Part shown: one piece after another, positions 1 to 64,000 of the stretch
Position numbering within the stretch: the stretch's first letter is position 1
How the letters are laid out: each line of letters starts with the position of its first letter
Assembly: GCA_000091205.1 (NCBI GenBank)
Contig: AP006499.2
Strand: one strand, 5' to 3'
Source: Cyanidioschyzon merolae
Taxonomy: Eukaryota
Length of the DNA: 64,000 nucleotides
Notes under the pieces: model-generated
Told to the model about the DNA's origin: nothing
Database searches by the model: none
The model's input: only the letters and a program-made list of their open reading frames with translations
Made by a program: the position numbers and the translations under genes

Positions 1-1238
1 TCGAGATCGTGTCTATGGCGTCAGAGCGTGGGTGTAGCTCGGCGAAAGAAGGACGTTGACTTGACTGGATCGTAGCACGGTGCATAGGCTGGCAGGATTC
101 GCCGCCCGACGCTCGTGTCCGGGGTGCGCACGACCTGACCGCTCTTGCGTCATGGGAAGCGGGGGTATCTCCGATCAGGACAGAACAACGTCGTGCGGAC
201 AAGCTACGAGGCGGGCATCGACGAATGATCCGGTGGGAAAGGTTTCCGTGCGAATGGCGATTCATTCGCCACGGTACGTTTGAATCGCCACTGCGGCTGA
301 TGTCGTCGTCAGACTCGCCTATCGCTTTTTTTACGAATAGCGGTTTCCACGTCTTGGCATACCAAAATACCTGTGTTCGATTTCTCCCGAATATAATCTG
401 ATCGAGTACGACGAACACTCGTCCCGGTGGGCGTGTTCACGTTTCAGCGTGAGACCGATAGCGCAACGCGCGATGCGCTCTCATTTCTCTGAACGCGGCA
501 TTTCTCTTCATCAGCGTTCGTATCCAAGGTAGAGAAACTTGACATGCCGTGACTTGTCTGGCAGGTTTGCGTAGCGTCCACACTGATGAGACTGGACCTA
601 AGAGACTGTCTCCTGTTTGGATGGCGTTGTGTAAGTTGCACAATAGGGACACGGCGTTCAGCAACGTGCCCAGGCGACGTGGCGTTCATCCAACTGCGTA
701 TCTTAGCGTGACTGCTTTGTAGAAGAAACGCCATTGTCGATTGGACACCAAAGACGACATAAAGCCTCTCCATGGCTTGTCTTGAATCTACAGGATATAT
801 TCTTTTTTGCCGGATACCTGCAAGAAACATAACCAAAACATGCACAGGTATACAAGAACGCGCTGCTCTACGTAAAACAACAGAGCGCGCGTAACGCACC
901 CGATTTTTCTTCCGATGAACTGGAAACAGCATATACACCAATGTTCCGCATGCAAACATCCAAGTGGCAAGCCCAAGCTGGCCCTGTCACAGCACGCTCG
1001 CGAAAACTGCAGTTGCGTCGCCGATGCGGGTATGCCCCCTGCAACCGGGTATTCAAGGGACACCAGGTGCACAGCAAGCGCCTCGTCACAAGCGTACACA
1101 AAGCGACTCCCACACTTGCTTTTATGTGATGATTCATGCACATCGAGATCAGTACAAAGCGAAGCTCGCCGATGAAGCACCTGTCTTTGTCAATGCACGT
1201 CTGTCTATCGGTGTGTTTCTATGCTTGTCGTGAAACAA

Positions 1239-4200
1239 TCATCTGCGCTTGTCGTCGCTCGCTGGGCAGCGCGTGAGGCCGTAGGCGTACGGACCTCGCA
1301 CCCCGCCGTGCGCTCGACGATCCCACTGGCCAGTGACCTCTAGTCCAAGCGTATTCCGCAGAAAGTGCTTCATTTTCGCAACAGTTAAAACGTGACCGAG
1401 GCAACGGCTTTTCTGTCGTTCATACGAGCGGCTCCTTTCGGAGGTCGTCGAATCCTCGCAAGATGTTCCTGCAGCAGCTAACTCTGCTTTGAGCGCGCGC
1501 AAGCGAACAAAGTCCGTATGTGGTCCGAAAACCGTATTCGGTGTGAAACGATAGTGCTGCATCAGGAAGCGCGCGAAGCAGTGAAACGGTTGGTTAGGTT
1601 GCAGCGCTATCGCTGCCAATATCTCTTCGCGTTCCGCTACACCGAGCATGCTCGCTCGCGTAGGATTGCGCTGGCCTCCACGTCGCCGTTTCTGTGGCTG
1701 CGCTGGTTCCAGGGTCACGCTCTGCGCACTCGTCGTGATAGGCGAGAGCTCCCGACCAATGTCCGCAGTCTGGACACGCTCCAGCGGGTCATTCCATGCT
1801 CGCAACTGCTCGTTTGCCGTTGCCGATGCTTGTTCCTGGTTGGCGGCAGCATCCTCTGGACCAGTTACCCAGCGGAGAAACTCATTGAGTTGCTCGGGAC
1901 GCACTACACTCAGTTGCGAAGACGACCCCGAAGAGCGTCCGCCAGGCTGCATCGCACCAACTTCAGACGCTCCTGCGTCCGCACGTTCGATCCAGGAGGG
2001 CGCGTAGCCTCGTCGTTGTCGTTGTCGGCTTTCTGGCACCAACGCTGCTGCTGTATGTACACTGCCAATGCCGAATGCTCGACGACTGTGGTTACCATAG
2101 GAAAGCGACTGAAGAGCGTTGTGCTCGACGGTCGGGGCGAGCTCCTCAATGATGGTCGTTGAGCCCCTTGAAAAGCGATCATGAAGTGCGTATGGCGTTC
2201 CATTCGTGAAAGAGAACGTTTCCATCCCGGAATCGTCCGAATCCGATGCAGATTGCTCAAGCCACAACTGCGGCTGTTGCAGATCAATTAAAGACCACAG
2301 GGATCGGGTTGGTTGTCGCAGTACAAATACACGCCGCATGAGGTCCATGGAGTCGAGTGCTCGCGCTCGAGCCGTCCGCGAGTCCACCACCGGATGCGCA
2401 TAGCAAGAGCCCAGCGCGATACCCGCTTGCGCAAGCACTGAAGCTGGCGCTCGCCACGGACGATGGACGTAACACGTAGGCAGTGCGGCCAATTCGGGTA
2501 CCCAGCGCTTCACGTACTCACCATGGGGATCTTCTCTGAGCCCAAACGTGATCGGATTGACGATACACGCAAACGGGAACGCATCGGTGTGGCAGCCTGC
2601 CGTCCACTGCCACCCGAGCGTCTGACAGGCTATGTCCCCGTCGAGAACATGATCGTAAAGAAAGCGGAGACCATGCTGCCACGGAATGAGAAGGTACTTG
2701 GTCAGGAAGCCGGCGATCATGAAACGAATGCGATTATGCAGGTATCCAGTGGTACGCAACTCCCGAATCGCTGCGTCAATGATGGGATACCCGGTTTGGC
2801 CGCTTCGCCAAACCTCGAGCATGCTCTGATCGTTCCAGCGCCAAGGAAAGGCGCGGAATTCGGGCAGTAGCGGCTCTTCGAAGGCCTGTGGATTGTGAAA
2901 GAGCAGGTGATACGCGAATTCTCGGAGGCACATGTTTTTCAGGAACGCCTTCACCGCGCTGATGGTCTGTTGTGCATCTGCTGCATCGGTGTGGGTACGT
3001 GTGTTTGCCGCGAGCGCCTCGCCTGCTGTAGCGTGACGCTCACGGTTCAGGAGCGCATGCCGTGTGCTCCTTGGAGCCGCTTGATCGGTACCACCACGAC
3101 CTCCGTCGTCGTTGTCATCTGCTTCATCACCATTATTATTATTATTATCGTCGTCGTCGTCATCCTCATGATCGTAGAGAAAGTAGGTCGTGCCACTGGA
3201 GCCTCGTGGTCGGTTCACTTGAACCCGAAGCGGAAACATCGGCGCTCGCTGCGGCTGATAACCGGGAACTGCAGCAGTAGCAGTAGCAATAGCAGTAGCA
3301 TCCATGGAGTGAGGTGTTGCACTGATTCGGTGTGGCGACTCCAGGTAACCGTTCTGCTCCCTCGAATGCGCTGGTATTCCATTCCCTAGGGAAAGCGCGC
3401 TAGGCGCGTCCGACACGATGTCAGCCATGATTGCTGCATACAGCTGCCGCGGGCTAATCTCACCGAAACGAACATGCATGGAGAGGCGGCTCGTGCCGTC
3501 GAGCGCACAACGAGACTCTCGACGCCCGAATTTGGGATAACGCTCTCGGAGAAACCTTGACAACGTAATCCACGCTGCTCGCTCACCGACAAGCGGCCAC
3601 ATGCATTCCATCTGGGCACACCATTCCGGACTGAGATCAGAGACCAGCTCCAGCTCATGAATCTCGACATGGGAAACGCGTTGCCGTAAACCAGGCAGCG
3701 TCTGCAGCCTCAATGGCGCTGCTACAGGTGGGGGCGGTTTCGGGAAAGCGAGCCACTTTTCCATGAAGGGGTGAAACTCATTGAATGGCTCACCGTTGTC
3801 TTGAGCAAGCTCCCACGGCTCCACAAGAAGTTCCGATTTGAAGCTAACGAGTTCAACATTCCAAACAGCAAGGCGTTGTTCCAACGTTCGGTCCACTTCT
3901 GCGGCACCGATATCGTAGCAGCGGTTGAAGTAGACTGCGCTCGCATTCGTTTCCCGCGCCAGCTCCACAATGCTTTCCACGAGGCTCCCCTGCAGAACCA
4001 CCAGCCGCGCATCTTCGCCGTAGCGGTGCGCGAACTCCCGGTCCAGCGCCAGCAGCGACTCTCGCAGCCGCCAGCGCCCTGCTCTGCCAGGTTTACTCAT
4101 CCACGGCAGTTGCGGGTTCCAAACGTACACAGGAACCACCGGCATACCCGTTTCTGCAGCCGCACAGAAGGCAGCATGATCATCTATTCGGAGGTCGTGC

Positions 4201-4385
4201 CCCCGGTACCATACCAGTATGGGGCGCTGTGTCGCGCCCTGCGCTGCAGCCACTGCGAGCGCTGGTGTACGTCCCGGTGGCGGATGCGCGTTCACCTCCC
4301 GCCCCGCTTCGAGCAACGGGGAGCTGCTCAAAGCAAGCCACGGACACTCCTCTCCACTAGTTTCTGAAGGAGGATACGCGGGCAT
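1239..4385 (-). CDS. Cryptochrome/photolyase-family protein, 1048 aa from the first ATG, with a ~170-aa acidic/Asn-rich insertion and a ~400-aa disordered C-terminal extension
   Basis: N-terminal photolyase alpha/beta domain (ILVWYRGHDLRIDDHAAF...VVPVYVWNP). FAD-binding domain motifs TSRLS..HVRFGEIS, LREFAYHLLFH, TGYPIIDAAIRELRTTGYLHNRIRFMIAGFLTKYLLIPW, LGWQWTAG...DAFPF..IVNP. The ORF-track start at 4409 is GTG; the first ATG is at 4385 and the TGA stop at 1239-1241. Confidence 0.85.
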   Translation of the reverse strand: MPAYPPSETSGEECPWLALSSSPLLEAGREVNAHPPPGRTPALAVAAAQGATQRPILVWYRGHDLRIDDHAAFCAAAETGMPVVPVYVWNPQLPWMSKPGRAGRWRLRESLLALDREFAHRYGEDARLVVLQGSLVESIVELARETNASAVYFNRCYDIGAAEVDRTLEQRLAVWNVELVSFKSELLVEPWELAQDNGEPFNEFHPFMEKWLAFPKPPPPVAAPLRLQTLPGLRQRVSHVEIHELELVSDLSPEWCAQMECMWPLVGERAAWITLSRFLRERYPKFGRRESRCALDGTSRLSMHVRFGEISPRQLYAAIMADIVSDAPSALSLGNGIPAHSREQNGYLESPHRISATPHSMDATAIATATAAVPGYQPQRAPMFPLRVQVNRPRGSSGTTYFLYDHEDDDDDDNNNNNGDEADDNDDGGRGGTDQAAPRSTRHALLNRERHATAGEALAANTRTHTDAADAQQTISAVKAFLKNMCLREFAYHLLFHNPQAFEEPLLPEFRAFPWRWNDQSMLEVWRSGQTGYPIIDAAIRELRTTGYLHNRIRFMIAGFLTKYLLIPWQHGLRFLYDHVLDGDIACQTLGWQWTAGCHTDAFPFACIVNPITFGLREDPHGEYVKRWVPELAALPTCYVHRPWRAPASVLAQAGIALGSCYAHPVVDSRTARARALDSMDLMRRVFVLRQPTRSLWSLIDLQQPQLWLEQSASDSDDSGMETFSFTNGTPYALHDRFSRGSTTIIEELAPTVEHNALQSLSYGNHSRRAFGIGSVHTAAALVPESRQRQRRGYAPSWIERADAGASEVGAMQPGGRSSGSSSQLSVVRPEQLNEFLRWVTGPEDAAANQEQASATANEQLRAWNDPLERVQTADIGRELSPITTSAQSVTLEPAQPQKRRRGGQRNPTRASMLGVAEREEILAAIALQPNQPFHCFARFLMQHYRFTPNTVFGPHTDFVRLRALKAELAAAGTSCEDSTTSERSRSYERQKSRCLGHVLTVAKMKHFLRNTLGLEVTGQWDRRAHGGVRGPYAYGLTRCPASDDKRR
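3118..3152. repeat. Trinucleotide run (ATT/GAC, read as AAT/GAC on the minus strand) encoding the poly-Asp/poly-Asn stretch inside the cryptochrome insertion
   Basis: 'accattattattattattatcgtcgtcgtcgtcatcctcatga', read directly; translates to DDDDDDNNNNNGDE on the minus strand. Confidence 0.8.
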
Positions 4386-7300
4386 CACACATGCAGCGTC
4401 AAGTTCCACAAAGCACCGCTGACGTCCTCGTGTATCGACGGGTGCTGTTCGCGCGCACCTTGAACCTGTATAAAGCAGGTACCCGCAAGCACTCGGAACA
4501 AACCTACCACTTTGTCGTTACGAAGTCTACAAGCGACCAGTAGCGTACGACAAGTGTACCAGCACCCAAGTGCCTGCTTGATTGTCCCGGAAACCTGATA
4601 GCACAGAAGCCTTCCGTTTCGGACACCGGTTTGGAGGGGTCAGCTGCGACCAGCACTACGAGCACCACCAGATAATCGATCATATATGGACATTGAGGAC
4701 GTCGAGGTCGCGATGCAGCGCTGCTGCCGCCGCTGCCGCTGCGCAAGCGATCATCGACTGCCCGTAACACGATGCGTAGGATACCTATGTGCTGGTGCAG
4801 TGGAGGCTGCACGTGTCGGTTGCTATGGTCACGTCTGGTGCATGTGGGGCAATGAATTTGGGTGTAGGAATCGTGTATGGAGCCTAGGTTCTCCAAAAAT
4901 CTTGGACAAGTTGCAATGAGGGGTAACGGATCTAGGTGTCGTTGGAGGGTGCTTGGAGGTCATTTGTCGGGGTGCTTGTGTGTCGCTCCTTGAGCGCTGG
5001 CGTTCGATACATCACCGGAATCAAGATGACTCATGACGCTCTTGAACAGCGGTTCGTAAAATAGCTGATATCGTGATGCAGAGCATAGGTACAGGCCCCA
5101 GGCTTTTCCGTTCTTGATGTGGAGCGTGCTCGAATCGCGCATGCTTCGAGTTTTCTGTCTTTCTGGTTCATGACGGCGCATGTGTTGCTGGAAGAACGAC
5201 GAACAAAACTGGACGTCATGTCTCGGCAATTTGTTCACCAGCTCATATCGATCGTTCACTGAACGTGTCTCGTCGAATCATCGATGCCTTTTCGAGCCAC
5301 ACCTGCTTGGATCCTCGTACATATCCACGGACGACATTCCGCAGCAGCGTGGCATTTCTGACGCGGGGCGCTTCTGGAGGCCCCCGTCTGCTCGGTAGAC
5401 ATCTGGAATAGGTCAAGGACGCGCGCTTGAGTCATCGAAGCGACTGCTTCTGGTGGAGCGCAAGTCACCACCACCATCCACGAAAAAGGCGTAGACGGAT
5501 CGAGAAATCTCGATCTCGTGTCTAGCCTGGATTCTCCTTGCGCGGCTTGTTTCATCATGGGAAACACCACGTTCCAAAAAGATTCTTTATCAAATGGAAC
5601 ATCGTGCTTTTGCGTGTGCCGCTTACAGGTTACGCATCGAAGGCATCGCCCGGAACAAGCCAGGAATTGCCGTGGAAGGCACCAGAGGCGCCAACGAATG
5701 AAGACACCAACCAGAGCCCTCTGTAGCCGTCAAAGGCATGTACCGGGATGTGAAGCAAGCGTTCACCTGCCATAGGACGACGCTCGGAGGAGCAGAAGGT
5801 GCGGTTTATGTATTAGAACATCTGACCAGCGTCAAGTGTTTTCGCTGCGAAGCGCGCTCCGAGGCTATCTATATCGAAGATGCATATTGCAAGCGACGCG
5901 TAGATTGGAACTACTGCTTCTGCATGAAATGCGTCGACAGCATCCATACGCGGCGAATTCGGGACTGGAACGTATCCATCAATACCCTTCGACTGATGAT
6001 AAGGGGGCCGGAGGCACGCGAGAGACAGGCGTCTGGAAAGCCGATGAATCGAGAGAGACGAAAACGTAGCATTTGCACAAGAATTCCGCAGCGGCTGGTA
6101 TCGGAGACAGTGGCAGGAGTCCCAAACCTTACAGTGCGCACCTGCGTTACGAGGCCCATTCCGTCGGAAGCTCAGGCTGGTCTGGGCGCGTGCACCATGA
6201 TGATGATGACGACGACGCGCTGGTTGCCACAATGATGTTGCTCTGGACATTTCAGCTACAGAAAAACGTGCAAAACCTGATAACCAGCCACAGATGCATG
6301 GACACGAGTCAAGGCTCTCGAATCTTGCTTGCCATATCAATGTCTGCGAAAAGCTTGTACGAACACCGCATCTCCCGGGGCGAAGGAGTTCGAGCGCTGC
6401 ACATGTCCTCGACTGGCCGGGAGGCATGCTGCAGGCTCGCGACACCCAGACGATAGCTGCTGCTGCTGCTACTGCATGCGTTCTCGGGAACATCTTGTAG
6501 GTATATTTCAGCGCGAAACGCATGCGTCGACGCTCACACCACCTCCCTGTACAAGAGCAGAGCACTTTGACGAATAAGTTTCACAGCGTACCGAGGCCTT
6601 GTCCGGCGAATCGACTCGAAAAGCGCGCTTGTTTGCTCTTGCCCCGCATCGGATCGCGAGTTATCCAAGGTTCCGATTCTTCATGTTCGAAAGCGCTGCG
6701 CCTCTGCATGAGTTACTCGGGAAAATAGATGACTTTATACGGCAAACAGCGTCAGCATTTGATTTGTCTAGGACGAGGTCTGCAAACGACACCTGCGTGG
6801 ATGTCACTGCAAGCGCAGCGTTACAAACCTCAACAGCTTCTGGTACCGGCAAGTGAGCGCCCCAGGGCCAACACAGCTGGTTCACGGCTCTCGTTATCCA
6901 AGCATACAGCAGGACGCTTCCGCCCCACACGAGTGATTGCATGCAAAGTACAGCACAGTCACGATGAAGGCACACTCGTTGCGCTACTGCTTGCGAGAGC
7001 ACACGGCAGCAGGGCCAACCGTCACGTAGAACACCCACGCTTGATCAAGGAAGAGCACGCCGCATCGCTCGTGAAACCGGCATCCGCTACAGAAACACCC
7101 CAGAAAGAAAAGTTATTCTATTCACTGAAACGGATCGGATAAAGGTACGCCATCCGATCAGTGCACAAGCCAGCGTAGCGCAGCCTGGTATGCAGTTGGC
7201 CCGCAACGCGTTACGCATCTGCAAGGCGCATACCTGTCCGTCAAGGAAAAGAACACGCAGCAGCTTGTATAGCACTAGCGCAGAATCACCAGGATCCAGA

Positions 7301-7600
7301 CCGTAACAGGCAGCGTTAAACGTAGCACAGCACCGCGTGATGAAAGCAAAGCATCCACCACAGCTTCCGGTTTGCACAGCACAGGTGGTATTGCCGCTTC
7401 TGCGAAGACGCCCAGTGCGTCTGTTCGCTGCCGCAGCTTCAGTGCGTCGCTATCCAGCACAGCGACGCTCATCTGACTCCTGCAAAAGACAACAGCAAGC
7501 CGAGGTGACATCGGGAACACCTCCCGCCGGCGCTCGTATTACTGTTAATTCGTTATGCTGTCCTGCAAAACACCAACCAGTTGCAAGAGGCACACGCCAG

Positions 7601-8427
7601 ACGTCCCACTGCCACTAGTCATCAGCGTTCTACTGGGTCCGAGTGTCACCTGCTCAGGCACGTGTGCTTGCAACCCTGTCATTTTCAGATCTTTAGTACC
7701 GTACCACTAGTCATCAGCGTTCTACTGGGTCCGAATGTCACCTGCTCAGGCACGTGTGCTTGCAACCCTGTCATTTTCAGATCTTTAGTAACGTACCACT
7801 AGACATCAGCGTTCTACTGGGTCCGAGTGTCACCTGCTCAGGCACGTGTGCTTGCAACCCTGTCATTTTCAGATCTTTGGTACCGTACCACTAGTCATCA
7901 GCGTTCTACTGGGTCCGAGTGTCACCTGCTCAGGCACGTGTGCTTGCAACCCTGTCATTTTCAGATCTTTGGTAACGTACCACTAGTCATCAGCGTTCTA
8001 CTGGGTCCGAATGTCACCTGCTTAGGCACGTGTGCTTGCAACCCTGTCATTTTCAGATCTTTGGTACCGTACCACTAGTCATCAGCGTTCTACTGGGTCC
8101 GAGTGTCACCTGCTCAGGCACGTGTGCTTGCAACCCTGTCATTTTCAGATCTTTGGTAACGTACCACTAGTCATCAGCGTTCTACTGGGTCCGAGTGTCA
8201 CCTGCTCAGGCACGTGTGCTTGCAACCCTGTCATTTTCAGATCTTTAGTAACGTACCACTAGACATCAGCGTTCTACTGGGTCCGAGTGTCACCTGCTCA
8301 GGCACGTGTGCTTGCAACCCTGTCATTTTCAGATCTTTAGTAACGTACCACTAGACATCAGCGTTCTACTGTGTCCGAGTGTCACCTGCTCAGGCACGTG
8401 TGCTTGCAACCCTGTCATTTTCAGATC
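7601..8427. repeat. Head-to-tail tandem array, 92-bp unit x ~8.9 copies, each unit carrying a CACGTG palindrome
   Basis: The unit 'cactagtcatcagcgttctactgggtccgagtgtcacctgctcaggcacgtgtgcttgcaaccctgtcattttcagatctttagtaccgtac' recurs with exact 92-nt phase (cactag at 7613, 7705, 7797, 7889, 7981, 8073, 8165, 8257, 8349). Only a few variant positions occur (tagtc/agaca, gtaccg/gtaacg, gagtg/gaatg). The array ends about 200 bp upstream of the apyrase ATG. Confidence 0.9.
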
Positions 8428-8626
8428 GCTGCCCTAGCTTTCCTCAAGTAACGCGCTACCCCAAGGCATTCTTGGAGCGCCCCACGAGCACGAGCGCGCG
8501 ACATGTCCTATCGCCGCTTGACGGTTACGCAGCCAACGCGTTAGGGCAAGTGTGTCTCAGCTGGTGCACTGTCAGAGGGCGAGGCTCAGACGTGAACCGC
8601 CAGAGGGCTTGCTTTATGTATAGTTT

Positions 8627-10192
8627 ATGCTAATACCGCAGGGCAAGTCCTTTCAAAGAGGCTCCCGTTCAGTCTCTGCCGGCTCTCTGGACAGCGACAG
8701 CGGCGGTTACGGTCGAGGTGCAGTACGTCCCAGCGAGCGGCGAGTGTCGCGTTCTCGTTGGTCAGAGATGGTTGGCAGTGCCCATGATCGACACCAAAGC
8801 GGTTATAGGGGAAGTTCGAACTCTCTTCCGACGGCCAGTAGCCGGCAGAGCAGTGTCGACCTTGAAACTGGTCGTTCGCTCCTGGACGATGCCGACGAGA
8901 ACGACAAGGAGCGTCGGGGCCTCTGGTCCCTGGGTCTCGGTTTTGCGGCGAGCTCTGCGGCGAGTTCGTTGCCATCTGGTTCGGCTACATCGCTTTCAGG
9001 TACGAACGGAACGCCTCCCTCGACGAGCATTGTCGAATGGCTGCGACAACGCTCGCTGCGTGGCCTCCTGTACTGGCTTCTCGCCCTGTGTTGTATTGGC
9101 CTTCTGCTGGACTACTCGGTGAATCACCTGCTGCATCACAGCAGTTTCTTAGGAAATCATGGGCATGACTATAGAAACCGGGACATGTATCGACCCGACA
9201 GACCATGGGGACCGTTTGTTTTCGGGGTTATCACGGACATGGATCGATTGTCTGCCGTACCTCACCGCTCGAAAGCATCCAAAAGCGAGTGGATTGCGTA
9301 TTTCCGTCGAGGTGAACTGGAATACCGTGTACACGACGCTCGTGGAAACCGATCAGCTGAAGGTGTTTGGACTATCCGCTGGCACGAGCCTGCTCCCGGT
9401 GTTCGCTTGACAACGCAACTGAGCGAGGCCGGACGCGGTATGGAACTCAGCGAACTCGTTTACTGGCGAGGACGTTATCTGACGCCCTGCGATCGCACCG
9501 GCATCGTGTACGAAATTCTGAACGCTCGCTTACCGAAACCCTATGTAGCATCGCGTTACGTGCTCGCTACCGGTGACGGTGAACACGCGAAAGGTTTCAA
9601 AGCGGAGTGGATGACCGTTCAGCATGGTGCACTATTCATTGGCGGACACGGCCGCGAAACCACGGATGCACACAACGGCACTCATGTGGTGAACGACGAT
9701 GCGCTCTGGGTGAAACGCATCGCTCCAGATGGTGTAGCGTTCGTGGAGCACCTCAACTGGACGAACCGTTATGAACGGCTACGTCGAGCAGCGGGCACCG
9801 CATTTCCGGGCTACCTGGAACACGAAGCGGTTGTCTGGAGTGAACGACGCTCCCAGTGGCTCTTTCTTCCACGACGGTTCAGCGTCGAGCCATATGATGA
9901 ACGAGCAAACGAATTTCGCGGTTGGAATGGTTATCTTTTAGCAGATGAGAACTTTCAGAGCATTCAGCTCAAACACCTGAATGTTCGTGTCGATGGTGAG
10001 CGCGGCTTCTCGTCTGTGAAGTTTCTGCCGTTTACCGGTGACCGGCTTGCCATTGCGTTGCGAACGATCGAACACGAGGACGAGGGTGTGTATCGAACGT
10101 ATCTGACAGTGTTCCAGGTCGACGATGGTCGCGTCCTCTTGGCCGATACGCCAGTCGGTGAGCACAAGTACGAAGGCATTGAATTTTTATAA
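8627..10192 (+). CDS. Calcium-activated nucleotidase / apyrase (CANT1 family), type-II membrane topology
   Basis: ATG at 8627, TAA at 10190-10192. The apyrase domain has [24 protein letters not shown] (compare CANT1 [23 protein letters not shown]), [27 protein letters not shown] and WVKRIAPDG. The N-terminus is a Ser-rich cytosolic region followed by a TM helix ([19 protein letters not shown]). Confidence 0.85.
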   Translation: [521 protein letters not shown]

Positions 10193-11403
10193 GTAGCGGA
10201 AGCACAGCGTCATCCTGTTCGCCTGTTTGTCTGTCTGTTTCCACGTCTATTAGTACGCGTATGCGTTGATATGTACGTGTTGAGGTTGCGGGCGTGGCTC
10301 TCCCAGCGAGCGCAAACAGGACCTGGTGCTTCGCAGGTAAGCGGCAACACCGCTCGCGTATCACTGTGTTGGCGGTGCCGGCTGCGTCCCTGCTGATATC
10401 CAGTTTTTAAACAAAAATCAAACCAGATCGTACAGTCTACCTCAACCGGATCATAAACCGCTTTTGAACGAAAACTTACCAGTCGCTCGAATAGGTGCCC
10501 GAGTTCGTTTCGCGTCTCTGACCCAGGAAAGCGTACACGTCCATCATCTCGAGCCGGTTAAGGCCGCAACGCTGTCACCGCATCATGCCAAGCAGCAGCA
10601 CCTCCGATGGATACGCTAGCCCGTGCTTCGATCTGTTCCAGACACGTAGGCTATGTGAACGTGCCAGAAGCGTCGGAAACGCGAGTCTCAGACGCGCTGA
10701 GACACACAGGCGCTACAGGCACCTTCGTTGGCAGCGTGACGCTGACTAGTGAGCATGCGCTCGCCGCAGTGCTCTTGTTGCTGTTGTCGTCATCGTCGTA
10801 GCTGGCACTGCGCTCATTGCAGGTTGCATCAGCGAGGTGTATTCGACTCGAACTAGGTTTCGAGTGTGGTGTGCGGCACCAGTCTACGATCCCGGTACTA
10901 GCGCAGAAACGAAATTCGAAACACTGCGGCACAGCTGGCTCCTGGTAACGTCGCCTCGACAGTGCCTTTCATGAACAAGAGGCAGCCTTGGATACGCGTA
11001 CGAAACGCTGAGAAGCGGCCTCAGCGGGCACCTGCTGCGAGGTCGCGTCAGGCGGATGTCCCTGGTGTTGCTTGGCTGCATCGACACCGATGCTCAGCCC
11101 GATACGCCAATGCTGCCGGTGACTCAGAACGAAACCTCCGTTGCTCAGCAAACGCTCTCGGGTGCCTCAATCCTGGAATCGCGTTCATCCTCGAGCGTAG
11201 CGTTTCGGTTGGTCCAGTGATACCGCGGCTGCTGAACCTCGCAGAGGCAGTTCCCGCTATGCTGTGCTATGCTGCTTCGCGGGGGGCATTTCGTGCCCGA
11301 CCTGGACGGCTTCTCCGTAGCCCCCTAGCCAGCAGATCGCGGAAGCAACAGCAACAACGACGCCTCTGTTGAGAGGCGCTCTAGATCAGCGCGCCTGACG
11401 CAT

Positions 11404-13932
11404 TCAGAGAGCGGGTGGCAGTTTCGACATGTCCAGTGGCGCCAGGGAGAGCGGTGGCGAGTACCTGCGCACAAGCGCGGTACGCCCTGTTGTCGTTGTC
11501 GTCGTCTCCGTTCCGGTGAGCGCACTCGGGTCCGCAGAGCCGGCATCCGCGATACCCGCTGCGGAACAATGCTCCAGTGCAGTCGTGCCTGTGGTTGGCG
11601 ATACCGTCGCGTTTCGCCCTGGTGGATACTGAGGCGTACCCGCCGATTCCAGTCGCAGCCGCAGTTCCCGATCAATACGCACCAGTTCCTGGTACACCTC
11701 TGCCATCGAGGGTCGCTTCTGTGGCTGCTCCTGTAGACAACGATTCACGAGCTGTACATACGCGCGCTTATCCTCGTGCTGCTTGCCGGCAGGCACCAGC
11801 GGCATACTCAGGCAAAGTCCTTGAAAAGCCACCGCCACCAGCACCTGCATCGGCTGTAGACCAGCAAACGGAATGCGTCTGGTGATCACCTCCCAGGCGA
11901 CCACACCAAAAGAATACACGTCGCACTTCTCGTTGTGCGGTTCGTTACGAATGACTTCGGGAGCGGTCCATTCGGGCGTGCCTCCGGCAATGCGACTCGT
12001 GAGAAACGTTCGATGTTTCGCACGGGAGAGCCCAAAGTCCGAGATTTTCACCCGCCAGTTCTCGCTAACGAGGCAGTTCATGGACTTGAGATCCCGATGG
12101 ATGATCGGTGGATGGCAAGCGTGAAGATACGTCATGCCACGAGCAGCGTCCTGCATCATGGCTAGGCGCCGACGCCAGGGTAGCCGCACGCGGCGCGACG
12201 GGTCTGCAGGCGTGTGCAGCAGGTCAAAGAGGCTCCCACGCGGCATCAACTCGATAACGATGCAGAGGTTCGGTGGTGCTACCACAGCACCGAAGAACTG
12301 CACGATGCACGGGTGACGCAGGTTTGCCATGATGTCGCATTCGGCGAGAAACTCGTCGAGTTCCTCCGCGGACAGCGCTCGATCGAGAAGCGAGCGTTTC
12401 ACTGCGACCTCGGTGCCTCGCCAGAGCGCTCGATGCACCGAGCCAAAGCCCCCCGCCCCAATATGTTCCAGAATCTGCAGCTCGGACTCGTCAATACACC
12501 AGCGACGACGAGCGCTCACGAGCGACTGCTCAGGATCAGGCTGTGTACATCGATGACCGACTAGAACGGGGGCCCAGGCTGGCGACGATGGACCCCGGAG
12601 GCTGCCACTACTGCCACCGGCACCACCGCCATCACCACCACCGGCACCTCGTCGCTGTTGTGGTGTTCCCAGGGCGCTCGTGACCGTATTCGCCTGTTGT
12701 TGCTGTTGCTGTGAATCCGCAATCGTTGGCGTCGTATCACCCGTTTCGGAATCATTGGCGATATCTTCGTCCATGGGGACAGGCTCGGGTCGGAAGAGCT
12801 CCTCACTGGATCGACTCCGACCCGAGGCTCGTTCCACGTCGGTGTCGCTGGCAGGCTTGGCGTTGGCGGCCTTTTCGCGTTCGCGGCGTCGCTGACGCAG
12901 GTACCAGACACCAACGCCGCTGCCCAGCAGACAAGCGCCCAGCACAGGTAGCACAGTTGCCACCGCGATGACCCAGGGCGGAGCACCTCCGGTGCCCGAA
13001 CCTGGCCCCTGGAGCGTGCTGGTCGTTGGTGCGACACCCAGCGTTTCAACAGTCCCGCCAACGAGTGTAATCGGTACACCAGCTGTCCCGCTCATGGCAC
13101 CGGAATTGACGTAGTTCTGGAGACCCTGCGTCGCGTTCTCCGCTTCAACCCCGCGAGGAACAATTGCGGTATAGGTAGCGTATACGGAACCTGCGTACAA
13201 GTTCGTCAGATAGAACTGCGAGGCATCGAGTATGCCGTTTGTGCTATTTGCCATCCACCGTTTCAGCTGTTCGCTGTAGAGGCTGGTAAACTCCCCCAAG
13301 GTCAGATTACGAATGTAGAGCGTCGCCTCCATGTACAAATAGTTGCTGGCAGGCGAGGGCATTGCTGGTGTTGGTACCGGACGCGCTTGTTTCTGGCCAG
13401 TCAGGAAGGTGTCGGGCGTAGGCGACGCACTTGGTGCCATATACACTGGAATGTTCTCGTCGACGAGCGTAACGTTCACCGCCGCCGCTCGCGACAGCGC
13501 ACCACTGTCAATCCAGTCCGTCAGCGCTATGCGGACGGAGCTCGCGATTCGTGTAGGTACCTGAATCATAAATACTGCAATCCGAACCCGAGGCTCATAG
13601 TTCGTGAGCGTCACGGGCGGCGCGTGGTGCACCGACGGATAGTGCCCCAGAATGAACTGCTGCAGGCCGGTTTCCAGCCTTAACATATCGTTCTCGTTCA
13701 CGCTGCCGGAAGATGCGCTCACATTTAACCGTACCAAAAGCAGCTCATCGTCTCGTGGCCAGTTTGATGGTGTCGGGCTCGGCTGCGGCAACGAACTCAC
13801 GAGTAACGTCGGCGTCAAGGAAACGGGCTCCACGAGCGGCAACGTCGAGGTGGCACTCGCTGGCCCCGAGCACACCCCCAGGAGCGCTAAGATGACAAGA
13901 AAAACGATAAGGACCGCACGACTATTGGTCAT
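11404..13932 (-). CDS. Receptor-like serine/threonine kinase (TKL type) with signal peptide, N-glycosylated ectodomain, single TM and cytoplasmic kinase domain
   Basis: The first ATG (13932) yields the signal peptide MTNSRAVLIVFLVILALLGVCSGPASA; the ORF-track start at 14052 is GTG. The ectodomain is ~330 aa with several N-x-S/T sites. The TM helix is WVIAVATVLPVLGACLLGSGVGVWYL. Kinase motifs are GAGGFGSVHRALW..VAVK, HRDLKSMNCLV, DFGLSR and GTPEWTAPE. A polyQ/polyG low-complexity juxtamembrane region is present. TGA at 11404-11406. Confidence 0.85.
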   Translation of the reverse strand: MTNSRAVLIVFLVILALLGVCSGPASATSTLPLVEPVSLTPTLLVSSLPQPSPTPSNWPRDDELLLVRLNVSASSGSVNENDMLRLETGLQQFILGHYPSVHHAPPVTLTNYEPRVRIAVFMIQVPTRIASSVRIALTDWIDSGALSRAAAVNVTLVDENIPVYMAPSASPTPDTFLTGQKQARPVPTPAMPSPASNYLYMEATLYIRNLTLGEFTSLYSEQLKRWMANSTNGILDASQFYLTNLYAGSVYATYTAIVPRGVEAENATQGLQNYVNSGAMSGTAGVPITLVGGTVETLGVAPTTSTLQGPGSGTGGAPPWVIAVATVLPVLGACLLGSGVGVWYLRQRRREREKAANAKPASDTDVERASGRSRSSEELFRPEPVPMDEDIANDSETGDTTPTIADSQQQQQQANTVTSALGTPQQRRGAGGGDGGGAGGSSGSLRGPSSPAWAPVLVGHRCTQPDPEQSLVSARRRWCIDESELQILEHIGAGGFGSVHRALWRGTEVAVKRSLLDRALSAEELDEFLAECDIMANLRHPCIVQFFGAVVAPPNLCIVIELMPRGSLFDLLHTPADPSRRVRLPWRRRLAMMQDAARGMTYLHACHPPIIHRDLKSMNCLVSENWRVKISDFGLSRAKHRTFLTSRIAGGTPEWTAPEVIRNEPHNEKCDVYSFGVVAWEVITRRIPFAGLQPMQVLVAVAFQGLCLSMPLVPAGKQHEDKRAYVQLVNRCLQEQPQKRPSMAEVYQELVRIDRELRLRLESAGTPQYPPGRNATVSPTTGTTALEHCSAAGIADAGSADPSALTGTETTTTTTGRTALVRRYSPPLSLAPLDMSKLPPAL

Positions 13933-14094
13933 TGCGACAGCATACCGAGAAAACAGAACCCTTGCTTGTTTTTTGCTGCCGCCACTCGAGTACAGCCACA
14001 GCCAGCGAACGTTCCCAGTTTGGGTCCGCGCATCGAGTGAGAAACTGACCACGATTGTGGCGCTGCTGCCTCGATGCGAATGCGCCGCTGCGAT

Positions 14095-14462
14095 CCCAGA
14101 CGTCTCCGGGCGCCTCGTACTGTTTCCTGATCAGAATTGTATAGTAATAAACAATTATAGCAATATATATCTACCTTTGGTGTTGGGCGATTGCGGACAG
14201 CACCGTCGAGGAACCATCCCAGACGTCTCCGGGCGCCTCGTACTGTTTCCTGATCAGAATTGTATAGTAATAAACAACTATAGCAATATATATCTACCTT
14301 TGGTGTTGGGCGATTGCGGACAGCACCGTCGAGGAACCATCCCAGACGTCTCCGGGCGCCTCGTACTGTTTCCTGATCAGAATTGTATAGTAATAAACAA
14401 TTATAGTCATATATATCTATCTTTGGTGTTGGGCGAATGCGGACAGCACCGTCGAGGAACCC
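14095..14462. repeat. Tandem repeat, 123-bp unit x3, with an AT-rich TATA-like core, in the receptor-kinase promoter
   Basis: 'cccagacgtctccgggcgcctcgtactgtttcctgatcagaattgtatagtaataaacaa(t/c)tatag(c/t)aatatatatcta(c/t)ctttggtgttgggcga(t/a)tgcggacagcaccgtcgaggaacca' begins at 14095, 14218 and 14341. It lies 160-530 bp upstream of the kinase ATG (minus strand). Confidence 0.85.
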
Positions 14463-15480
14463 AGTGACACACGGATGTGTTTTCGAGATGGACAATGGGC
14501 ATTCGTCGTTCCTAGCATTCGAAAGGGTGTTGATGATGAGGATAACGACCGCAGCGATCCCGATACGAAATCGGGGAATTAGTGTACGTCATTCATAGCA
14601 TTCGACGGGTGTCAATAGGGATGTCCATGGCGGCGATCGCGTGACGGTTTCCGTACCTGGGGTTGTTGTAGGCGCAAGCGGTGCATATACGGACGTTTCC
14701 ATCTGCGCTTCATTCTCGATTTGGCTCTTCTTGTTCGTATACAGCATCGATGTGCGATTCGGAACTGGCATGCTAGCCTGTGGTTGATTGCGGGAGCGGC
14801 GTGCCCTCGTATGTCCGCCGTATCGCCTTCTCTGGAAGCTGCACTGCAGTGCTTGAACGCTTGCTCCATCTCTCGGCAGTTGTTCTTCATGAGCACAGAG
14901 GGCTTGCCTCGGTGCGTCTCTCCGTGTTGGCGCCATATACCATAGTGCGGAATTACCGCGTCGTTCTGGGCGATGCTGTCCGTGAATATGCTTTCTGGTG
15001 GAAGCGCGAGCGCATGCTTACTCGTGCGATAGAGGATTTGCAGAACGCGATGTTTTCCATGATGACACGCAAGAATCGCGAGAAAAATTAAGACTGGTGG
15101 AAGCATACGAAACTTTGCAACTGTCGCTGGTCCCATGACGCGAATCGACGACGCACTCTGTACTGAAAGGGATCGCTGTGATAACGAAGTCCGAATTCTA
15201 GACCCTTTTCTACGCACACACACACATACACACAGAGAAGAGCCGGAAGTCTCCGGAAGTATACCCCACGAGATGGATCATAGGGCTGCTGCGGGCCTGC
15301 CGTTTCGTCGATAGCCACAATGAGATGAGGATTTATCGTCGCAACGGAATCGATCATGTGATTTGAGAAGGTCACGAACTGGTCGGCAGGAGCTTGTGAA
15401 GAAATCGTCAAGGGACGCCGTCGAGGTTCTTCGCTCGTCAAAGTCATGCGACGGAGATCTTTGGACGCACGCTGTTGTTT

Positions 15481-15715
15481 GCTTGAAAAGAAAGATCGAA
15501 AACTCGTACCATTTGTGATTTGAACATGCTACGCGTCAGGAACGCAGAAATGTCGAGGCTCGTACATGTGAATTGGGCGATAATTGCGGGTGTTTTCATT
15601 CTGAAAAGAACGATCGAAAACTCGTACCATTTATGATTTGAAAATGCTACGCGTCAGGAACGCAGAAGCGTGGATGCTTCTACATGTGAACTGGGCGATG
15701 ATTGCGGTTATTTTA
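15481..15715. repeat. Tandem duplication, ~117-bp unit x2
   Basis: 'gaaaagaa(a/c)gatcgaaaactcgtaccatttgtgatttgaacatgctacgcgtcaggaacgcagaa...acatgtgaa(t/c)tgggcgat(a/g)attgcgg' occurs twice consecutively. Confidence 0.7.
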
Positions 15716-17460
15716 AAAATGCCTGTTCGAGGGCGTTCCACGTCATCTTGATGCCCGTCACCGGTGGAATTCAACCCGCCATACATCAGAGAATCCACTC
15801 CAAAAAGCCGATCGAGCATCAGAAAAGTCATGTATGAATCCGGACGCCGATATCATTGCACACGGAGTCTCGAGGTTGCAGATCCAAAGCACGCTCGGAA
15901 ACAACATTGAAAAATAGGTTCAGAGCGAGTAGTTCAGTGTTCCGCGTTCAGGCGACACGGGTATATTGTCGTCTGGGTATGCGATGACGCTCCGTAACCG
16001 GACAAGCGACCATCTTTTCTCTCTAGACGCCGCCAAGTTCCCCGAATCCCATACGAAACTTTCCGTCGAGATCGACGGCTTGGTCCTTCCGGGGAACCTC
16101 CTGGTCTGGTGACATGCCTCGAATAGACGCTGGATATGTCACCGTTTCCGCAGCCTCCATGCGAAGACAGCTGCGCGTTGCGGTGCCGTGGCCGGTGTCA
16201 ACTCGCGACCCATCCTGCATATGTGCTGCTCGGTCGTTGCACAAAGCGATGGCTGGTGGTGATCCACGAACGTTTGCGTCAAGGCCCGTCCGACAGCGCT
16301 CTCCGCACAGGCACGCGGTGTCCATCGTTTTCCAGGGCTTCAGGTTCGATTTTGCGTCAAGGCGCCGTCCTGAAACGGCATCTGATCAGCAACAACAACA
16401 ACAACAACAACTGCATATGCACGGCGACGACAAGTCCCGAATCCGCTGGATACAGAGGGTGCACGACCCGTCTTCGCTCCAGTTGTATCACTTGTTGGTG
16501 TCGCAGTATCGCTGCGCTTATGCGAGTCTCAACCTTTCCATATCGTGTATGCATCGCCTACTATATCGTAGCGCTTCACACAAGAAAACTTGGCGGCATC
16601 GTGCGGTGTCATGCGAGTTTAGCATTGTATGCTTTGTGATGCACGAACTTCGGAGCAACCAGGATCTGCTTTCGAATGACCGGATGCTTTTTTGCGTCAC
16701 GAGAAACCCTCCCTCCATAGACACTGTGAAGGACAAGTGTTGCGCATAACGCGCTCCATGCCCGGCACTTTATCACCAAATGCGCTTCACACAACAGCGT
16801 GCCTATGCCTGCATTCCTGGGTGGCGCACGACGCCTCTGGCGCTCGCAGGATGCTGAGTTCGGGTATGCACCACAAGCAGGCGCCCGGGGTGTCATGAAC
16901 ACGGCCGCCACTGGGGCCACGGCAGTTGCCAGAGGCGTCAGCGCAGGGTACCGTGGGCGACGCACAAACGCACTGCTGGAGCGTTTTCTTATGTGGCTTC
17001 GTTCATGGTGCAGGATCGGTGCAGTGTAGCTGCCTGCTGATGATGATGCTCACCCGAGTGCGCGGTTGTCTTCGGCAACCGGGGCTACGACACCCGCTCT
17101 GCTGTAGACCCATGTGTTTCCCTAGGGATCCCCAGAGCGGATCGGGGCGTCAAGCACACATCATAGCAGGTATGCAGAACACGTCCGTGCGAGCATTCCG
17201 GGAACAACAGCAACTGCTACAACGACGAGTGTACCCGTGGTATCGCAACACCGTCGCCACCGGCCAGCGACATTGCCATAAAGCGGCTACGCACAAGCGC
17301 TGCAGCTGCCTCTTGAGTCCTCTGCTGCTGCTGCTGCTGCTGCAGCTGAGCACCTGCCTCCACATTCCGACTCGCTGGCGCCTTGGCGAGGACAAACGTG
17401 TGCCCAGCAGCGACCCGGCTATGCTGCAGCATCGCTGGTGCTCCCGGGCGCCTTTTGTGC

Positions 17461-20400
17461 TCAGCGTAGCTCATCATGACGGGTAGGGTGCATCGATTGC
17501 TCCCGCTGTGCAACGAATGCTTCCCAGGCGTGGTCATCGACCAGCGTCGCTGCTGCGGTAGCCTCTGTATCCAGTTCGTCCCAATGCGGAATGATACGGC
17601 GAGCGCTTTCGAGTTTCGACTCGTGTGTACTCGGATTATTACAGAGATCAATGGTTTTGGCACGAGCCTTGCTCTGTTCGCTGCACCAGGTCTCGCACCA
17701 GAGCCATTCGGACGGTAGGGATTCGAGGGGAACCAGCGGTTCAGCAGCGTTCATGGTACCGCTTTGCTCAGCCAGCGGCACACTTGCATAGTTCGGCAGA
17801 TCCTGGTCCAAATTCGAAAGCGACTCTGGATCGGCGCTCAGTCTCTGGTACAACGCTCGAAGCGTGTCACCGGCACGGTGTGCGCGAAAACGTTTCAGAT
17901 CAACAACGAACAACGCTGATATGTGGTACGGTTGCCCGCGTAGGTGTTTCGCCCAGAATCCTCGCTTCCAAAACCGATACGCATCCATTTCGGGACGATC
18001 GTCACAAAACGGCACGAAACCGTAGACAGCACGTGATCCGAGGGCCAGCTCCCAGAGCTCACCGAGGTCACCGCGAACCACTTGATCCGAATCGATGAAG
18101 ATGATACGTTCCACATCCGACGGGAACAAAACATCTAGGAATAAAATCTTATACGCCCAGATCAGGCGCTGTTTCTCGTGCTGCGGCCGTAGCCATCGAG
18201 GCCAGGCATACCATACCAGTTCGTAGTCGAAGCCGAGGCGATGTGCTAGTCGTGGCAACTGGGCACGAAACCTGGGCGACAGAAAGTTGCCCACCAGCCA
18301 GAACTTGCAGCGATACCTCGGTGTCGCTCGGACCGCACTCAGCATCATGATTCGAAGCAGTCGTTCGTACAAATGCCCAGAGGCAATCGAGAACAGATGT
18401 ATCAGAGGACGCTTGTCCGCTGATGATGACGACGACGATGATGCGCTCGGCGGTAGACAGAGACGCTCGCGACGCTGCACTTGTGACGACGTCCGAAGGG
18501 CAGCGACGAGCGCCCAGACGCGCTCATACCAGGTACGTTGCAGGTGCGCCACACGCAATAGCAGCAGCGGCTGTGACTGTGTCGACTGGCCCCACAAGTC
18601 GTCCACAACCAATAACGTGGCGTTGCTGGCATCGATCGGCTGCAGGTCCACAAGTCTAGCGGCATAAGGCGCGCGTTGCGCCTCGACAAGGGCAATCGAG
18701 AGGTCATCGCGTTGCCTCCCGAACGCCGAGGGAATCGGTATCGGCACAAGACGCCAAATGCCCGGTGTCAATGCCAGCTGAAAGTAGCCGGAACCCTCCA
18801 TCACGACAGTCTCGACCCGAGACCGACGCTCACGACTGCAGTGATCCGGGTGTCGAATGCCGCCATGCTGCTCCAGGCGTAACGCGAGGCCAGGTGCTCG
18901 TGTAGACGGCTGCCGATCGACGACGAAGCCCTCTACGATGAGCTTGCTCAGTTCGTATCGAATGGAGCGATGCGAAGGCGTACCTGGGGGTGCCCACTGC
19001 ACCAGTGCCACATTGTCTGGATCCAGCTCAGCATGCTGCACTGTTGTGAACCAGGTTGCTGGTGTCCGCAGGTGAACGCTGTGGATCCGGTGCTCGGCAA
19101 GTCGATCGAAGATGACGCTGGCGCTGGTACCGTTCGCCAGGGCATCTGCGAAACGCGTCACCAGCTTGGAGCGTACGTACCGCGGCTGGAGCAGGCGTCC
19201 GTCATCGCCTCGCCACTGGAGTCGCGGGTTCAGCGTGACATCGAGTTCAGCGTCGAGTGCTTCGCCAAGTAACTTGCGTAGCACCAGGGTGAACGAAGCA
19301 TCAGCGGCTGTGAATGGTGCAATGAGGCCCTCTGCTCGCAGCGCGCTTCCAGTGTGCTGCCTGGGTACTGCGGGCGCCTTGCGATACCGCAGTGCAGGCA
19401 CCAGGTGCCGCAAACGACGAAGCGAGTCAAGCGGTAGCTCGCTGGGCGACTGCTGCACTAGAAGCGATCCGCCACTGGGCCTGCAGCTTCCATCCAAAAC
19501 GTCTGCGAGGATCGTGGAGATCAAGACCGCATCCGCTTGATGCGACTGATCCACAGGGCTGCAGCGCCCAGATAGCGGCTTTGTTTGCCGAATGATGTAC
19601 GAGCCGCAACGAGCCTCCATCAGAGCCGCTTCCCGCTGGAGGACAGCCTTGAAGAGCGCAGCGGCGTGATGTGCCCAAACCTCGTCCCGATCGATTCGAT
19701 ACCGTCTACCGTTGACAACGAGCGCTAGTTGACCTGGGTCGACGCCCCAGCCGCCAGAGAACAACAATCGGAGCCAATTTGGTGCTGGTGTGCCCGTTAG
19801 GGTAGGCGCTGTGGATGCAGGGCTCACCTCCACGCCACCACAGATGCGCTCCAGGCGCCGTCTCAGGGCGTCATCGAGTTGCATCGAAGAGCGCGACGCA
19901 TTCGCAGGTGTCGCTGTCCACAGCTGCATAAGCGATCGAGCAACTGGGCCCGCCTGGAGACCCGTATGAAAGAGCCCGAGTCGTACCGCAGACGGCCATG
20001 CAGCTGCTCCCGGATGGTGTGACGGTTGCGTCCACTGCTGTTCCGCGAGTACGCGCATCGCATCGTGGAGAAACCTGCAGCCGAAAGTTGTATCCAGGTC
20101 GAGAAGAAGCCACACGGTCAATGGCGGCTGGCATCCATCGTCGTGGGCGTCAGCCGCATCCACAACTGCCAAGCGATACGGGATGTTCAGGAGATGCACT
20201 GCATCGCCCTGGGTATGCTGTTGCTGCTGTGCAAAGAGCGCATCCCAGAGCAGTGCAATCGACTGCAGGCCCTGCTCGATGTGCTCCTGCTGTAGCGCTG
20301 TCGATCCCGAGACCAGCTGGGATGTTGCTGAGAGCAACTGCGTCTCAAAGGCCGGCACAAGCACCAGTCTCGTTGCCAGAACCGCAGCAGTGGCGCTCTC

Positions 20401-23238
20401 CTTGCGTCTAGGCGATGGATACGGCCCTGGTGTGACCGTTGTCGATGTGCGCCAGCTCGATGTCTGGTAGACAACGTCGTCCACACAGGCTGCGTCGGGA
20501 GCGAGTCCCGCGCGTGTCAGCTCAGCGAGTCGCTGCACTTCAGCGTTCAGGTATCGAAAGACGGTGGACGCATCTACGGGATCCTTTGCAAGGTCGCCGA
20601 TGCGCTTTCCATTCAGAGCTAGCAACGCTGACGTATCGGCAGGCAGACCAATGCTCCGTAGCCACTGACGAGTGCGTACTTCCGCGTGCACCAGCATCGC
20701 GCACTGGCTCGAGTCGTGAACCTTTGCAGCAGCAGCAGCGCCGCCGCTGCGGAGACCGAACAACGCACCCAAGACTCGCTTCTTGCCGTGCGGATGTAGA
20801 ATCAGCGATTCGTAGTCGTGTTCGGCATCGAAGCTGGACGAGGTCTGATTCGGAGAAGCCGCTTGCATGCCCGCTGCTGTCTGGAGGAAGACGCGTCGGA
20901 CCTGGTCAGCTCTTGGTGGTAACGGCGGCAGCGCGATGGTGCTCGAGCGGCCCCCGAGTCCCTGCAGCATCCACAGTGCAGCGAGCGGGTGTTCCCGCTG
21001 TACCGTTGCGTGCAACTCGCTCAGAAACGAGGCCGCTGCTCGTCGGGAACGCCGCACATGCAGCAAGTAGTATACTGCTCGGCAGATGACCGCATCCGTT
21101 GACGGTTCCAATGGAGAGCGCCTTGGGGGGAGCTCCCCAGGCGACTGGAGATCACCGCGTCTCCATCCCAGCGACCTCAGCATGCCCAGAGCGCGCGACC
21201 AAGGAGAGCGTGGTGCACCCGCGGTGTCACCGGCTGAAGCGTTCCACCGGTACGCTGCCTCATGCGGTGGCACCAGCACCAGCGATATCTGAAAGGGAAG
21301 GACGGGGTCGCGGTTCTTGACCCATTGGATCAACTGAGCGGACGCTTCGAGTCCAGCCGCGGAGCCTGGGTTCACAAAGGCCACCAGCCGGAAAGCGTTT
21401 CGACGTAGTTTCGGAAATGCCTTTGCGCTGGGGCTCTGCAGCAGCTCCTGGAAGCTCGGACTCCAGTTCTGGTATTTGCGATCCCGCTCTATGTCATTCA
21501 GGCGGAAAATGAAAAGCTGCTCCACCGATTGTACAGGATCGCTGTCGGATTCCTCTGTACAATCTAAGAGTGCCGGTAGGTAGAGGCGCGTATCGACGAT
21601 TGTCGTACTTGCTTCAGCTTCGCTTTGACGATGGGTGATGTTCGCAAGAAAGCGTTCTCGATCATCAATCGCCGCTGTTTTCAGCGGATCCATCATGTCC
21701 CAGATACGGTAAGCAGCCAAATGTGCGGCAGCGATGCTGGCGGCACAGAGCGCCACCGATGAAGCGTCTGGGCTGACCTGTCGTCCATTGAGAAATAAGA
21801 CCGAAGGCAGGTTGTCCCAGTGCAGTTCAGGATGCAGGCGACTGAGGTTCTCCGCAGACGCTGTGAGCAGAGCTCGGCTTTGCGCCACGGAAGCCGCAAA
21901 CGAAGGCTCTGCCTTGGCCTCCTTCCAGAGAGCGGCGCCAATGCTCGGAAGATCATTGCCCAGCTGCTCGATACCCTGCAGCAGCGATCCCGTCAGGTCC
22001 ATCAGCAACTCCTCTAGCGTTTCAGATGCACCAGTGTGCTTCGTCGCTTCCGACCAAAGCGATTGCATGAGCAGCGCATCCAGAGTCGCTTGGATTTCAT
22101 CCTTATCGAGGTCCTGAATGTCGATCGCAACAGATCCTGCGGCACCACGCTGTCTGACATGTTGCGTCTTGTTGCGCTGCAACCAGAGCGTCTCGTTCTG
22201 CTTCGTGTCTAGCACCACGTAATCGGAGCTTTTCAGCGCCAGCTCTACTGTGTAGCCGCTTAATGACATCATCTGCGTCGCGTCACTGGAAAAGTCGGCC
22301 GTTAGCGCCGCTCGACTCGGTGCCGCTCTCCGCATCCGAATGACGTAGACGAGCTCGCAGTTCTGGGCACGTTCACGGACTGCACGATGAAAAGCGGAGA
22401 ACGCATCGTCACGGAAAACATCTGTGTACAGAATGGCAGCGATGAGCGGTTCAGTACCAGACTGATCGGTCCAGCGTTTGTCGCCCGGGACATGCGGCGC
22501 TGCTGCACTGCCACCGACACAGCCCAGGACCGTATCCGACGGCAGCAGGAAGCGTTGGGAGGCAAGATTCCAGCGATGTACCTCGTCTATGTTTCGCGGG
22601 AAGCGACTGCGACAAGCATCAACATGATGACCAAGGGAAGCGAGCGCTGCTTCATCGGCGATCGGGATGCGTTCCGCACCGCATACGAGGAGTACCCACG
22701 TGGAGTCTACTGCGTTCAGAGCGGGCTCCAGCTGATCGCGATCGTCCGTCTCCAAACGCTCATGGAGCTGTAGGCGTGCGGCGTAAACACGCTGGACAAC
22801 GAGTACTTCCAAACTTCTCCACGCTTGGCGAACCGCTGCAGTCAACGCGTCAGCCTCTACTGAGGAAGTCAGATCAGCGGCAGCTGCGGTCCACGCAAGC
22901 TCCAGCCGCGTTCGCAGCCAGCGTATGGCACTGAGCTCGCGCTCCGAGTCCGAGTTAGCGCTGCGAAGTAGATCAGTCCCGTCCGCGATCTGGTCCAATA
23001 AACTCCAGAACAAGCGATCTGAATATATTCTGCGTATGCCTTCTAAAAGCTCTAGCGGCAACGATGATGCGTTCCAGGGTGCTACTACGTCAACGTGGAG
23101 TGCCTTCACGCTGCGCCGCACCGCTGCAGGCAAAAAACTCTGCGAAATACCGATACATAATGATGCACAGATTATCAGCGTATACACCGCGCATACCCAC
23201 AGTCCTAATGAGAAACGTTGTCGCCCGAAGCTCCGCAT
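17461..23238 (-). CDS. UGGT: UDP-glucose:glycoprotein glucosyltransferase (UGGT, ER folding sensor), 1925 aa from the first plausible ATG
   Basis: The C-terminal GT24/GT8-like catalytic domain has KILFLDVLFP..VERIIFIDSDQVVRGDLGELW..YGFVPFCDD..YHISALFVVDL. Long N-terminal thioredoxin-like region. The first ATG (23238) gives a hydrophobic signal peptide, MRSFGRQRFSLGLWVCAVYTLIICASLC. The ORF-track extension to 23886 runs through the 65-bp tandem repeats and is an artefact. The C-terminus reads ...RHDELR*. Confidence 0.9.
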   Translation of the reverse strand: MRSFGRQRFSLGLWVCAVYTLIICASLCIGISQSFLPAAVRRSVKALHVDVVAPWNASSLPLELLEGIRRIYSDRLFWSLLDQIADGTDLLRSANSDSERELSAIRWLRTRLELAWTAAAADLTSSVEADALTAAVRQAWRSLEVLVVQRVYAARLQLHERLETDDRDQLEPALNAVDSTWVLLVCGAERIPIADEAALASLGHHVDACRSRFPRNIDEVHRWNLASQRFLLPSDTVLGCVGGSAAAPHVPGDKRWTDQSGTEPLIAAILYTDVFRDDAFSAFHRAVRERAQNCELVYVIRMRRAAPSRAALTADFSSDATQMMSLSGYTVELALKSSDYVVLDTKQNETLWLQRNKTQHVRQRGAAGSVAIDIQDLDKDEIQATLDALLMQSLWSEATKHTGASETLEELLMDLTGSLLQGIEQLGNDLPSIGAALWKEAKAEPSFAASVAQSRALLTASAENLSRLHPELHWDNLPSVLFLNGRQVSPDASSVALCAASIAAAHLAAYRIWDMMDPLKTAAIDDRERFLANITHRQSEAEASTTIVDTRLYLPALLDCTEESDSDPVQSVEQLFIFRLNDIERDRKYQNWSPSFQELLQSPSAKAFPKLRRNAFRLVAFVNPGSAAGLEASAQLIQWVKNRDPVLPFQISLVLVPPHEAAYRWNASAGDTAGAPRSPWSRALGMLRSLGWRRGDLQSPGELPPRRSPLEPSTDAVICRAVYYLLHVRRSRRAAASFLSELHATVQREHPLAALWMLQGLGGRSSTIALPPLPPRADQVRRVFLQTAAGMQAASPNQTSSSFDAEHDYESLILHPHGKKRVLGALFGLRSGGAAAAAKVHDSSQCAMLVHAEVRTRQWLRSIGLPADTSALLALNGKRIGDLAKDPVDASTVFRYLNAEVQRLAELTRAGLAPDAACVDDVVYQTSSWRTSTTVTPGPYPSPRRKESATAAVLATRLVLVPAFETQLLSATSQLVSGSTALQQEHIEQGLQSIALLWDALFAQQQQHTQGDAVHLLNIPYRLAVVDAADAHDDGCQPPLTVWLLLDLDTTFGCRFLHDAMRVLAEQQWTQPSHHPGAAAWPSAVRLGLFHTGLQAGPVARSLMQLWTATPANASRSSMQLDDALRRRLERICGGVEVSPASTAPTLTGTPAPNWLRLLFSGGWGVDPGQLALVVNGRRYRIDRDEVWAHHAAALFKAVLQREAALMEARCGSYIIRQTKPLSGRCSPVDQSHQADAVLISTILADVLDGSCRPSGGSLLVQQSPSELPLDSLRRLRHLVPALRYRKAPAVPRQHTGSALRAEGLIAPFTAADASFTLVLRKLLGEALDAELDVTLNPRLQWRGDDGRLLQPRYVRSKLVTRFADALANGTSASVIFDRLAEHRIHSVHLRTPATWFTTVQHAELDPDNVALVQWAPPGTPSHRSIRYELSKLIVEGFVVDRQPSTRAPGLALRLEQHGGIRHPDHCSRERRSRVETVVMEGSGYFQLALTPGIWRLVPIPIPSAFGRQRDDLSIALVEAQRAPYAARLVDLQPIDASNATLLVVDDLWGQSTQSQPLLLLRVAHLQRTWYERVWALVAALRTSSQVQRRERLCLPPSASSSSSSSADKRPLIHLFSIASGHLYERLLRIMMLSAVRATPRYRCKFWLVGNFLSPRFRAQLPRLAHRLGFDYELVWYAWPRWLRPQHEKQRLIWAYKILFLDVLFPSDVERIIFIDSDQVVRGDLGELWELALGSRAVYGFVPFCDDRPEMDAYRFWKRGFWAKHLRGQPYHISALFVVDLKRFRAHRAGDTLRALYQRLSADPESLSNLDQDLPNYASVPLAEQSGTMNAAEPLVPLESLPSEWLWCETWCSEQSKARAKTIDLCNNPSTHESKLESARRIIPHWDELDTEATAAATLVDDHAWEAFVAQREQSMHPTRHDELR

Positions 23239-23587
23239 CAGCACCTCGGCTGCCAGCTCATGCGGAAAGCACCTGGCTGGCAGGGCGTAGCAGGCTTGAG
23301 CGGCGACAGCGCGGTAGCATCCGCTGCCGCCTCGGCTGGGAATCGCTCCTGCCTGCGTCTGTGTTGGGCCTTCGTTCAACCAGGTACACCAGGGGCCGTG
23401 CTTGCGCTCGAGAGCGCTATGCAGGAGGAGGTGCTTTCGTCGTCCAGTGCGCACCGTTGGACTCGATGCATACTCCCGTGCTGCTTGCTGGTACGTTCGT
23501 TGCCAGCGTAAGCTGCTTTGACTGCCTGGTGTTAATGCTGGGGCAAAGGCCGGGCGTTTGATGGTGTAGTCTGAAGTCAATGCATGG

Positions 23588-23782
23588 GATCTGGTGTTTC
23601 CGGAAGCACGCTCGTTGTAGGTAGTCGTGGAATCGACGTCTGGTACGCATGAGATCTGGTGTTTCCGGAAGCATGCTCGTTGTAGGTAGTCGTGGAATCG
23701 ACGTCTGGTACGCATGAGATCTGGTGTTTCCGGAAGCATGCTCGTTGTAGGTAGTCGCGGAATCGACGTCTGGTCCCTCACG
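23588..23782. repeat. Tandem repeat, 65-bp unit x3, about 350 bp upstream of the UGGT start
   Basis: 'gatctggtgtttccggaagca(c/t)gctcgttgtaggtagtcg(t/c)ggaatcgacgtctggtacgcatga' starts at 23588, 23653 and 23718. Confidence 0.85.
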
Positions 23783-24074
23783 AGCGCTGCAGCGTTTCTG
23801 GGCGAGCTCGAGATCGATCTTCTCGTTGGGTGTATCTCGTCGCTCGATCCGACGAGCTTTCGGGTGCTGCGTGTTCTGGTGGACACTTGTCACGTCGCTG
23901 CTAGGTGCGCTGCCCCTAGTTTTCCCGAGGGGCACCACGGCTTTGTCATAGATGCAGGGGTATGAGGTAGTCGTACCGATGAGGACGCATGGTGCTGCGG
24001 CGAGTCGCTAGCGCCCAGACTCATACCCGTTTCACCACCGCTGCGGTGGATAGCAGGCCATCGACGTCAAGATG

Positions 24075-25416
24075 TAATGTATTGGAGAGATCGTAGACGA
24101 ATTGCCCGTAGGATATATTCTCTACTGAATAGTGCAAGGGGACTGCATTCCTCTTCCGAGTCGGTCACATCATAGTACTCTGATGACTGGGGAACACTGA
24201 GCGCAACAAGTAGATACGCTCCGCGCCAAAAAGATGGTATTATCAAAGCGTGTTTGTGGTCATTCGTGGAAAACGACCCGTTGATTACCTCACAGAAACC
24301 AAAATCAACGATGATATACGCCACGGGTGCTTCTGTTTATCATCAGCTTGTTCGTGTCGTCCTATAAATACTGGGATAAAATCACAAAGAAGTCCAGTTG
24401 CACATACGGGCATCTACCGAAATCGCAACTAAAACATAGTTCATGGAATGTCACGACTCGTGTGAAGCGCTGGAACGTCGTTCTATTTCCGCAGTCGATG
24501 TCGCTTTCTTCGGATGAAGCGGTCGGAGCGCGTACGGATATTCGCGGAGAAGGGCCCTGTTGGACGTTCGATCGAACGCGAAGACAACGAGGACATTATC
24601 ATTTATTCTAGCTTTAGAAGATGTATTTGGTGGCCTCAGTTTCGCTCGTAAAAAAGACTCATGCACTAGCGCCAACCAGTTTGTCCAAGCACTAAAGACT
24701 TTTCCTTGATGTCTGGTGACGTCCTTCCATTGGACAACGCGACATTTCACCGTTCTTCTCGTGTCCGAGCTGTTGCCGATTTTATCCGGTCAGGGCTGCT
24801 TTTTATTCCTTATTACCCCTCGAATTTTTGAATCCAGCAAAGGAGTTTTGTCTATCGTGAAAAGTTATTACCGCTGCACTGGGAAAATCGCTGAAGCGCT
24901 CAGCACACCGCAACAAACCGAAGCACTTCGTGTTTCTTCCACAAGTCCTTGTCCATCCGTGAAGGTCCGTTCCTGTGAGCATAAACAAGAACGTTTATTT
25001 TCAAAAATTAAGACATCAGCTGGGGCGTACAATGTAAAAGGTCGAGATGGAGAAGACCCAGCGGAGCGTCTCGGCGATAGAAAAGCCCTGAGAACTGATA
25101 CAGCACCAAATTGCACAGAGCGCAAGCGTTCGAGGACTCCTTGCAATGGTGACTTCCACCCGCGGCAATGCACGCAAGGAGTCTGTGAATCGAGACTTTA
25201 ACGGTGCAATCAATATCAGGGGATGTGTGGTACTATAGACGACACCTGCGGAGCTGACGCCATCTAACTTTAAGTAGCAACCTCTCAGGCTCGAGATGTA
25301 CAGGAAGAAACTGAAACCGATCGCAGGATGCCGGTCAAAAAAGCCCAGGTGGCGTCAACGTGTAGACAGATACATTTGTCCTCCATGTTCATGAAACATT
25401 CTTCGTATCGCTGATC
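24075..25416 (+). mobile_element. Degenerate Tc1/mariner-like (IS630-Tc1-mariner superfamily) DNA transposon relic, copy A
   Basis: Collinear with copy B (42896-44255) at roughly 75-85% identity, judged by eye. Shared blocks include gatcgtagacgaattgcc..taggatatattct, gtggaaaacgacccgttga, gatgtctg.gacgtccttcca.tggaca, gttcgaggactccttgca and tgtacagg.a.aaactgaaaccgat.gcagg..ccggtcaaaaaag. Its frames carry decayed transposase motifs that are better preserved in copy B. Confidence 0.6.
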
Positions 25417-26355
25417 ATGTCTACACGTAGACCAGCCGCTGACGCATGGTCCAGCGGCGGAGACGGCATGCATTCAGTGCATTCCATAAATATACAGATT
25501 GGTGTATGTTTTGGGGCAGGGCCTTTTTTGGGTCAACGGCGTCTCCCGGCAGCGGTTCCTCGTCAGCATCGGTGCGCTGCTCACGTCGCTGACCTTCGAC
25601 GGATGAAGTCTCCCAGAGAAAGTGTCTCTTTTATCGCGCCGCTGAGTGTCCGGGTAGCTCAAGCGAGCTCGCCAGCGTCCGGGCGCTGGGAGCGTCCGCG
25701 GCTGCTGGGGAAGGGTGCTCCGCTGGTGCCGCTGCGACGTCGTCCACAGGCCCGGGTACACGCGGCGCTGCGCTTACGTTGCGTCGAAGGCACCGATTCC
25801 TTGAAAGGCATTCAGGTCGACTGTGAGCAGAAGATGGAGAAGACTATCGTCTCGCTCCGGAATAACCTGGCAGCGATTCGAACGAGTCGTGCCTCGCCTG
25901 CCTTACTGAACCGCATCCAGGTCAAGTACTACGGGGTTGACACACCGCTGCTCCAACTAGCGAGTATATCGACGCCGTCTAGTACCGCCCTCCAGATTGA
26001 ACCATACGACAAGTCGTGTCTAGGGGACATTGAGCGTACCATTGCGGAAAGTGACCTAGGACTGACTCCATCCAACGACGGCAACGTGATACGACTGAAC
26101 GTGCCACCGCTTACCGAAGAGCGACGAAAGCAGCTCGTCAAGGCTGCCAAGGAAATGGCAGAGGAAAGCCGCGTTGCCTTGCGCAATATCCGTCGCACCG
26201 GCGTGGATGCGGTGAAAAAGCTCGAGAAAGGGAGCGAAATCAGCAAGGATTTGAGCGCTGACGCCCAGGATGAGCTCACGAAAATGATCAAGCGATTTGA
26301 GGCAAAAGTCGATGAAATCATGCGCGCCAAAGAAAAAGATATCATGACCGTGTAG
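25417..26355 (+). CDS. Ribosome-recycling factor (RRF/Frr), organellar, with an Arg-rich N-terminal presequence
   Basis: The C-terminal RRF domain (MEKTIVSLRNNLAAIRTSRASPALLNRIQVKYYG..TPL...ASIS........IEPYDKS....IERTI..SDLGLTP..DGNVIRLNVPPLTEERRKQLVK.AKE..E..RVALRNIRR) is collinear with bacterial Frr. The ~130-aa N-terminal extension is basic, hydroxylated and acid-poor. ATG at 25417, TAG at 26353-26355. Confidence 0.85.
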   Translation: MSTRRPAADAWSSGGDGMHSVHSINIQIGVCFGAGPFLGQRRLPAAVPRQHRCAAHVADLRRMKSPRESVSFIAPLSVRVAQASSPASGRWERPRLLGKGAPLVPLRRRPQARVHAALRLRCVEGTDSLKGIQVDCEQKMEKTIVSLRNNLAAIRTSRASPALLNRIQVKYYGVDTPLLQLASISTPSSTALQIEPYDKSCLGDIERTIAESDLGLTPSNDGNVIRLNVPPLTEERRKQLVKAAKEMAEESRVALRNIRRTGVDAVKKLEKGSEISKDLSADAQDELTKMIKRFEAKVDEIMRAKEKDIMTV

Positions 26356-27853
26356 AGGCTAGTCCTGGTTTGCTCGTTCGTTGGTCGGTGCAGGCGATCG
26401 CCGGCTCGTAGGGACGGACGCTCTGCAGCGCCTGGAGCGAGGCAGAGCGGGGCAATCCAGTGTGGACTGCTGTGTCTTGGTGTATGTGCATACGTTCTTG
26501 TGTCGAATCAAGGACGGGCAGCGACAGTTGCTGCTGCTGCTGCTGCTGAAGCTGTGCGCGATCACGCTTATCTTGTGTGGTTTCCGGAACGCTTCAGATC
26601 GTAGCTGAGAGTAAATATCGGCCGTCTATGGACACTGGAATCCCTGCTTCGCTAGAAGGAGCACTTTTGATCAAGTTCTACCAGCACTGCCAGGAACAGC
26701 ACCGGGGGGTCTCCTTGCGCTTGTCTTCGAGCAGGAATCCCCGGGATCAGTTGATATTGGCCGAAGAATCCAGGTCCGTACAATCTACATCATCAACACA
26801 CGGGATTTACAGCGTTTATGCTGGAAACGTTGGGAGCGATTCGCAACTGGCACCGCAAAGATGCAGTTGGCTCTTTGAAAATGACTGAATCCGTGTCTCT
26901 GATGTATACGAATCCAGATATATTTGATGCAATCGATTCAGAGAGGTGTCTGACATGTGCCGTAGTTCAAACGTCTATGTTGCACGTGTAGTGCACCATC
27001 TCAGGCGACAGCATAGCGACAGGGCACATGGCTTGCAAGCTGGCAGCGCTATGTACTCGCAGCCTGGCGGGCCGCGTGCGGTACCCTCTCGATGCACCAC
27101 TCGTTGTCGACGGTGGCAAAGACAGGCATGTTGATTCACAGCACATGGTGTTCTTTGCGACAGCGAGGCGCAGTTGTACGTACCAGGTAGTTCGGGGCGC
27201 TCGTTCTCGATGCATCGTCGCGAATGCTAGCCACACCTGCAACCAGGTCCAATGCCCGCGTCGTATGGGCCGTTGCAGCGTCCCTGGAGAGACTGATTTG
27301 CGTACGCATCGAGACGGAGTCGCGCAGCGTTCTGCGCTCTCGCCCAATCACTGGAGCAGCATCGGAGAGAGATGAAATCATATCTTGGCGTCCTTGCTCT
27401 TACAAGACGAATCCGTCGTGCGACAGACCAGTAGGCAGCACGACGGTGCAGTGCTTGAGCATCCACTGTAGCGCCGCAGTGCAGAGGCGCTTTTCGCCGC
27501 CCAGAACTAGGCTGCAGCAAGTTCTGAAGGCGTGTCCATCTCGAAGGGAACCTGAACCCGGCTTCAGAAGCGTAAGAGCGAGCGACACCGGCGATGGTTA
27601 CTTCGTGTTCCTTGCGCATGAATTGCCACCACCGATCCGATAGTGTCGCGAACAATTAGTGAAACAGGAGGTAGACCAGCGTGTCCGTGTTACCGCAAAT
27701 ACTCAAGTCTATTGAATGCTAGATACGGATTTGGAATCCGTTTCCGCATCATTCCGAACGAGGACGATATGACCGCGCGTCTACAAGTTGAGGCTCGAGG
27801 GCGCTCGCGAGGATCCTGCACGACCGAGCCCGCTATGTCGGCTGCAGCGCATC

Positions 27854-28594
27854 TCAGAACACTGTTATCAATGCGAACGAGGTGTACCAGAGACCTACAG
27901 GATACGCCACCAGGGGCCAGTTCCCCGCAGGGATTGCGAGAACGGCAGTGAATATTCTGCTTGCCGTGCTGGTGCACCAGAGCACAGCAACGCCGGCCAT
28001 AATCGCCCGGAACGCGAGCGGTGGCACCAATAATACCAAGAACGCCAGTACCACAATAGGTAGCAGCCCGTAGCCCAGAACACTTACGATACGATAGAGA
28101 TCAAGTTCTCTACCTGCCATGAGGTTCAACACCAAGTAGATGCTAAGACAACCGACAATCGCAATACCATAGATCACACCAAAGTGTACTTTTCCTCGCA
28201 AGAGCAGCGCCATGCCCAGTAGAAAAGCGTACAGCAGGGGCCCAGCCATATCCGGTTCGTCAGCGAATGATTTTTCAAAACGGCGGAGCGGGTTGAGAAC
28301 CTGAAGGCTCTTGCGCCAAATGGCTTCAGGATGGATCCCCAGCTCTTCCAGCAGCGGTGGTTCGTCTTCTCCCACAGACGCTCCGGAGAGCGCCCTTCCC
28401 AGTTCAAAAGAGGCACTGCGGGCGTGCCAGCTCGTTGTCGCACTAGGGTGCCGCTGGGGTTCCCTAACCGTCGACCAGGCCGGGGCAACGCTCACCGCAT
28501 TGTCCTGATAGAGTGTCGACGGCCCGGTGCTGTACGGCACACTCGAGCCGCCGTAAAACTCCAAACCGTTACCTTCGCGAGCCCCGCCACTCAT
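27854..28594 (-). CDS. Yip1-domain family protein (YIPF5/YIF-like ER-Golgi membrane protein)
   Basis: N-terminal [16 protein letters not shown]..Y resembles YIPF5 MSGFENLNTDFYQTSY. The conserved [28 protein letters not shown] resembles [28 protein letters not shown]. Five hydrophobic TM segments sit at the C-terminus. The ORF-track start at 28609 is TTG; the first ATG is at 28594. Confidence 0.8.
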   Translation of the reverse strand: [246 protein letters not shown]

Positions 28595-28869
28595 CGTACT
28601 TGCCGCCAAAACAGACCCAAGTCGGAACTGTTTGCCCGTCGGTCTGCTCGTCCGTTCGTTCCGCCAATTAGAGAATATCCAGTGCTGGTTACGGGACTTG
28701 TGTTTCGGCGAGCACCAGACTCGGACCCTGAAACTGTTGGCTGTGGCGGGTCGACGCGCCCCCCCGCGGACAATACCACCTGGGCAGCGGGGCGCACGTG
28801 CACTACGGCAGCAGTCCGCGTACCGCTGCGGTTTCGATCGTCCTCGTGGATCGTCTTGTGATGTTCGTT

Positions 28870-29170
28870 ATTATGGATATGACGCTGGTAACGAAGCATG
28901 CTTCCCGGTGTTTATCGTTGAGAGAAGTATGTTCGCTTTTGGTGGCAACGCATATCCACATTCTTTCCGATCGAATGTATTTGGCTCTGCTGCGTTCTTG
29001 TCGTATCCATTTTCTTGGCGAAAAGAAGTATGCTCGCTTCTGTTGCCAAAGGAATGCCACAGTCTCTCTGATAGACGGTAGTGTATTCGGTTCTGTTGTT
29101 CGCTTCGCGCATCCATTTTCTTGGTATAGGCCAATGTCCAGGCTTCTGGTGTCAAAGCAGCTCCGCATTC
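28870..29170. repeat. Imperfect ~100-bp tandem repeats (about 2.5 diverged copies)
   Basis: Recurring 'agtatg(t/c)tcgctt(t/c)tg(g/t)tg(g/c)caa...ccattttcttgg' blocks include 'gaagtatgttcgcttttggtggcaacgcatatccac', 'gaagtatgctcgcttctgttgccaaaggaatgccac' and 'agtgtattcggttctgttgttcgcttcgcgcatccattttcttgg'. Confidence 0.5.
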
Positions 29171-29800
29171 TTTTCCGTGAGCGTTCGCCGACCATGCGAT
29201 CTGAATAATTACCCTCCAAAACATCCAGCACGATGCTCCTGTCTATTCTACAGAATCGTTATCTGGGTGCTTGGCATACAACGAGCTTCCTCGGTGCCGA
29301 CGCAATGCTTCATATTCCGCAGATGCCGGCAAATCCGCGAACTGAAACTACGCGGCTGCCTTCTTCTCATATAGGTACGGTATGCTGCTCGAATCGGAAG
29401 AGTTGCTTCGAGCCTGGAAGGCCTCCAATCAATGCACCAAGGTGTCGTTTCTACTGCAGGACACGAAGATGCACATACACGTTGCTCGATGGAAGGCGGT
29501 AACCTTTTGTCCAAATGTTGGCTTTCACCTGCACCAGCGAAGATCATGATCGAGTCCCGTTCAGCGGGCTCTCGACTACATATTTGGTTGCTGATACCCA
29601 CCACCGCGAGTCAGTGTTCTCGCCTGAGCAGGATTCTCGCTGTTGACACGACGGATCCTGACTGCATTCGATGATTGAGCAGGTCCCTTGTGTGGATTAC
29701 GGCCGCAACGGAACCCCGCAGAGCCTGAAGGAATGCTTGGTCGATGCACCGATTACAACATTGTGAAGAACAACGTCCAGACAAGTGCGAGAGATTGGTT

Positions 29801-30080
29801 TGCATGCGCATCAACGAAAGCCTGCTCATAACCTATGCATTTCGTGGTGGTATCGGAGCGAGTTTCAAAATACCTCTGGGGCGTCTTCCGGCAACAGCGA
29901 CACGGTATCGGAGGCCGCGCGTCCGTACGCGGCGTATTTATCAACGAAAGCCTGCTCATAACCTATGCATTTCGTGGTGGTATCGGAGCGAGTTTCAAAA
30001 TACCTCTGGGGCGTCTTCCGGCAACAGCGACACGGTATCGGAGGCCGCGCGTCCGTACGCAGCGTATTTGCCCATGCAGC
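29801..30080. repeat. Tandem duplication, 140-bp unit x2
   Basis: 'tcaacgaaagcctgctcataacctatgcatttcgtggtggtatcggagcgagtttcaaaatacctctggggcgtcttccggcaacagcgacacggtatcggaggccgcgcgtccgtacgc(g/a)gcgtattt' occurs at 29801 and 29941. Confidence 0.75.
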
Positions 30081-30515
30081 GTGAGATATCATCGGTACCG
30101 GGGTCAAGCTAATGATTTCGCGAGCCTCATTGCATGACGATGTTGTGCAACGAACGGATGTGCGTCAGATGACTAGGCCTTTGATTCCGGATGCCTGCAA
30201 AGTTTTCGGCTGCACTGCAGTCTAGCTTACGCGCTGCCTTATGCCGGGGCGTACTCGTCATGCCTCTGTCGCCGGAGCGACACAACGCCGTGGAGGTTCA
30301 GCTGCTGCGCGACACCAGAATCACCATCCATTTGGTATATTTTTGGTGACTTGTGGTTTCATTCCCCAGACAAGCCCACTGGGGAAGCGATCCAGGTAGA
30401 TCGGGTTCTACGCGACGCCAAAAGAACAGGACGCCGTGTCATTGGACGCTGGGAGCTCGCCCGCATGCATGAGCGCTCACATCACTGGACGGTTGCTTTG
30501 AGAGTTTCAGAAAGT

Positions 30516-31109
30516 TTACGTGCGAGCGGCTGTTGCTCCGTCCGCGAGACGCCGGCCCCGAACCGCACTGCGGAGACTGCGACCGTCCGCTCGTAGAACG
30601 ATACCCGTCTCGGACGCCTTTGGAACAGGTTCCTGCTGTTTTGGCTGCAGCCACAACTCGACGTGACACGGGTTGCTCTTATACGCTGTGATTCTACCGT
30701 GCGCCCTGTATGTTCTTCGCCTTCCCTTCATGGCCTGATTGACTTGAATATGCCGAATTACCAAGGTATCCGTGTCGAGTCCCTTGGCTTTGGCGTTTTC
30801 CTCGGCGTTGCGTAGCAAATCCAGGAGGATCTCGCAGCTCTTCTTAGGCCATCGACCCGAGGCGCCAAGAATGCCCCACTGCTTCACCTGAGCCTTCCGC
30901 CCAACGCCGTAGCGGTAGCGCACAAACGGCACGATCTCCTTCTTCGCGATCACGTTCTGCAGGTAAGTTTTCGCTCGTTCCAAACGCATGCCCTTGATCG
31001 CAGCTGCAGTCTCTCGCGTGTTCTTAAAGTGCACCCGCAGAGATGAACCGCATGCGAGCGCAATATTATCGCGGGACTCTGGTAACCGACTGTACTGGTG
31101 TCTGCCCAT
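30516..31109 (-). CDS. RPL17: 60S ribosomal protein L17 (uL22)
   Basis: [47 protein letters not shown]......VPF.RY..GVGR.AQ.KQWG...[49 protein letters not shown] is near-identical in pattern to metazoan RPL17. The ATG is at 31109, since the upstream ORF-track codons precede the conserved N-terminus. TAA at 30516-30518. Confidence 0.9.
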
Positions 31110-31479
31110 GGTGACCAGCAAACGGGCACCGCAACGTCCAGTCCTCAGTTGCAGCCTCCGAAGCAGCTTACTCAAACGTACGCTAAGGTTGTGCCAGGCA
31201 ACGCGCCGCTGCGTCCAAGCCATCGCGCCGGCGTCATCGCCGAAATATGCATATATTCGTACAAAACGCTCTCGTGCCATGAAGCACAAGCGCCACCATA
31301 CCCCTTTCGGGCCGCTCCGTTCATCATGAGAAACAAGTACCTAATATAGGACGTTTCTGTACGCGCAGCTCTACTACGCACCCAGCGTTTGCCCGGCGCT
31401 CTTACGGACAGGTACGCCAGCGCCCGGCACCGATGGTGACGACTCCTATCTCGTACGCTAGAGGCGCTGGAACGCGCTG
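31110..31479. promoter_or_regulatory. Compact divergent intergenic/promoter region between RPL17 (minus) and the Pyridox_oxase_2 gene (plus)
   Basis: Only 370 bp separate two head-to-head start codons. This is inferred from the gene arrangement alone; no specific motif was validated. Confidence 0.35.
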
Positions 31480-32127
31480 ATGCGAGACTCCCCGCACTGG
31501 TGGATTCAGCTTGAAAAGTCTCTGCAGCGGAATAGAGTCCATGCTTTTGCACGCTACTTCCAGGTGGCCACAGTCCGACCAGACGGTCGCCCCGCGAACC
31601 GTACTGTAGTTTACCGTGGTACGGTGGAGCGAGGCAAGGACGCTGCACCCTACGTTACCTTCGTATCAGACCTGCGCTCTGGCAAGCACAAAGACTTGGA
31701 GAAGTGTACGTGGTGTGAGATCTGCTGGTACATGCCCGTTACACGTGAACAGTACCGAATCACTGGCTGTGCAGAAGTCGTCGGTGCTTCTGGCGCAGAC
31801 GCTTTCCTCAGAGAGGCTCGGAAAGAGGTCTGGTGCCGACTGACGCCGCCTCTGCAGGCGCCGTTTCTGGCGCCAACCCCAGGTCTTCCGCTACGAGTCG
31901 CCAGCGCCTCGAAACCAGAGATCAAGCTCGACGATGCAGGTGTCCCTGATTCGTTCGGTCTCGTGCTGGTTTTGGCAACTCGTGTGGATTACTTGCAACT
32001 CGCGAAATCCAATGGACCACCACCACATCGAACTTGTTACTATCGGAATATCGGAGCGCCAGATGTCAAAGATGCGAACGCTGCAACAGAAGTTGAAGTT
32101 TGGGAGATGGAGGCACTGCAGCCGTGA
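31480..32127 (+). CDS. Pyridoxamine 5'-phosphate oxidase-related FMN-binding protein (Pyridox_oxase_2 / split-barrel family)
   Basis: Pattern W...L...........A...QVATVRPDGRPANRTVVYRGTV.........FVSD.RS.K..DL......EICWY......QYRI.G matches the PNPO-like 'Pyridox_oxase_2' small proteins. ATG at 31480, TGA at 32125-32127. Confidence 0.65.
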   Translation: MRDSPHWWIQLEKSLQRNRVHAFARYFQVATVRPDGRPANRTVVYRGTVERGKDAAPYVTFVSDLRSGKHKDLEKCTWCEICWYMPVTREQYRITGCAEVVGASGADAFLREARKEVWCRLTPPLQAPFLAPTPGLPLRVASASKPEIKLDDAGVPDSFGLVLVLATRVDYLQLAKSNGPPPHRTCYYRNIGAPDVKDANAATEVEVWEMEALQP

Positions 32128-33544
32128 AAAATTTGCGAGTTTTCTGCGCAGCGTACCACGCGCGTCTTCGTAGATGCGCTCTCCCACAGAGCCACGCATG
32201 GACACGATGGACCTGCTCTTGAGCTGGCTTGATAAACTGCTATTGCGCCGTCGGGGCGGATGCACACATGAGCCAGGGGGCCAAACACATCGTTCCGAGG
32301 CAGGCTGCGCTGGAGCATCAAGGCTCCGAAATCTCTTACCATTCTCGAGGCTATCGTCTCGAGCGTTGCGAAACGACAGCTCTAGCGCATCCAGCGTCGT
32401 AGGAAGCACGCAAGAGCGGCTCAGTATGGAACCTGGGTCGCTGGATCGGACCTGTAGCTCCACGGGGAGGACCATTTCGGAGCTTGTGGGATAGACGGGT
32501 ATTTGAAGGATGTCAAATTTCTCTTCTTTGGTCGGCGGCAGGACTCGCGTGACCGGGTATTCAGGTCAGATCCGTGCCTGTCGTTCCATGCGAAAGACTG
32601 GCGGGCACGCGGGTCGCTCCAATGACCGACATCGCCTTGTTCTTTCAGCGGTGATTACGCGTGCCTGCGAGCCAGGCGCTGGTCTTGGTTCCAAAGAGCA
32701 ACTTGGCCCACAAGAGCCGGGGATAGGCGGTTGCAGCCATCCAAGAGCATACAATGTAATGAAAACATTTCACCAAATTACCGTACGAGTAGCCTTTAGG
32801 ATGATTGGTTTCGACCAACAGGCAGCTTTCAATGCAATGCAATGCAATGTCAGGCACGCTCACAGGACCTGACCACCGCAGTCAACAGTGCTCTGTTGCC
32901 GGGCGTTTATCTTAGAGCCTTTGCTATCAGAACCTTTGCTGTTATTCCCTGTTCCGATCCTGTTTTTAGTGTATGCCTCGCTTCGGCTTGCGGCGATGCA
33001 CTATAACACGGCTGCACTCGAATGGTCCCCCAGTGGATCAGGCCCATGCGTCGAGCGCGTCGTGAAAGACGGCCACAAACACGAATTCCTGCAACACTTT
33101 CCAGACCAATGCTGTATGCGACATGCCTTCGCAGCACGCTCCTCGTGAGCCAGTCTTATGCCTGGTGACCGTTGCTCCCCGGCGCATACCGACATCTTCT
33201 ACACCAGATGCGGATCATGCTCCAGGCGCTTTTCGAGCGCTCATCCGATCCTCATTCTGCGCAAGTGCGTCAGGCTACCGCAAAATATGCGTATGGAATG
33301 AAAAACATCCATACATTCATGACCAAGCTCTCAGCATACTAAACTAGCGTTCCTCAATCGTCCTGAGGGTTTACGCGGATTCCCGTTCCTTTCTAACTAG
33401 ATATGTGTATTTTTCAGCCAGTCATGTCGAGTGATTGAAGTCGAGAGAGCGCACTCCCAGCTTTCACGATTCTGCATACACGTTACCAAGTTCGGCATAC
33501 ACCGTTCCTCTTGACTGACGACCAGCTCCGACGGTAACAGAGTA

Positions 33545-34078
33545 TCACTGGCTTTTAGGCCGGTTCACCGGCAGATGCGGCTTCTGTAAGTACTGCTGGA
33601 TGCCGCCCTCCATATCCGCTATGACTTTGTATCCCTTTTTGGAGAGCTCCTCAGCTGCCATAGCACTACGTCTCCCAGAAGCGCAGTTCACGATTAGTTT
33701 CCGTTCCAGGTTACCGCCGGTGAGCTTCTCAACCTCACTCAAAAAGTTCGGATTCGGTACCATTTTGTCTCCCTGCTTCAGCATGTACGGAACGAGCACA
33801 GAGTCTGGTGCGTGCACTTCTTGGTATTCCTCTGGAGTGCGAACGTCCAAGTGCAGGTCGCACTCGCCACACTGTTTCCGCCGGTGCGCCTCCTCCGGTG
33901 AGATTCGCTCTACAATCATTGCGAACGAACGAAACCGCTGGAATTGGGGTACAATGCCCCTGCGCAGCAAACCAGTGTATCCCCCGTGCGTCGAGCAAGT
34001 AAAAGCCTTTATCCGAGTGCTCGACTCGTGCGACAACCTTCCCCAACGAGAGACGCTGTAAAGTGTCCCCAAGAACAT
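33545..34078 (-). CDS. Single-domain rhodanese / thiosulfate sulfurtransferase-like protein, with a possible N-terminal targeting extension
   Basis: The rhodanese fold has LDVRTPEEYQEVHAPDSVLVPYM...G.MV.NPNFL.EV and the catalytic loop CASGRRS (CX5R type), then MAAEEL...GYKVIADMEGG. This resembles plant STR16/Sen1-type proteins. ATG at 34078, TGA at 33545-33547. Confidence 0.8.
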   Translation of the reverse strand: MFLGTLYSVSRWGRLSHESSTRIKAFTCSTHGGYTGLLRRGIVPQFQRFRSFAMIVERISPEEAHRRKQCGECDLHLDVRTPEEYQEVHAPDSVLVPYMLKQGDKMVPNPNFLSEVEKLTGGNLERKLIVNCASGRRSAMAAEELSKKGYKVIADMEGGIQQYLQKPHLPVNRPKSQ

Positions 34079-34588
34079 TGTCGCCGTGAATAGTCAGTGT
34101 CCGGAGTGCCAGTCCCCGCGGCAGCGTTTCTGGACCGTCGGCAGCGCAGGGCAACGCCCCTGCAGCAGCAGCGCCTGATGGCCGCAGAGCAGCGCGCTGC
34201 TGCTGCTGCTGCTGCTTCTCTGGGAGCGCTCAGGTACGGCATAGGTTGCAACATCCTCGTGGATCGAAGCCTGCATCTGTATCTATGTCGGGTTTCAGAT
34301 AAAAGGGGAGCGTTGAATGGATCATTCTGCTCCTTCATTCCAAAATTCCGAGCGATTTTGGGTGCACAAAGTCGACAATTGATGTTCGTCAATATGTGGT
34401 TACGGATTCAGACGTAGGTTTGGGGTTATTGGTCGTGCTTGCTGGGTGGATCCGTCGCATCGTTGCCGGTGACATGGGGTTACTTCACGGGAATCCAGAT
34501 GATTCGCGGCGCTGCTGACCAAAATCTCCTCAAATAAACGATATCATTATCGAGTTTATAGGTTGAGGCCTCCGCTCTTCTCCTGTCG

Positions 34589-36160
34589 TTGAACGTGGCA
34601 TGCTTGATGCACACACTCTTCGAGTTTTTGAGCTTTCGTCCCGATGAAGACTATCGACGTCGTCTCTTGGACTGTTGTTCACAAGCTCATGCCGAGACAT
34701 CAGTGATGTCCTCACGTCAAATGATCATCGAGTCCTTCCGAAAGCGAAATCCGCGTCTCTTTGTAACCACCGACAAGGCGATATTCCACAGCAGCGTGAT
34801 ACCTTTCACGGAACATGCTCCTAAAGGCTTCCATTTCTTCTGTTCCCATCGAATAGGATCTCGCAATCGCACTTGATTCATCGTGGCGATCGCATCGCGT
34901 GCAGCGTAGACAAGTCAGAATTTCTCTAAGACTTGTCCAGCATCGATTTGCCTCCCCGTACTGGTTTCCAGGTAACAACATCGCGTTCCGCAAGCCTTTA
35001 TTGGGATGGACAGCTTGCGGTTGCGCGTGCAACGCACAGCCTAGTCGTCGGTGTGATTGCTTCCAAGGAACACGCAGGCTTCGTAGATAGCATCGGGTGC
35101 GGAAGCAGACGAGGGCGTCGTGCATAGTCTTCTGTTCTCGCCAAGGGCATCCACCCAGCGATAAGGTAAGCTCGTTTGCGACAGAGCGCGGCCCTCAGTG
35201 GATGGCAAGGTGTGTTAGACATGCGGGAACTCCAGATCACATCAGGGTCATCGCTGTGAAGCGTGCACCGACGCTGTACACCCTGAGACGATAAAAGCAA
35301 GCGAAGCGCAGATAACGAGTTTCCCCAGTGCGTGCAATGCGTCGACAACGAAAGGGACCCGAAATCCGCCATCAATATTCTTCGACTGCTGACAGCGATG
35401 CCACAGGCGCGATAAAGACCGGCGTATTCGGCACCAGGAATAAGAGGTGGCTGAAGAACGCAGTCACAGAGAAATCCCGCAAAGACTGCTCTTATCGTGG
35501 AGCCAATCCTGAGCGAAGGCAGAGACCTGCATGCATCGCCCGCGTTCTTTCGCGGACTCAGAGAACTGACCCGCCACTATCAGGTTGCGATGGTTTGCGA
35601 CGAGGTTCAAACTGGCGTCGGCGCTACTGGTCGTTTTTGGGCACACGAACACTGGTCCGAGGGACTCGAGAAAACGGGACAAGGCGTTGGCACCGGCGCT
35701 GCGGAGCTCGCCCCAGACATGGTGACCTTTGCGAAAAAGATGCAGGCGAGCGGTTTCTTTTTCAAACCAGAGTTTCTGCCACCGCAAGCGTTTCGCATCT
35801 ATTCAACTTGGAGTGGCGACCCGTTGCGTGCGCTGCAGGCAAGCGTCATCATTGACACCATTGTCGCTGATCACTTGGTTGAGCGCGTCCACAGTGTCGG
35901 GGACTACCTCATCCATGCGCTTGCGGACTTGAATCACCCACTTGTGGAGCGCATTCGTGGACGAGGAACATTCATTGCATTCGATTTACCGAGTCCAGCA
36001 CAAAGAGATCATTTGCGTGGCGAAATGCGAAATCAGGGTGTTCTTGTAGGCAGCTCGGGGGGGCAAAACCGTACGCTTACGCCCCGCACTCATCTTCGAC
36101 AAGCATCACGCGGATATACTCCTGGATATTCTGGCACGCGTTCTCAGGCACATGCCCTGA
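34589..36160 (+). pseudogene. 4-aminobutyrate aminotransferase (GABA-T, class-III PLP aminotransferase) locus, disrupted. The 3' half is intact except for one homopolymer frameshift; the 5' half is collinear but split across at least three frames with stops.
   Basis: 3' segment (35464-36057, frame 1): KTALIVEPILSEG..HYQVAMVCDEVQTGVGATGRFWAHEHW..PDMVTFAKKMQASGFFFKPEF..IYSTWSGDPLRA..RIRGRGTFIAFD, strongly GABA-T-like. At the G7 run 36057-36063 the frame switches. The next frame reads GKTVRLRPALIFDKHHADILLDILARVL* (compare human [29 protein letters not shown]) and stops at 36158-36160. Upstream, homologous pieces occur in different frames: GFHFFC (ends 34846), NNIAFRKPLLG (34965-35006), SLVVGVIASKEHAGFVDSIGCGS (35035-35106), ..CIVFCSR.. 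and HAGTPDHIRVIA (35220-35255). The spacing from HFFC to IVEPI (662 nt) matches the intronless protein distance, so the frame changes are not introns. Confidence 0.6.
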
Positions 36161-38544
36161 ACTGGCAAGGCAGCTGTGTTGCCTTCACGTCTGCTTCGTA
36201 ACCGGGACCCGGGTCAAGGCAACATCGTTCTCTGGGGCGCGTACCTGCTGCCGTCGACGAGTCACCGTACACGTGCTACCTGCAATGAAAGCTTCATGCG
36301 AGGATACTCTATCTATACACATGTGATCGATATTCTTTGGTGCAGATGCCGGACGCTTATCAGAGGAGCGGCCCAGGCGTGCCGATTGCGGAGCTTTTGC
36401 TCGAAAGCTACCAATTCGAAGTCTCTGGACGCGTCTTCGCAGTTGACGAACGAGACGACGTGGGTGCTTGCTGGGCAGTGTTTCCCATCGGGTCTGTACC
36501 GCTTGGCGCCGCTCCTGCATATCCCGCGGAAGCGGCTGTGCTCACGCCAAGAGATTACCCGTACGTCTGGGCAGCAGTTCGATACCCGCTGTCGATGATC
36601 TGGTTGGAGCGTAGAATCGCCAAGCGCGGTTTCCTTGTGACGCAGCGATGACGCATCGTACTGGCGCTCCCAGTGACAGAGGCTTGCGGAACGCACACGC
36701 TCGGAGCTAGGCAGGTGACAACGCCGTCCCGTTGCGAGCGGCAATATAGGTGCCAACCTAAAGCAGCGGATGCCAGCGTGCGACAGAGAGAGGCCCGTTT
36801 GCCCGTGTTTTCTACTTGAAGATTCTCTGGTTACAGGCATGGTACGTAGGAACGATGATCCGAACTCGGCACCGTCAGATGCGCCGCTGCCGCTAATAAC
36901 TCGGGAAGAAACCTTCGTTTCTTGCTGCGTGCTTCAGGGTTCTTGCAGCGCCTCTCCCGAGTTCCGCACGGGTACTCAGATTTGACGAGCGAACGACCCT
37001 CGAGCTGCAGCGTCTACCGCAGACATTGTATAGAGTCATGGCCCCATTGATGTGTTTCTGGAGAGGCTTGCTCGGGGCCATCCGCAAAAACTGGCGTTGC
37101 ACCAAACCCATGTCAGAGTAATATGACACCGCTTCAGTCAGCTGACTCTAGCGAACACATTCAAGTTTAGATCGCGTTTTGCGATCATCGATGCCAGAAC
37201 TTGGCCGTTTTTCCTTCGACTGCTTCTTTTAGTACGTCGTATCCCCGGCTTGAAATGCGCTGGTATCTCGTTGCGGTCCAGTTCCGTTTATCAACAGTGA
37301 GAGGATACTGATGCCAGCGCTTTAGTACATATTTCGTCGGTTCCGACAATTGTTGACCCCTTGCATGCACAGGCGAACGTTGTGATCGTTTCCGAGTTTC
37401 ATCTGCTTTGTATATAGCCTCGGCGCTTGCATATTAGCGGTGCCACGTTCGTGGGGGAGGGGTCAGGTATTGGCCTACGTCCGCAAGGGTGCCGCCTCTT
37501 TCTCCAAGCACTGGCCCTAGGTGCGTGAAAGCTTGGTTCACCGAACGGCGCATGCCCGTGAAAAGCACTGACGGGTACCCTGAATATCCATATTTGTTTC
37601 CGCTCTCTGTGCCGTATCCTAGGACCATGGACTCCTACTGCTCGGCGATTTCCTCGACAAGAACGGTGTCCGCTGCATGTGCAAGCACACACTGTTACAG
37701 TCGGCGGAGCGTTTATGGAACGCAATGCTTTCCATGATGAAATGAATGTCGGAAGAAAAACCGGGACCGTCGATCAACTCGAGAAATTCGATCCTCCTGC
37801 GCTAACTTCGTGCAAACCGGCGAATTACTCCCTATTTGAAGTGATCGCTGCGGTGACTCAGTTCCGAGTCCAGGAACCTTATCTATTCGAATAGAGGAGG
37901 TGGGAGCGTCTGCGAGCAAATGCGACAAGTAGTATCATGCCGCTGTCGAATCCAGTTCCGTCGATAGCCATAAAGCGAGGCGGATGCATTTTTTGAACGG
38001 AGTCGATTATTGATCGTGACAAGCAGAGTGATGTTTTAGGCACGAGCTTGTACACAAACCACCAAGGGATGATGTCGCGTTGTTTTCCTCGTCGATAGAG
38101 CGGTACGCATTGATGCGTCCACGGGTTGGCGTGCATCAGAAAGGTCGCAAACCCGAAACACGCGTGCATTGAGTATGCCACATGTAAGGAAAGGACGGGA
38201 ACGAAGCCTGCAGATATGGATTTGATATTGGTATCCGTTATTTAACAAACCCCTTGGTGGACGGTGTCGCGAACCCTCCTGTTGACGATGATGAAACGAG
38301 CGGCTTCTGTCGAGCGTTGCATGCGCTACGCGGAATACGTGTTCGAGAACCCAAAACTGCTTTTATCCATAAGCCCTTATTGCTGCATATCGATTGTCGA
38401 GGCTGTACATGATAAACATTTTTCGGAAAAAACAATGACTAAAAGAGAGCGAGCAGCACAGCGTTCCATATGTATCGAGGACGGCAGCAGAGTCGCCATT
38501 CCGAGATAGGCGCCTCGGTGCTGAGGTCAATATCAAGGACGTGA

Positions 38545-39714
38545 ATGTCGACATTGTTCATAAATATACACTACGGAACATATATCTACCAGGTTCCACA
38601 AACAGGATTATGCGGAAACAGATCGCCTCGTCGCGTTCTGAACTGGCGACAAGTTTGTACACCGCGAAAGCCTCAGCGGCTTTCAGGTCGTTATGGATTC
38701 GCTTGTGCGCTAAAGAGCCCGCGCTCAAGTTCAGCGTCGCGTGGTTGTGGTCTCATTTTCTGGCCTGTGCACTGGGAGTCTTGGAATGGCGCCTGCACCC
38801 CTTCATCTTCATCGTCCACGACTTGCTTCATGATTGTACGGCCTACGTCGAAGGCAGTCCCGCAGCGGCAGTTTGTGTCTGCGCTTGTAGAGCAGGTCCA
38901 GGCACTGGCTGCGGTTCAGCCTGCACATCGGCGTTTACGAGACGATCGTGGTAACCGATTTTATCTCTTTGAAGGACCGGAAGCGCGACCGCTGCCCTCC
39001 GTGACATCAGTGCTATCCACGATTGCGAAGCCGGCGCTCACCACCTGGAGCCGAAACACGGCGCTCGAGGCTATGCGCGACGCGCTTCTTCGCAAGGCCG
39101 GGAAGAGCATCACCAACGAGATTCTGGAACAGGCTCTGCAAGAAGCGAAGCAGCAGCCACGAGCACTGGCGGGGCGGGCAGCGCAGCTCGGCATTCGCGG
39201 ACACGAGGCCTTCGGTCGCGTATTGAGCGGTCTAGGAGCGAGCAAGCCTGTAACTGCAGAGCTTGATCAGACAGTAAGCAACTTTGAGCGCTGGTGGAAA
39301 CATTCTGGGTATGTGCTAGCGTGCTCAGAACTGGTCGTGCGGAGTGAACGCTATGGATACGCTGGCCAGTGTGATGCGATTGCAGTGCGGCTGAACGAAG
39401 CCGTCCGAACAGCGGACGAGTCATCATCGCGACCGAGCGCAAGTCTCGCGGTCTTCGATTGGAAAACAACCTCAGCCATTTATTCAGAGTATGCGCTCCA
39501 GGCGGCTGCGTATGCAAAGGCGTTGGAGGAAATGAGCCACGGTACGTTACATGTACACGAAGCGTGGGTCGTTCGCTTCGGGAGAATGGACTCTGAGCCG
39601 TGTTTCGAAGCACGCCAAGTTCGTGATATAAGCGCTGCGTTCCTTTGCTTCCGCGCTGCGCTCATCCTTTTCAACGAGCTTGGCGAGACACTATACAATG
39701 ATAAAGGTGGCTGA
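38545..39714 (+). CDS. PD-(D/E)xK nuclease of the MGME1/Cas4/RecB-nuclease-domain type (candidate mitochondrial genome maintenance exonuclease homologue)
   Basis: Ordered nuclease motifs are LPSVTSVLS (motif I), GIRGHEAF, YAGQCDAIAV (catalytic D), LAVFDWKTTS (D/ExK) and QAAAYAKAL (QxxxY), the PDDEXK_1 signature. The basic N-terminus is compatible with organellar targeting. ATG at 38545, TGA at 39712-39714. Confidence 0.7.
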   Translation: MSTLFINIHYGTYIYQVPQTGLCGNRSPRRVLNWRQVCTPRKPQRLSGRYGFACALKSPRSSSASRGCGLIFWPVHWESWNGACTPSSSSSTTCFMIVRPTSKAVPQRQFVSALVEQVQALAAVQPAHRRLRDDRGNRFYLFEGPEARPLPSVTSVLSTIAKPALTTWSRNTALEAMRDALLRKAGKSITNEILEQALQEAKQQPRALAGRAAQLGIRGHEAFGRVLSGLGASKPVTAELDQTVSNFERWWKHSGYVLACSELVVRSERYGYAGQCDAIAVRLNEAVRTADESSSRPSASLAVFDWKTTSAIYSEYALQAAAYAKALEEMSHGTLHVHEAWVVRFGRMDSEPCFEARQVRDISAAFLCFRAALILFNELGETLYNDKGG

Positions 39715-42700
39715 CCTTTGTTGGTGCATCCCTTGGTGCGCTTTCGTAGGGTGCGAGGCGGCGACGCGGTTCTTTTTGGAGCTTGTTCTGATTGTTCACA
39801 ACGCGAGCCAAGTTCGAGCGTTTTTGTTTACGTCTCTATCGAGCTTTGGCAGCGCGATTGCGGTTCAGAGGACCGTAGTATATATAGAGATATTCGTTGG
39901 ACGCTCGTTGTTCATGCATGAAGTGCGCACACGGCTCTTTCCAGTCTAAGCAGGTGACGCTGCTTGCAGGGTTCGGGTAGCCTCCCGTCGCGCCGGCGAT
40001 CGTTCGATGCACCCAATGTGCGTTCCTTCCGATTTGGAAGAAATCATGCTGGTTGATGATTTTTTTTGCAGACGATCCAGCTCTACGCGGCGATAGACTC
40101 GGCTGATCACGTCACTAAATACAATCCACTGGATATGCTGCATTCCTGCTGATTAGGGCTGTCGCTTCCTTGCAATGCTTCTATGATTATTCTAAAGTTG
40201 CGCATCGTTGAATTCTCCGTGATGCAACGATCCAGAGACAGAGCTCAATATCCATACACACGTCTCGAATGGAGCCGCGGGGTCTGAGAAAGCCATCCGC
40301 TGGTGCTGCACAGAATCCCGGCCTCGAGGGAGGCCTCTTCATGGAGCGCAACCAGGATGGCTTATTAGATTCTCGCGGTAGACAGCTCTTCATCCTGTGA
40401 GATATTTCGCTACAGGTTGATAAGCCGTTTTTCGTCAACCCAATCTACTGCTCATGCACTTTGCGCACTTCCATGAGCGCCCAGAATGCACGTTGCCCCT
40501 GCTACAAGGGCGACCTTCTGAAAGTCAGCCAGCGCACCTGTCATCAACACCACACATCTCAATCGATCCATCGGTATACTTTCCAGTAGTATCGCATGGA
40601 AGAACCTTAGCGCTAGAGCGTAAGCACTTCGCGGTCCTCACGTGTCAATGCTGGTTCGTGGGCGCCGCATCGCTCTTTGTATAAAACAGAAGAGCAAAGA
40701 AATGTGCCACACTGGTGTGCTTTTTTGGAATCCCTCGTACAAGACACATGCCTCGCTTTTTAAGGCTGGGCTTGCCCTCTATTCGGAGCAGGCAGGACGT
40801 TGCCTCATGGGATGCAGACGGCATCCAGTGCCCATGAGTAAAAAGAACAGCATCGAAGCACTTACCAGCAGCCATAGAACAATTTCTTTCCCCTCTCCTG
40901 GAGGCATTGAAAAGGGTGAAAGGATCCCGTATTTTCAAAAGTTTACCTCATGGGCGGAGGGGGCCCGCGAGCTGGACGAGTCTGCCGGGCTCGTGCTTCA
41001 TGCTCGCCCCGGTGGCGGGTGCCTTGACGAGACCCGAGCAACTAGCCCGCAACGCAGCTCACTCCGGGACTGGCGGTGGTTAGGCTGTGTCTGAGCGTCA
41101 ACTTGGTCGCGGTAATCTCCTCGTATATCGCTTTTCGCTGCCGCAGGCAGTAGGTCTGTGTGCGCAGCGTGCAGGTTCCCAGAATGATGATGAAACCCGA
41201 TTCTGTGACTAGTGAACCGCACCTCGAGTCCACGCCCTCAATGATATGGTAAAGACGTTCTCTCTCCGTGCTAGGACTGTATTGACGCTATATGCTCTAT
41301 CGAGGAGGATCAGGGCAGGTACTCGGCGCACGATAGGACGTACGATAAGACCTGCACATCCGAGTGGAAGTATAAGTAATGGAACTTTAAAGTTCAGTGT
41401 AGCAGATTGGAAGCGTTCCCGAATGTCAGTATCCATCCCGCTGTAGGGAATCCATGGTAAACGTAAACGATTTTTTTGACAAAAATATCTGATGCCCTCA
41501 CAGGCATTCGATTGCTGTCTGTAGCCGATAATCGCCGGCCTAGTGCGCAGCACCTGCATCCCAGCGCGATGAGCGGCGCTCGTAGGGCCGGCATCCTCAC
41601 TGGTTTAGCAAAGCAGTGCGTGTGTTTCCGTGGTGCGTCAGCAAAAGAGCAGCAGGCGCCTATGCGGGCGTATATGGCATATTTGGCGCCTCGGTGAAGC
41701 CTGTGAGCGAACCAGTCTCTCAAAAGCCAATTCTGGGATGTTCGTGGTGGTGGCGGCCAGTGTACCTTTCAGCTGTGGAGCGGAATGATGGACGCTCTCC
41801 GGCACGCCGATAGCTATCGCGCAACCGAGGCTGCCTGGCCTCTGTAAACGTTCCGCCTATGAAAAACCTTCGCTGCAATACGTTCCTTCAGGCAGGCATT
41901 GCTGACGAGCGCTATTCTGAGAGGTCAGCTCGCGCCCTGTAAAATTCAAGCGAGTACGATATGCGCTACTTGATGGATCCGATATCGGGAATCGCACCAC
42001 TAGGCTGTGATTTAGCAGTGGCGCATACTCGCTTTTCGAGCAATTTGCTGCCGTGTTTCTCATTGCCAGCGCACTTTCAACTCCTATTCGAGTGAATTTC
42101 TAGCGAAGCGACGGCTACACGTTGCATGCATGGATACAGATGATTGCTTGACACGAATTCTGCCCTCGGCCGTGTGCAAACGCTGTTACCATGGAGAATT
42201 TCCTACAAGTGTCCATGAATACCACTGCTTCCGCATACGCTCTCGGTAGGCTTTGAAGAGATATTTTTTTCACAGAGGCTTCCAAAAGAGCATTCTTCGT
42301 AATTCCTCATAAAACAACGACACCATCGGTGCGATAGTTCACGCTTCCGCGGAAATCCCATGCCAAATTCCAACTTCTGTGCCGCATGATGAAGGCCGCG
42401 CCGGTGGCCATCGCTGCGGCAGTGTGGAGCGGCCCAGTTCCGGCGAGCACGAGGGAACCACAAAGCCGCTCCGCCGACGAGCGGAGGCCAAGCAACGACT
42501 GCAGCGGTTGTGGCGGCATATCCGGCTTTCTAGCCAGCGCCGACGTGAAGCCCTGTCATCCAGTGAAACCGGCTCGCCGCATCCTGGTTACGCCTCCGCG
42601 CCACTGGAAGACAAGTCCCGGGTGAGTGATGCCTTGAGGTGCACGGAGCGATTTCGGGCTTGTTCAACACGGTTGCTAAAAGGAGTCAGGCATCTGGGGC

Positions 42701-42895
42701 ATCTCGATGGGGTGTACCGTTCGCCGCCCATTCATCATCGCAAAAAATAGCGGTGACAGCATGCCCTGATCGCCTTGCGCATTGGAGAACTTTTGAAAAG
42801 GCGTATGGAATTCTTTCGACTCAAGTGTGTCGCACCCGTGCTGCGTGTAATCGAATGCTTTTTGGAATGATTAGAATGCGACCGGTACCCAGACG

Positions 42896-44255
42896 CAATA
42901 TACCGTATAGATCGTAGACGAATTGCCTCTAGGATATATTCTGTACTGCACAGTGCAAAGGAGGACTTCATTGCTCCCTCAGATCAGTCATATTACAATA
43001 CTCAGAAGGCCGAGGAGCACCGAAAGAAACAAAAGTATGCGATCCTTGCGAAATACGGAAAATCGCAAAGCGCGCTTGCTGTCAGTGGTGGAAAACGACC
43101 CGTTGAGCGCGTTACGTAAGGCAAAAGCGACGATCGTAGCTACTGCGGGCGTCCCTGTTTCTCACCAGCTTGTGCGCCAGTTCCTGAAAGCATTAGGATA
43201 CAGTCGCAAGAAAGTGTTCTACTTCAGCCTGCAGTCAACCCCTACCGATATTGCAGCTACGGTGTTCCTGGAATGTCCCGATTGGTATGAGGCACCGCAA
43301 CGTCGCTTTATTATTTCAATCGATGTGACTTCCCTCTGACGAAACGGTCGGAGCGTACATAGGAATTCGTGATGCAGGAAGCCCGTTGTGTGCCCAATCC
43401 ATTTCGAGGAGATCGAGGACATCATCTTTTTCTAGCTACCGTGGTCTGATTTAGCGGCCTCAGTTTCAATCGTAGAAAAGAATCGCGCAACAGCGCAAAG
43501 CCCTCTTTCGAATCACAGAAGACGTTTCACTCGATGTCTGACGATGTCCTTCCACTGGACAGCATGGTAAGCCACCATTCCCATTGCGTTCGAGCCGTTC
43601 CCGCTCCTATCGGGGTACAGCTGCTTTTCATTCCTCCGTTCTGTCCGTGGTTCGACCCCACCAAAGCAGTACTGGCTATCGTGAGACTTGATGCGCGCTC
43701 CACTGGGAGCATCGCTGAATCGCTCAGCACAAGGTGACAAACCAAGGTACTTCGTGTTTCTTATGCAAGTCCTTTTCTTTTTCCGGAAAAGGACTTGCCT
43801 ATGGGCACAGAGTAGTGCGTTCATATGAAGAAATGAAAATTCTATAAGATGAGCCACGGTCTACGCTCCAGAAGGCCGAGATGGAACTAAGCCAGCATAG
43901 CGCTTCTGTGATAGAAACGTACGGCGAGCTGACAGAGCAGCACTTGACACAGAAGGCACGAGTTCGAGGACTCCTTGCACTGACGAATCCAAGCAGTTGC
44001 AAGAAACGCATCGAATTCGTGAACGGGGACTCCAACGTTGCTATCGAAATCAGGAGATAGGCGATGGTGAAGACGAGGCCCGAAGAGCGGATGCAATCCA
44101 TCTTCGTGAAGCACCCTCTAATGCTCGAAGTGTACAGGGATAAACTGAAACCGATAGCAGGCAACCGGTCAAAAAAGGGTGGGAGGCATCTGCAGGTGGA
44201 TATTCATCTACACCACACGGGCGTGAGACATTGTTCGTTTCACTGATCGCTTTGC
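42896..44255 (+). mobile_element. Degenerate Tc1/mariner-like DNA transposon relic, copy B, retaining recognisable transposase motifs
   Basis: The ORF at 42923-43339 has the Tc1 transposase architecture: ...LSVVENDPLSALRKAKATIVATAGVPVSHQLVRQFLKALGYSRKKVFYFSLQSTPTDIAATVFLECPDWYEAPQRRFIISIDVTS, compare Tc1 ...ARKNP..SARQLAAE..VSVTTVRRIL..GRSARRKPF.S..N...RL.FA..H..W....W..VIFSDES. A downstream frame has LLFIPPFCPWFDPTKAV, resembling the catalytic LEWPSQSPDLNPIE region. It is collinear with copy A. Confidence 0.65.
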
Positions 44256-44359
44256 AGATGCGACCAGATCGATACCCGCCTGTATTTTGACGTTGTTTTT
44301 TGTCTTCATAGCTGCGCAAAGCGGTTTTTTTGTTTCTGGGCGAGCAACGTGAACGACAT

Positions 44360-44920
44360 ATGCCGGCAGCTACAAGAAACAAGTCTGGAAAGGCGGGGCC
44401 CGCTAGCAAAGCCGCTGTCGACCTACACCCTGACTCCAAGCCTGAGCACAAGACTAGCAAAGCCAACTCAGGTGACTACCGTGACGTGGTGGTGAAAACT
44501 GACGAAAACCAGGAAACGAGCCTTCGCAAACTAGCTGCAACTGGGCCCATAGTGGTTTTTCTCGTCCCCAAAGCGAACACGCCTGGCTGCAACAGGCAGT
44601 ACGAGTCGTACACACGCAACTACGAGCGGTTTACTGCCCTAGGCGTTCGCTGCTTTGTCCTTAGCAAAGACAAGCCAGAGGCGCTTGCACGCTGGCGGGC
44701 GAAGTATCAGAGTCCAGTCCCTGGACTCTCGGACCCGACACAGAACCTCATTGGAAAACTCAAGGCTCGCAAACCACCCGCGAACACAATTAGATCACAC
44801 TTTATTTTCGCAGAGGGGACCGCGGACAAGCTCGCAGAGGCGATTCCAGTCTCGCCTGACAAGTCATGCGAGATTGCGCTCAAGTCCTTGGAAGAACTCG
44901 GTATAAAGAAGAAAGCCTGA
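44360..44920 (+). CDS. Peroxiredoxin Q / BCP-type thiol peroxidase with a Lys-rich N-terminal extension (Dot5-like)
   Basis: GPIVVFLVPKANTPGCNRQYESYTRNYERF..LGVRCFVLSKDKPEALARWRAKYQSPVPGLSDP is collinear with PrxQ/BCP (VVLYFYPKDDTPGCTKE...F...G..V.GIS.D......F..K...PF.LLSD). The peroxidatic Cys is present in a TPGCN context. The ORF-track start at 44330 is TTG; the first ATG is at 44360. TGA at 44918-44920. Confidence 0.8.
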   Translation: MPAATRNKSGKAGPASKAAVDLHPDSKPEHKTSKANSGDYRDVVVKTDENQETSLRKLAATGPIVVFLVPKANTPGCNRQYESYTRNYERFTALGVRCFVLSKDKPEALARWRAKYQSPVPGLSDPTQNLIGKLKARKPPANTIRSHFIFAEGTADKLAEAIPVSPDKSCEIALKSLEELGIKKKA

Positions 44921-45122
44921 GTTCTTAGACTATGTCCGATGTATTCTGGGCGACTAGCGTGGGCAGATGGTGAAGGCCGCGTTCCGTGCCGTCCATAATG
45001 GGTTCGGCGGTGCTCGTTTCCGTTCGCCATCAGTAATATGCCTCGCTCATTACCAGAAGATGAGCATTTTGTGCTCTGCATGCTCGAGAGACGCTGGGAT
45101 CTGGCGAGACCCCATCACATTC

Positions 45123-45136
45123 AGAGAGAGAGAGAG
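45123..45136. repeat. (AG)7 dinucleotide microsatellite
   Basis: 'agagagagagagag', read directly. Confidence 0.8.
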
Positions 45137-46118
45137 CACTGACCCCGGTCAACCTGCCGATGACTTGGCGGTGAGCGCTTTGGCGCCGGCCTGGAGCGTT
45201 CAATAAACGATGTATCTTTCGCACCGAGTGCTTGTCATGGACACGAGCGAGCGGTATCCTGCAGATCTAGGCCAATGCACCCGTTCATGGTACATGGATG
45301 CACGCACCATCAACGTTGAAACAAATCCACTTCGATGAACCGAGTCAAGTTGCGAATGGAACGATACGCCTGCGTACAGAATACGCCCGAGAAACCGATA
45401 GCTTCCTACTTTCCCGCTCACTCAACTAGTCAGCCGGATGATGCACGCCTTGTTCAGCCGCGTCACGTCCTGCACGTCTGCCGCTTCGACCGGCAAACAG
45501 TACGCGCTGCACGCATCGTCAGCGCTAACAGGTCGCTGCGGTCTGCCAGCTCCAGCCCAGCTCCAGGTGTCACGTGGACGTTCCATGCTGTCAAGATTTT
45601 CAGCTCCAGTTGTCCACACGTCCAGATGCGGAGCCTCCGCACGCTAGAGCTACCGACGATTTCGTTCTGCTGCTCATCGAGAAGGCCCCCCGCGACCCAG
45701 CACACCTCAGAACTACACGTTCCCGTTCATGTGCACAGGATGTGGCAAAAGCGATCAAGCCTTGGTGTCGGTCTACAGCGGTACGAGCACTGACGATGTC
45801 CTAGCACGCTGGCCAAAAGCGTCTGTTGGGTCGTACTCTACCCTCGCGCATGTCTAGCATAGACATACCTTCATGGAGCGAAGAATGACGGCCCTTGGAC
45901 TTCAAAATTCAGCGCACGGCACAAGAGCGAGGCGGGTGCGATCGGCACTGCGGCGACGGAGGCGCTCAGTGGAGGCTTGGTGCCCTCCTGAGCCGTTTCA
46001 CGGCGTGGTGCACTGCAGGACGCGATCTCAGCTTTACAGGGGGACATTAGTGTGTGCTTTCGACGAACGCTGGGGTTCCTTGTGAAAAGCTTACGTGTTT
46101 TTCGAAGCAGTTTAGAGC

Positions 46119-49100
46119 ATGAACCCTGCAAGCAGACCAGGCTCGTTACCGCAGGGCGAGCAGCGCGGTGTCGCTGGTGACGGCACACAGCGGCGAGTGG
46201 CGGTCACGGCGCACGAAGCGGCACCTCTGCCGAGGCCTGGTACGGGTCCATCACCCGCGGACTATGCTACTGCGTCCGCTAGTCGGTATGGGGCAGCGTA
46301 CGAGCAGCAGCGTTTGTCGGAAAGGTCCACGTTTCGGCAGCAACAACAGGCTTCCGCAGAGTCGCACGGTACCGGTAATATGGGGCAGATATCTGAGGCG
46401 CAGCTTGCTCGTAACGTCTCCGATCAAGCTGATCAGGTTACACAGCGGCCGGGGCGCTCCTCTGCCTGGTCGAGTGAGGCTTCCTCGCAAGGTAATGGAA
46501 CGGCATATACAGGTGCAGGGGCGGCTATGGGCGCAGCGCCGCCTCCACCAGGTCGCCAAAGCGTTCTCCCAACGCCACAGCAACCACAGCGGTCGCCTGC
46601 GGGACTGTCATCACGTTCTGGGGCGTATGAGGCAACTGCGCACTCTGAGTCGGCGTCGGCTCTGGGACAAGCGTTGCCCCCACAGAGAATCAGCCCAGAA
46701 CGCACAGCACCACCCGTCAGGGGCAATATGTCGAACACGATGGCATCCGACGCTCTGCATGCATCTGCCGCAGATATCTATGGATCACCGCGTCGTTTTG
46801 ATACACCCAGTGACAACCAGGGGGCAATGACCACTGACCCGAGAGCTGCTGCTTCAGCTCTCGCGTCAAACAGTATACCACGAGCGGGAGTTGCTCAAGG
46901 TCTACAGGCCCGCCCGATGCCGCAGGGCACCGATTCGCTGTCCAGCGATGGCCAGCATTCCGCTGAAGGCGGAAATCCTACGAACAGCGCACATACTGGT
47001 AGAGCTGGCGGGTACGTTCCTGCTCCATTAGGGTCGAGCGCCTATACAGGGCGTGGTGTAACGGCAGCGACACTCGAAGCAGGACAGCACATGGAGCATC
47101 AGCGTCCGATGCTGATATCGGATCAGGGGCGCTCGAACCTGAGCCATCCGAGCGGTGCACCAGGCGATGCGAGATACACCCCACAGGCTGCTACATCCCA
47201 GTGGGCGACAACTGGCTACGGAGTCGCCGACTCGATTGCTTTCGGTTCCAATCATGGCGATAGCGCAACAGCTACGGCTGTGCAGCATCCATCGGGGATT
47301 CGTACCGGACCGGATACGGCAAGGGGCATGCCCTCTGCACAACCGGTACCTGGTTACCGTGCCGCAGCACCTACTGTACCGCACCTTCATCCATCGATGG
47401 ATGCGTCGATGATGAATGGCGCATCGCCGGTCGCAACTGCTACCAGTGCCGGACATGGAACCGCGGCGGGCAACCAGTATACAGAAGTTAGCCAGCGCAA
47501 TACGGTACCGTTTTCGTCTCAAGCACCGGCTGTAATGCCTCGAGCACCGCCAGGTGGACCCTCTGGAGGAATCACCACCACAGTGTCGCCTCCAGGCCAG
47601 AATCGTGTCCCGTCATTTTCGAATCCGTTGTCGATGGGTACGTCGCTTTCTGCTGGCGCCAATGCGCTGGGATCTACCACGAGATCAACCATCTCATCCG
47701 GATATAGCCCCGTCGGATATGCTAACCGACCTGTACCTGGCGTTTTGATGCCCAGTCCTGGAGATGGACCCCCGACTGCGGGGCAGTTCGCTCCAGCAAT
47801 GGCGTCTGTGGGTCCAGCGTACGCCCGGCAGGGCAATTCTGCTGTTTCATACCAAGCAGTTCCGGGAAACGTGCCGTATCCGATGCAACCCATTCCTGGT
47901 AGTGGCGGTGCGGGGCCGCAAATGGCGGGTCCTCCAGTACCTGGTTCCTATGCGAACTTGCCAACCGGTATGTCGACTGCGCCCGGAGCGCCATACTACG
48001 GGCCACCTGGCGGAATGGTAAGCGCACCTGTTCAAGCGATTCCAGCGCCAGCAGCAGCAGCAGCGACTCCGAGTACCGACTTTGCATCGCTACCACGCCC
48101 CGCACTGGATCCCGACTCTGTCATGTATCGAGTATGGTTCGGTGATGCTTTGCAGCGGGACCTCCTGTGGCCGCAGCAGGTTCTTGCTGGCGACCGTTCC
48201 GCCCATGGAGGCGGATATAATCCGGGAGCTGCGGGTGCTGGGATGCCTTTCGAACCTCAGATTAACTTTTGTGCCTTTGATCCAACCTGGTGCTGCCCGA
48301 TTGAGCTCTTCAGACCCTGCCACCCGTCGCGGATGCGCATGAGCGTCAACTTCTTCCCAAACAGTGCTGCTACTCGCAGCAAGACTGGACTACCATTGGC
48401 TGCGATTGTACGCCCTCTGGCACCACCACTGAGTGACGATCCTCTTGATCAGGTGCCTGTGGTGAACTTTGGAACAAACGGTATTGTGCGTTGTCGTCGT
48501 TGTCGAACGTACATCAATTTCGGTGTAACATTTACGGACGGTGGTCGACGTTGGCGCTGCAATATCTGCCAACTGCTCAACGACGTTCCACCCGAGTACT
48601 ATTCTCCCTTGGACGCAAATGGAAAGCGGCATGATATTGCTGAGCGGGCAGAGCTGTGCTCCGCCTCCGTCGAGTTTGTCGCACCGAGCGAGTATATGAT
48701 TCGGCCTCCACAACCACCGGTTTACGTCTTTGTTTTAGATGTTTCGTATGGAAGTATCATTTCGGGGGCGTTTATTACGTTTGTAGAGACGATTCGTAGC
48801 AGTCTGGATCTGCTTCCACAGGATGGTCGCACACGTGTCGCCGTGCTCACGTTTGACACCCAGTTGACGTATTGTGTGCTGCCGCCGGGCCAACAGGGTG
48901 AACCTCGTTTCCTGGTGACACCCGATGTCGACGATGTGTTTCTACCGACGCCTGAGGATGTGCTTGCGTCGCTGGATGAGTCGCGGCCGGCTTTATTGAG
49001 ATTGCTCGACAAACTGCAGACCATCTACGATCCGGCAACGCTGCAGAGTACGGCAACCTTGACGGGGAATGCGCTCACAAATGGAAGCGCCTTGGGCAGT

Positions 49101-50582
49101 GCAGTGATGGGCGCATATTATATCATGCAGCACTGGGGTGGCAAAATGGTTGTCCTTGGTGCGTCGCGTCCAACGATGGGCATCGCAAAACTCAAGGATC
49201 GTGACGACGCCTACGCGCTCTTTACAGACCGAGAGGCTCGGCTGCTGTCGCCTGAAGAGGGCCAATACAAACGCCTAGCGGTCGACTTTGTCCGAGCACA
49301 GGTCAGTGTTGATCTGTTTCTGACGCCACCCAGCGGTACCTACGTAGACGTGGCGAGCCTCGGCTGCCTCTCAAAGTACACTGGAGGCGAGCTTCTCTAC
49401 ATTAGTGGCTTTGAAGCGACGCGCGATGGTGCTCGTCTAGCGCGAGCGCTCCGCCGCAACCTCTCCCGCGAGACCGGGTTCGAGGCGGTATTCCGACTCC
49501 GCGCAAGCAACGGTGTCCGTTGTTCGCGTTTCCATGGGCGCTTCTTCACCCGAAGCTCCGACCTTTTAGCGCAACCGAATGTCGATTCCGACAAAACCTA
49601 TGTGGTGGAGCTGAGTTTCGACGAGGCACAGCTGTCAAGTCGCTATCTCTGTGCACAAAGCGCCCTTTTGTACACAACAAGCCGTGGGGAGCGACGAATC
49701 CGGGTGCATACAATCGTTGCACCGGTAACATCCATTGTGAACGAGCTCTATCGCAGTGCCGATGTGAACGCGGTTGTGAACCTCCTGGCGCGCTCGCTCT
49801 TCGAACACTGCACCATGAAGAAGGCGGACGCTGTTCGTCGGCTTATAGTTGACCAAATTGTTGACATCTTGGCCAAGTATCGTCAGTTGCTATCGAGCCC
49901 TGGCAATGTGACGAGTTCACAGCTCGTGCTGCCCGACGCCTTGCGCTGCATGCCTCTTTACGCGCTGGGCATTATTCGCAGCGTGCTGTTGAGTCGCGAC
50001 GCAGCTACAGCGATGGTACTTCGACTCGACTGCAAAGCGGCACTTTTACAGGCGATTGACAACGGCAGTATTGGCACGCTCATGGCGTTTGCGTACCCCA
50101 ACTGCATTCGCCTTGAGGACGGCACTGGTGTACACGCTTCGGCTGCTGCTCTGTCTGGTATGGTGCTCATCGACGCGGGCTTTGAGATTTTTATTTGGAT
50201 TGCACAGGATGTGCCGCCACCGCTGCTCGTTTCGCTCCTTGGTCCAGAGATTACGAGTTTATTCCTGGCACAACCGCCTCCAGCACATGTACCCAGCCCG
50301 AAAGCGCTCGGTGAAGAGGTACTGCGGTTGCCGTACCACGAGCCGAACGACCGTGGGCATGAAATGCGCCGTCGCATTCACGCTGTTCTGGAAGCGCGCT
50401 GGGACGCACAGCCGGTTGTTTCTCTGGTTCGACAGGGCACACCAGCAGAAGCCCGAGTCCTAACGCTGATGACTGAGGATCGAACCTCCTCGGAGATGGG
50501 CTATCTCGAATTTCTCGCGGCCATTCAGCGGCAATTGCAACAGCGTGTGGTTGGCTCGAACGCTGCCGCCGGGCGTTCGTAA
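46119..50582 (+). CDS. SEC24: COPII coat subunit Sec24, with a ~780-aa Pro/Gly/Ser/Ala/Gln-rich N-terminal region
   Basis: The Sec23/24 zinc finger is NGIVRCRRCRTYINFGVTFTDGGRRWRCNICQLLNDVPPEYY. It is followed by trunk, beta-barrel, helical and gelsolin-like regions (VYVFVLDVS.., MVVLGASRPTMGI.., etc.). The long low-complexity N-terminus is typical of Sec24 but unusually extended here. ATG at 46119, TAA at 50580-50582. Confidence 0.9.
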   Translation: MNPASRPGSLPQGEQRGVAGDGTQRRVAVTAHEAAPLPRPGTGPSPADYATASASRYGAAYEQQRLSERSTFRQQQQASAESHGTGNMGQISEAQLARNVSDQADQVTQRPGRSSAWSSEASSQGNGTAYTGAGAAMGAAPPPPGRQSVLPTPQQPQRSPAGLSSRSGAYEATAHSESASALGQALPPQRISPERTAPPVRGNMSNTMASDALHASAADIYGSPRRFDTPSDNQGAMTTDPRAAASALASNSIPRAGVAQGLQARPMPQGTDSLSSDGQHSAEGGNPTNSAHTGRAGGYVPAPLGSSAYTGRGVTAATLEAGQHMEHQRPMLISDQGRSNLSHPSGAPGDARYTPQAATSQWATTGYGVADSIAFGSNHGDSATATAVQHPSGIRTGPDTARGMPSAQPVPGYRAAAPTVPHLHPSMDASMMNGASPVATATSAGHGTAAGNQYTEVSQRNTVPFSSQAPAVMPRAPPGGPSGGITTTVSPPGQNRVPSFSNPLSMGTSLSAGANALGSTTRSTISSGYSPVGYANRPVPGVLMPSPGDGPPTAGQFAPAMASVGPAYARQGNSAVSYQAVPGNVPYPMQPIPGSGGAGPQMAGPPVPGSYANLPTGMSTAPGAPYYGPPGGMVSAPVQAIPAPAAAAATPSTDFASLPRPALDPDSVMYRVWFGDALQRDLLWPQQVLAGDRSAHGGGYNPGAAGAGMPFEPQINFCAFDPTWCCPIELFRPCHPSRMRMSVNFFPNSAATRSKTGLPLAAIVRPLAPPLSDDPLDQVPVVNFGTNGIVRCRRCRTYINFGVTFTDGGRRWRCNICQLLNDVPPEYYSPLDANGKRHDIAERAELCSASVEFVAPSEYMIRPPQPPVYVFVLDVSYGSIISGAFITFVETIRSSLDLLPQDGRTRVAVLTFDTQLTYCVLPPGQQGEPRFLVTPDVDDVFLPTPEDVLASLDESRPALLRLLDKLQTIYDPATLQSTATLTGNALTNGSALGSAVMGAYYIMQHWGGKMVVLGASRPTMGIAKLKDRDDAYALFTDREARLLSPEEGQYKRLAVDFVRAQVSVDLFLTPPSGTYVDVASLGCLSKYTGGELLYISGFEATRDGARLARALRRNLSRETGFEAVFRLRASNGVRCSRFHGRFFTRSSDLLAQPNVDSDKTYVVELSFDEAQLSSRYLCAQSALLYTTSRGERRIRVHTIVAPVTSIVNELYRSADVNAVVNLLARSLFEHCTMKKADAVRRLIVDQIVDILAKYRQLLSSPGNVTSSQLVLPDALRCMPLYALGIIRSVLLSRDAATAMVLRLDCKAALLQAIDNGSIGTLMAFAYPNCIRLEDGTGVHASAAALSGMVLIDAGFEIFIWIAQDVPPPLLVSLLGPEITSLFLAQPPPAHVPSPKALGEEVLRLPYHEPNDRGHEMRRRIHAVLEARWDAQPVVSLVRQGTPAEARVLTLMTEDRTSSEMGYLEFLAAIQRQLQQRVVGSNAAAGRS

Positions 50583-52456
50583 GCTACGACGGATGTCAAA
50601 ATTTGCGGGTACCTTGGTTTGCAGTCTGTTCGAGACAGACAGGTAGGTAGACAGACACACAGACAGATACACGAACACCGTATTGCACAGAGAGCGCATG
50701 TCTGATTGCACGAGTTGCCTCTGAATGTGCACATCGAGCCCAGGCGAAACTTCTCCGGCTTGGCGGAGGCCGCATGAGCATTTCCGCGCGTGCTTGGCCA
50801 CTGTGCATTGCCAACGGCGCATACAGAATAAAGTATTTTCAGAGCTTTGGTCTGGGCTCTTTTTGTTCTCGATTCGTAGGCTTCTCGTCCAGTGATGCGA
50901 GATTCCCCTTTGTCATGATACCGACCGTATGGATGCCGCACTGAACCCGATGTGGTAAGGGTACATCAGCAGGGTGCGCTATCGAGCAGTGCGCTTTTGC
51001 TGCGCCCCTCGGCAGAGCTGCTTTAGTATTCGATCCTCACCGCTTGCGAGGAAAGGCCAGTAGAGAAGCAGCATGCCGAGCGTTCGGAGTACGTTTTTAT
51101 CGCGGCTTCTCGTTGTTGCCGCTGGGAGTATCACTGCGACGATATTCGGAGGCTCTGTCTTTTGCGGATCTCGACGAATACCCTCTGGGCAGGAGTTTGT
51201 ACCGCAGTATGGAACGAGATAGGAGGTTTCACGTGCTTCAAACAACACGACCATCTGCGACAAAGCGTTCCACGGACTCCTTAGTCTAGGACGCTGGGCT
51301 CCGGCTGCTGAGCACGCATTGTACGCGGTGCGTGCCTGAATGCTATGATCTGTCGCAGGGCCTGCTGCTTCGTCGAGCGCCACATGCTCGTGCCGTCGAG
51401 TACGCGCTGGCCTTAAGATTCTTGCGGCGGCGAACTTGGCTGCACCACTGGAGCTCTATCCATCGCGTGGACCAGAGGATTCAGCGGCTTTGACGGATCG
51501 GTGCGAGGTTTCTCGTACCCGTGTCCGTAGATCATTTTGGGAGACTCTCTACTGATCACCAAAGATCAGACGCAACCACTGCCAGGTTCATTGAACAACA
51601 GACGCTTTTCGAGCCAGCGGCGTATTCAAAGAAGCCCCTGTGCAGCGCGACACGCGGTTGAAGTAGGGCTTCCAGGGAACGGAAACTCTGGGTGTTGCTG
51701 GCACTACGCGTTTGTGCCTCTGCACGACATGGAGCACAACAAGGCGACTTGAGCCTCGAACAGATAATAATAACAGAAAATAAAGAGGCCCTATGATTTC
51801 ACTCCTTGCGGTGGATACGCCTGGAATGTGAGATCCGGTGCCATCGCTTCCGTGTGGGTTCATTCAAAAAAAGTGGTTCTTCCAGACAAGTCGCAAACGC
51901 AGGCCATGTTAACGTAGCTGTTGGATGTCCCCGAAAGGAGCTGGAGCGCTCATACCAATTCACGACGAAAACCCAATGCTCGGCTGATTCCGCGATCATC
52001 GGAGGAGACACAGGGTCACACAAGCCGATTTCGCCCGCGAGTGCCACTTTTCCCAAAAAGACCAGCCAATACGACTAGGACCAGGGGGCAAGCAGAAGAA
52101 ACCATCTCCAGCACAAACAACGAGCGCTTTTGTCATCATTCCCAGCAGTGCATACTTTTCGCACGTCACGCAGAAGATTCCTCGCTACTGGAGAAAAAAA
52201 CGTATCATGGGGTGCCCGTTCGCAAATTAGTACACCGCTTGCTGTACCCCAGATGTGCTCGTGCCCATCGGCTTGCAAAAAAATATGCGCATAAGCAAAC
52301 AAATGCGTACAACCTGAAAGTCCTGTCCTGGACACAAAAACCAACAAACACAGAGGTCAACAGGCGCGGCACCATTGCCACGCGAGAATAGTCCCACGAG
52401 CAACTGCGCTGCGGTGGTTCTTGCACCAAGTCCGAGCTGAGTCGGTCTTGCGAGCA

Positions 52457-52900
52457 TTACTCAGCTGCAGCTTGCTTTCCATCTTCCTGCACAGCGGCCG
52501 AGACAGGAGTGCTGCTAGCGTCGGCGAGCGACCTGTTTGGTGCTGCGGAAATACTTCCGAAACGTGTTCGAGGCGGGATCAACTCTGCAAGAAAGTGCAG
52601 TGCCTCGATCTCCTGCACGGTTTTGCTGAAGTCATTATAGTTCAGCCTCTTCACACGACCGCGGGTTCTAGATGTAGCTTCGCGATAAGTCTCCTCCAGG
52701 AAGTACTCGAGAAAGAGTTCTGTAGCACGGGCGATTGCCGTGACGGCGTCTTCACGCACGGTAGACACCTCGCTGTCGTACTTGATGATTTTTCGCACAC
52801 GGGAAAGCGGCAAGATCAACGACTCGGAAGCATCATGTTCTACCAGCTTATCCACGTCATTCTCGTCAGTGACGGGTGTCGGCGGGCGCTCCTGATCCAT
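52457..52900 (-). CDS. Histone-fold protein of the CHRAC1 / DNA polymerase epsilon subunit (POLE4/Dpb3)-like family
   Basis: LPLSRVRKIIKYDSEVSTVREDAVTAIARATELFLEYFLEETY resembles CHRAC1 LPLSRIRVIMKSSPEVSSINQEALVLTAKATELFVQ. The ORF-track start at 52936 is TTG; the first ATG is at 52900. TAA at 52457-52459. Confidence 0.75.
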   Translation of the reverse strand: MDQERPPTPVTDENDVDKLVEHDASESLILPLSRVRKIIKYDSEVSTVREDAVTAIARATELFLEYFLEETYREATSRTRGRVKRLNYNDFSKTVQEIEALHFLAELIPPRTRFGSISAAPNRSLADASSTPVSAAVQEDGKQAAAE

Positions 52901-53806
52901 AGTGCCCTCCACAACCCAGGAGCATGGGTGGAGCAAAATTAAGCGACACTGCGAAGCAGCTCTGGCGCCATCGCAGACGCACTGTCAGGCTCGGCGAAGC
53001 GATCGTGGGCCAATGTGGGCGGGATCACGGCATGCATTTGCAACAGTAAGCACGGAGCGGCACAAGTGTCCCGAACGCACCGTCTGAAGTAAGAGACAAC
53101 CGTCATATGCACTCGCACGGACATATACAAGCAAGTCTGGCACTTGCATCGTACACGGGCTCCCTGCGTGCGATTTGCGCAATAGCCTCAGCTATGGTAA
53201 AACCCCTATGATGCTCGAGCGTGGCTTCCCGGGCGACCTACTGTCATGCACCTCTGTCGATGCGCTGTGCGCGACCGCACGAGACGATGTTATGAGCGTG
53301 CCCGAAGAGCATGGAGTGTACCGAGCACCCGCGCGTCATCGAGACTTACTCCGTGGGCCCGTCACAGTCTCTCAAGAAATGCACCGAAGAACACCAATAC
53401 TATTTTGAATGATGTGTCACAGGGATCGCTGCAAGACGGCAGGCACGGACACGTCGTTGCACGCATGCAGGCACGCATGCATGCATTCCGAAAACGTGTC
53501 CGCGATTTGGCGCTTCTTCGCGCATCGTTCTTCGCAGGGATGATCCTTATTGCAGCTCGTTTAGGCACACACACAAAAGCTAGAACGAAGCAAAGGGCTT
53601 CAGTTGTGCATTGCTGTGCATTGAAGCTGTTATTCGCTAGAGAACGTCGAACTGCCGGGCCGCCTGTATCCACAGTGCCGCGAAAGCGCGCAGCGCCTGC
53701 CGCGTCGTGCGCTGCTGGTCCCGAAATCCGCCGGAGTGGGTCGCTGCGAGGACCGCCCAGCGTCCGTTGGCGGTCTAGCGAACGTAGACGAGCCCACGGA
53801 GCAGAC

Positions 53807-55747
53807 ATGTTCGACGTAACCTGGAAGCGGCTGCTATGGATCACTGTATACTTGGTGATCATCCTAGTGCAGACAAGCAATGCGGTGGGGTTCTACATTC
53901 CGGGGGTTGCCCCCGTGGATTATCCGCAGGGTGCTGCGCTCACCATTAAGACGACGAAACTTGTTTCCAGCAAGTCAGTGCTGCCGTACAACTACTATTC
54001 ACTGCCGTTCTGTCGTCCAAAGAAACTTAAGAAGTATCCTGAAAACCTTGGGGAATTGTTATCTGGAGCCCGCATCTACTCAACGCCGTTTGAGGTGCGC
54101 ATGCTCGAGGACAAGACCTGCGCCGTGCTTTGCAGGCGGCGTTTGCGCGAGCGTGACGCAAATATTCTCGCACAACGCATCCGTCAGGAGTACCGCGTCT
54201 TGCTTCAGCTGGATAACTTGCCCGTAGGAGAACCTATCTACGGTGAGGGGCAGAAAATCGGGATCGAGCGTGGCTACCCCCTCGGGGTCGCAGACGCAGC
54301 GGGTACGTACCTTAACAACCACCTTTCGTTCAAGATCTATTACCATAGGCCAAGCGGAGGTCTGAAAATTCCGACGAAAGGCTATCGCATTGTCGGATTT
54401 GAGGTTGCAGCGCTGTCTATTCAACATAGCGAGGCTGCGAACTCTGACTCGCGGAAACCGAACACAACGCTGCTATCGACGTGCTCAACCGCCACGGGAC
54501 CCGACGTGAACGCGCCTCGGCAAGTGGTAGAGCCGGGCGCAGATGTCTTCTACACGTACGATGTGGAGTTTAGTGAGAGCGCCGTGGCTTGGGGCTCTCG
54601 CTGGGATATTTATCTGCAACAGCCACCTACCGCCTCGTCGATACACTGGTTCAGCATCTTGAATTCGTCGCTAATTGTGGTTTTTCTTGCTGCCACAGTG
54701 TTCATGATCCTTCTGAGGACCTTGCGCCAAGATCTTTTGCGATACAATAGCGCGGCCGATGGCGAGGAAGCGGACGAGGAGGAGTACGGCTGGAAGCTCG
54801 TTCACGGGGATGTATTTCGGGCTCCGCGGAATCTGAACATTTTCGCCGTCCTTGTGGGCAGCGGCGCTCAGCTTCTTGGAATGCTTGTTGTCGTACTCGT
54901 TATTGCGATGGCCGGCTTTTTGTCACCGGCAAACCGGGGCGGTCTCGTAACCGCGATGGTCATGCTTTGGCTGGTTATGGCATTTCCGGGCGGCTACGTT
55001 GCTGCCCGCATCTACAAATCCTATCGTGGCACCATGCCGAAACGGGTGACGCTCTCAACGGCGATCCTCTTTCCGGGTATATGTTTCGCAACGTTTTTTG
55101 GCCTGAACCTGCTTCTGTGGATGCTGCAGTCTTCAGCGGCGGTCCCGTTCGTAACGCTTCTGTACATGTTTGTCCTTTGGTTTGGGATATCTATACCGAT
55201 GGCGTTTTTGGGTTCGTATTTGGGGTACAGGAAGCCAGCGATTGATTTCCCCTGTCGGACGAATTTGATTCCACGGCAGATCCCACAGTTACCGCTCTAC
55301 GCACGCACCTGGGTGGGAATGTTGGTAGGCGGTTTGCTCCCGTTCGGTAGCCTTTTCCTCTCGCTGTTCTTCATTCTGAATTCAGTACTCTTCCAGCGCT
55401 ACTACTACTTTTTCGGTTTTCTGACAGCATCGTTTTTCATTTTGCTGTTGACGACAGCTCTGAACAGCATGATTTTTGTATACATTCGACTTTCGTCAGA
55501 AGACTGGCGTTGGCCGTGGTACTCTTTCATGGTATCTTCTAGCACTGGAGGCTACGTTTTTCTCTATTCTGTGTTATATTTGTGGAAAAAACACGAAATT
55601 GACGGCGAAACAGCAATTTCTTGCTTGCTCTTTGTTGTCTATGCGGCCATCGCCTCATCCTTTATCGGTGTGGCGCTCGGTGCCGTTGGCTTCCTCGCAG
55701 CGCTCGGGTTTGTGCGACGAATATACTTGTCTGTGAAGCTTGACTAG
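53807..55747 (+). CDS. Transmembrane 9 superfamily protein (TM9SF / nonaspanin / EMP70)
   Basis: The first plausible ATG is at 53807. The ORF-track start at 53246 lies 187 codons upstream, and the ~560-nt stretch between them does not match the TM9SF N-terminus. This gives a cleavable signal peptide (MFDVTWKRLLWITVYLVIILVQTSNA) followed by the TM9SF N-terminal signature FYIPGVAPVDY..G......K...S......Y.YYSLPFC.P. The luminal domain has WDIYL....IHWFSI.NS. Nine C-terminal TM helices are present. TAG at 55745-55747. Confidence 0.9.
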   Translation: MFDVTWKRLLWITVYLVIILVQTSNAVGFYIPGVAPVDYPQGAALTIKTTKLVSSKSVLPYNYYSLPFCRPKKLKKYPENLGELLSGARIYSTPFEVRMLEDKTCAVLCRRRLRERDANILAQRIRQEYRVLLQLDNLPVGEPIYGEGQKIGIERGYPLGVADAAGTYLNNHLSFKIYYHRPSGGLKIPTKGYRIVGFEVAALSIQHSEAANSDSRKPNTTLLSTCSTATGPDVNAPRQVVEPGADVFYTYDVEFSESAVAWGSRWDIYLQQPPTASSIHWFSILNSSLIVVFLAATVFMILLRTLRQDLLRYNSAADGEEADEEEYGWKLVHGDVFRAPRNLNIFAVLVGSGAQLLGMLVVVLVIAMAGFLSPANRGGLVTAMVMLWLVMAFPGGYVAARIYKSYRGTMPKRVTLSTAILFPGICFATFFGLNLLLWMLQSSAAVPFVTLLYMFVLWFGISIPMAFLGSYLGYRKPAIDFPCRTNLIPRQIPQLPLYARTWVGMLVGGLLPFGSLFLSLFFILNSVLFQRYYYFFGFLTASFFILLLTTALNSMIFVYIRLSSEDWRWPWYSFMVSSSTGGYVFLYSVLYLWKKHEIDGETAISCLLFVVYAAIASSFIGVALGAVGFLAALGFVRRIYLSVKLD

Positions 55748-58420
55748 TGTCGGAAATCGTACCTGTAGAGGACGCTGTTGGTTCTCGTGCCTGTTGTGGC
55801 TTATCGAACAGCCCGCGGATCATGGCCCACGAAGAATAGAGGAGAGCGGCATTCCCGACAGAGGATGCTTTACTGATCGGTACAGTTCCGATTACCAGGT
55901 TGAAAATTGTCGTCGATCGGTCTCAGTTCACTATGCATGATTCAGTCGCATATGTTCTTAACATAGCTCGTTCTTGGTTGCGTGAATAGGCTCCATTTGG
56001 TCTTGTTTGGAGATCCGTACCGAATTCTGCGCAGGCATAGACCTGTCCTGTAGTCGTCGATATTTTGGTGGGCAGTGACCATAGCCTAGCCTCGCATCCA
56101 ATGCTCTATTAGATTACGCGCTCGTCTTCTCCTGAGAAAGTGTCTTGCGGGTGGCCTTGCCCGAAGTTTTTGCACAAGCCTGCCGTGGTAATATGTGCGC
56201 AGCTTTGTCTGCATATGAGCGCGGCCTCTAAGAGAATCAGGACGTTTGTCGGTTGCCTCTGCTTGTCGTGGTAAATCGAATGCCCCGTCAAAGGACACTT
56301 TTTGTATTTTCGTCTGAGTTTCATGCAATGAGCGTGGCGGCCCATGATTATTCCGTTGGATGCGAATTCGGCATGTGTCGTGCTGTTCATTCTAATGGAG
56401 AGATCGTGGAAGGCATGGTGTCATTCGAGCATATGACACCTTTATAGAGCCGGCCCAACTGCGAGTGCACGCCATGATCCGTCCAAAGAAGAGGTTGACG
56501 AGGCCTATTCATTTGCGCCATAGCGTGCGCAGAAAAAGTCTCTGTTTCTCGACGACGCGTTGAGACTTTAAATTACCTGTGACCTTGGAGGCTTTTAGAC
56601 AGAAGCTGATCGTTTTGTGCGGAATTGCGGACCTGCTTCCGAATGCAGATCACGATCGACTTATGAGTGACTCTTTGGTCTGTGGAAGTGACCCAAAAGT
56701 TCGAAGAGTTCGAGTGAGGATGTGACGCTTCTTTTGGATACCTTTTGCTACGGACCTCATCGCGTATGAGCTGAACCTGGCAAGGTAGACAGACAAAGCC
56801 TGCATCAGGACTGCTATGCGAACCTCGACGGTGCTGAAAGAATCCTGGCGTCCAAATGAAGATATTCGTGCAAACAAAGAGCTGTGCACGCATGTCATGC
56901 TTTCAATCCCGAAACCCAGTAGTCGTCTTGAACACATCAACGAATCTGAATTTTACTCGGCGCATACTTTGCACTTGGGAGCGGTCAGGCACTTGCTCTA
57001 CCCAGAATAAGTGTGCGCAACGCCAAGGGGATATGGCTGCTGCAGAGCATGTCGAACATTCTTTGCTTGTTGGTAAACAAAACATAAGGCGTTCTGCGGA
57101 CGTCGCCGCCATGGTTGGGACAGATTATGTTCAACTGCGTACAGAATAACCAGCGTCTCGATCATCAGAAACCCAAAGCCTATTCGAGATGCCTATGCAT
57201 CAAAGCGGCACAGTAAGCCTCGCTGCTGGTTAGGCGTGATGATGATGTATCCGGTAAGGTTCAAGACGGTGCATTTGATATTGTTTCCTGGACAAGATTG
57301 TCCATGAATACGTTGGCCAGATATCGATTCAATAGATGCAGGGATGCGAAGAGGAAGCGTTCTGCCTCTGAACGCTAACCCCGCTAGTGCATCTGGCGTC
57401 GCAGCGGGCGTGTGCAGTTTGTGCGGAAACCGAAGCGTGGTAAGATCTATCCTCCATGTTTGGAAAGGGGAATGCTGCTGTGAAGCGGCAAACAAAAAAA
57501 GATTGTGGAAACACTGACGACTCTTCTTTGGATATCAAGAGCTTCTGGGCACTTTGTGCACACGAGGTTTGATGCATACATCTCTCTGTGGAAAACAGGA
57601 GCGGAATATGTGCTCCCGAGCATACTCCGAGCGCATCAGCTGCTATAGCATGGCTAGAAGCGATTGCTCATCCGAATGCGGAGGAGCGCGCGCGATGCAT
57701 CTTGCGGATGGTGCTGTATCCGAGACACCAATGCACGGACACCGCCCCTTTATGACGAAAAACGCGTTCGGTGGCGTTGCGCACCAGTCGTGGCGCACTG
57801 AGCCCTGCTGATGAGCACACAGTAGCGTCCATTCTCAGCGAGCGACTCTAGCGTCACGCTTGCACCCCGCTGTGGCCCCCCATACGGGCGACAGCTGCCA
57901 GTCAGTAAAGTCCACGCATCCAGTCGCCGCGAGATTCGAGTTCACAAACTAATCTATGACGCAAGCCTCTTCACCTCAGTCGAGACTGTGCGCTCTATTG
58001 CATGCGCTGAGCACGCTCCCAGTGCCGACGTGCTCGACAGTGCGCCACTTTGCTGCCTACAAGTCCTAGGGGATGCGATTTCCAGGCCTGCATCTAGTGC
58101 ATGTCTTTGGAAGAACAACACGTATGCGTTTCCAGCGGTTACACGCACAACCAGGCGTCACAAACAAGGATCGTTCAAGGCACGCATGTCACAAATACAC
58201 TTGGAGCATGCACACATGCGCATCCCCAGCGGATTCGATCACATGGAGGCGTCAAGGGTATCGATGCACGCATCGGGGTGCGTGCCCGTGACACGCATGG
58301 GCGCGCGCGATGCGTGCGCCTCGGTTAATTTCCCGCTGGCAACGCCGCTGCGCACTCGAGGCGCTCCTTTGAGGGCACGCTGCTGAGCTGTGTCGCCTGC
58401 ATATTCCCATAACGTCGTTT

Positions 58421-60118
58421 TCAGTGCCATCCCTTGTTGTCGCCAACGCTGGAAGTGTACTTGATCCAGCGCATGGCCTCATGGTCGTCGGCGGTGAGCG
58501 CGATGTGTCCATAGACCCAGGCGCGGAAGTACCAGAAGCACCAGAAGACAACGATCCAGACGATACCGGCGAGCGGCAGCTGCAGCACCGACGGTAGCGC
58601 CGGCAGATCGAGGACCGCGTGCGCAAAAAGCAGCTCCGCGAACAACAGCGATGGCAGGTAGTGGTAGATAAACGTACTTCGCTGGATCGGCATGTACGGG
58701 AGAATGCCGAGCGCATAGCCAAGCAGAAGGAATGTTGCCAGCCGCAGGTAGCGCTCCCATGCGTCCGTGCTCGTTCCACGCTTTTTCCGCTGGCGAATCA
58801 GGCGCAGCAAGAACGGCATTGCCGCCACTGTACCAAGCACCGCTGCCAAGCACATCCAGAATAGCAGCGGATTCCCGATCAGATAGATCTGCATGGCGTG
58901 ATGCGGGCGCAGCGGTCGCCCGTCAGCATCCAACGTACCCTCCTGCCAGCGATCCCAGTAGAGGAGGCCACGGCCTACGTAGGGCCATGTGTGCCAGCGC
59001 GCTTGCCACTGGTGCTCATCGAGGATGCGCGCGTTCGCCAGCAGCATCTCCTTGTTGAGCTGCCAGACGAGCTTGAGGAAAGGCGGCTTTCGGGCCTGCG
59101 GGTCGTAGCCGTCGCGACCAATGAGGGTCCGCTGGAACTCGGCGCTCATAAAGTCACCGCCTGGTCCATTATAGATCAGAATCTGAAAGTGCGGGTACCA
59201 GAGCGCCACGTACAAGAGCAGGGCTGTTGCGGCGACGATCGCGCAGGTGCTCCACTCGAGCGGTTCGGCGGCGAGCGCAGCGCCGGCAACCGACTCGAGG
59301 CCGAAGAGGCCGGGCACCACGAGCGTGGTCCACTTCACTGAGAGCGCTGCACCGCTCGCGAGGCCGGCGCGCACTGCAGCCCAGCGTCGAGCGCGGCTCG
59401 CTAGAGGCGTGCGCCACAGCCGCACGAACGCATCGATGCATAGCGCGGAGTAGAAGATGAGCTGCGAGTCCGTGAGGATATGGCGCGCCTCGATCAGGTT
59501 CAGCATGTCGAAGAGCAGAAACACGCCCACACTAGTGGCTGCGATCCGCGACATACCCATCCCGCGGGCGATGCGGAAGCCTAGCGGAGGCAGGAGCGCC
59601 CCGAAGACGCCAGCGCACGCGCGCATCGCATAGTACCGGCTGTCTGGTGGGTAGACCTTGTCGACGTACCAGTCGCGATTCGGGACGTCACCAGCGAGTT
59701 TCGCGACTGCAGCCAGCGTGAGCTTCGCCAGAGGCGGGTGGATATCAAAGAAGTAGGTGCGATTGAGGTAGTGGTGTGCGAACGACGCAAAGTGAACCTC
59801 ATCGAAGACGCATTCGGGTGGCCAGCGGATCCGGTAGAGGCGCGTCCACAGTCCAAGCAGCACGAGCGCACCCGTGAGCCAGGCGTCCGGGTTCGCGCGT
59901 ACGTGCGCAGTCGAGCGCAGCACTAGTCGTTCGAGTGGTGATGCCTGTTGTTTCCGCGGGTGAGCGCCCTGGTGCTCATGCTGTGGTGTGTCCACTTTGG
60001 TGCGGCCCTGATGCATGACGTCCAAGTCTGCCGCCTGCACACGCTCAGCTGACGGCGACGAGGCGGGTAGCGAAGCGGCGGTGGCGTCCGCGGCTCTTCG
60101 CTTGACAGCAGGCGCCAT
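58421..60118 (-). CDS. Dolichyl-phosphate-mannose:protein O-mannosyltransferase-like (GT39/PMT family), lacking the MIR-domain loop
   Basis: The PMT loop-1 signature VFDEVHFASFAHHYLNRTYFFDIHPPLAKL resembles yeast Pmt VFDEVHFG.FA..Y....YFFDVHPP. Multiple TM helices are present, plus the conserved C-terminal block WHTWPYVGRGLLYW..MQIYLIGNPLLFW. Only ~60 aa sit where eukaryotic PMT1/2/4 carry ~200 aa with three MIR motifs. ATG at 60118, TGA at 58421-58423. Confidence 0.8.
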   Translation of the reverse strand: MAPAVKRRAADATAASLPASSPSAERVQAADLDVMHQGRTKVDTPQHEHQGAHPRKQQASPLERLVLRSTAHVRANPDAWLTGALVLLGLWTRLYRIRWPPECVFDEVHFASFAHHYLNRTYFFDIHPPLAKLTLAAVAKLAGDVPNRDWYVDKVYPPDSRYYAMRACAGVFGALLPPLGFRIARGMGMSRIAATSVGVFLLFDMLNLIEARHILTDSQLIFYSALCIDAFVRLWRTPLASRARRWAAVRAGLASGAALSVKWTTLVVPGLFGLESVAGAALAAEPLEWSTCAIVAATALLLYVALWYPHFQILIYNGPGGDFMSAEFQRTLIGRDGYDPQARKPPFLKLVWQLNKEMLLANARILDEHQWQARWHTWPYVGRGLLYWDRWQEGTLDADGRPLRPHHAMQIYLIGNPLLFWMCLAAVLGTVAAMPFLLRLIRQRKKRGTSTDAWERYLRLATFLLLGYALGILPYMPIQRSTFIYHYLPSLLFAELLFAHAVLDLPALPSVLQLPLAGIVWIVVFWCFWYFRAWVYGHIALTADDHEAMRWIKYTSSVGDNKGWH

Positions 60119-60552
60119 TTTAGGTCCGTGGGAGTACGGCCGGCGCAGGAATCACCAAAGTGTCCCGCCTCGGGGGTCACCAGGGGCAGCGGTTAGGCGT
60201 GTGCAGTCGTCTGCGGACAGGCCGCTGTCAAAGGCAGGCGCTCGACGCTGCCGCTGCTGCTTCGCGTGTGATTGAAGAACGTAAACTACTCGCCGACTAG
60301 CTAGCTCTTTGAACGTTTGACGTGCTTGACAGTGCGTACGCTCCGACGGCGATACTGCGCGTGCAGGCACAGGAGGTAATAGCTGCCTGGGCCTGAGTGC
60401 ACTTTGAGTGCCGGGATCACGGACGAAGATGACCTGCTCGTTCTCGGCGGGTACGCACCGGCTCGTACACCAGCAACTGCAGCGTTTCCCAAAATCCGGT
60501 CGTGTGCCTGGGCGTCGCTCCTGTTGCAACTGGTGCAGTGCTTTGGAAGCGC

Positions 60553-60622
60553 TCGGCTACTGTTCGGCTACTGTTCGGCTACTGTTCGGCTACTGTTCGG
60601 CTACTGTTCGGCTACTGTTCGG
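60553..60622. repeat. 11-bp minisatellite (GGCTACTGTTC) x6
   Basis: 'tcggctactgttcggctactgttcggctactgttcggctactgttcggctactgttcggctactgttcgg', read directly. It generates the spurious LLFGYCSATVR-repeat ORFs. Confidence 0.85.
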
Positions 60623-61354
60623 AAACGTCTGGTGCTCACCGACGACGAGTCCGAGCTTCCAGGCCACCACCGCCTTTTACACTCGAACGGCGCCAGCGGT
60701 GTACAGTACTGGCGAGAAGCCCGCCCTACCAAGAAGTCTCCAATTGCTATGCAGACGCCCCCCGTCTTTTTGGACCGGCCACCTACTCCTGCTTCCAATC
60801 TTGTCTCATATAAATCGAGTTTGAGAGGTTGTCCATCAAAGTTCTCTCATGTCGACTCTGGAGGTACTTTCTCCAGCACCGCACTTCTTCTGAAATTGAT
60901 GGCGGCATCAAAGGCACGATTTACATACCCCATCCGTTTCTTGCCCTCATTCGTTGTACTTGCTATTGCAAGTAGTCCAGGAACTTTCGCCCTTCTTTCC
61001 ATTAGCAGTTCCGTCAGCGGTCCGTACTTTGCTAATTCCTCAGGGCTGCGCTGACACTTTTCCATCTCCACTCTCTGAAGTATACAGCCCAGCGCATGGT
61101 GTGTACACAATGTTCGGAACCCGTCTACAGGGATTGTAAGAAAACGCCGTGCACACACATTGTATGTCCTCGTCGACGAAGCTGGCGTAGTCCGCTTTTT
61201 GGAGCCCAGCTCCATGCCCCATAGGCTACTATGAGCCACTGACTCTCATTCTCCTGGAGGCGTTCAACGCATTGAAAAAGTTCGCGAATGAACGCTTCCT
61301 ACCACAGTAAGGACTCATAGGTAGACTAGCCCACCGGGGCCTTCTACACTTCTT

Positions 61355-61906
61355 CTACAGCGCATCCCAGTGGACAAAACGAACCTTCATGAATTCTCGA
61401 AAAGCCTGAGAGTCCGCTCGTCGGCTCGTCAACTCGCCCATAACCTCCAGATACTCTTTCACTCCTGCATTTAAAGTCTCAATTATCTTCCCCGGATTCA
61501 TGATTCCCGCTTCTCGGTAGTACCTCGATCTCGAGATCCTGAAAAAGACGCATGCCTTTCTGACGTAAGCAACATTTAGTAAAATCTTAGGAACGCTTGG
61601 GTACAGCGATGGTAATGACGTCAGTATTCCAGGAGTAAAGGCCGACGACGAAGTCGTTCTCGTGTAGATGATACGTCCCGTGGCCTTTCGTCTTGTTTTC
61701 GTGCTTCGGCAAGGGCGGTAACGGAGACGGGATAGGACGAAGTGCCTGCAACCGCTGAAAGTGAACCAATATGTATACCCCATCGTCATCGATGGCCCCC
61801 GTGAATACCTTCTTTTGGCCGGTATCGGACGCTTGCAATCGAAGTTATTCTTCCAGTAGGTGTCCCGGGCTTCACCAGTGACCTCTTTGGTGCCTCTATC
61901 GAGCAC
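61355..61906 (-). other. Unassigned ORFs in an AT-richer segment, including the overlapping 61587..61838 frame. This is a possible gene with non-host-like composition; its product is not recognisable.
   Basis: The minus-strand ORFs (...GIMNPGKIIETLNAGVKEYLEVMGELTSRRADSQAFREFMKVRFVHWDAL; VFTGAIDDDGVYILVHFQRLQ...GHGTYHLHENDFVVGLYSWNT) look protein-like, but I recognise no family. Codon composition differs from the GC3-rich genes elsewhere in the window. Confidence 0.2.
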
Positions 61907-64000
61907 TGGATAAATCTCTTTCTTGAAGGCCTAAAGAAATCTAGAGTCGATATTCACAAAATATGACTTGAGCTCGCATAACCGGACGAAAAATAAACCG
62001 CAACAGGAAAAGGTCTTCAGTTTCATTTCTCCAGCAATTCATTATATCCATACTCAGCTCCATTTCGGCCTTGCGTTCGAGATCTAGGCTCCAAAACATG
62101 GAGTAGGACATGAGGAGGGGGGGAACAAATCTCTTCGTCATTACTCATATCTGAAAATATTTCTCATGGGTTGACAAGCCCAAAGACCGAACGATGCTTT
62201 AGACTAGTGGCGCGGATAACAGAAGCGTCATTCGTTAACTTTCATGATATGACCATGTCGACGGATATGTTCTCCTGTTCATGCTGGCGATCGTTCCTGA
62301 TAACATCGATGATTGGCCGCATCCCTTCGCGAAAAAGCCCGCGTAGAGCGCAAAGGGGGCGCCATTCATGGAAAAGATGACGGTTAAGATTTTTTGGTTC
62401 CTCGCGTTCGTGAGGCAACCCATTGCCCTGTATTCGTACATATCTGCGTCACCCCTGTGTCCAGCACCGTTGTCGCGGAATTTCTCGTAAATTTTGAGGT
62501 AGGCATCCGCCCGCTCTCTTCTCATTGATGCTTCCCTATTCGGAGAAATCAGGTGGTTGATAGAATTCTCTTTGAAAAACTATTCCGGAAATACCACTTT
62601 TGCGATGTGCGTTACGTCGCGATGCTGCTCGATCTGCAAATGCGTCACTCCTAAACAAGAGCTACAAACATTCCTGGAGTGCGAATCGACGCGGTTTCTA
62701 ATAGCGTCTTGAAACAATCAGTAGTACGGGTCATAGATATGTTGAAGAATATAGGATTCCACCACCATCTCGTCGCACAGACGTCACTATGGCAGCCATC
62801 GATGTAAGGCCTCCCCATGTTGCTTCTTCTACTTTCCTGACCGTCTTCGCTAGACACTATGTCGCGTTTCCTTCTGACATCCGGCAACACCGGCCACCCA
62901 AAACCCACTACCTCCAATTACAAAAGTCTGACATTTTTTAAGTGAACAACTCATCGGACGCCTCTGCCTTGAACGCGAAAATCAGTAGAATACACATACA
63001 GAAAGTTAGAAACGCCATTGAATCCAAAGCAATACTATGATACAATTCGATCGCAAATGCAAGCGGCCCCGATAGAGCAGTCGCTCCAGAAGAGGTCATT
63101 GTAACGATTCTCTAGATCGGCAACACGAACGTGGAGTGAAGTGGCGGACAGAGTTCGCAAAGCGTTCGCAGGGCACACAATATAGAAAGTACAAAAAAAA
63201 TAATATACACGAACGGAAGAGCAAGTATTAACGCCACCTACTGTAGACGGTAAAAGGAAGAAGTCTTAGCGTATGGTCAAGCACTGAAATTTTGGCGGAG
63301 GGTCGGCAAGCAGCGAGACTCTCGCAACCTCTAATCCGAGAGACCATACAGTAGCGAGTGATGTAACGCACCTTAGCATCTCCTCTGCAAAAGATGAGAT
63401 TCTGAACCAGGAGTGGGTATATTGCGCATAAGAGTCACCTAGATTGCGGTAGACGAATGGTAGAGCGCTTTACGCTAACGCAGGCAAAAGGTCTGCAAGA
63501 ACAGCTTGAAGGCTGCCGAGAAAATAAATGTACTTGATCCTAAGTTGCATGAAGCAAACCGTTTCCAACGCGATCCGTAGAACGCCAGAGCTGCTCTCTT
63601 TCCAAACTGCATCCGCAGCAGCGACGGATACGCCACTGCGAATGCAGATGGCAGGTACGCGACGCAGGATAGAAAATCTGAACCGATCAGCACAGCCGAG
63701 AAAAAGTAAATGCGAGAAAGGGAAAAAAACTGGTCAGCGGAAAGAACGATTTCCCGAAACTAGTATCCATCCAGCAATTTCGCCGGTCTTACCAGTGGGC
63801 AAGTCCACCAAAGCATAAAAAGCATAGATACGGAGGTAATTCCCTAATGGCTCTGGTACGCTAGATGAAAAACATGACGTGTGCATAGGAGCTCAGACCG
63901 AACCGCCGAAGGAGAATCCCTAATGAGTCTGAATTGATAGACGTCAAAATCACAGACGCTTTCGCGCTGGGATCATCGCTGTAATGGGGGGAATGGGGGG

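Follow-up and report, generated by a model that had tools for sequence, protein, structure and literature searches.

Cryptochromes of red algae have so far mostly been assayed as repair enzymes. Phytochromes are missing from red algae (PMC10853006) and Cyanidioschyzon merolae also lacks phototropin (PMC3372377); in reviews, this alga is credited with plant and plant-like cryptochromes. The stretch of 64,000 nt of C. merolae DNA analyzed here (from here: the window) contains a gene for a photolyase/cryptochrome protein with a long internal insertion and a long C-terminal extension. This locus raises the question whether the encoded protein repairs DNA or senses light, and what its additional parts may contribute.

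The coordinates given for the gene in the first-pass annotation were correct; the strand had not been mentioned, and the open reading frame is located on the minus strand. The locus is part of chromosome 17. It extends over positions 1239..4409 if the GTG start is used (1056 aa), while the first ATG, at position 4385, yields the 1048 aa considered here. The encoded protein is identical to XP_005538316.1/BAM82280.1 of C. merolae 10D, an exact sequence match, and BAM82280 is PHR7 in the naming of a previous preprint (10.1101/2021.05.23.445365; from here: CmPHR7). Since CmPHR7 was already annotated and named, the basic finding is not new. All motifs quoted from the sequence alone were found in the reading frame (TSRLS, HVRFGEISPRQLYAAI, KAFLKNMCLREFAYHLLFH, TGYPIIDA, LGWQWTAG and DDDDDDNNNNNGDEADDNDDGG), and the matches to PF00875 and PF03441 both exceeded the Pfam gathering cut-offs, far past chance. 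Family membership, a size of about twice the usual, the in-frame insertion and the long C-terminal extension were all borne out. CmPHR7 is a member of a red-alga-specific branch of plant-type cryptochromes. The antisense and flanking reading frames in positions 1-7000 gave no credible Pfam match, and no tRNA or Rfam match was found in the whole window. The features of the gene are compiled in Table 1.

Table 1. Features of the CmPHR7 gene, with positions in the window and residues of the 1048-aa protein
Feature	Residues (aa)	Position	Strand	Basis
CmPHR7 ("probable cryptochrome"), complete CDS		1239..4385	minus	1048 aa; stop codon at 1239-1241; ORF list
N-terminal Pro/Ala-rich extension, predicted disordered	1-55	4221..4385	minus	pLDDT 28-35
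Photolyase alpha/beta domain	57-219	3729..4217	minus	Pfam PF00875 (DNA_photolyase), E 6e-35; pLDDT 85-95
Linker between the two domains; first helices of the helical domain (with TSRLS and FGEISPRQ)	220-320	3426..3728	minus	Aligned to plant CRY up to residue 259
Lineage-specific acidic insertion, predicted disordered	321-478	2952..3425	minus	Loop lengths; pLDDT ~27; net charge -12, pI 4.7; no splice signals
Conserved peptide island MFPLRVQVNRPRGSSGTTYFLYDHE in the insertion	383-407	3165..3239	minus	Shared by Cyanidioschyzon, Cyanidiococcus, P0003 and Cyanidium
Asp/Asn run, length-polymorphic, partly trinucleotide-repeat encoded	407-428	3102..3167	minus	(ATT)5.7 repeat at 3132-3148
FAD-binding domain	481-680	2346..2945	minus	Pfam PF03441 (FAD_binding_7), E 2.4e-69; residue mapping; plant CRY alignment
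Linker, predicted disordered	691-915	1641..2315	minus	pLDDT 23-30; 20-34% identity among Cyanidiales
KRRR basic cluster, candidate NLS	899-902	1680..1691	minus	Just upstream of the C-terminal domain
Conserved C-terminal domain, predicted winged helix	916-1040	1266..1640	minus	pI 9.8, net charge +8
Invariant strand-wing-strand motif VTGQWDRRAHGGVRGPYAYGL	1017-1037	1275..1337	minus	Invariant columns concentrated here; model strands 129-131 and 133-135

The closest solved relatives of CmPHR7 are plant CRY1/2, which make up the top six PDB matches (E 1.8e-91 to 9e-86), followed by a class III photolyase (1e-80). Functional residues were mapped in E. coli numbering and the map was checked against the validated E. 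coli photolyase sequence. The FAD contacts S235, R344, D372 and D374 correspond to S299, R554, D582 and D584 of CmPHR7 and are conserved; the first three are invariant among 16 aligned family members, and D374 is either D or E. The Trp triad is intact, with W592, W569 and W515 in place of W382, W359 and W306. The flavin-N5 position is occupied by Q588, which aligns with the Asp of plant cryptochromes (D396 of AtCRY1), so the residue regarded as typical for plants is missing. Three Cyanidiales genera have Gln at this position and the remaining family members all have Asn; hence, the photolyase-type Asn (N378 of E. coli) is replaced by Gln in C. merolae. Among eight lesion or DNA contacts checked, five are replaced, E274 by N484, W277 by L487, M345 by F555, R397 by C607 and R226 by E290, while N341, R342 and W384 are retained. 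Because these five contacts to the CPD lesion or DNA are replaced, the residue map suggests that the core of CmPHR7 is more likely a light sensor than a repair enzyme. The N-terminal extension shares 38-40% identity with Cyanidiococcus-type sequences and is missing from Cyanidium. In the full-length AF2 model the FAD domain is weak (mean pLDDT 51), so this model supports only the disorder of the insertion and of the linker.

The part following the core had been described as a Ser/Arg/Gln-rich tail of about 400 residues with a signalling role. A long extension is present, but it comprises 358 aa, and only the first ~225 aa are of low complexity (S 12%, A 11%, R 9%, Q 8%). The last ~125 aa correspond to a conserved folded domain that was found only in red-algal cryptochromes, which makes the description of the tail as mere signalling sequence incomplete. 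The linker between core and this domain is the least constrained region of the protein and contains 8 of the 12 amino-acid polymorphisms, compared to 0-1 in the two core domains and 1 in the C-terminal domain. A regular-expression search of residues 691-1048 for the DAS motifs (DQxVP, acidic, STAES) found none. Basic clusters precede the C-terminal domain in most of the homologues examined, at variable spacing (e.g. RRRR, KKKR, RRKRQR, PKKRKVD), and the KRRR cluster of CmPHR7 is a candidate nuclear localisation signal.

For the C-terminal domain, AF2 predicted a winged helix with confidence. The domain is basic throughout the family (median pI 9.0), and 22 columns are invariant across ten homologues, one of which is an MMETSP transcript. 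A search for the domain in 1.84e9 representatives returned 61 matches, and every long match possesses a photolyase-homology core. The carriers with names all belong to the Rhodophyta: Cyanidioschyzon, Cyanidiococcus, Cyanidium, Galdieria, Rhodosorus, Porphyridium, Hildenbrandia and Palmaria. Homologues from Logan/ENA have Mre11 as a common neighbour and adjoin Hildenbrandia-like (florideophyte) sequence in a neighbour-joining tree. Comparison with Pfam at E <= 10 (three fragments, all ten members), a HMMER profile search of the PDB and a Foldseek search of the PDB (E > 4) returned nothing for this domain, which apparently has not been described before.

We compared the domain in detail with the DNA-binding domain of RFX proteins, which to our knowledge have been reported solely from animals, fungi and Amoebozoa. 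PF02257 gave no hit at E <= 10 to the 10 domain members, RFX was not retrieved by the PDB profile search, and scores of the domain HMM against RFX sequences were only 2-4.5 bits. With hhalign, a collinear alignment over 73 columns was obtained (25% identity, P 0.011, probability 3.7%), using an RFX profile of RFX1-3-like sequences only, and 5 out of 200 column shuffles scored as high. This likeness is only suggestive. Compared to RFX structures (PDB 1dp7, 8zjr), the domain of CmPHR7 has an additional helix at the N-terminus, its wing turn is shorter, and the residues WD stand ahead of RR.

As a whole, these observations are probably best explained by CmPHR7 being a nuclear blue-light sensor that carries its own DNA-binding output domain. 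The photolyase-homology region would bind FAD, become photoreduced via the Trp triad and act in light sensing, not in repair. The C-terminal extension consists of three parts, the disordered linker, the NLS-like cluster and the basic winged helix; the invariant wing of the latter most likely would touch DNA, as in RFX domains. Light would then change the photolyase-homology region and thereby steer the binding of DNA or chromatin within one chain; thus, the C-terminal domain could let the light sensor bind DNA directly. The analysis itself establishes which gene this is, its domain architecture and residue pattern, the predicted disorder and fold, the phyletic restriction and how strongly each region is constrained relative to the others; nuclear localisation, DNA binding, FAD photochemistry and a control of the output domain by light are parts that we infer. 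For Gc-pCRY2, a related red-algal plant-type cryptochrome, a nuclear location was seen in a heterologous system (PMC10853006).

One group stated, as unpublished observations, that gene expression in C. merolae did not depend on blue light (PMC3372377). This report, the lack of a sequence-level link to any DNA-binding family, the weak model of the FAD domain and the presence of Q588 instead of Asp or Asn next to flavin N5, which may affect the photochemistry, were weighed against the explanation given above. It is possible, though doubtful, that the CmPHR7 family of red-algal plant-type cryptochromes regulates transcription by light-gated binding to DNA, with a cryptochrome photosensor fused in a single chain to a very divergent RFX-type winged-helix DNA-binding domain. 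If true, these would be the first cryptochromes with a built-in DNA-binding output domain and, provided that the distribution of RFX proteins stated above is right, an RFX-like domain would exist beyond animals, fungi and Amoebozoa.

Instead of binding DNA, the winged helix may be a protein-protein interaction module that recruits a signalling partner, comparable to the WHB domain of cullins and APC2, the C-terminal winged helix of Cdt1 or the winged helices of ESCRT-II. CmPHR7 would then signal like plant cryptochromes, via its C-terminal extension; we consider this rather unlikely. A working CPD photolyase, in agreement with the JGI label "deoxyribodipyrimidine photolyase", could use winged helix and linker as a chromatin tether. 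Such an enzyme would be well suited by a DNA-binding tail, class III photolyases are close relatives, and most family members have the photolyase-type Asn next to flavin N5 and also keep W384, N341 and, in part, R342. However, no family member has kept E274, W277 or M345 (mostly N, L and F/Y stand there instead), R397 is missing from all of them, and the C. merolae clade, like some others, has a different residue in place of R226. Moreover, C. merolae has Gln in place of Asn378 and plant cryptochromes are the best matches. Judged by the residue map, a function in CPD repair is very unlikely, and the sensor reading is preferred.

The second enlargement of CmPHR7, the insertion, is of less importance than the winged-helix tail. 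It had been placed inside the FAD-binding domain; it is an in-frame insertion, but it is located between both Pfam models, where it enlarges a helical-domain loop that follows the TSRLS/SPRQ helix outside the FAD pocket. The number of extra residues had been put at ~170; the distance between FGEIS and FLKN is 169 aa. Short family members have 26-38 aa here and the unaligned gap in the plant CRY structure measures 19 aa (query 320-478 vs chain 260-278), so the net insertion is only ~140 aa. Loop length differs by clade (26-38, 104-173 or 69-301 aa, the last range in other red-algal clades) and the loop sequences are unrelated; thus, one helical-domain loop of the photolyase-homology region takes expansions of 100-300 residues. 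The peptide island contains an RxRxxS-type basophilic kinase consensus and may harbour a candidate kinase site.

The insertion had also been suspected to be an in-frame intron that is removed from the mRNA, and its low complexity, its 18-30% identity among Cyanidiales and its length, which is divisible by three, are compatible with this idea. RNA-seq surveys found only 39 introns in C. merolae; their GUAAGU and ACUAACC signals hardly vary, and in-frame stops occur in 85% of them (preprint 10.64898/2026.05.17.725761). In contrast, neither GTAAGT nor ACTAACC was found anywhere in the CDS of CmPHR7, and there is no stop in the 158 codons of the insertion. The reading frame is open in four diverged Cyanidiales sequences, with the conserved island inside, and a variant among environmental sequences has four additional Asp codons in frame within the poly-Asp run. 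Furthermore, three independent environmental contigs of ~3.5 kb, which come from the separate JGI samples 3300057138, 3300053675 and 3300053654, align collinearly to the window without a gap, and two of them agree at both ends within 3-6 nt, as transcripts might. An intron is therefore exceedingly improbable and was rejected. Because splice signals are missing and the frame is open in four Cyanidiales sequences, the insertion is, judged by its sequence, translated and a floppy loop; the other option in the first-pass annotation, a genuinely disordered stretch, agrees with the very low pLDDT. The acidic insertion would thus be a disordered enlargement of a surface loop in which insertions are tolerated family-wide.

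CmPHR7 resembles plant CRY1/CRY2 (Arabidopsis, maize; PDB 1u3c, 6k8i, 6lz3) in the photolyase-homology fold, the Trp triad, the loss of lesion contacts of the W277/E274 type and the long C-terminal output extension. Unlike these, which have Asp396 at flavin-N5, CmPHR7 has Gln and other red algae have Asn; it has GWQW instead of GWQY, no DAS motifs, the loop insertion and an extension that is not disordered over its whole length but has a folded winged-helix end. Very long C-terminal extensions also occur in algal plant-type cryptochromes such as Chlamydomonas pCRY/CPH1 and Gracilariopsis Gc-pCRY1/2 (PMC8591175), for which the literature searched describes no conserved folded C-terminal domain. 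With class III (Agrobacterium PhrA, PDB 4u63) and class I (E. coli, 1dnp) CPD photolyases, CmPHR7 shares fold, FAD ligands and Trp triad, and most red-algal members keep Asn378; compared to both classes, CmPHR7 has other residues at E274, W277, M345, R397 and R226 and possesses in addition the loop, the linker and the C-terminal domain. Functional analogues that combine a flavin photosensor with an output or DNA-binding domain in one chain are aureochromes (LOV and bZIP), EL222 (LOV and HTH) and dualchrome (phytochrome and CRY), the latter illustrating that algal cryptochromes do join fusions (PMC8591175). Aureochromes and EL222 differ in having a LOV sensor instead of a photolyase-homology region and another DNA-binding fold, and CmPHR7 differs from all three in the ~225-aa disordered linker between its domains and in a control by light that is presumed.

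Since the cryptochrome itself carries a conserved winged helix as output domain, the pathway from photon to DNA could be short, analogous to that of aureochromes and assembled from different parts. Such a pathway is testable in C. merolae, for which CRISPR tools exist. If light gates the domain, CmPHR7 would provide a compact new scaffold for the optogenetic control of transcription.

CmPHR7 is encoded by the single long open reading frame (ORF) of its region on the minus strand, which opens with a GTG; its first ATG, at 4385, yields the 1048-aa protein reported in the first-pass annotation, and all motifs quoted there were found in the ORF. Two lengths appear in databases because the start codon chosen differs, with JGI (prokaryote-style gene calling) using the in-frame upstream GTG and RefSeq the ATG. 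The 1048-aa protein is identical to XP_005538316.1/BAM82280.1, annotated as 'probable cryptochrome [Cyanidioschyzon merolae strain 10D]' and encoded on a 1,232,258-bp chromosome; BAM82280 was named PHR7 in a C. merolae CRISPR preprint (10.1101/2021.05.23.445365). CmPHR7 was thus already in public databases as a gene model, and neither the gene nor its class is new. Plus-strand ORFs overlapping CmPHR7 had no credible family match, and tRNA and Rfam searches of the window gave none. Nearby ORFs encode ordinary eukaryotic proteins (apyrase, protein kinase, UGGT, RRF, Sec24, EMP70, PMT). The Sec24-like and UGGT-like ORFs suggest that the C. merolae genome may often encode long extensions of low complexity. 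The N-terminal motif SETSxEECxWLAL is common to CmPHR7 and Cyanidiococcus-type sequences and missing in Cyanidium.

Features of CmPHR7 and of neighbouring ORFs
Feature	Window position (strand)	Residues	Remarks
CmPHR7 ORF from GTG	1239-4409 (-)	1056 aa	Upstream start within 4386-4409
N-terminal extension	4221-4385 (-)	1-55	Pro/Ala-rich, predicted disordered
DNA_photolyase	(-)	57-219	Pfam, E 6e-35
Insertion	2952-3425 (-)	321-478	
AGCAGT x4.7 hexanucleotide array	3273-3300		Inside insertion; encodes Thr/Ala run
(ATT)5.7 microsatellite	3132-3148 (- coding)		Encodes Asn run of insertion
FAD_binding_7	(-)	481-680	Pfam, E 2.4e-69
Linker	(-)	691-915	
C-terminal domain	(-)	916-1040	
UGGT-like ORF	17461-23886 (-)	2141 aa	
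389-aa ORF	38545-39714 (+)	389 aa	No Pfam match at E <= 1e-4
Sec24-like ORF	46119-50582 (+)		~780-aa N-terminal extension ahead of zinc finger

Conservation is strong over the final ~125 residues: in an alignment of ten homologues, 22 columns are invariant there, including DFVRLR-LK and VTGxWDRRxHGGVRGPYxYG. The preceding 225-residue linker is predicted to be disordered and is variable (20-34% identity), and holds 8 of 12 amino-acid polymorphisms, while the two core domains hold 1 and 0 and the C-terminal domain 1. Directly upstream of the domain lies a KRRR cluster; most homologues examined also have basic clusters upstream of it, with varying spacing. The domain itself is basic (pI 9.8, net +8 in CmPHR7; family median pI 9.0), and its sequence had no match in Pfam or PDB.

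In an AlphaFold2 model the C-terminal domain had a mean pLDDT of 77, or about 90 outside a Cyanidiales-specific loop, and the element order helix, H1, S1, H2, H3, S2, wing, S3, with the invariant motif mapping to the wing. RFX reads DNA through its wing in the RFX1-DNA structure, and the two wing sequences are similar (RRxHGGVRGPYxYGL in the C-terminal domain, RRLGTRGNSKYHYYGL in RFX). We class the domain as a predicted winged helix that resembles the RFX domain and may work like it. We file it outside the RFX family because a Foldseek search against PDB gave no match, because hhalign against 27 RFX1-3-type domains gave a collinear 73-column alignment with a probability of only 3.7% and a score equalled by 5/200 column-shuffled controls, and because HMM scores against RFX were 2-4.5 bits.

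A profile search with the C-terminal domain returned only 61 matches in 1.84 billion representative proteins. Every match of at least 850 aa also carries both photolyase-homology domains, and the short matches look like fragments. All named bearers are red algae: Cyanidioschyzon, Cyanidiococcus, Cyanidium (two paralogues), Galdieria, Rhodosorus, Porphyridium ('Cryptochrome-2'), Hildenbrandia and Palmaria; the remaining assemblies grouped beside a Hildenbrandia-like sequence or in a separate second clade. An MMETSP transcript flagged as complete is among the family members, so the fusion of core and C-terminal domain exists in mRNA. The only match without the photolyase-homology core was P0087, a 420-aa JGI metagenome protein with a divergent domain copy (aa 299-404, E 1.9e-7) that is missing the WDRR..GGVRGPY wing motif; it may be a relative of the domain that stands alone or has degenerated. 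The florideophyte-like proteins P0008, P0009 and P0035 (contigs L002, 3278-7027, and L003, 10001-13951) have a short helical-domain loop and tails of 700-900 aa, and they carry a different large insertion within the N-terminal alpha/beta domain; at both loci the opposite strand has an Mre11 gene a few kb downstream.

The nearest solved relatives of the core were plant CRY1/CRY2 (E 1.8e-91 to 9e-86), followed at 1.2e-80 by 4u63, a class III photolyase, and then by class I enzymes at about 1e-58. Key residues were mapped in 16 family members after an E. coli photolyase sequence had been validated against 1dnp and its residue numbering had been validated as well. CmPHR7 keeps the FAD ligands S235, R344, D372 and D374 (E. 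coli numbering) and the Trp triad W592, W569 and W515. The lesion/DNA contacts E274, W277, M345, R397 and R226 of E. coli are N484, L487, F555, C607 and E290 in CmPHR7; E274, W277 and M345 are replaced family-wide, mostly by N, L and F/Y, and N341, R342 and W384 (E. coli numbering) are still present in CmPHR7. The flavin-N5 neighbour is Q588, where plant CRYs have Asp and photolyases Asn; Gln at this position is confined to Cyanidioschyzon, Cyanidiococcus and one of the Cyanidium paralogues, other family members having Asn. These residues argue for a sensor role of CmPHR7 over one in CPD repair, probably with non-plant flavin chemistry. Cyanidium caldarium has two paralogues with the C-terminal domain (P0028 and P0075), one with Gln at flavin-N5 that groups with C. 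merolae, the other divergent (Asn at flavin-N5, W306C, N341A, R342A), which suggests an old duplication with one copy lost from Cyanidioschyzon.

Alignment to the plant CRY chain stops at query 319/chain 259 and restarts at 479/279, therefore ~140 residues are extra. Measured between FGE[IV]S and FLKN, the loop falls into three length classes. It measures 26-38 aa in Rhodosorus, the florideophyte-like group and homologues P0005 and P0007; three Cyanidiales genera have 104-173 aa; and a second large clade has 69-301 aa of unrelated low-complexity sequence. The loop is thus a recurrent expansion site. The C. merolae insertion is acidic, with a net charge of -12 and a pI of 4.7, and is predicted to be disordered (pLDDT ~27). 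Among Cyanidiales only 18-30% of its residues are conserved, with one conserved island, [ML]FPL[RP]x4RP[RC]G[SA]SGxxYxxYD[HR]ED, common to 4/4 sequences examined. Codon repeats encode part of the insertion, and the length polymorphism of a poly-Asp run beside the Asn run suggests growth driven by slippage.

The first-pass annotation had offered an in-frame intron as an alternative reading of the insertion, which we consider extremely improbable. RNA-seq supports 39 introns in C. merolae, distributed over 38 genes, with near-invariant GUAAGU and ACUAACC signals and in-frame stops in 85% of introns (preprint 10.64898/2026.05.17.725761), whereas neither GTAAGT nor ACTAACC was found in the CmPHR7 CDS. 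The frame is uninterrupted through the insertion in four diverged sequences, and the poly-Asp run varies by four codons, in frame, among 13 full-length environmental variants. Moreover, three JGI samples (3300057138, 3300053675 and 3300053654) gave the contigs L001, L004 and L005, each 3.5-3.6 kb long. These match window 1103-4683, are gap-free and collinear with the window at 99.6-99.8% identity and cover just this gene. Two start at 4683 and 4680 (within 3 nt) and end at 1109 and 1103 (within 6 nt); the third spans 4582-1131. Contig ends and coverage suggest transcript assemblies from a wild C. merolae-like strain. L004 has an unrelated 38-nt tail at its 3' end, and the first ~48 nt of L005 are a second copy of window 4228-4174, which lies inside the same gene.

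According to reviews, conservation of cryptochrome C-terminal extensions is poor and their structure rather undefined (PMC8591175), and full-text literature searches on red-algal cryptochromes found no folded C-terminal domain, winged-helix or other. Interest in CmPHR7 is moderate and stems from this domain, not from the insertion stressed by the first-pass annotation. The evidence covers the parts list of CmPHR7 alone, and all functional steps of a light-to-transcription mechanism are ones that we infer; the main rival explanation is that the winged-helix domain binds a protein partner. A related Gracilariopsis pCRY was nuclear in a heterologous system (PMC10853006), and one group mentioned unpublished observations in which C. 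merolae showed no gene expression dependent on blue light (PMC3372377). In the light-to-transcription mechanism, FAD of the photolyase-homology region would absorb blue/UV-A light and be reduced via the Trp triad; a conformational or oligomeric change would follow and alter the engagement of DNA or chromatin by the winged-helix domain, tethered and nuclear in this scheme, and thereby transcription.

What the first reader, a model, noticed from the sequence alone, without database searches (positions are those of the whole stretch)
7601..8427. A 92-bp x9 tandem array, each unit with a CACGTG palindrome, lies directly upstream of the apyrase gene
This is an almost perfectly phased 92-bp head-to-tail array of ~8.9 copies with >95% inter-copy identity. 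It ends ~200 bp before the apyrase ATG and about 3.2 kb upstream of the divergently oriented cryptochrome. Every unit contains the E-box/G-box core CACGTG, a bHLH/bZIP site and a classic light-response element in plants, embedded in 'ctcaggcacgtgtgcttgc'. High identity implies recent expansion or homogenisation. The array could act as a multimerised cis-regulatory module, a nucleosome-positioning satellite, or a member of a dispersed satellite family. The ORFs the track predicts inside it are repeat artefacts.
Basis: seen in the sequence. Interest (0 to 1): 0.5.

Follow-up and report, generated by a model that had tools for sequence, protein, structure and literature searches.

The report
Ordinary single-locus minisatellite upstream of apyrase

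Summary
TRF finds a 92-bp array of 8.9 copies at 7612-8427 with 97% matches and no indels. Every unit carries CACGTG, and the array ends 199 bp before the apyrase ATG. The window is Cyanidioschyzon merolae 10D. The flanking genes are BAM82280 (probable cryptochrome), BAM82281 (probable apyrase) and BAM82282 (Raf-like kinase), which are consecutive in the reference annotation.

A scan of JGI metagenome contigs found the unit in six contigs, all at this same locus. It is absent from viral and prokaryotic collections and from the rest of the window, so it is not a dispersed satellite. Twenty-five environmental C. merolae contigs carry the locus. Short-read assemblies span it with 1-4 units or break inside it. 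The units differ between strains at the same nine positions, which is a typical minisatellite variant-repeat mosaic.

CACGTG is not enriched outside the array (11 observed, 18-25 expected). It is absent from the orthologous spacers of two Cyanidiococcus-type genomes. It is no better protected from variation than chance predicts (P=0.53). The unit shows no RNA structure, Rfam match or coding potential. Four other long-period tandem arrays lie in the same 64 kb.

Verdict: a near-neutral promoter-proximal minisatellite. A regulatory role is untested and unsupported. Interest is low.

The parts
7612..8427 (.). 92-bp minisatellite: 8 full units plus a final 80-bp truncated unit
   Evidence: TRF gives period 92, 8.9 copies, 97% matches, 0 indels. 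The sequence was read directly. The 45-mer core occurs 9 times against 0 expected. The same array is found at the same locus in environmental C. merolae contigs.
7659..8400 (.). Nine CACGTG hexamers, one per unit, starting at 7659, 7751, 7843, 7935, 8027, 8119, 8211, 8303 and 8395. Each lies 6 bp (12 bp start to start) downstream of a CACCTG.
   Evidence: CACGTG outside the array: 11 observed against 18.5 (mononucleotide) or 24.9 (Markov-1) expected. The chance that a given 92-bp unit holds one is about 0.03.
7602..7611 (.). 5' boundary: acgtcccact resembles the unit junction acgtaccact but is out of register.
   Evidence: Read from the sequence. TRF starts the array at 7612.
8428..8626 (+). 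Unique 199-bp stretch between the array and the apyrase ATG. By inference it holds the core promoter and 5' leader.
   Evidence: It is 99-100% identical in 23 environmental contigs. No TSS data were available, so the promoter role is inferred.
8627..10192 (+). Apyrase gene (calcium-activated nucleotidase family), identical to C. merolae 10D BAM82281.1
   Evidence: Pfam PF06079, E=8.6e-88. 521/521 identity to BAM82281.1 / XP_005538317.1.
1239..4385 (-). Plant-type cryptochrome gene, identical to C. merolae 10D BAM82280.1. It is the divergent neighbour, 3.2 kb from the array.
   Evidence: Pfam DNA_photolyase plus FAD_binding_7. Best solved-structure matches are plant CRY2/CRY1. Exact match to BAM82280.1 'probable cryptochrome'.
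4914..6052 (.). Copy of a highly diverged dispersed non-coding element inside the cryptochrome-apyrase spacer. It is not part of the array, but it helps explain why the spacer is 4.2 kb long.
   Evidence: 57-58% identity over about 1.1 kb to 34390-35425, 37237-38302 and 14854-15758. tblastx hits support this.
6053..7611 (.). Unique spacer 5' of the array, with no detectable gene
   Evidence: No other copy in the window. No Pfam hit for its ORFs. No Rfam or tRNA hit. No protein is annotated here in 10D, because the accessions BAM82280 and BAM82281 are consecutive.

Best explanation
This is a single-locus minisatellite in the nuclear genome of Cyanidioschyzon merolae. A roughly 92-bp piece of the spacer upstream of the apyrase gene was duplicated head to tail. 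It has since expanded, contracted and exchanged variants between units, by replication slippage and unequal or gene-conversion-type recombination (inferred). The result is an array of about nine units in strain 10D, with differently composed arrays in wild populations. The nine CACGTG hexamers are copies of one hexamer that happened to lie in the founding unit. The array most likely has little or no sequence-specific function. It sits just beyond the 199 bp that immediately precede the apyrase start codon, a place where extra DNA is tolerated. Its main physical effect is to move everything upstream of 7612 about 736 bp further from the gene. Shown here: the array, its uniqueness to this locus, its presence and sequence polymorphism in natural populations, and its absence from the sister genus. 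Inferred: the slippage and recombination mechanism, and near-neutrality.
For: The array structure is clear: period 92, 8.9 copies, no indels. It is confined to one locus. The only six JGI metagenome contigs with the 24-mer core all carry the window's flanks. There are no hits in viral or prokaryotic genome collections and none elsewhere in the 64-kb window. Population behaviour is that of a minisatellite. 49 units from 23 of the 25 environmental contigs plus the window give 20 distinct unit sequences, varying at only 9 positions that are reshuffled among units and strains. Terminal units differ between strains, and variants such as 'ca' at positions 31-32 are absent from 10D. Short-read contigs span the array with 1-4 units or stop inside it or at its edge, as expected for an unresolved repeat. 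Two contigs from one sample cannot be overlapped consistently, which implies at least 6 units there. Intra-array divergence (2.4%) exceeds between-strain flank divergence (0-1.1%). There is no sign of selection on the motif. CACGTG is untouched by the 9 variable sites with chance probability 0.53, and the longest invariant run is 30 bp with P=0.31. The motif is not enriched outside the array. There is no CACGTG and no sequence similarity in the orthologous spacers of L002 and L003. Similar arrays are common here: four other arrays with periods of 65-130 bp lie in the same 64 kb. One of them (123 bp x3) starts about 160 bp upstream of the neighbouring kinase ATG. An unrelated 130-bp x2.6 array sits at the apyrase 5' end in L003.
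Against: Neutrality is inferred, not shown, because no expression, TSS or chromatin data could be consulted. The array lies in promoter-proximal DNA. Each unit carries two E-box-type motifs (CACCTG and CACGTG), and C. merolae does encode one bHLH protein (PMC2839125), so binding is possible. True copy numbers in wild strains are unknown because all environmental assemblies come from short reads. Uniqueness in the genome was tested on metagenome contigs and the window, not on the complete 16.5-Mb genome.
Confidence: 0.8

Rival explanations
1. Multimerised cis-regulatory module. The nine G-box/E-box cores recruit a bHLH or bZIP factor and act as an enhancer, possibly light-responsive, for the apyrase gene 200 bp downstream and/or the cryptochrome 3.2 kb away. 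Copy number would tune expression.
For: CACGTG is present in all 9 units, plus a CACCTG 6 bp upstream of each (12 bp start to start). The array sits 200-1015 bp upstream of the apyrase ATG. CACGTG is unmutated in all 49 units examined. C. merolae has one bHLH gene, and CACGTG is the usual target of group-B-type bHLH proteins (PMC2839125). The divergent neighbour is a plant-type cryptochrome.
Against: The nine motifs are one event, not nine. The hexamer's invariance is what chance predicts (P=0.53). CACGTG is under-represented rather than enriched in the rest of the window (11 against 18-25 expected). The orthologous spacers in two Cyanidiococcus-type genomes have no CACGTG or CACCTG and no similarity, although gene order is conserved. 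Other arrays in the window occupy similar positions without the motif. A dispersed element lies between the array and the cryptochrome. I found no paper reporting G-box function in C. merolae.
Confidence: 0.1
2. The array is transcribed as part of the apyrase 5' leader or of an unannotated non-coding RNA, and acts at the RNA level.
For: Nothing direct. The 4.2-kb spacer is long for this compact genome and has no annotated protein gene.
Against: There is no Rfam match at E<=1. Unit folds are no more stable than shuffles, with z from -0.41 to +0.71 on both strands and in two phases. ORFs are at most 83 aa with no Pfam hit for the one tested (7337-7618), which overlaps only the array's first 7 bp. 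Transcription itself could not be tested.
Confidence: 0.05
3. Member of a dispersed satellite family, or a centromeric or heterochromatic repeat.
For: Only its tandem organisation and high identity.
Against: All six metagenome contigs holding the core belong to this one locus. There is no other copy in the window. The array is 0.8 kb long with 51% GC, not AT-rich. The genome papers I checked describe no such satellite: Nozaki 2007 reports very few repeats of this kind.
Confidence: 0.01
4. Assembly or cloning artefact in the reference sequence, with the true locus holding a single unit as in contigs L001, L011, L012 and L014.
For: Four spanning short-read contigs show only one truncated unit.
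Against: The one-unit contigs lack the 12-bp junction, so they match exactly what a collapsed de Bruijn loop would give. Other independent assemblies span 2, 3 or 4 units or stop inside the array after up to about 3.3 units. Logan contigs end 30 bp into it. One sample needs at least 6 units.
Confidence: 0.02

Closest known systems
Classical minisatellites / VNTR loci with variant-repeat (MVR) mosaics, such as the human hypervariable minisatellites (own knowledge)
   Same: The unit is tens of bp long, arranged head to tail at a single locus, in an array under 1 kb. A few variable positions are interspersed differently among units and among individuals or strains.
   Different: The host is a haploid unicellular red alga with an extremely repeat-poor genome (PMC1955436). 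Length polymorphism is not yet measured, and there is no GC-rich recombination-hotspot-type core.
Promoter tandem repeats in Saccharomyces cerevisiae that alter expression through copy-number change (Vinces et al. 2009, own knowledge)
   Same: It is a tandem repeat within the first kilobase upstream of a start codon in a compact genome, with a second example at the neighbouring kinase gene.
   Different: The yeast repeats are mostly short, AT-rich and nucleosome-excluding, and their effect on expression was measured. Here the unit is 92 bp with 51% GC, and no expression data exist.
Plant G-box (CACGTG) light-responsive elements bound by bHLH (PIF) and bZIP (HY5, GBF) factors (G-box/bHLH: PMC2839125; named factors: own knowledge)
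   Same: It has the same hexamer core.
   Different: The motif is not conserved in orthologous spacers, is not enriched in the window, and has no demonstrated binding factor in C. merolae, which has a single unclassified bHLH (PMC2839125).
Other tandem arrays in the same window (123 bp x3 at 14093-14461, 118 bp x2, 65 bp x3, 130 bp x2) and the 130-bp x2.6 array at the apyrase 5' end in L003
   Same: They have the same kind of structure and intergenic or promoter-proximal placement in Cyanidiophyceae genomes.
   Different: Their sequences are unrelated and their copy numbers lower. The 92-bp array is simply the largest of them.

Membership tests
Minisatellite / VNTR | Head-to-tail repeats with a unit of about 10-100 bp | tested here: met
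   Period 92, 8.9 copies, 0 indels
Minisatellite / VNTR | Confined to one locus rather than dispersed | tested here: met
   All 6 metagenome contigs with the core share the window's flanks. There is no hit elsewhere in the window or in viral or prokaryotic collections. The complete genome was not searched.
Minisatellite / VNTR | Variant units interspersed differently between individuals or strains | tested here: met
   20 distinct units among 49, with 9 variable positions reshuffled. Terminal units differ between strains.
Minisatellite / VNTR | Copy-number polymorphism between individuals | tested here: inconclusive
   Spanning contigs show 1, 2, 3 or 4 units against 9 in 10D, but these are short-read assemblies that can collapse repeats. 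One sample needs at least 6 units.
Dispersed or centromeric satellite DNA | Many arrays or copies at several loci, or very long arrays | tested here: not met
   One locus only, 816 bp
G-box / E-box cis-regulatory module | Motif present in the promoter region | tested here: met
   9 CACGTG, 200-1015 bp upstream of the apyrase ATG
G-box / E-box cis-regulatory module | Motif conserved in orthologous upstream regions | tested here: not met
   No CACGTG or CACCTG in the L002 (1061 bp) or L003 (636 bp) cryptochrome-apyrase spacers
G-box / E-box cis-regulatory module | Motif more constrained than the surrounding unit sequence | tested here: not met
   P=0.53 that a given hexamer escapes 9 variable sites. 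The longest invariant run is 30 bp, P=0.31.
G-box / E-box cis-regulatory module | Factor binding and effect on transcription | not testable with these tools
   Needs ChIP or DAP-seq, reporter assays or deletion. The literature I searched reports only one bHLH gene in C. merolae and no G-box study.
Structured non-coding RNA repeat | Significant or conserved secondary structure, or a match to a known RNA family | tested here: not met
   Rfam gave 0 hits at E<=1. Fold z-scores were -0.41 to +0.71.
Protein-coding tandem repeat | Open frame through the units, with a unit length that is a multiple of 3 | tested here: not met
   92 is not a multiple of 3 and ORFs are at most 83 aa. The one overlapping ORF tested (7337-7618) has no Pfam hit. 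There is no annotated protein between BAM82280 and BAM82281.
Tandem array internal to a transposable or dispersed element | Array or its immediate flanks repeated with the element elsewhere | tested here: not met
   The dispersed element in the spacer covers 4914-6052 only. 6053-8626 is unique in the window.

The most novel reading that the evidence does not exclude
The array is a naturally multimerised G-box/E-box enhancer, or a copy-number-tunable promoter repeat of the yeast kind. Its length variation would adjust expression of the apyrase, or of the plant-type cryptochrome, among hot-spring populations of C. merolae. Promoter-proximal minisatellites about 160-200 bp upstream of start codons, seen at two adjacent genes here, would then be a general source of regulatory variation in this otherwise repeat-poor genome.
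Probability: 0.07. Interest if true: 0.45.

Novelty: new member of a known kind. Interest (0 to 1): 0.12.

Why it matters
As it stands it matters little. It is one more minisatellite, in a genome that has been public since 2004/2007. It has two modest practical uses. First, the locus is a ready-made strain-typing marker for C. merolae populations, because variant-repeat maps differ between samples. Second, it is a known trap for short-read assemblies, where contigs collapse or break at this point. If the unlikely regulatory reading were true, C. merolae would be an easy system for studying it. The organism supports routine homologous recombination (own knowledge) and has a single bHLH gene (PMC2839125), so one could test how tandem-repeat copy number tunes a promoter.

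Tried and rejected
1. Dispersed satellite: rejected after the metagenome scan, the viral and prokaryote scans and the window self-comparison.
2. RNA gene or structured RNA: rejected. Rfam, tRNA scanning and folding were all negative.
3. Coding repeat or hidden gene in the spacer: rejected. ORFs are short with no Pfam hits, and the 10D protein accessions on either side are consecutive.
4. Array as part of the dispersed element that lies in the same spacer: rejected, because the element covers only 4914-6052.
5. Conservation in relatives: the Cyanidiococcus-type loci keep the gene order, but their spacers are 1.06 and 0.64 kb, unrelated in sequence and without the motif.
6. Reconstructing the founding duplication from the flanks gave nothing clear. 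There is only an out-of-register resemblance (acgtcccact against acgtaccact) at the 5' edge, and the 12-bp junction tttagtaacgta has no counterpart in either flank.
7. One-unit contigs (L001 and others) as an ancestral allele: not accepted. They lack the junction and match exactly what a collapsed loop in a short-read assembly would give.
8. Literature: I found no paper describing this array, G-box function in C. merolae, or expression of this apyrase.
9. Exact look-up of the apyrase protein with the look-up of encoding contigs failed for the window and for P0085, so no second assembly of 10D itself could be compared.

Full report
**Observation.** Tandem Repeats Finder reports one strong array at 7612-8427: period 92, 8.9 copies, 97% matches, no indels, score 1534. 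Reading the sequence shows eight full units and a final unit cut after 80 bp. A 45-mer from the unit that includes CACGTG occurs nine times at exact 92-bp spacing and nowhere else in the 64-kb window. Shuffled sequence gave no matches. The eight full units are on average 97.6% identical pairwise, with a range of 94.6-100%. Otherwise the description is accurate. ORFs inside the array are at most 83 aa and repeat the same peptides in rotating frames, because 92 is not a multiple of three.

**Where this is.**
- The ORF at 8627-10192 is an apyrase-family protein (PF06079, E=8.6e-88). It is 521/521 identical to BAM82281.1, 'probable apyrase' of Cyanidioschyzon merolae 10D, on a 1,232,258-bp chromosome.
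- The minus-strand ORF ending at 4385 is identical to BAM82280.1, 'probable cryptochrome'. Its best solved-structure matches are plant CRY2 and CRY1.
- The next gene on the minus strand is BAM82282.1, a Raf-related kinase.
- The three accessions are consecutive, so the reference annotation has no protein gene in the 4.2-kb cryptochrome-apyrase spacer.
- The small ORFs in the spacer have no Pfam match and appear only as automatic calls on metagenome contigs. Rfam and tRNA scans of the spacer are empty.

**Is it dispersed?** A scan of JGI metagenome contigs for a 24-mer core of the unit returned six contigs. Every one carries the window's own upstream or downstream flank at 98.7-99.7% identity. 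Viral and prokaryotic genome collections gave nothing. A self-comparison of the window found no other copy. The 92-mer is therefore specific to this locus as far as these data reach. The complete 16.5-Mb genome could not be searched.

**Behaviour in natural populations.**
- Look-ups of near-identical apyrase proteins brought in further contigs from JGI, ENA and Logan, making 25 environmental C. merolae contigs in all.
- Contigs that span the locus hold 1, 2, 3 or 4 units.
- Other contigs stop inside the array after up to about 3.3 units, and Logan contigs end 30 bp into it.
- The one-unit contigs lack the 12-bp junction. They match exactly what a collapsed repeat loop in a short-read assembly would produce, so these counts are lower bounds and not alleles.
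- In sample 3300005573 the 5'-side contig (L009) and the 3'-side contig (L023) cannot be overlapped consistently. If a single strain is present, this implies at least six units.
- Across 49 units there are 20 distinct sequences, and they differ at only nine positions: 8, 25, 31, 32, 44, 45, 76, 84 and 88. These variants are combined differently in different units and strains, and some, such as 'ca' at 31-32, are absent from 10D. This is the variant-repeat mosaic typical of minisatellites.
- Units within 10D differ by 2.4% on average. The flanks differ between strains by 0-1.1% and the apyrase CDS by 0.3-0.4%. The array is therefore not obviously younger than the strain divergence, and it is present in every sampled population.

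**Is the CACGTG meaningful?**
- The nine hexamers are one hexamer copied nine times. The chance that a 92-bp unit of this composition contains one is about 3%. That is unremarkable, given how many named motifs one could look for after the fact.
- Outside the array the window has 11 CACGTG, against 18.5 expected from base composition or 24.9 from a first-order model. The motif is not enriched.
- With nine variable sites in 92 positions, any given hexamer escapes variation with probability 0.53. The longest invariant run, 30 bp, is reached in 31% of simulations.
- Two Cyanidiococcus-type genomes (L002 and L003; apyrase 65-66% identical) keep the order cryptochrome(-), apyrase(+), kinase(-). Their spacers are only 1.06 and 0.64 kb, show no similarity to the C. 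merolae spacer, and contain neither CACGTG nor CACCTG.
- C. merolae has one bHLH gene (PMC2839125), so a binding factor is conceivable. I found no study of G-box function in this alga.

**Other readings.** The unit does not fold better than shuffled sequence on either strand or in either phase, with z from -0.41 to +0.71. The array has 51% GC and is 0.8 kb long, so nothing about it suggests a centromeric or heterochromatic satellite. Part of the long spacer (4914-6052) is a copy of a very diverged dispersed element. Its other copies lie at 14854-15758, 34390-35425 and 37237-38302. The array and the 1.5 kb before it are unique.

**Context.** The same 64 kb holds four other long-period arrays: 123 bp x3, 118 bp x2, 65 bp x3 and 130 bp x2. 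The 123-bp array starts about 160 bp upstream of the kinase ATG, a position much like that of the 92-bp array. L003 has an unrelated 130-bp x2.6 array at the 5' end of its apyrase gene. Tandem duplication in promoter-proximal spacer DNA therefore looks commonplace in these genomes, and the 92-bp array is simply the largest example in view. The C. merolae genome papers I checked stress how few transposons and repeats the genome has, and they do not mention this array (PMC1955436, PMC7291098, PMC11050394).

**Conclusion.** The best-supported explanation is a near-neutral, single-locus minisatellite that arose from local spacer sequence. It would be maintained by slippage and unequal exchange, which is inferred (confidence about 0.8). 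A multimerised G-box enhancer remains possible, at about 0.1, but has no positive support beyond the presence of the motif. It could be tested directly, because homologous recombination is routine in C. merolae (own knowledge). The dispersed-satellite, structured-RNA, coding-repeat and assembly-artefact readings are rejected or very unlikely. The finding is a correct observation of an ordinary feature, and interest is low.

Noticed in passing
window 4914-6052; 14854-15758; 34390-35425; 37237-38302: A very diverged dispersed non-coding element, 57-58% identical over about 1.1 kb, has four copies in 64 kb, two of them inverted relative to the others. It might belong to the interspersed element family described by Nozaki 2007 (253 copies, about 3.2 kb each). 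I did not verify this.
   Followed up: partly
window 24070-25343 and 42891-44177: A second dispersed repeat pair is 67.7% identical over 1.3 kb in the same orientation. It contains no ORF longer than 161 aa.
   Followed up: partly
window 14093-14461: A 123-bp x3 tandem array (97% matches) begins about 160 bp upstream of the ATG (13932) of the Raf-like kinase BAM82282.1. Its placement mirrors that of the 92-bp array upstream of the apyrase.
   Followed up: partly
window 15484-15714; 23582-23774; 29810-30069; 60553-60622: Further tandem arrays are present. The 118 bp x2 array lies inside a copy of the dispersed element. The 65 bp x3 array lies within the first ~100 codons or the 5' leader of the maximal UGGT-like ORF at 17461-23886. 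The other two are 130 bp x2 and 11 bp x6.4.
   Followed up: no
L003 9697-10029 (GCA_041825655, Cyanidiococcus-type): An unrelated 130-bp x2.6 tandem array (99% matches) overlaps the annotated start of the orthologous apyrase gene. That gene is called as 566 aa, against 525 aa in L002. This suggests tandem duplication arose independently at the same intergenic position.
   Followed up: partly
window 4410-8626 versus L002 8940-10000 and L003 9365-10000: The cryptochrome-apyrase spacer is 4.2 kb in C. merolae but only 1.06 and 0.64 kb in the two Cyanidiococcus-type genomes. The excess is partly explained by the dispersed element (about 1.1 kb) and by the expansion of the array (about 0.74 kb).
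   Followed up: partly
L016 (JGI 3300050385) versus window 6546-10192: The 1066 bp upstream of the array are 100% identical to 10D. However, the array composition and the apyrase CDS (6 differences) are those of another haplotype. This could reflect recombination between strains, or a chimeric metagenome contig joined at the repeat.
   Followed up: no
L009 and L023 (both from JGI sample 3300005573): The contig ending in the array from the 5' side and the contig starting in it from the 3' side have incompatible unit orders. This implies at least six units in that population, assuming one strain. Short-read assemblies systematically break or collapse at this locus.
   Followed up: yes

Follow-up and report, generated by a model that had tools for sequence, protein, structure and literature searches.

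Results and discussion

Near one chromosome end of Cyanidioschyzon merolae 10D lies what is very probably a non-functional, non-processed pseudogene, the remnant of a GABA transaminase (GABA-T) gene at its ancestral position. A 1,068-bp deletion and a later frameshift, together with an intact copy on another chromosome, make the locus an ordinary duplicate pseudogene.

The stretch of DNA analysed here, the window, comprises 64 kb of intron-poor eukaryotic DNA with ~55% G+C and both strands coding, and forms the terminal part of a 1,232,258-bp chromosome. Its end reads AATGGGGGGAATGGGGGG, with two copies of the telomere repeat AATGGGGGG at positions 63983-64000, matching the repeat reported for C. 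merolae (PMC1955436). The window is thus terminal, placing the GABA-T relic ~28 kb from the chromosome end in a reference genome that was finished to 100% (PMC1955436). A trypanosomatid, oomycete or apicomplexan origin was rejected on the basis of the Sec24 hits and of exact protein matches to C. merolae. Five ORFs of the window are identical to 10D proteins, all on the 1,232,258-bp record, and the following genes are among these exact matches:

apyrase, BAM82281.1
33545..34078, minus strand: rhodanese/Din1-like gene, BAM82288.1 (Pfam PF00581, E 3.6e-14), the upstream synteny anchor
Sec24, BAM82292.1
58421-60118, minus strand: dolichyl-phosphate-mannose protein mannosyltransferase, 565 aa, BAM82295.1

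The relic coding sequence

Positions 35494-36160 correspond to codons 334-554 (221 codons) of a eukaryote-type GABA transaminase, the last 40% of the gene. Tblastn with nine GABA-T queries, eight database proteins and a human sequence, placed the C-terminus in two frames, at 35470/35488-36084 in one and at 36059-36154 in the next, with E values of 1e-47 to 1e-58. After removal of one G, the repaired peptide covers positions 193-403 of the 403 positions of Pfam PF00202 (E 7e-53), and it is 42-49% identical to GABA-T of fungi and animals. An earlier note on this DNA had described the last ~230 codons as GABA-T almost residue for residue; the C-terminal match is borne out, but its length is 221 codons, and agreement at nearly every residue extends to the C. 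merolae copies only. With the repaired C-terminus as query, a word-indexed protein search yielded nothing but fungal fragments of ~50% identity; a 99%-identical cluster (P0317) and the 77-84% identical orthologues described below escaped it, and its negatives were not used. The locus is composed of the following elements:

34633..35493, plus strand: upstream non-coding part of the duplicated GABA-T unit
35491..35496, plus strand: deletion junction 35493/35494 with CTT microhomology (GCTCTT vs GCACTT)
35494..36056, plus strand: relic coding sequence in the original frame, codons 334 to ~521, with DEVQTG and TFAKKM present and with G343R and L508R
35590..36201, plus strand: annotated CDS of 203 aa, 'similar to 4-aminobutyrate aminotransferase' (BAM82289.1 / XP_005538325.1 / UniProt M1VAU6), exact match to 10D
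36057..36063, plus strand: G7 run
36064..36160, plus strand: last ~32 codons of GABA-T (KTVRLRPALIFDKHHADILLDILARVLRHMP) and native stop (36158-36160), now out of frame, located by tblastn
36161..37000, plus strand: downstream non-coding part of the duplicated unit

Aligned with the mitochondrial 4-aminobutyrate:2-oxoglutarate aminotransferase, a class-III PLP aminotransferase (pig/human ABAT; PDB 1OHV, 4Y0D), the relic matches the C-terminal 40%. It shares with that enzyme RLRP, DEVQTG and the PLP-lysine motif, TFAKKM in the relic and TFSKKM in pig GABA-T; for the catalytic PLP-binding lysine and the DEVQTG aspartate we assume the roles established for 1OHV. Unlike ABAT, the relic has no start codon, presequence or residues 1-333, carries G343R within SEGGD, and has a +1 frameshift before the last 32 codons. 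Invariant across the intact copies, the outgroups and pig GABA-T, the SEGGD motif reads SEGRD in the relic (GGA to AGA at 35521). The relic lacks the complete ORF that characterizes PF00202 enzymes, spanning the N-terminal segment and all of the PLP-binding large domain, owing to the deletion of codons 1-333 and the frameshift at 36057-36063, and on this basis we predict that the relic protein cannot form the ABAT fold. The annotated BAM82289.1 begins at an internal Met and its final 46 residues are an out-of-frame translation; this 'protein' is an ORF-calling artefact on the relic.

A single deletion removed the 5' part of the gene

Scanning JGI metagenomes with the C-terminal peptide yielded a 61.5-kb contig, L001, which is 99.2-99.3% identical to window 26554-46162 in two blocks split by extra DNA. 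This extra DNA completes a 554-codon ORF, a full-length GABA-T with an N-terminal extension. Base-level comparison reveals that 10D lacks L001 8939-10006, a segment of 1,068 bp that consists of 69 bp upstream of the first ATG and codons 1-333. L001 retains a SNP typical of the gene copy at the window locus (copy A) only 3 nt from the breakpoint and then runs directly into the 5' coding sequence, indicating that it is not a k-mer chimera.

The identical junction is found in four contigs from four JGI samples (L025, L026, L027 and L030), all without the G7 frameshift; L025 (32 kb) is collinear with window 25602-46162, and the other three also span the junction. Among the near-identical proteins of the cluster is one of 189 aa, which is encoded on contigs of several JGI samples and two Logan assemblies. 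Since the junction recurs in independent assemblies, and a microhomology of 3 bp cannot collapse an assembly, the deletion is a biological event that predates the divergence of 10D from the wild strains. The earlier note had offered either an inactivated gene or a locus-specific assembly problem; an inactivated GABA-T gene it is, and an assembly problem can be discarded for the main lesion, given the four independent contigs with the same junction.

The intact paralogue and the duplicated unit

An intact paralogue, for which a search of the genome had been proposed, does exist in 10D: BAM82378.1 (486 aa), located on a 1,253,087-bp chromosome, aligns end to end with the pig GABA-T structures at E 3e-117. 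The context of this other copy (copy B) was read from 99%-identical wild contigs and 10D protein accessions. In L032 and L034, both of which end inside the GABA-T gene on its upstream side, the gene is followed by purple acid phosphatase (PAP), thioesterase and GDPD genes, and the 10D orthologues of these neighbours are BAM82377.1 and BAM82376.1. Both contigs align with window 35488-37000 and then continue into the PAP/thioesterase/GDPD context, so that homology with the other chromosome stops sharply at 37000, the position at which the contigs L028 and L029 also end. The duplicated unit of ~3.4 kb thus comprises 861 bp upstream, the gene and 840 bp downstream, with its left end (34633) set by a single short contig, L031. 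Co-duplicated non-coding DNA on both flanks (861 bp and 840 bp of homology) and an intact paralogue, BAM82378.1, are both hallmarks of a duplicated pseudogene.

L031 is itself unusual, as AT-rich unrelated sequence (2822-3176) begins ~60 nt past the GABA-T stop, and the reading frame (P0327) also runs on through this stop; the contig is probably a metagenomic chimera. Comparison of copy A with the copy-B-type L031 reveals 22 differences in the 861 upstream positions and only 6 in the next ~1,800. Half of the upstream mismatches (11 of 22) are concentrated in the last 90 bp before the breakpoint (window 35402-35490 vs L031 939-1027), and divergence on the right side is ~0.3%. This step in inter-copy divergence coincides with the deletion breakpoint and is not predicted by a simple one-step deletion. 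Non-coding DNA of the outgroups does not align near the breakpoint, leaving the mismatch cluster unpolarised. The step may reflect the edge of a conversion tract or a repair scar, or else ectopic gene conversion, with copy B on the other chromosome as donor, may have restored some deleted alleles, which now count among the 'intact' ones.

The window holds the ancestral locus

An intact Aminotran_3 gene, divergent from rhodanese and 77-84% identical to the C. merolae protein, is located between rhodanese and Sec24 in three relatives:

L022: JGI metagenome contig, Sec24 86% identical
L023: Cyanidiococcus yangmingshanensis
L024: ENA metagenome contig

The PAP locus of Cyanidiococcus holds no GABA-T. 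With three distant relatives carrying the intact gene beside rhodanese and none at the Cyanidiococcus PAP locus, we regard the locus in the window as the ancestral one and the gene on the other chromosome as a duplicate that arose in the C. merolae lineage.

A very improbable alternative reverses this direction: the gene on the other chromosome would be the original, and only its 3' portion would have been copied into the window. Near identity of the relic to the 3' part of the intact copy and the sharp end of homology at 37000 would both fit such a partial duplication. However, it does not account for the outgroups, which have the intact gene exactly here and, in Cyanidiococcus, no GABA-T at the PAP locus, nor for the 861 bp of upstream homology kept to the left of the junction. 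Moreover, L001 has an intact allele in the same chromosomal context, with the copy-A SNP 3 nt from the breakpoint excluding a k-mer chimera.

Gene order and spacing around the locus also differ between the lineages. In L024 (3910-9414 vs window 17461-23886) UGGT lies on the minus strand between GABA-T and Sec24, and in C. merolae it is found ~11 kb upstream of rhodanese, which is a local rearrangement between lineages. The spacer between rhodanese and the relic measures ~1.4 kb in the window and includes a short (GCT)n/(CAG)n repeat at 34197-34216; in L022 and L024 the spacer is ~0.4-0.6 kb long.

Shared and private lesions after the deletion

Secondary lesions were compiled as a site-by-site haplotype table with codon effects across the contigs, and they fall into three groups:

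All deletion alleles: GAG to GAA, silent; GGA to AGA (G343R), turning SEGGD into SEGRD
Wild deletion alleles only (L025-L030): GAA to TAA at codon 357 (equivalent to window 35563); R360H; Y362F
10D only: three silent changes; L508R; D523G; the frameshift

A remnant released from constraint is expected to show just this pattern, in which alleles with the same deletion carry different disabling mutations. Measured against the functional homologue, the locus has been disabled by the 1,068-bp 5' deletion and the +1 frameshift, and in the wild alleles by the nonsense change at codon 357. At the sites of codon 357, R360H and Y362F, 10D has the sequence of the intact copies, a hint of mosaicism or of conversion between the gene copies. 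P0321, a wild full-length GABA-T variant, has the same L508R as the 10D relic along with a D-to-E change near the C-terminus; hence, L508R may be a segregating polymorphism rather than a product of decay.

It is very unlikely that the truncated ORF, which encodes 203 aa in 10D and 189 aa in the wild alleles, is expressed and has kept a residual role or gained a new one, for example as a regulatory partner of the GABA-T dimer or as a regulatory transcript. It is annotated as a gene, the retained upstream DNA may hold a promoter, and between the internal Met and the native stop the wild deletion alleles encode the same amino acids as the intact copies. At a divergence of ~0.6%, however, this lack of change is not significant. 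In addition, residues 1-333 are gone, and with them the presequence and the bulk of the large domain, the 10D frameshift replaces a conserved C-terminal strand, and an Rfam scan of 33-38 kb matched no family. Substitutions in the relic are too few for a dN/dS estimate.

The G7 run

In 10D the G7 run (36057-36063) reads GGGGGGGC, compared with GGGGGAC in nine of nine related contigs, whether deleted or intact. The change combines an A-to-G substitution (D523G) with one extra G, and the resulting +1 shift puts the last 32 codons out of frame. Both the one-nucleotide shift at this run and the continuation of the conserved C-terminus in the next frame up to a stop had been noted earlier, and both hold. 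Equally correct was the remark that other large genes of the window are free of frameshifts: they are uninterrupted, and the other 1-2-nt indels between 10D and L001 all lie outside known genes. The proposal that six G's would mark the intact state was mis-specified, as the ancestral sequence is GGGGGAC and not G6.

The G7 insertion is seen in the reference assembly only, and exact look-ups of variants of the 10D relic, both frameshifted and unshifted, found none. The extra G could be a homopolymer miscall of a true G6, against which stand the finished state of the genome and the position of all other small indels outside known genes; the verdict on the relic would not be affected. We give hardly any credence to the broader view that the whole lesion is an artefact of the 10D reference, with a real, intact gene and with the missing 5' part and the G7 run both in error. 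Miscalls are typical of homopolymer runs, the G7 state is confined to the reference, and the look-ups provided no independent 10D sequence. Yet the junction is shared by four contigs assembled independently from different samples, a 3-bp microhomology is unable to cause an assembly collapse, and the deletion alleles bear disabling mutations of their own. With the reference finished to 100% (PMC1955436) and the remaining small indels relative to L001 all avoiding genes, at most the one extra G could be an error.

No 5' half of GABA-T upstream of the junction

The earlier note had placed a 5' half of the gene, collinear and scattered over at least three frames, in the stretch upstream of 35494. 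The counterpart of window 34589-35493 in L001 is 8034-8938, where the DNA is non-coding and lies upstream of the gene. Within this stretch, 34633-35493 is 99.4% identical to L001 8078-8938 and 97.4% identical to L031 170-1030, and both of these counterparts stand upstream of an intact gene copy. Tblastn with the nine GABA-T queries against 34589-35490 gave a best E of 0.37. The C. merolae 333-residue N-terminus and the 1,068 deleted bases have no match in 34589-35493 or elsewhere in the window, which also excludes a rearrangement or split gene with the N-terminal half moved to another part of the window.

We further aligned GABA-T N-termini to 34589-35490 by frameshift-tolerant protein-to-DNA alignment and compared the scores with those of dinucleotide shuffles:

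Human N-terminus: score 43, shuffle mean 46
Fungal N-terminus: score 41, shuffle mean 43
C. merolae N-terminus: score 70, shuffles 54 +/- 8, with 5 of 100 shuffles reaching 70
Positive control (3' relic): score 457

None of the three N-termini stands out from the shuffles. The ORF that contains 'HFFC', a peptide at window 34832-34843, is also found in L001, ahead of the intact gene. As the same upstream DNA precedes the intact L001 gene, the 5' peptides reported earlier are chance resemblances. Accordingly, tblastn with GABA-T proteins, suggested as a means of counting 5' frameshifts, has no 5' homology to count them in; the 5' part is absent through one 1,068-bp deletion.

That a full-length gene decayed in place, with its 5' half still present at intronless spacing and broken over three frames by many small indels, is barely conceivable: a few short look-alikes near the expected spacing, such as HFFC, and the slight excess of the C. 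merolae N-terminus over its shuffle mean (70 vs 54 +/- 8) are outweighed by the tblastn result, by the lack of any match to the species' own N-terminus and deleted DNA, by human and fungal scores below their shuffle means, and by the presence of the same DNA upstream of intact genes in L001 and L031. Furthermore, the 3' part is ~99% identical to the intact copies, making decay of the 5' part beyond recognition impossible over the same time scale.

Proposed history and significance

We hypothesize that duplication placed a unit of ~3.4 kb, the gene with ~0.9 kb of upstream and 0.84 kb of downstream DNA, beside the purple-acid-phosphatase gene of the 1,253,087-bp chromosome, where the new copy, BAM82378.1, is intact. 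On this view it was only afterwards that the single 1,068-bp deletion between two CTT triplets struck the original copy, which lost 69 bp of upstream DNA and codons 1-333 and with them its start codon, its presequence and the greater part of the PLP-binding large domain. The event looks like microhomology-mediated end joining or replication slippage. As the duplicate would have taken over the function, what was left of the original would be free to drift, gaining the shared lesions and those private to each allele.

The locus resembles duplicated (non-processed) pseudogenes in that two copies are present in one genome, flanking non-coding DNA was co-duplicated, and there is no signature of poly-A or intron loss. 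It also resembles them in that one copy was disabled by a deletion and then acquired further independent lesions. In contrast to the usual case of a duplicated pseudogene or of relocation, the dead copy here is the one at the ancestral position. Intact (L001) and deleted (10D, L025-L030) alleles both occur in wild samples, so the loss does not seem to be fixed. The C. merolae genome is noted for minimal redundancy. Tentatively, and with less than even confidence, the locus can be read as a gene relocation in progress, in which GABA-T was copied to another chromosome and the ancestral copy near the chromosome end is being lost while intact and deleted alleles persist.

A pseudogene of this type is ordinary, and the main use of the result is a correction of the annotation rather than an opening to new biology. 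Public databases list BAM82289.1 / XP_005538325.1 / M1VAU6 among the proteins of a model alga, and the entry should be marked as a pseudogene; in metabolic models of C. merolae, a single GABA transaminase (BAM82378.1) should be counted instead of two. The locus also offers a small, well-dated case in which a gene was duplicated and the original copy was then lost, and wild hot-spring populations carry alleles that have decayed to different degrees. A literature search for the locus, its accession or the metagenome identifiers found nothing relevant.

Two further features of the window were observed. A seemingly perfect tandem duplication with a 130-bp unit (2.0 copies, 99% match) occupies 29810-30069, and L001 has the same. 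Clustering at 90% identity groups the 565-aa mannosyltransferase BAM82295.1 with another sequence of 565 aa, which the 10D annotation places on two other chromosomes (BAM80644.1, BAM81152.1). Such near-copies fit the shared subtelomeric elements that have reportedly been described for the C. merolae genome.

Follow-up and report, generated by a model that had tools for sequence, protein, structure and literature searches.

Fungi, animals and actinobacteria are the groups to which protein O-mannosylation is usually ascribed, and MIR is seen as an integral domain of the eukaryotic enzyme. The fungal protein O-mannosyltransferases (PMTs) Pmt4 and Pmt1-Pmt2 (structures 9e61, 9i5k and 6p25) are obligatory dimers, either homodimers or heterodimers, and a canonical PMT1/PMT2/PMT4 (POMT1/2) enzyme has a beta-trefoil MIR between transmembrane helices TM7 and TM8. 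Roles in catalysis and binding by yeast Pmt4 have been assigned to D80, H83, H101, K241, H563, R659, H664 and H665 (PMC12586580). The bacterial PMTs, such as MtPMT (Rv1002c) of M. tuberculosis and Pmt of C. glutamicum, lack MIR and have polyprenol-P-Man as donor at the plasma membrane. Bacterial PMTs without MIR are proven protein O-mannosyltransferases, and MtPMT has a WW-like C-terminal motif in loop EL4 and a preference for Pro-rich acceptors (PMC12331936).

Several facts about the red-algal enzymes are already on record. The gene examined here is annotated in the Cyanidioschyzon merolae 10D database record as a Dol-P-Man:protein mannosyltransferase, and it was drawn in 2007 as the subtelomeric gene 'M', so that its location is published (PMC1955436). 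The GT39 proteins of C. merolae, counted as one only, and of Galdieria were described in 2013 with their origin left open (PMC3797821), and in 2021 the PMT-4TMC architecture without MIR was noted in Galdieria (PMC8147084). Publication thus already covers the gene and its annotation, the subtelomeric position, and the lack of MIR in red-algal PMTs, and the novelty attributed to the locus in a preliminary description, made from the DNA alone, was overstated. What is added here is a wider taxonomic picture and some evidence against transfer from actinobacteria or in recent times.

We analysed a stretch of 64,000 nucleotides of C. merolae DNA from contig AP006499.2, referred to as the window. The ORF of interest is one uninterrupted reading frame of 565 amino acids that starts with ATG (58421..60118, minus strand), and its product is identical to the C. 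merolae 10D protein BAM82295.1/XP_005538331.1 and, over 565 of 565 residues, to the sequence P0082. The main features are as follows.

58421..60118, minus strand: complete coding sequence, including the stop codon, of a MIR-less GT39 protein O-mannosyltransferase (from the ORF, protein identity and Pfam)
59297..59866, minus strand: PMT domain PF02366, aa 85-274, with TM1, lumenal loop EL1 and TM2-TM6 (from Pfam and the helices of the AF2 model)
59798..59803, minus strand: DE motif D106-E107 in loop 1, D106 being equivalent to yeast Pmt4 D80, the proposed catalytic base (from alignment to 9e61)
58460..59080, minus strand: PMT_4TMC domain PF16192, aa 347-553, with the C-terminal part of EL4 and TM8-TM11 (from Pfam and the Pmt4 alignment)
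63983..64000, plus strand: C. merolae telomere repeat AATGGGGGG, present twice at the window end (repeat identity from PMC1955436)

Both Pfam matches are far above their gathering cutoffs, PF02366 scoring 124.9 bits (cutoff 22.7; E 5.2e-36) and PF16192 scoring 122.3 bits (cutoff 32.4; E 2e-35). They bear out the assignment to GT39 made in the preliminary description from a loop-1 motif and a conserved C-terminal transmembrane block, and the motifs are in place: VFDEVHFASFA at aa 104-114, YFFDIHPPLAKL at aa 122-133 and WHTWPY at aa 375-380. An NCBIfam profile search of the window protein, which is uninformative for eukaryotic proteins, gave no match. A dN/dS ratio of 0.30 was obtained against a 98%-identical environmental allele, weak evidence given only about 22 substitutions. 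The window ORF is a real, intact gene that encodes PMT and PMT_4TMC domains without MIR.

The telomere repeats at the window end place the gene approximately 3.9 kb from the chromosome end. Amplification in C. merolae has given at least four near-identical subtelomeric copies of the gene, and the window protein differs from BAM80644.1 at 8 amino acids. Transcription is documented in the literature only for sister copies: CMJ319C and CML001C reach about 12-94 TPM in both haploid and diploid cells, values to which multi-mapping of reads between near-identical copies may contribute (PMC13353863 Data Set S8). The eukaryotic gene context noted in the preliminary description was recovered, the neighbouring genes encoding EMP70, Sec24, UGGT, a protein kinase, an apyrase and a photolyase/cryptochrome. 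Its description of the codon usage as high-GC like that of the neighbours stood only in part: GC3 of the gene is 0.77, above its eight neighbours (0.55-0.64), whereas synonymous preferences correlate with theirs (r 0.80 for RSCU), and by this measure codon preferences are host-like.

Structural modelling agrees with the domain assignment. The AF2 model of the window protein (pLDDT 79.8, pTM 0.81) has 11 transmembrane helices. The best seven Foldseek matches in the PDB were all PMT chains, with oligosaccharyltransferases and ArnT far lower; the top match, C. thermophilum Pmt4 (9i5k_A, a 493-residue model), had an E value of 3e-21, a target-normalised TM score of 0.82 and an rmsd of 3.3 A. As modelled, the protein has a GT-C fold with 11 transmembrane helices, and in this it is like fungal Pmt4 and Pmt1-Pmt2, as it is in the DE motif, the catalytic residues and the sequences flanking the MIR site in EL4, at an identity of approximately 30%. 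Seven of the eight residues of the Pmt4 catalytic/binding set are identical in the alignment. D106-E107 corresponds to D80-E81, H109 to H83, H127 to H101, K262 to K241, H369 to H563, R480 to R659 and H486 to H665; the DE motif was unchanged in all 76 sequences compared. The exception is Y485, which is Tyr in place of Pmt4 H664. Tyr occupies this position in 22/22 MIR-less eukaryotic and 45/46 prokaryotic sequences, and His in every MIR-bearing PMT compared and in the one other prokaryotic sequence. The donor-site YHY of the window protein is as in bacterial PMTs.

The preliminary description had proposed that MIR is missing, and on this point all the approaches agree. A HMMER search against Pfam, which it had recommended, gave PF02366 and PF16192 and no match of the window protein to MIR (PF02815), even at E<=10. 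Run with hmmsearch --max, a custom MIR profile built from 17 PMT MIR inserts recovered only its own training sequences; it had no match in the six frames of the 64-kb window, where the best E was 2.3, or in 91 MIR-less PMTs. Since no frame of the window contains MIR-like coding sequence, and the reading frame is continuous and lies in a C. merolae-type context, an unannotated intron covering a MIR or an annotation artefact concealing one is excluded. By phmmer, residues 41-332 align with residues 18-322 of yeast Pmt4 (9e61) and residues 335-501 with 528-679, a gap that leaves about 205 Pmt4 residues in EL4 without a counterpart. The features of the loop are as follows.

58871..59179, minus strand: lumenal loop EL4, aa 314-416, short helices plus a beta-hairpin (strands 385-390 and 407-413), beta-trefoil absent (from the AF2 model and region lengths)
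59081..59122, minus strand: 14-residue linker, aa 333-346 (IGRDGYDPQARKPP), at the site of the opisthokont MIR insert, about 205-238 aa long (from alignments and the MIR search)

In a 76-sequence alignment, the segment equivalent to aa 305-392 measures 88 aa in the window protein and 86-91 aa in other MIR-less eukaryotes, as compared with 287-296 aa in fungi; prokaryotic and prokaryote-like sequences have 72-126 aa, mostly 85-89. EL4 runs for 33 aa before the MIR insertion point is reached, against 31-35 aa in prokaryotes and most other MIR-less eukaryotes. The AF2 model places a single beta-hairpin and short helices in EL4, and no trefoil. As the lumenal loop equals the prokaryotic one in length, MIR was probably never inserted. 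The hairpin (aa 385-413) is homologous to the EL4 C-terminal motif of MtPMT and carries an insert of 11 additional residues in its loop; this insert and a 10-residue C-terminal tail are peculiar to group A of the Cyanidiales.

The preliminary description had considered a lineage-specific minimal PMT, a view that the taxonomic distribution does not support. MIR-less PMTs are present in every red-algal class sampled, and all the red-algal PMTs recovered have the same PMT plus PMT_4TMC architecture; the sources are Cyanidioschyzon, Cyanidiococcus, Cyanidium, four Galdieria species, Porphyridium, Rhodosorus, Pyropia, Chondrus, Gracilariopsis and Agarophyton. The architecture is also found in Anaeramoeba and in several eukaryotic metagenome lineages. 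The three metagenomic sequences that were checked lie on eukaryotic contigs, with neighbours such as Arf, Prp8, CSN8 and kelch proteins. The nearest metagenomic groups (P0007-P0029 and P0111) have Symbiodinium as their sole organism label, a probable contaminant. One further sequence from JGI metagenomes, P0266, has 582 aa and is 63% identical to the Cyanidiococcus B paralogue; it would at most be a candidate for a group-B paralogue of C. merolae outside the subtelomeres. The window protein is 35-41% identical to red-algal PMTs outside Cyanidiales group A.

Phylogenetic trees were built from 76-taxon and 108-taxon sets by neighbour-joining (NJ) on corrected p-distances only. With 108 taxa, the red-algal PMTs and metagenomic sequences form one clade with 92% bootstrap support, which excludes the sampled prokaryotes and the MIR-bearing opisthokont PMTs and whose named members are all Rhodophyta; a smaller MIR-less eukaryotic set has 99% support by NJ. 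Within the red clade the placement of Cyanidiales group A has weak support (12-24%), and support for the backbone of this tree is low. The MIR-bearing PMTs form a 98% clade with the window protein outside it. On these NJ trees the protein does not group within a known eukaryotic PMT subfamily, although such a grouping is what the preliminary description had named as counting against its reading, and the beta-trefoil MIR of the canonical PMT1/PMT2/PMT4 (POMT1/2) enzymes is also missing. Judged from the comparisons, the MIR-less PMT clade of red algae is old and coherent.

The bacterial MIR-less PMTs, including homologues from Dehalococcoidia, Patescibacteria and Pseudonocardiaceae, share the architecture and EL4 length of the window protein, and the size fits an actinobacterial-type Pmt of about 450-570 aa, as the preliminary description had observed. 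In the NJ tree, however, the protein does not fall within the sampled prokaryotes, and its gene is nuclear and eukaryotic and shows the codon preferences of the host. Its closest prokaryotic relatives are from Dehalococcoidia and Patescibacteria, with 28-36% identity; only two Pseudonocardiaceae sequences (32-34% identity) occur among the best 80 prokaryotic loci, and these are placed elsewhere in the NJ tree. Its scores with a prokaryote profile (375 bits) and an opisthokont profile (362 bits) are about equal. Most likely, as far as these comparisons reach, the gene is neither specifically actinobacterial nor a recent transfer.

Two histories of the clade deserve the most attention; for rooting the family, NJ backbone support is too low, and profile scores and signature columns come close to balancing. 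An ancient single lateral transfer of a bacterial PMT into a red-algal or early archaeplastid ancestor, independent of the opisthokont PMTs and with the same function, is a serious candidate, as is the anciently acquired bacterial-type enzyme of the preliminary description, to which we give somewhat less than an even chance. It accords with the prokaryote-like architecture and EL4 length, and with the signature columns, in which the red clade agrees with prokaryotes and differs from opisthokonts in 4-7 cases, but agrees with opisthokonts and differs from prokaryotes in 0-2. The prokaryote profile is slightly ahead of the opisthokont profile for nearly all members of the red clade. GT39 is reported missing from green algae and plants (PMC3797821), and independent lateral transfers are favoured by PMC8147084. 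The difficulty is that the comparisons gave no sister group among prokaryotes, whose best sequences fall outside the 92% clade, and that the prokaryote-like states may be ancestral and lost in opisthokonts. A transfer also sits uneasily with the 76-taxon NJ tree, in which all eukaryotic sequences together with the unplaced sequence P0036 are separated from prokaryotic and prokaryote-like ones at 53-66%.

That bipartition is what would be expected from vertical descent, by which an early eukaryote already had a MIR-less PMT, opisthokonts gained MIR on their stem, and green plants and others lost the gene. The occurrence of MIR-less PMTs in red algae, in Anaeramoeba and in eukaryotic metagenome lineages with eukaryotic neighbours points the same way. 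To these may be added two EukProt sequences, P0150 and P0299, which we take from their names to be Cyanophora gene models. Cryptomonads are listed as having one GT39 each (PMC6260743). The bipartition was lost with 108 taxa, however, synapomorphies of red algae and opisthokonts are nearly nil in the signature columns, and the distribution is patchy, so that many losses are needed; we therefore regard vertical descent as possible but doubtful. We entertain with the same reserve the broader proposal that the MIR-less PMTs are one old eukaryotic lineage rather than scattered, independent bacterial imports, going back to the red-algal ancestor or perhaps further, and shared with glaucophytes, cryptists, Anaeramoeba and picoeukaryotes, the opisthokont MIR-bearing form being derived.

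For the protein itself, we consider it probable that C. merolae has here a functional nuclear gene for a GT-C protein O-mannosyltransferase of family GT39, with a minimal PMT plus PMT_4TMC architecture lacking MIR, MIR-free selection of acceptors, and membership of an old red-algal clade. The product is most likely an ER Dol-P-Man:protein O-mannosyltransferase whose membrane core alone recognises substrates. By homology with yeast Pmt4 and Pmt1-Pmt2, we infer the ER location, the Dol-P-Man donor, the protein Ser/Thr acceptor and the mode of substrate recognition. The enzyme would reside in the ER membrane with EL1 and EL4 facing the lumen, and its donor would be dolichol-P-Man, as against the polyprenol-P-Man of bacteria at the plasma membrane. 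Dolichyl-phosphate-mannose would be bound through H127, K262, R480, Y485 and H486, and the acceptor Ser/Thr would be gripped between H109 and H369. With D106 of the DE motif as base, mannose would be transferred with inversion onto secretory or wall proteins. Without MIR, the choice of acceptor would rest on the transmembrane groove and the C-terminal hairpin of EL4, as has been proposed for bacterial PMTs, and such MIR-free recognition is a likely working model (PMC12331936). The unusual substrate recognition predicted in the preliminary description is a reasonable expectation.

We think it unlikely that the same fold serves a different chemistry, the GT-C enzyme taking a lipid or glycan as its mannose acceptor, or drawing on a different sugar donor, in place of protein Ser/Thr mannosylation. 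Acceptors have diversified within GT-C families, and the missing MIR helps acceptor handling in fungi. We found no biochemical evidence of protein O-mannosylation in the literature on any red alga, and PMC3797821 calls the activity unknown. A change of chemistry is nevertheless hard to square with the conservation of acceptor-flanking H109 and H369 and of the full donor-phosphate set, with two Pfam domains far over cutoff, with nearest structures that are all PMTs, and with the established activity of bacterial PMTs that have no MIR.

Deletion of MIR from a MIR-bearing eukaryotic PMT1/2/4 ancestor is improbable. The flanks of the MIR site, GPGGDFMSAEFQRTL and PFLK...LN.EM, do match Pmt4 well to either side of the gap, but they are equally conserved in prokaryotes, and because the first part of EL4 matches prokaryotes in length, a deletion would need an exact return to the ancestral length. 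The Tyr at the Pmt4 H664 position, moreover, is the MIR-less state, and the protein lies outside the 98% MIR-bearing clade. Finally, a recent or Cyanidiales-specific transfer of an actinobacterial-type Pmt, like the HGT genes, approximately 1%, described in Cyanidiales, is very improbable: the Pmt-like size without MIR, the raised GC3 and the existence of Cyanidiales HGT genes, some of them amplified subtelomerically (PMC9812998), are outweighed by orthologues and paralogues across all red-algal classes sampled, the scarcity and low identity of Pseudonocardiaceae matches, host-like codon preferences, and a survey of Cyanidiales HGT whose main text makes no mention of a mannosyltransferase (PMC6629376).

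Red algae have conserved, expressed PMTs without MIR, and no O-mannosylated red-algal protein has been reported. C. merolae 10D is haploid and has no cell wall. If the activity is real, the enzyme may have a role in the cell wall of diploid Cyanidiophyceae, a wall that is largely proteinaceous. The function of MIR could then also be probed in a eukaryotic test bed, since C. merolae has homologous-recombination genetics. Should the MIR-less PMTs prove to be one old eukaryotic lineage, the tractable C. merolae would be a natural system for studying how a PMT acts without MIR.

The PMT gene at the far end of the window was examined for its domain content, relatives, and chromosomal setting.

58421-60118, minus strand: single ATG-initiated ORF of 565 aa encoding a MIR-less GT39-family PMT

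The protein contains the Pfam domains PMT (PF02366; residues 85–274, E 5e-36) and PMT_4TMC, the C-terminal four-TM block (PF16192; residues 347–553, E 2e-35). No Pfam match to a MIR-like domain, the lumenal beta-trefoil (PF02815) found in loop EL4 of opisthokont PMTs, was obtained even at E ≤ 10. Among solved structures, Pmt4 of yeast and of Chaetomium and yeast Pmt1 and Pmt2 match best by sequence; alignment with yeast Pmt4 passes from residue 332 (Pmt4 322) to residue 335 (Pmt4 528), leaving a clean gap of approximately 205 residues at the MIR site. The Pfam domains and the gap bear out the preliminary description, made from the sequence, of a PMT without MIR.

Three independent tests, based on length, profile, and structure, agree that MIR is absent. 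The EL4 stretch was measured in a 76-sequence alignment from the conserved HF..L...G.GD.FM..FQ..L block to the W.WP..RG..Y block. It spans 88 aa in our protein, against 86–91 aa among the remaining eukaryotic sequences that lack MIR, 72–126 aa (mostly 85–89) in prokaryotic and prokaryote-like sequences, and 287–296 aa in fungi. Ahead of the point where MIR would be inserted, the first part of the loop has 33 aa in our protein, 31–34 aa in prokaryotes, and 33–35 aa in most of the remaining MIR-less sequences from eukaryotes; in Tuber it reaches 239 aa. A custom profile, trained on 17 PMT MIR inserts and run with filters off, recovered only its training set, with no match among 91 MIR-less PMTs or in the stop-to-stop ORFs from all six frames of the window. 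An unannotated intron carrying MIR was therefore rejected, and the claim of a MIR-less enzyme withstood this more sensitive search. An AlphaFold2 model (pLDDT 79.8, pTM 0.81) has 11 transmembrane helices, with EL4 folded as short helices and one beta-hairpin, and aligns structurally with 9i5k_A, a C. thermophilum Pmt4 model of 493 residues, at a TM-score of 0.82.

The MIR-less architecture occurs across the red algae, so that calling it lineage-specific is wrong if C. merolae is meant as the lineage. A census combining word-indexed and exhaustive searches recovered MIR-less PMTs from Cyanidiococcus (two paralogues), Cyanidium (two), Galdieria partita, G. yellowstonensis, G. sulphuraria, G. phlegrea, Porphyridium (two), Rhodosorus, Pyropia, Chondrus (annotated "family GT39"), Gracilariopsis, and Agarophyton; neither type of search found a MIR-bearing red-algal PMT. 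All carry PF02366 and PF16192 alone except the G. phlegrea model, which has additional RecA/Rad51-family matches. Anaeramoeba and several metagenomic proteins likewise have these two domains alone, and the metagenomic contigs are considered eukaryotic because genes for Arf, Prp8, CSN8, kelch, and PH-domain proteins lie alongside. The exhaustive HMMER scan yielded 2776 cluster representatives at E ≤ 1e-3. The strongest matches were nearly all single-stretch and shorter than about 630 aa, and clear MIR-type proteins (long, split at approximately residue 335) appeared only from about 181 bits downward. Three metagenomic proteins have the following locations and sizes.

P0018 and P0025 (L003 8001-10193): eukaryotic metagenomic PMTs, 730–744 aa
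P0266 (L085 5733-7481): group-B PMT, 582 aa, from JGI metagenomes, 37 cluster members

The extra length of P0018 and P0025 is due to long N-termini and a Ser/Ala-rich low-complexity insert of 105–155 aa, placed in the cytosolic TM4–TM5 loop, and not to MIR. P0266 shares 63% identity with the Cyanidiococcus B paralogue and may represent a second PMT, located away from the subtelomeres, in an alga resembling Cyanidioschyzon. In the Cyanidiales group A proteins, to which ours belongs, the EL4 beta-hairpin loop is longer by 11 residues (residues ~391–406, window 58901-58948) and the chain ends in a 10-residue C-terminal tail (…VGDNKGWH; residues 555–565, window 58424-58456), both found in none of the other PMTs compared. 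A 405-aa member of a eukaryotic PMT group, P0090 (P0014 cluster), was deposited as 'rt, partial [Symbiodinium sp. KB8]'; because its relatives lie on compact 50-kb metagenomic contigs, that assembly is likely to be contaminated.

In Pmt4, D80 is the proposed base, H83 and H563 flank the acceptor, and H101, K241, R659, H664, and H665 hold the donor phosphate (PMC12586580). By phmmer alignment these correspond to D106, H109, and H369 and to H127, K262, R480, Y485, and H486, respectively, such that seven of the eight are identical and only Y485 differs. This position is Tyr in all red-algal and other MIR-less eukaryotic sequences compared and in 45 of 46 prokaryotic ones, and His in every MIR-bearing fungal sequence compared. 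Based on the seven retained residues, an exception that matches the MIR-less state, and a dN/dS of 0.30 against an environmental allele 98% identical at the protein level (weak evidence, drawn from few changes), the protein is taken to be a working GT39 enzyme. By homology, it would reside in the ER, with dolichol-P-mannose as donor and protein Ser/Thr as acceptor.

A neighbour-joining tree of 108 taxa (452 columns, gamma-corrected distances, 100 bootstraps) placed all red-algal sequences and the metagenomic eukaryotic lineages in one clade (92%) and the MIR-bearing sequences in another (98%); the backbone joining both with the prokaryotes, with Anaeramoeba, and with two sequences from EukProt had low support. 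With a smaller set of 76 taxa, support for the clade of MIR-less eukaryotic sequences reached 99%. A single ancient bacterial transfer may have founded the red-algal clade, a reading to which we give somewhat less than an even chance. Conserved-column signatures lean this way, red algae sharing the prokaryotic state in 4–7 columns and the opisthokont state in 0–2, and a 2021 review that already reported MIR-less PMT-4TMC proteins in Galdieria ascribed them to independent LGT (PMC8147084). Against an ancient transfer, no close bacterial donor was found among 185,579 species genomes: within the best 80 loci the closest prokaryotes (Dehalococcoidia, Saccharibacteria, Parcubacteria, and a few Pseudonocardiaceae) are 28–36% identical. 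The likeness to actinobacterial enzymes holds for size and domain order but not beyond. Descent from an early MIR-less enzyme within a single ancient eukaryotic lineage is a more doubtful account. It draws on the separation of all eukaryotic sequences, together with the unplaced P0036, from prokaryotic and prokaryote-like ones (only 53–66%, 76-taxon set), and has against it the scarcity of columns shared with opisthokonts. An opisthokont profile and a prokaryote profile, both made from one set of columns, give the protein 362 and 375 bits, respectively. The column signatures would fit opisthokonts as a derived branch, an arrangement compatible with ancient LGT and vertical descent alike. Secondary deletion of MIR is unlikely, because EL4 matches the prokaryotic length exactly and all the MIR-less sequences compared have Tyr at this donor site. 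A recent transfer is judged very unlikely, given the red-alga-wide spread and the lack of a close bacterial relative.

The protein is identical over 565/565 residues to BAM82295.1/XP_005538331.1 (UniRef100_M1V6M1) of C. merolae 10D. Its gene lies among ordinary eukaryotic genes (EMP70, Sec24, UGGT, protein kinase, apyrase, photolyase/cryptochrome, and organellar RRF), and beyond it are two repeats.

60553-60622: perfect 11-bp tandem repeat TCGGCTACTGT, 6.4 copies, between the PMT gene and the telomere
63983-64000, plus strand: telomere repeat AATGGGGGG, two copies, closing the window

Since AATGGGGGG is the C. merolae telomere repeat (PMC1955436), the PMT gene is the last long ORF before the chromosome end, about 3.9 kb away; GC falls to 0.47 over the final 2 kb. 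BAM80644.1 is the product of CML001C, the first gene on chromosome 12, and has the same sequence as BAM81152.1; each is 557/565 identical to ours. CMJ319C (BAM80406.1), with which chromosome 10 ends, is counted as a copy because it has the same dbCAN call, GT39(85-311), and not by sequence comparison. The gene is thus a subtelomeric multi-copy gene with at least four transcribed or annotated copies, and was drawn as "M" among terminal-region genes by Nozaki et al. 2007 (PMC1955436). In diploid and haploid cells CMJ319C is transcribed at ~74–94 TPM and CML001C at ~12–46 TPM, with little dependence on ploidy (2026 Plant Cell data set). The Cyanidiococcus orthologue, too, is near a contig end, 6.6 kb away on a contig of 610 kb. 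GC3 is 0.77 compared with 0.55–0.64 in eight neighbouring long ORFs, and synonymous codon preferences (RSCU) correlate with theirs (r 0.80). We infer that the raised GC3 comes from base composition near the chromosome end and not from a foreign source; GC-biased gene conversion among the copies may account for it. Four secretory-pathway genes share the window, probably by coincidence in a compact genome.

8627-10192: apyrase
17461-23886: UGGT, 2141-aa ORF
46119-50582: Sec24
53246-55747: EMP70/TM9SF

That red-algal PMTs lack MIR had been published before, as had the gene, its name, its family, and its chromosome-end location. The present analysis makes a modest addition: a census over the red-algal classes, the 92% clade, an EL4 equal in length to that of prokaryotes, the lack of a close bacterial donor, a Tyr/His signature, and the subtelomeric copies, transcribed or annotated and at least four in number.
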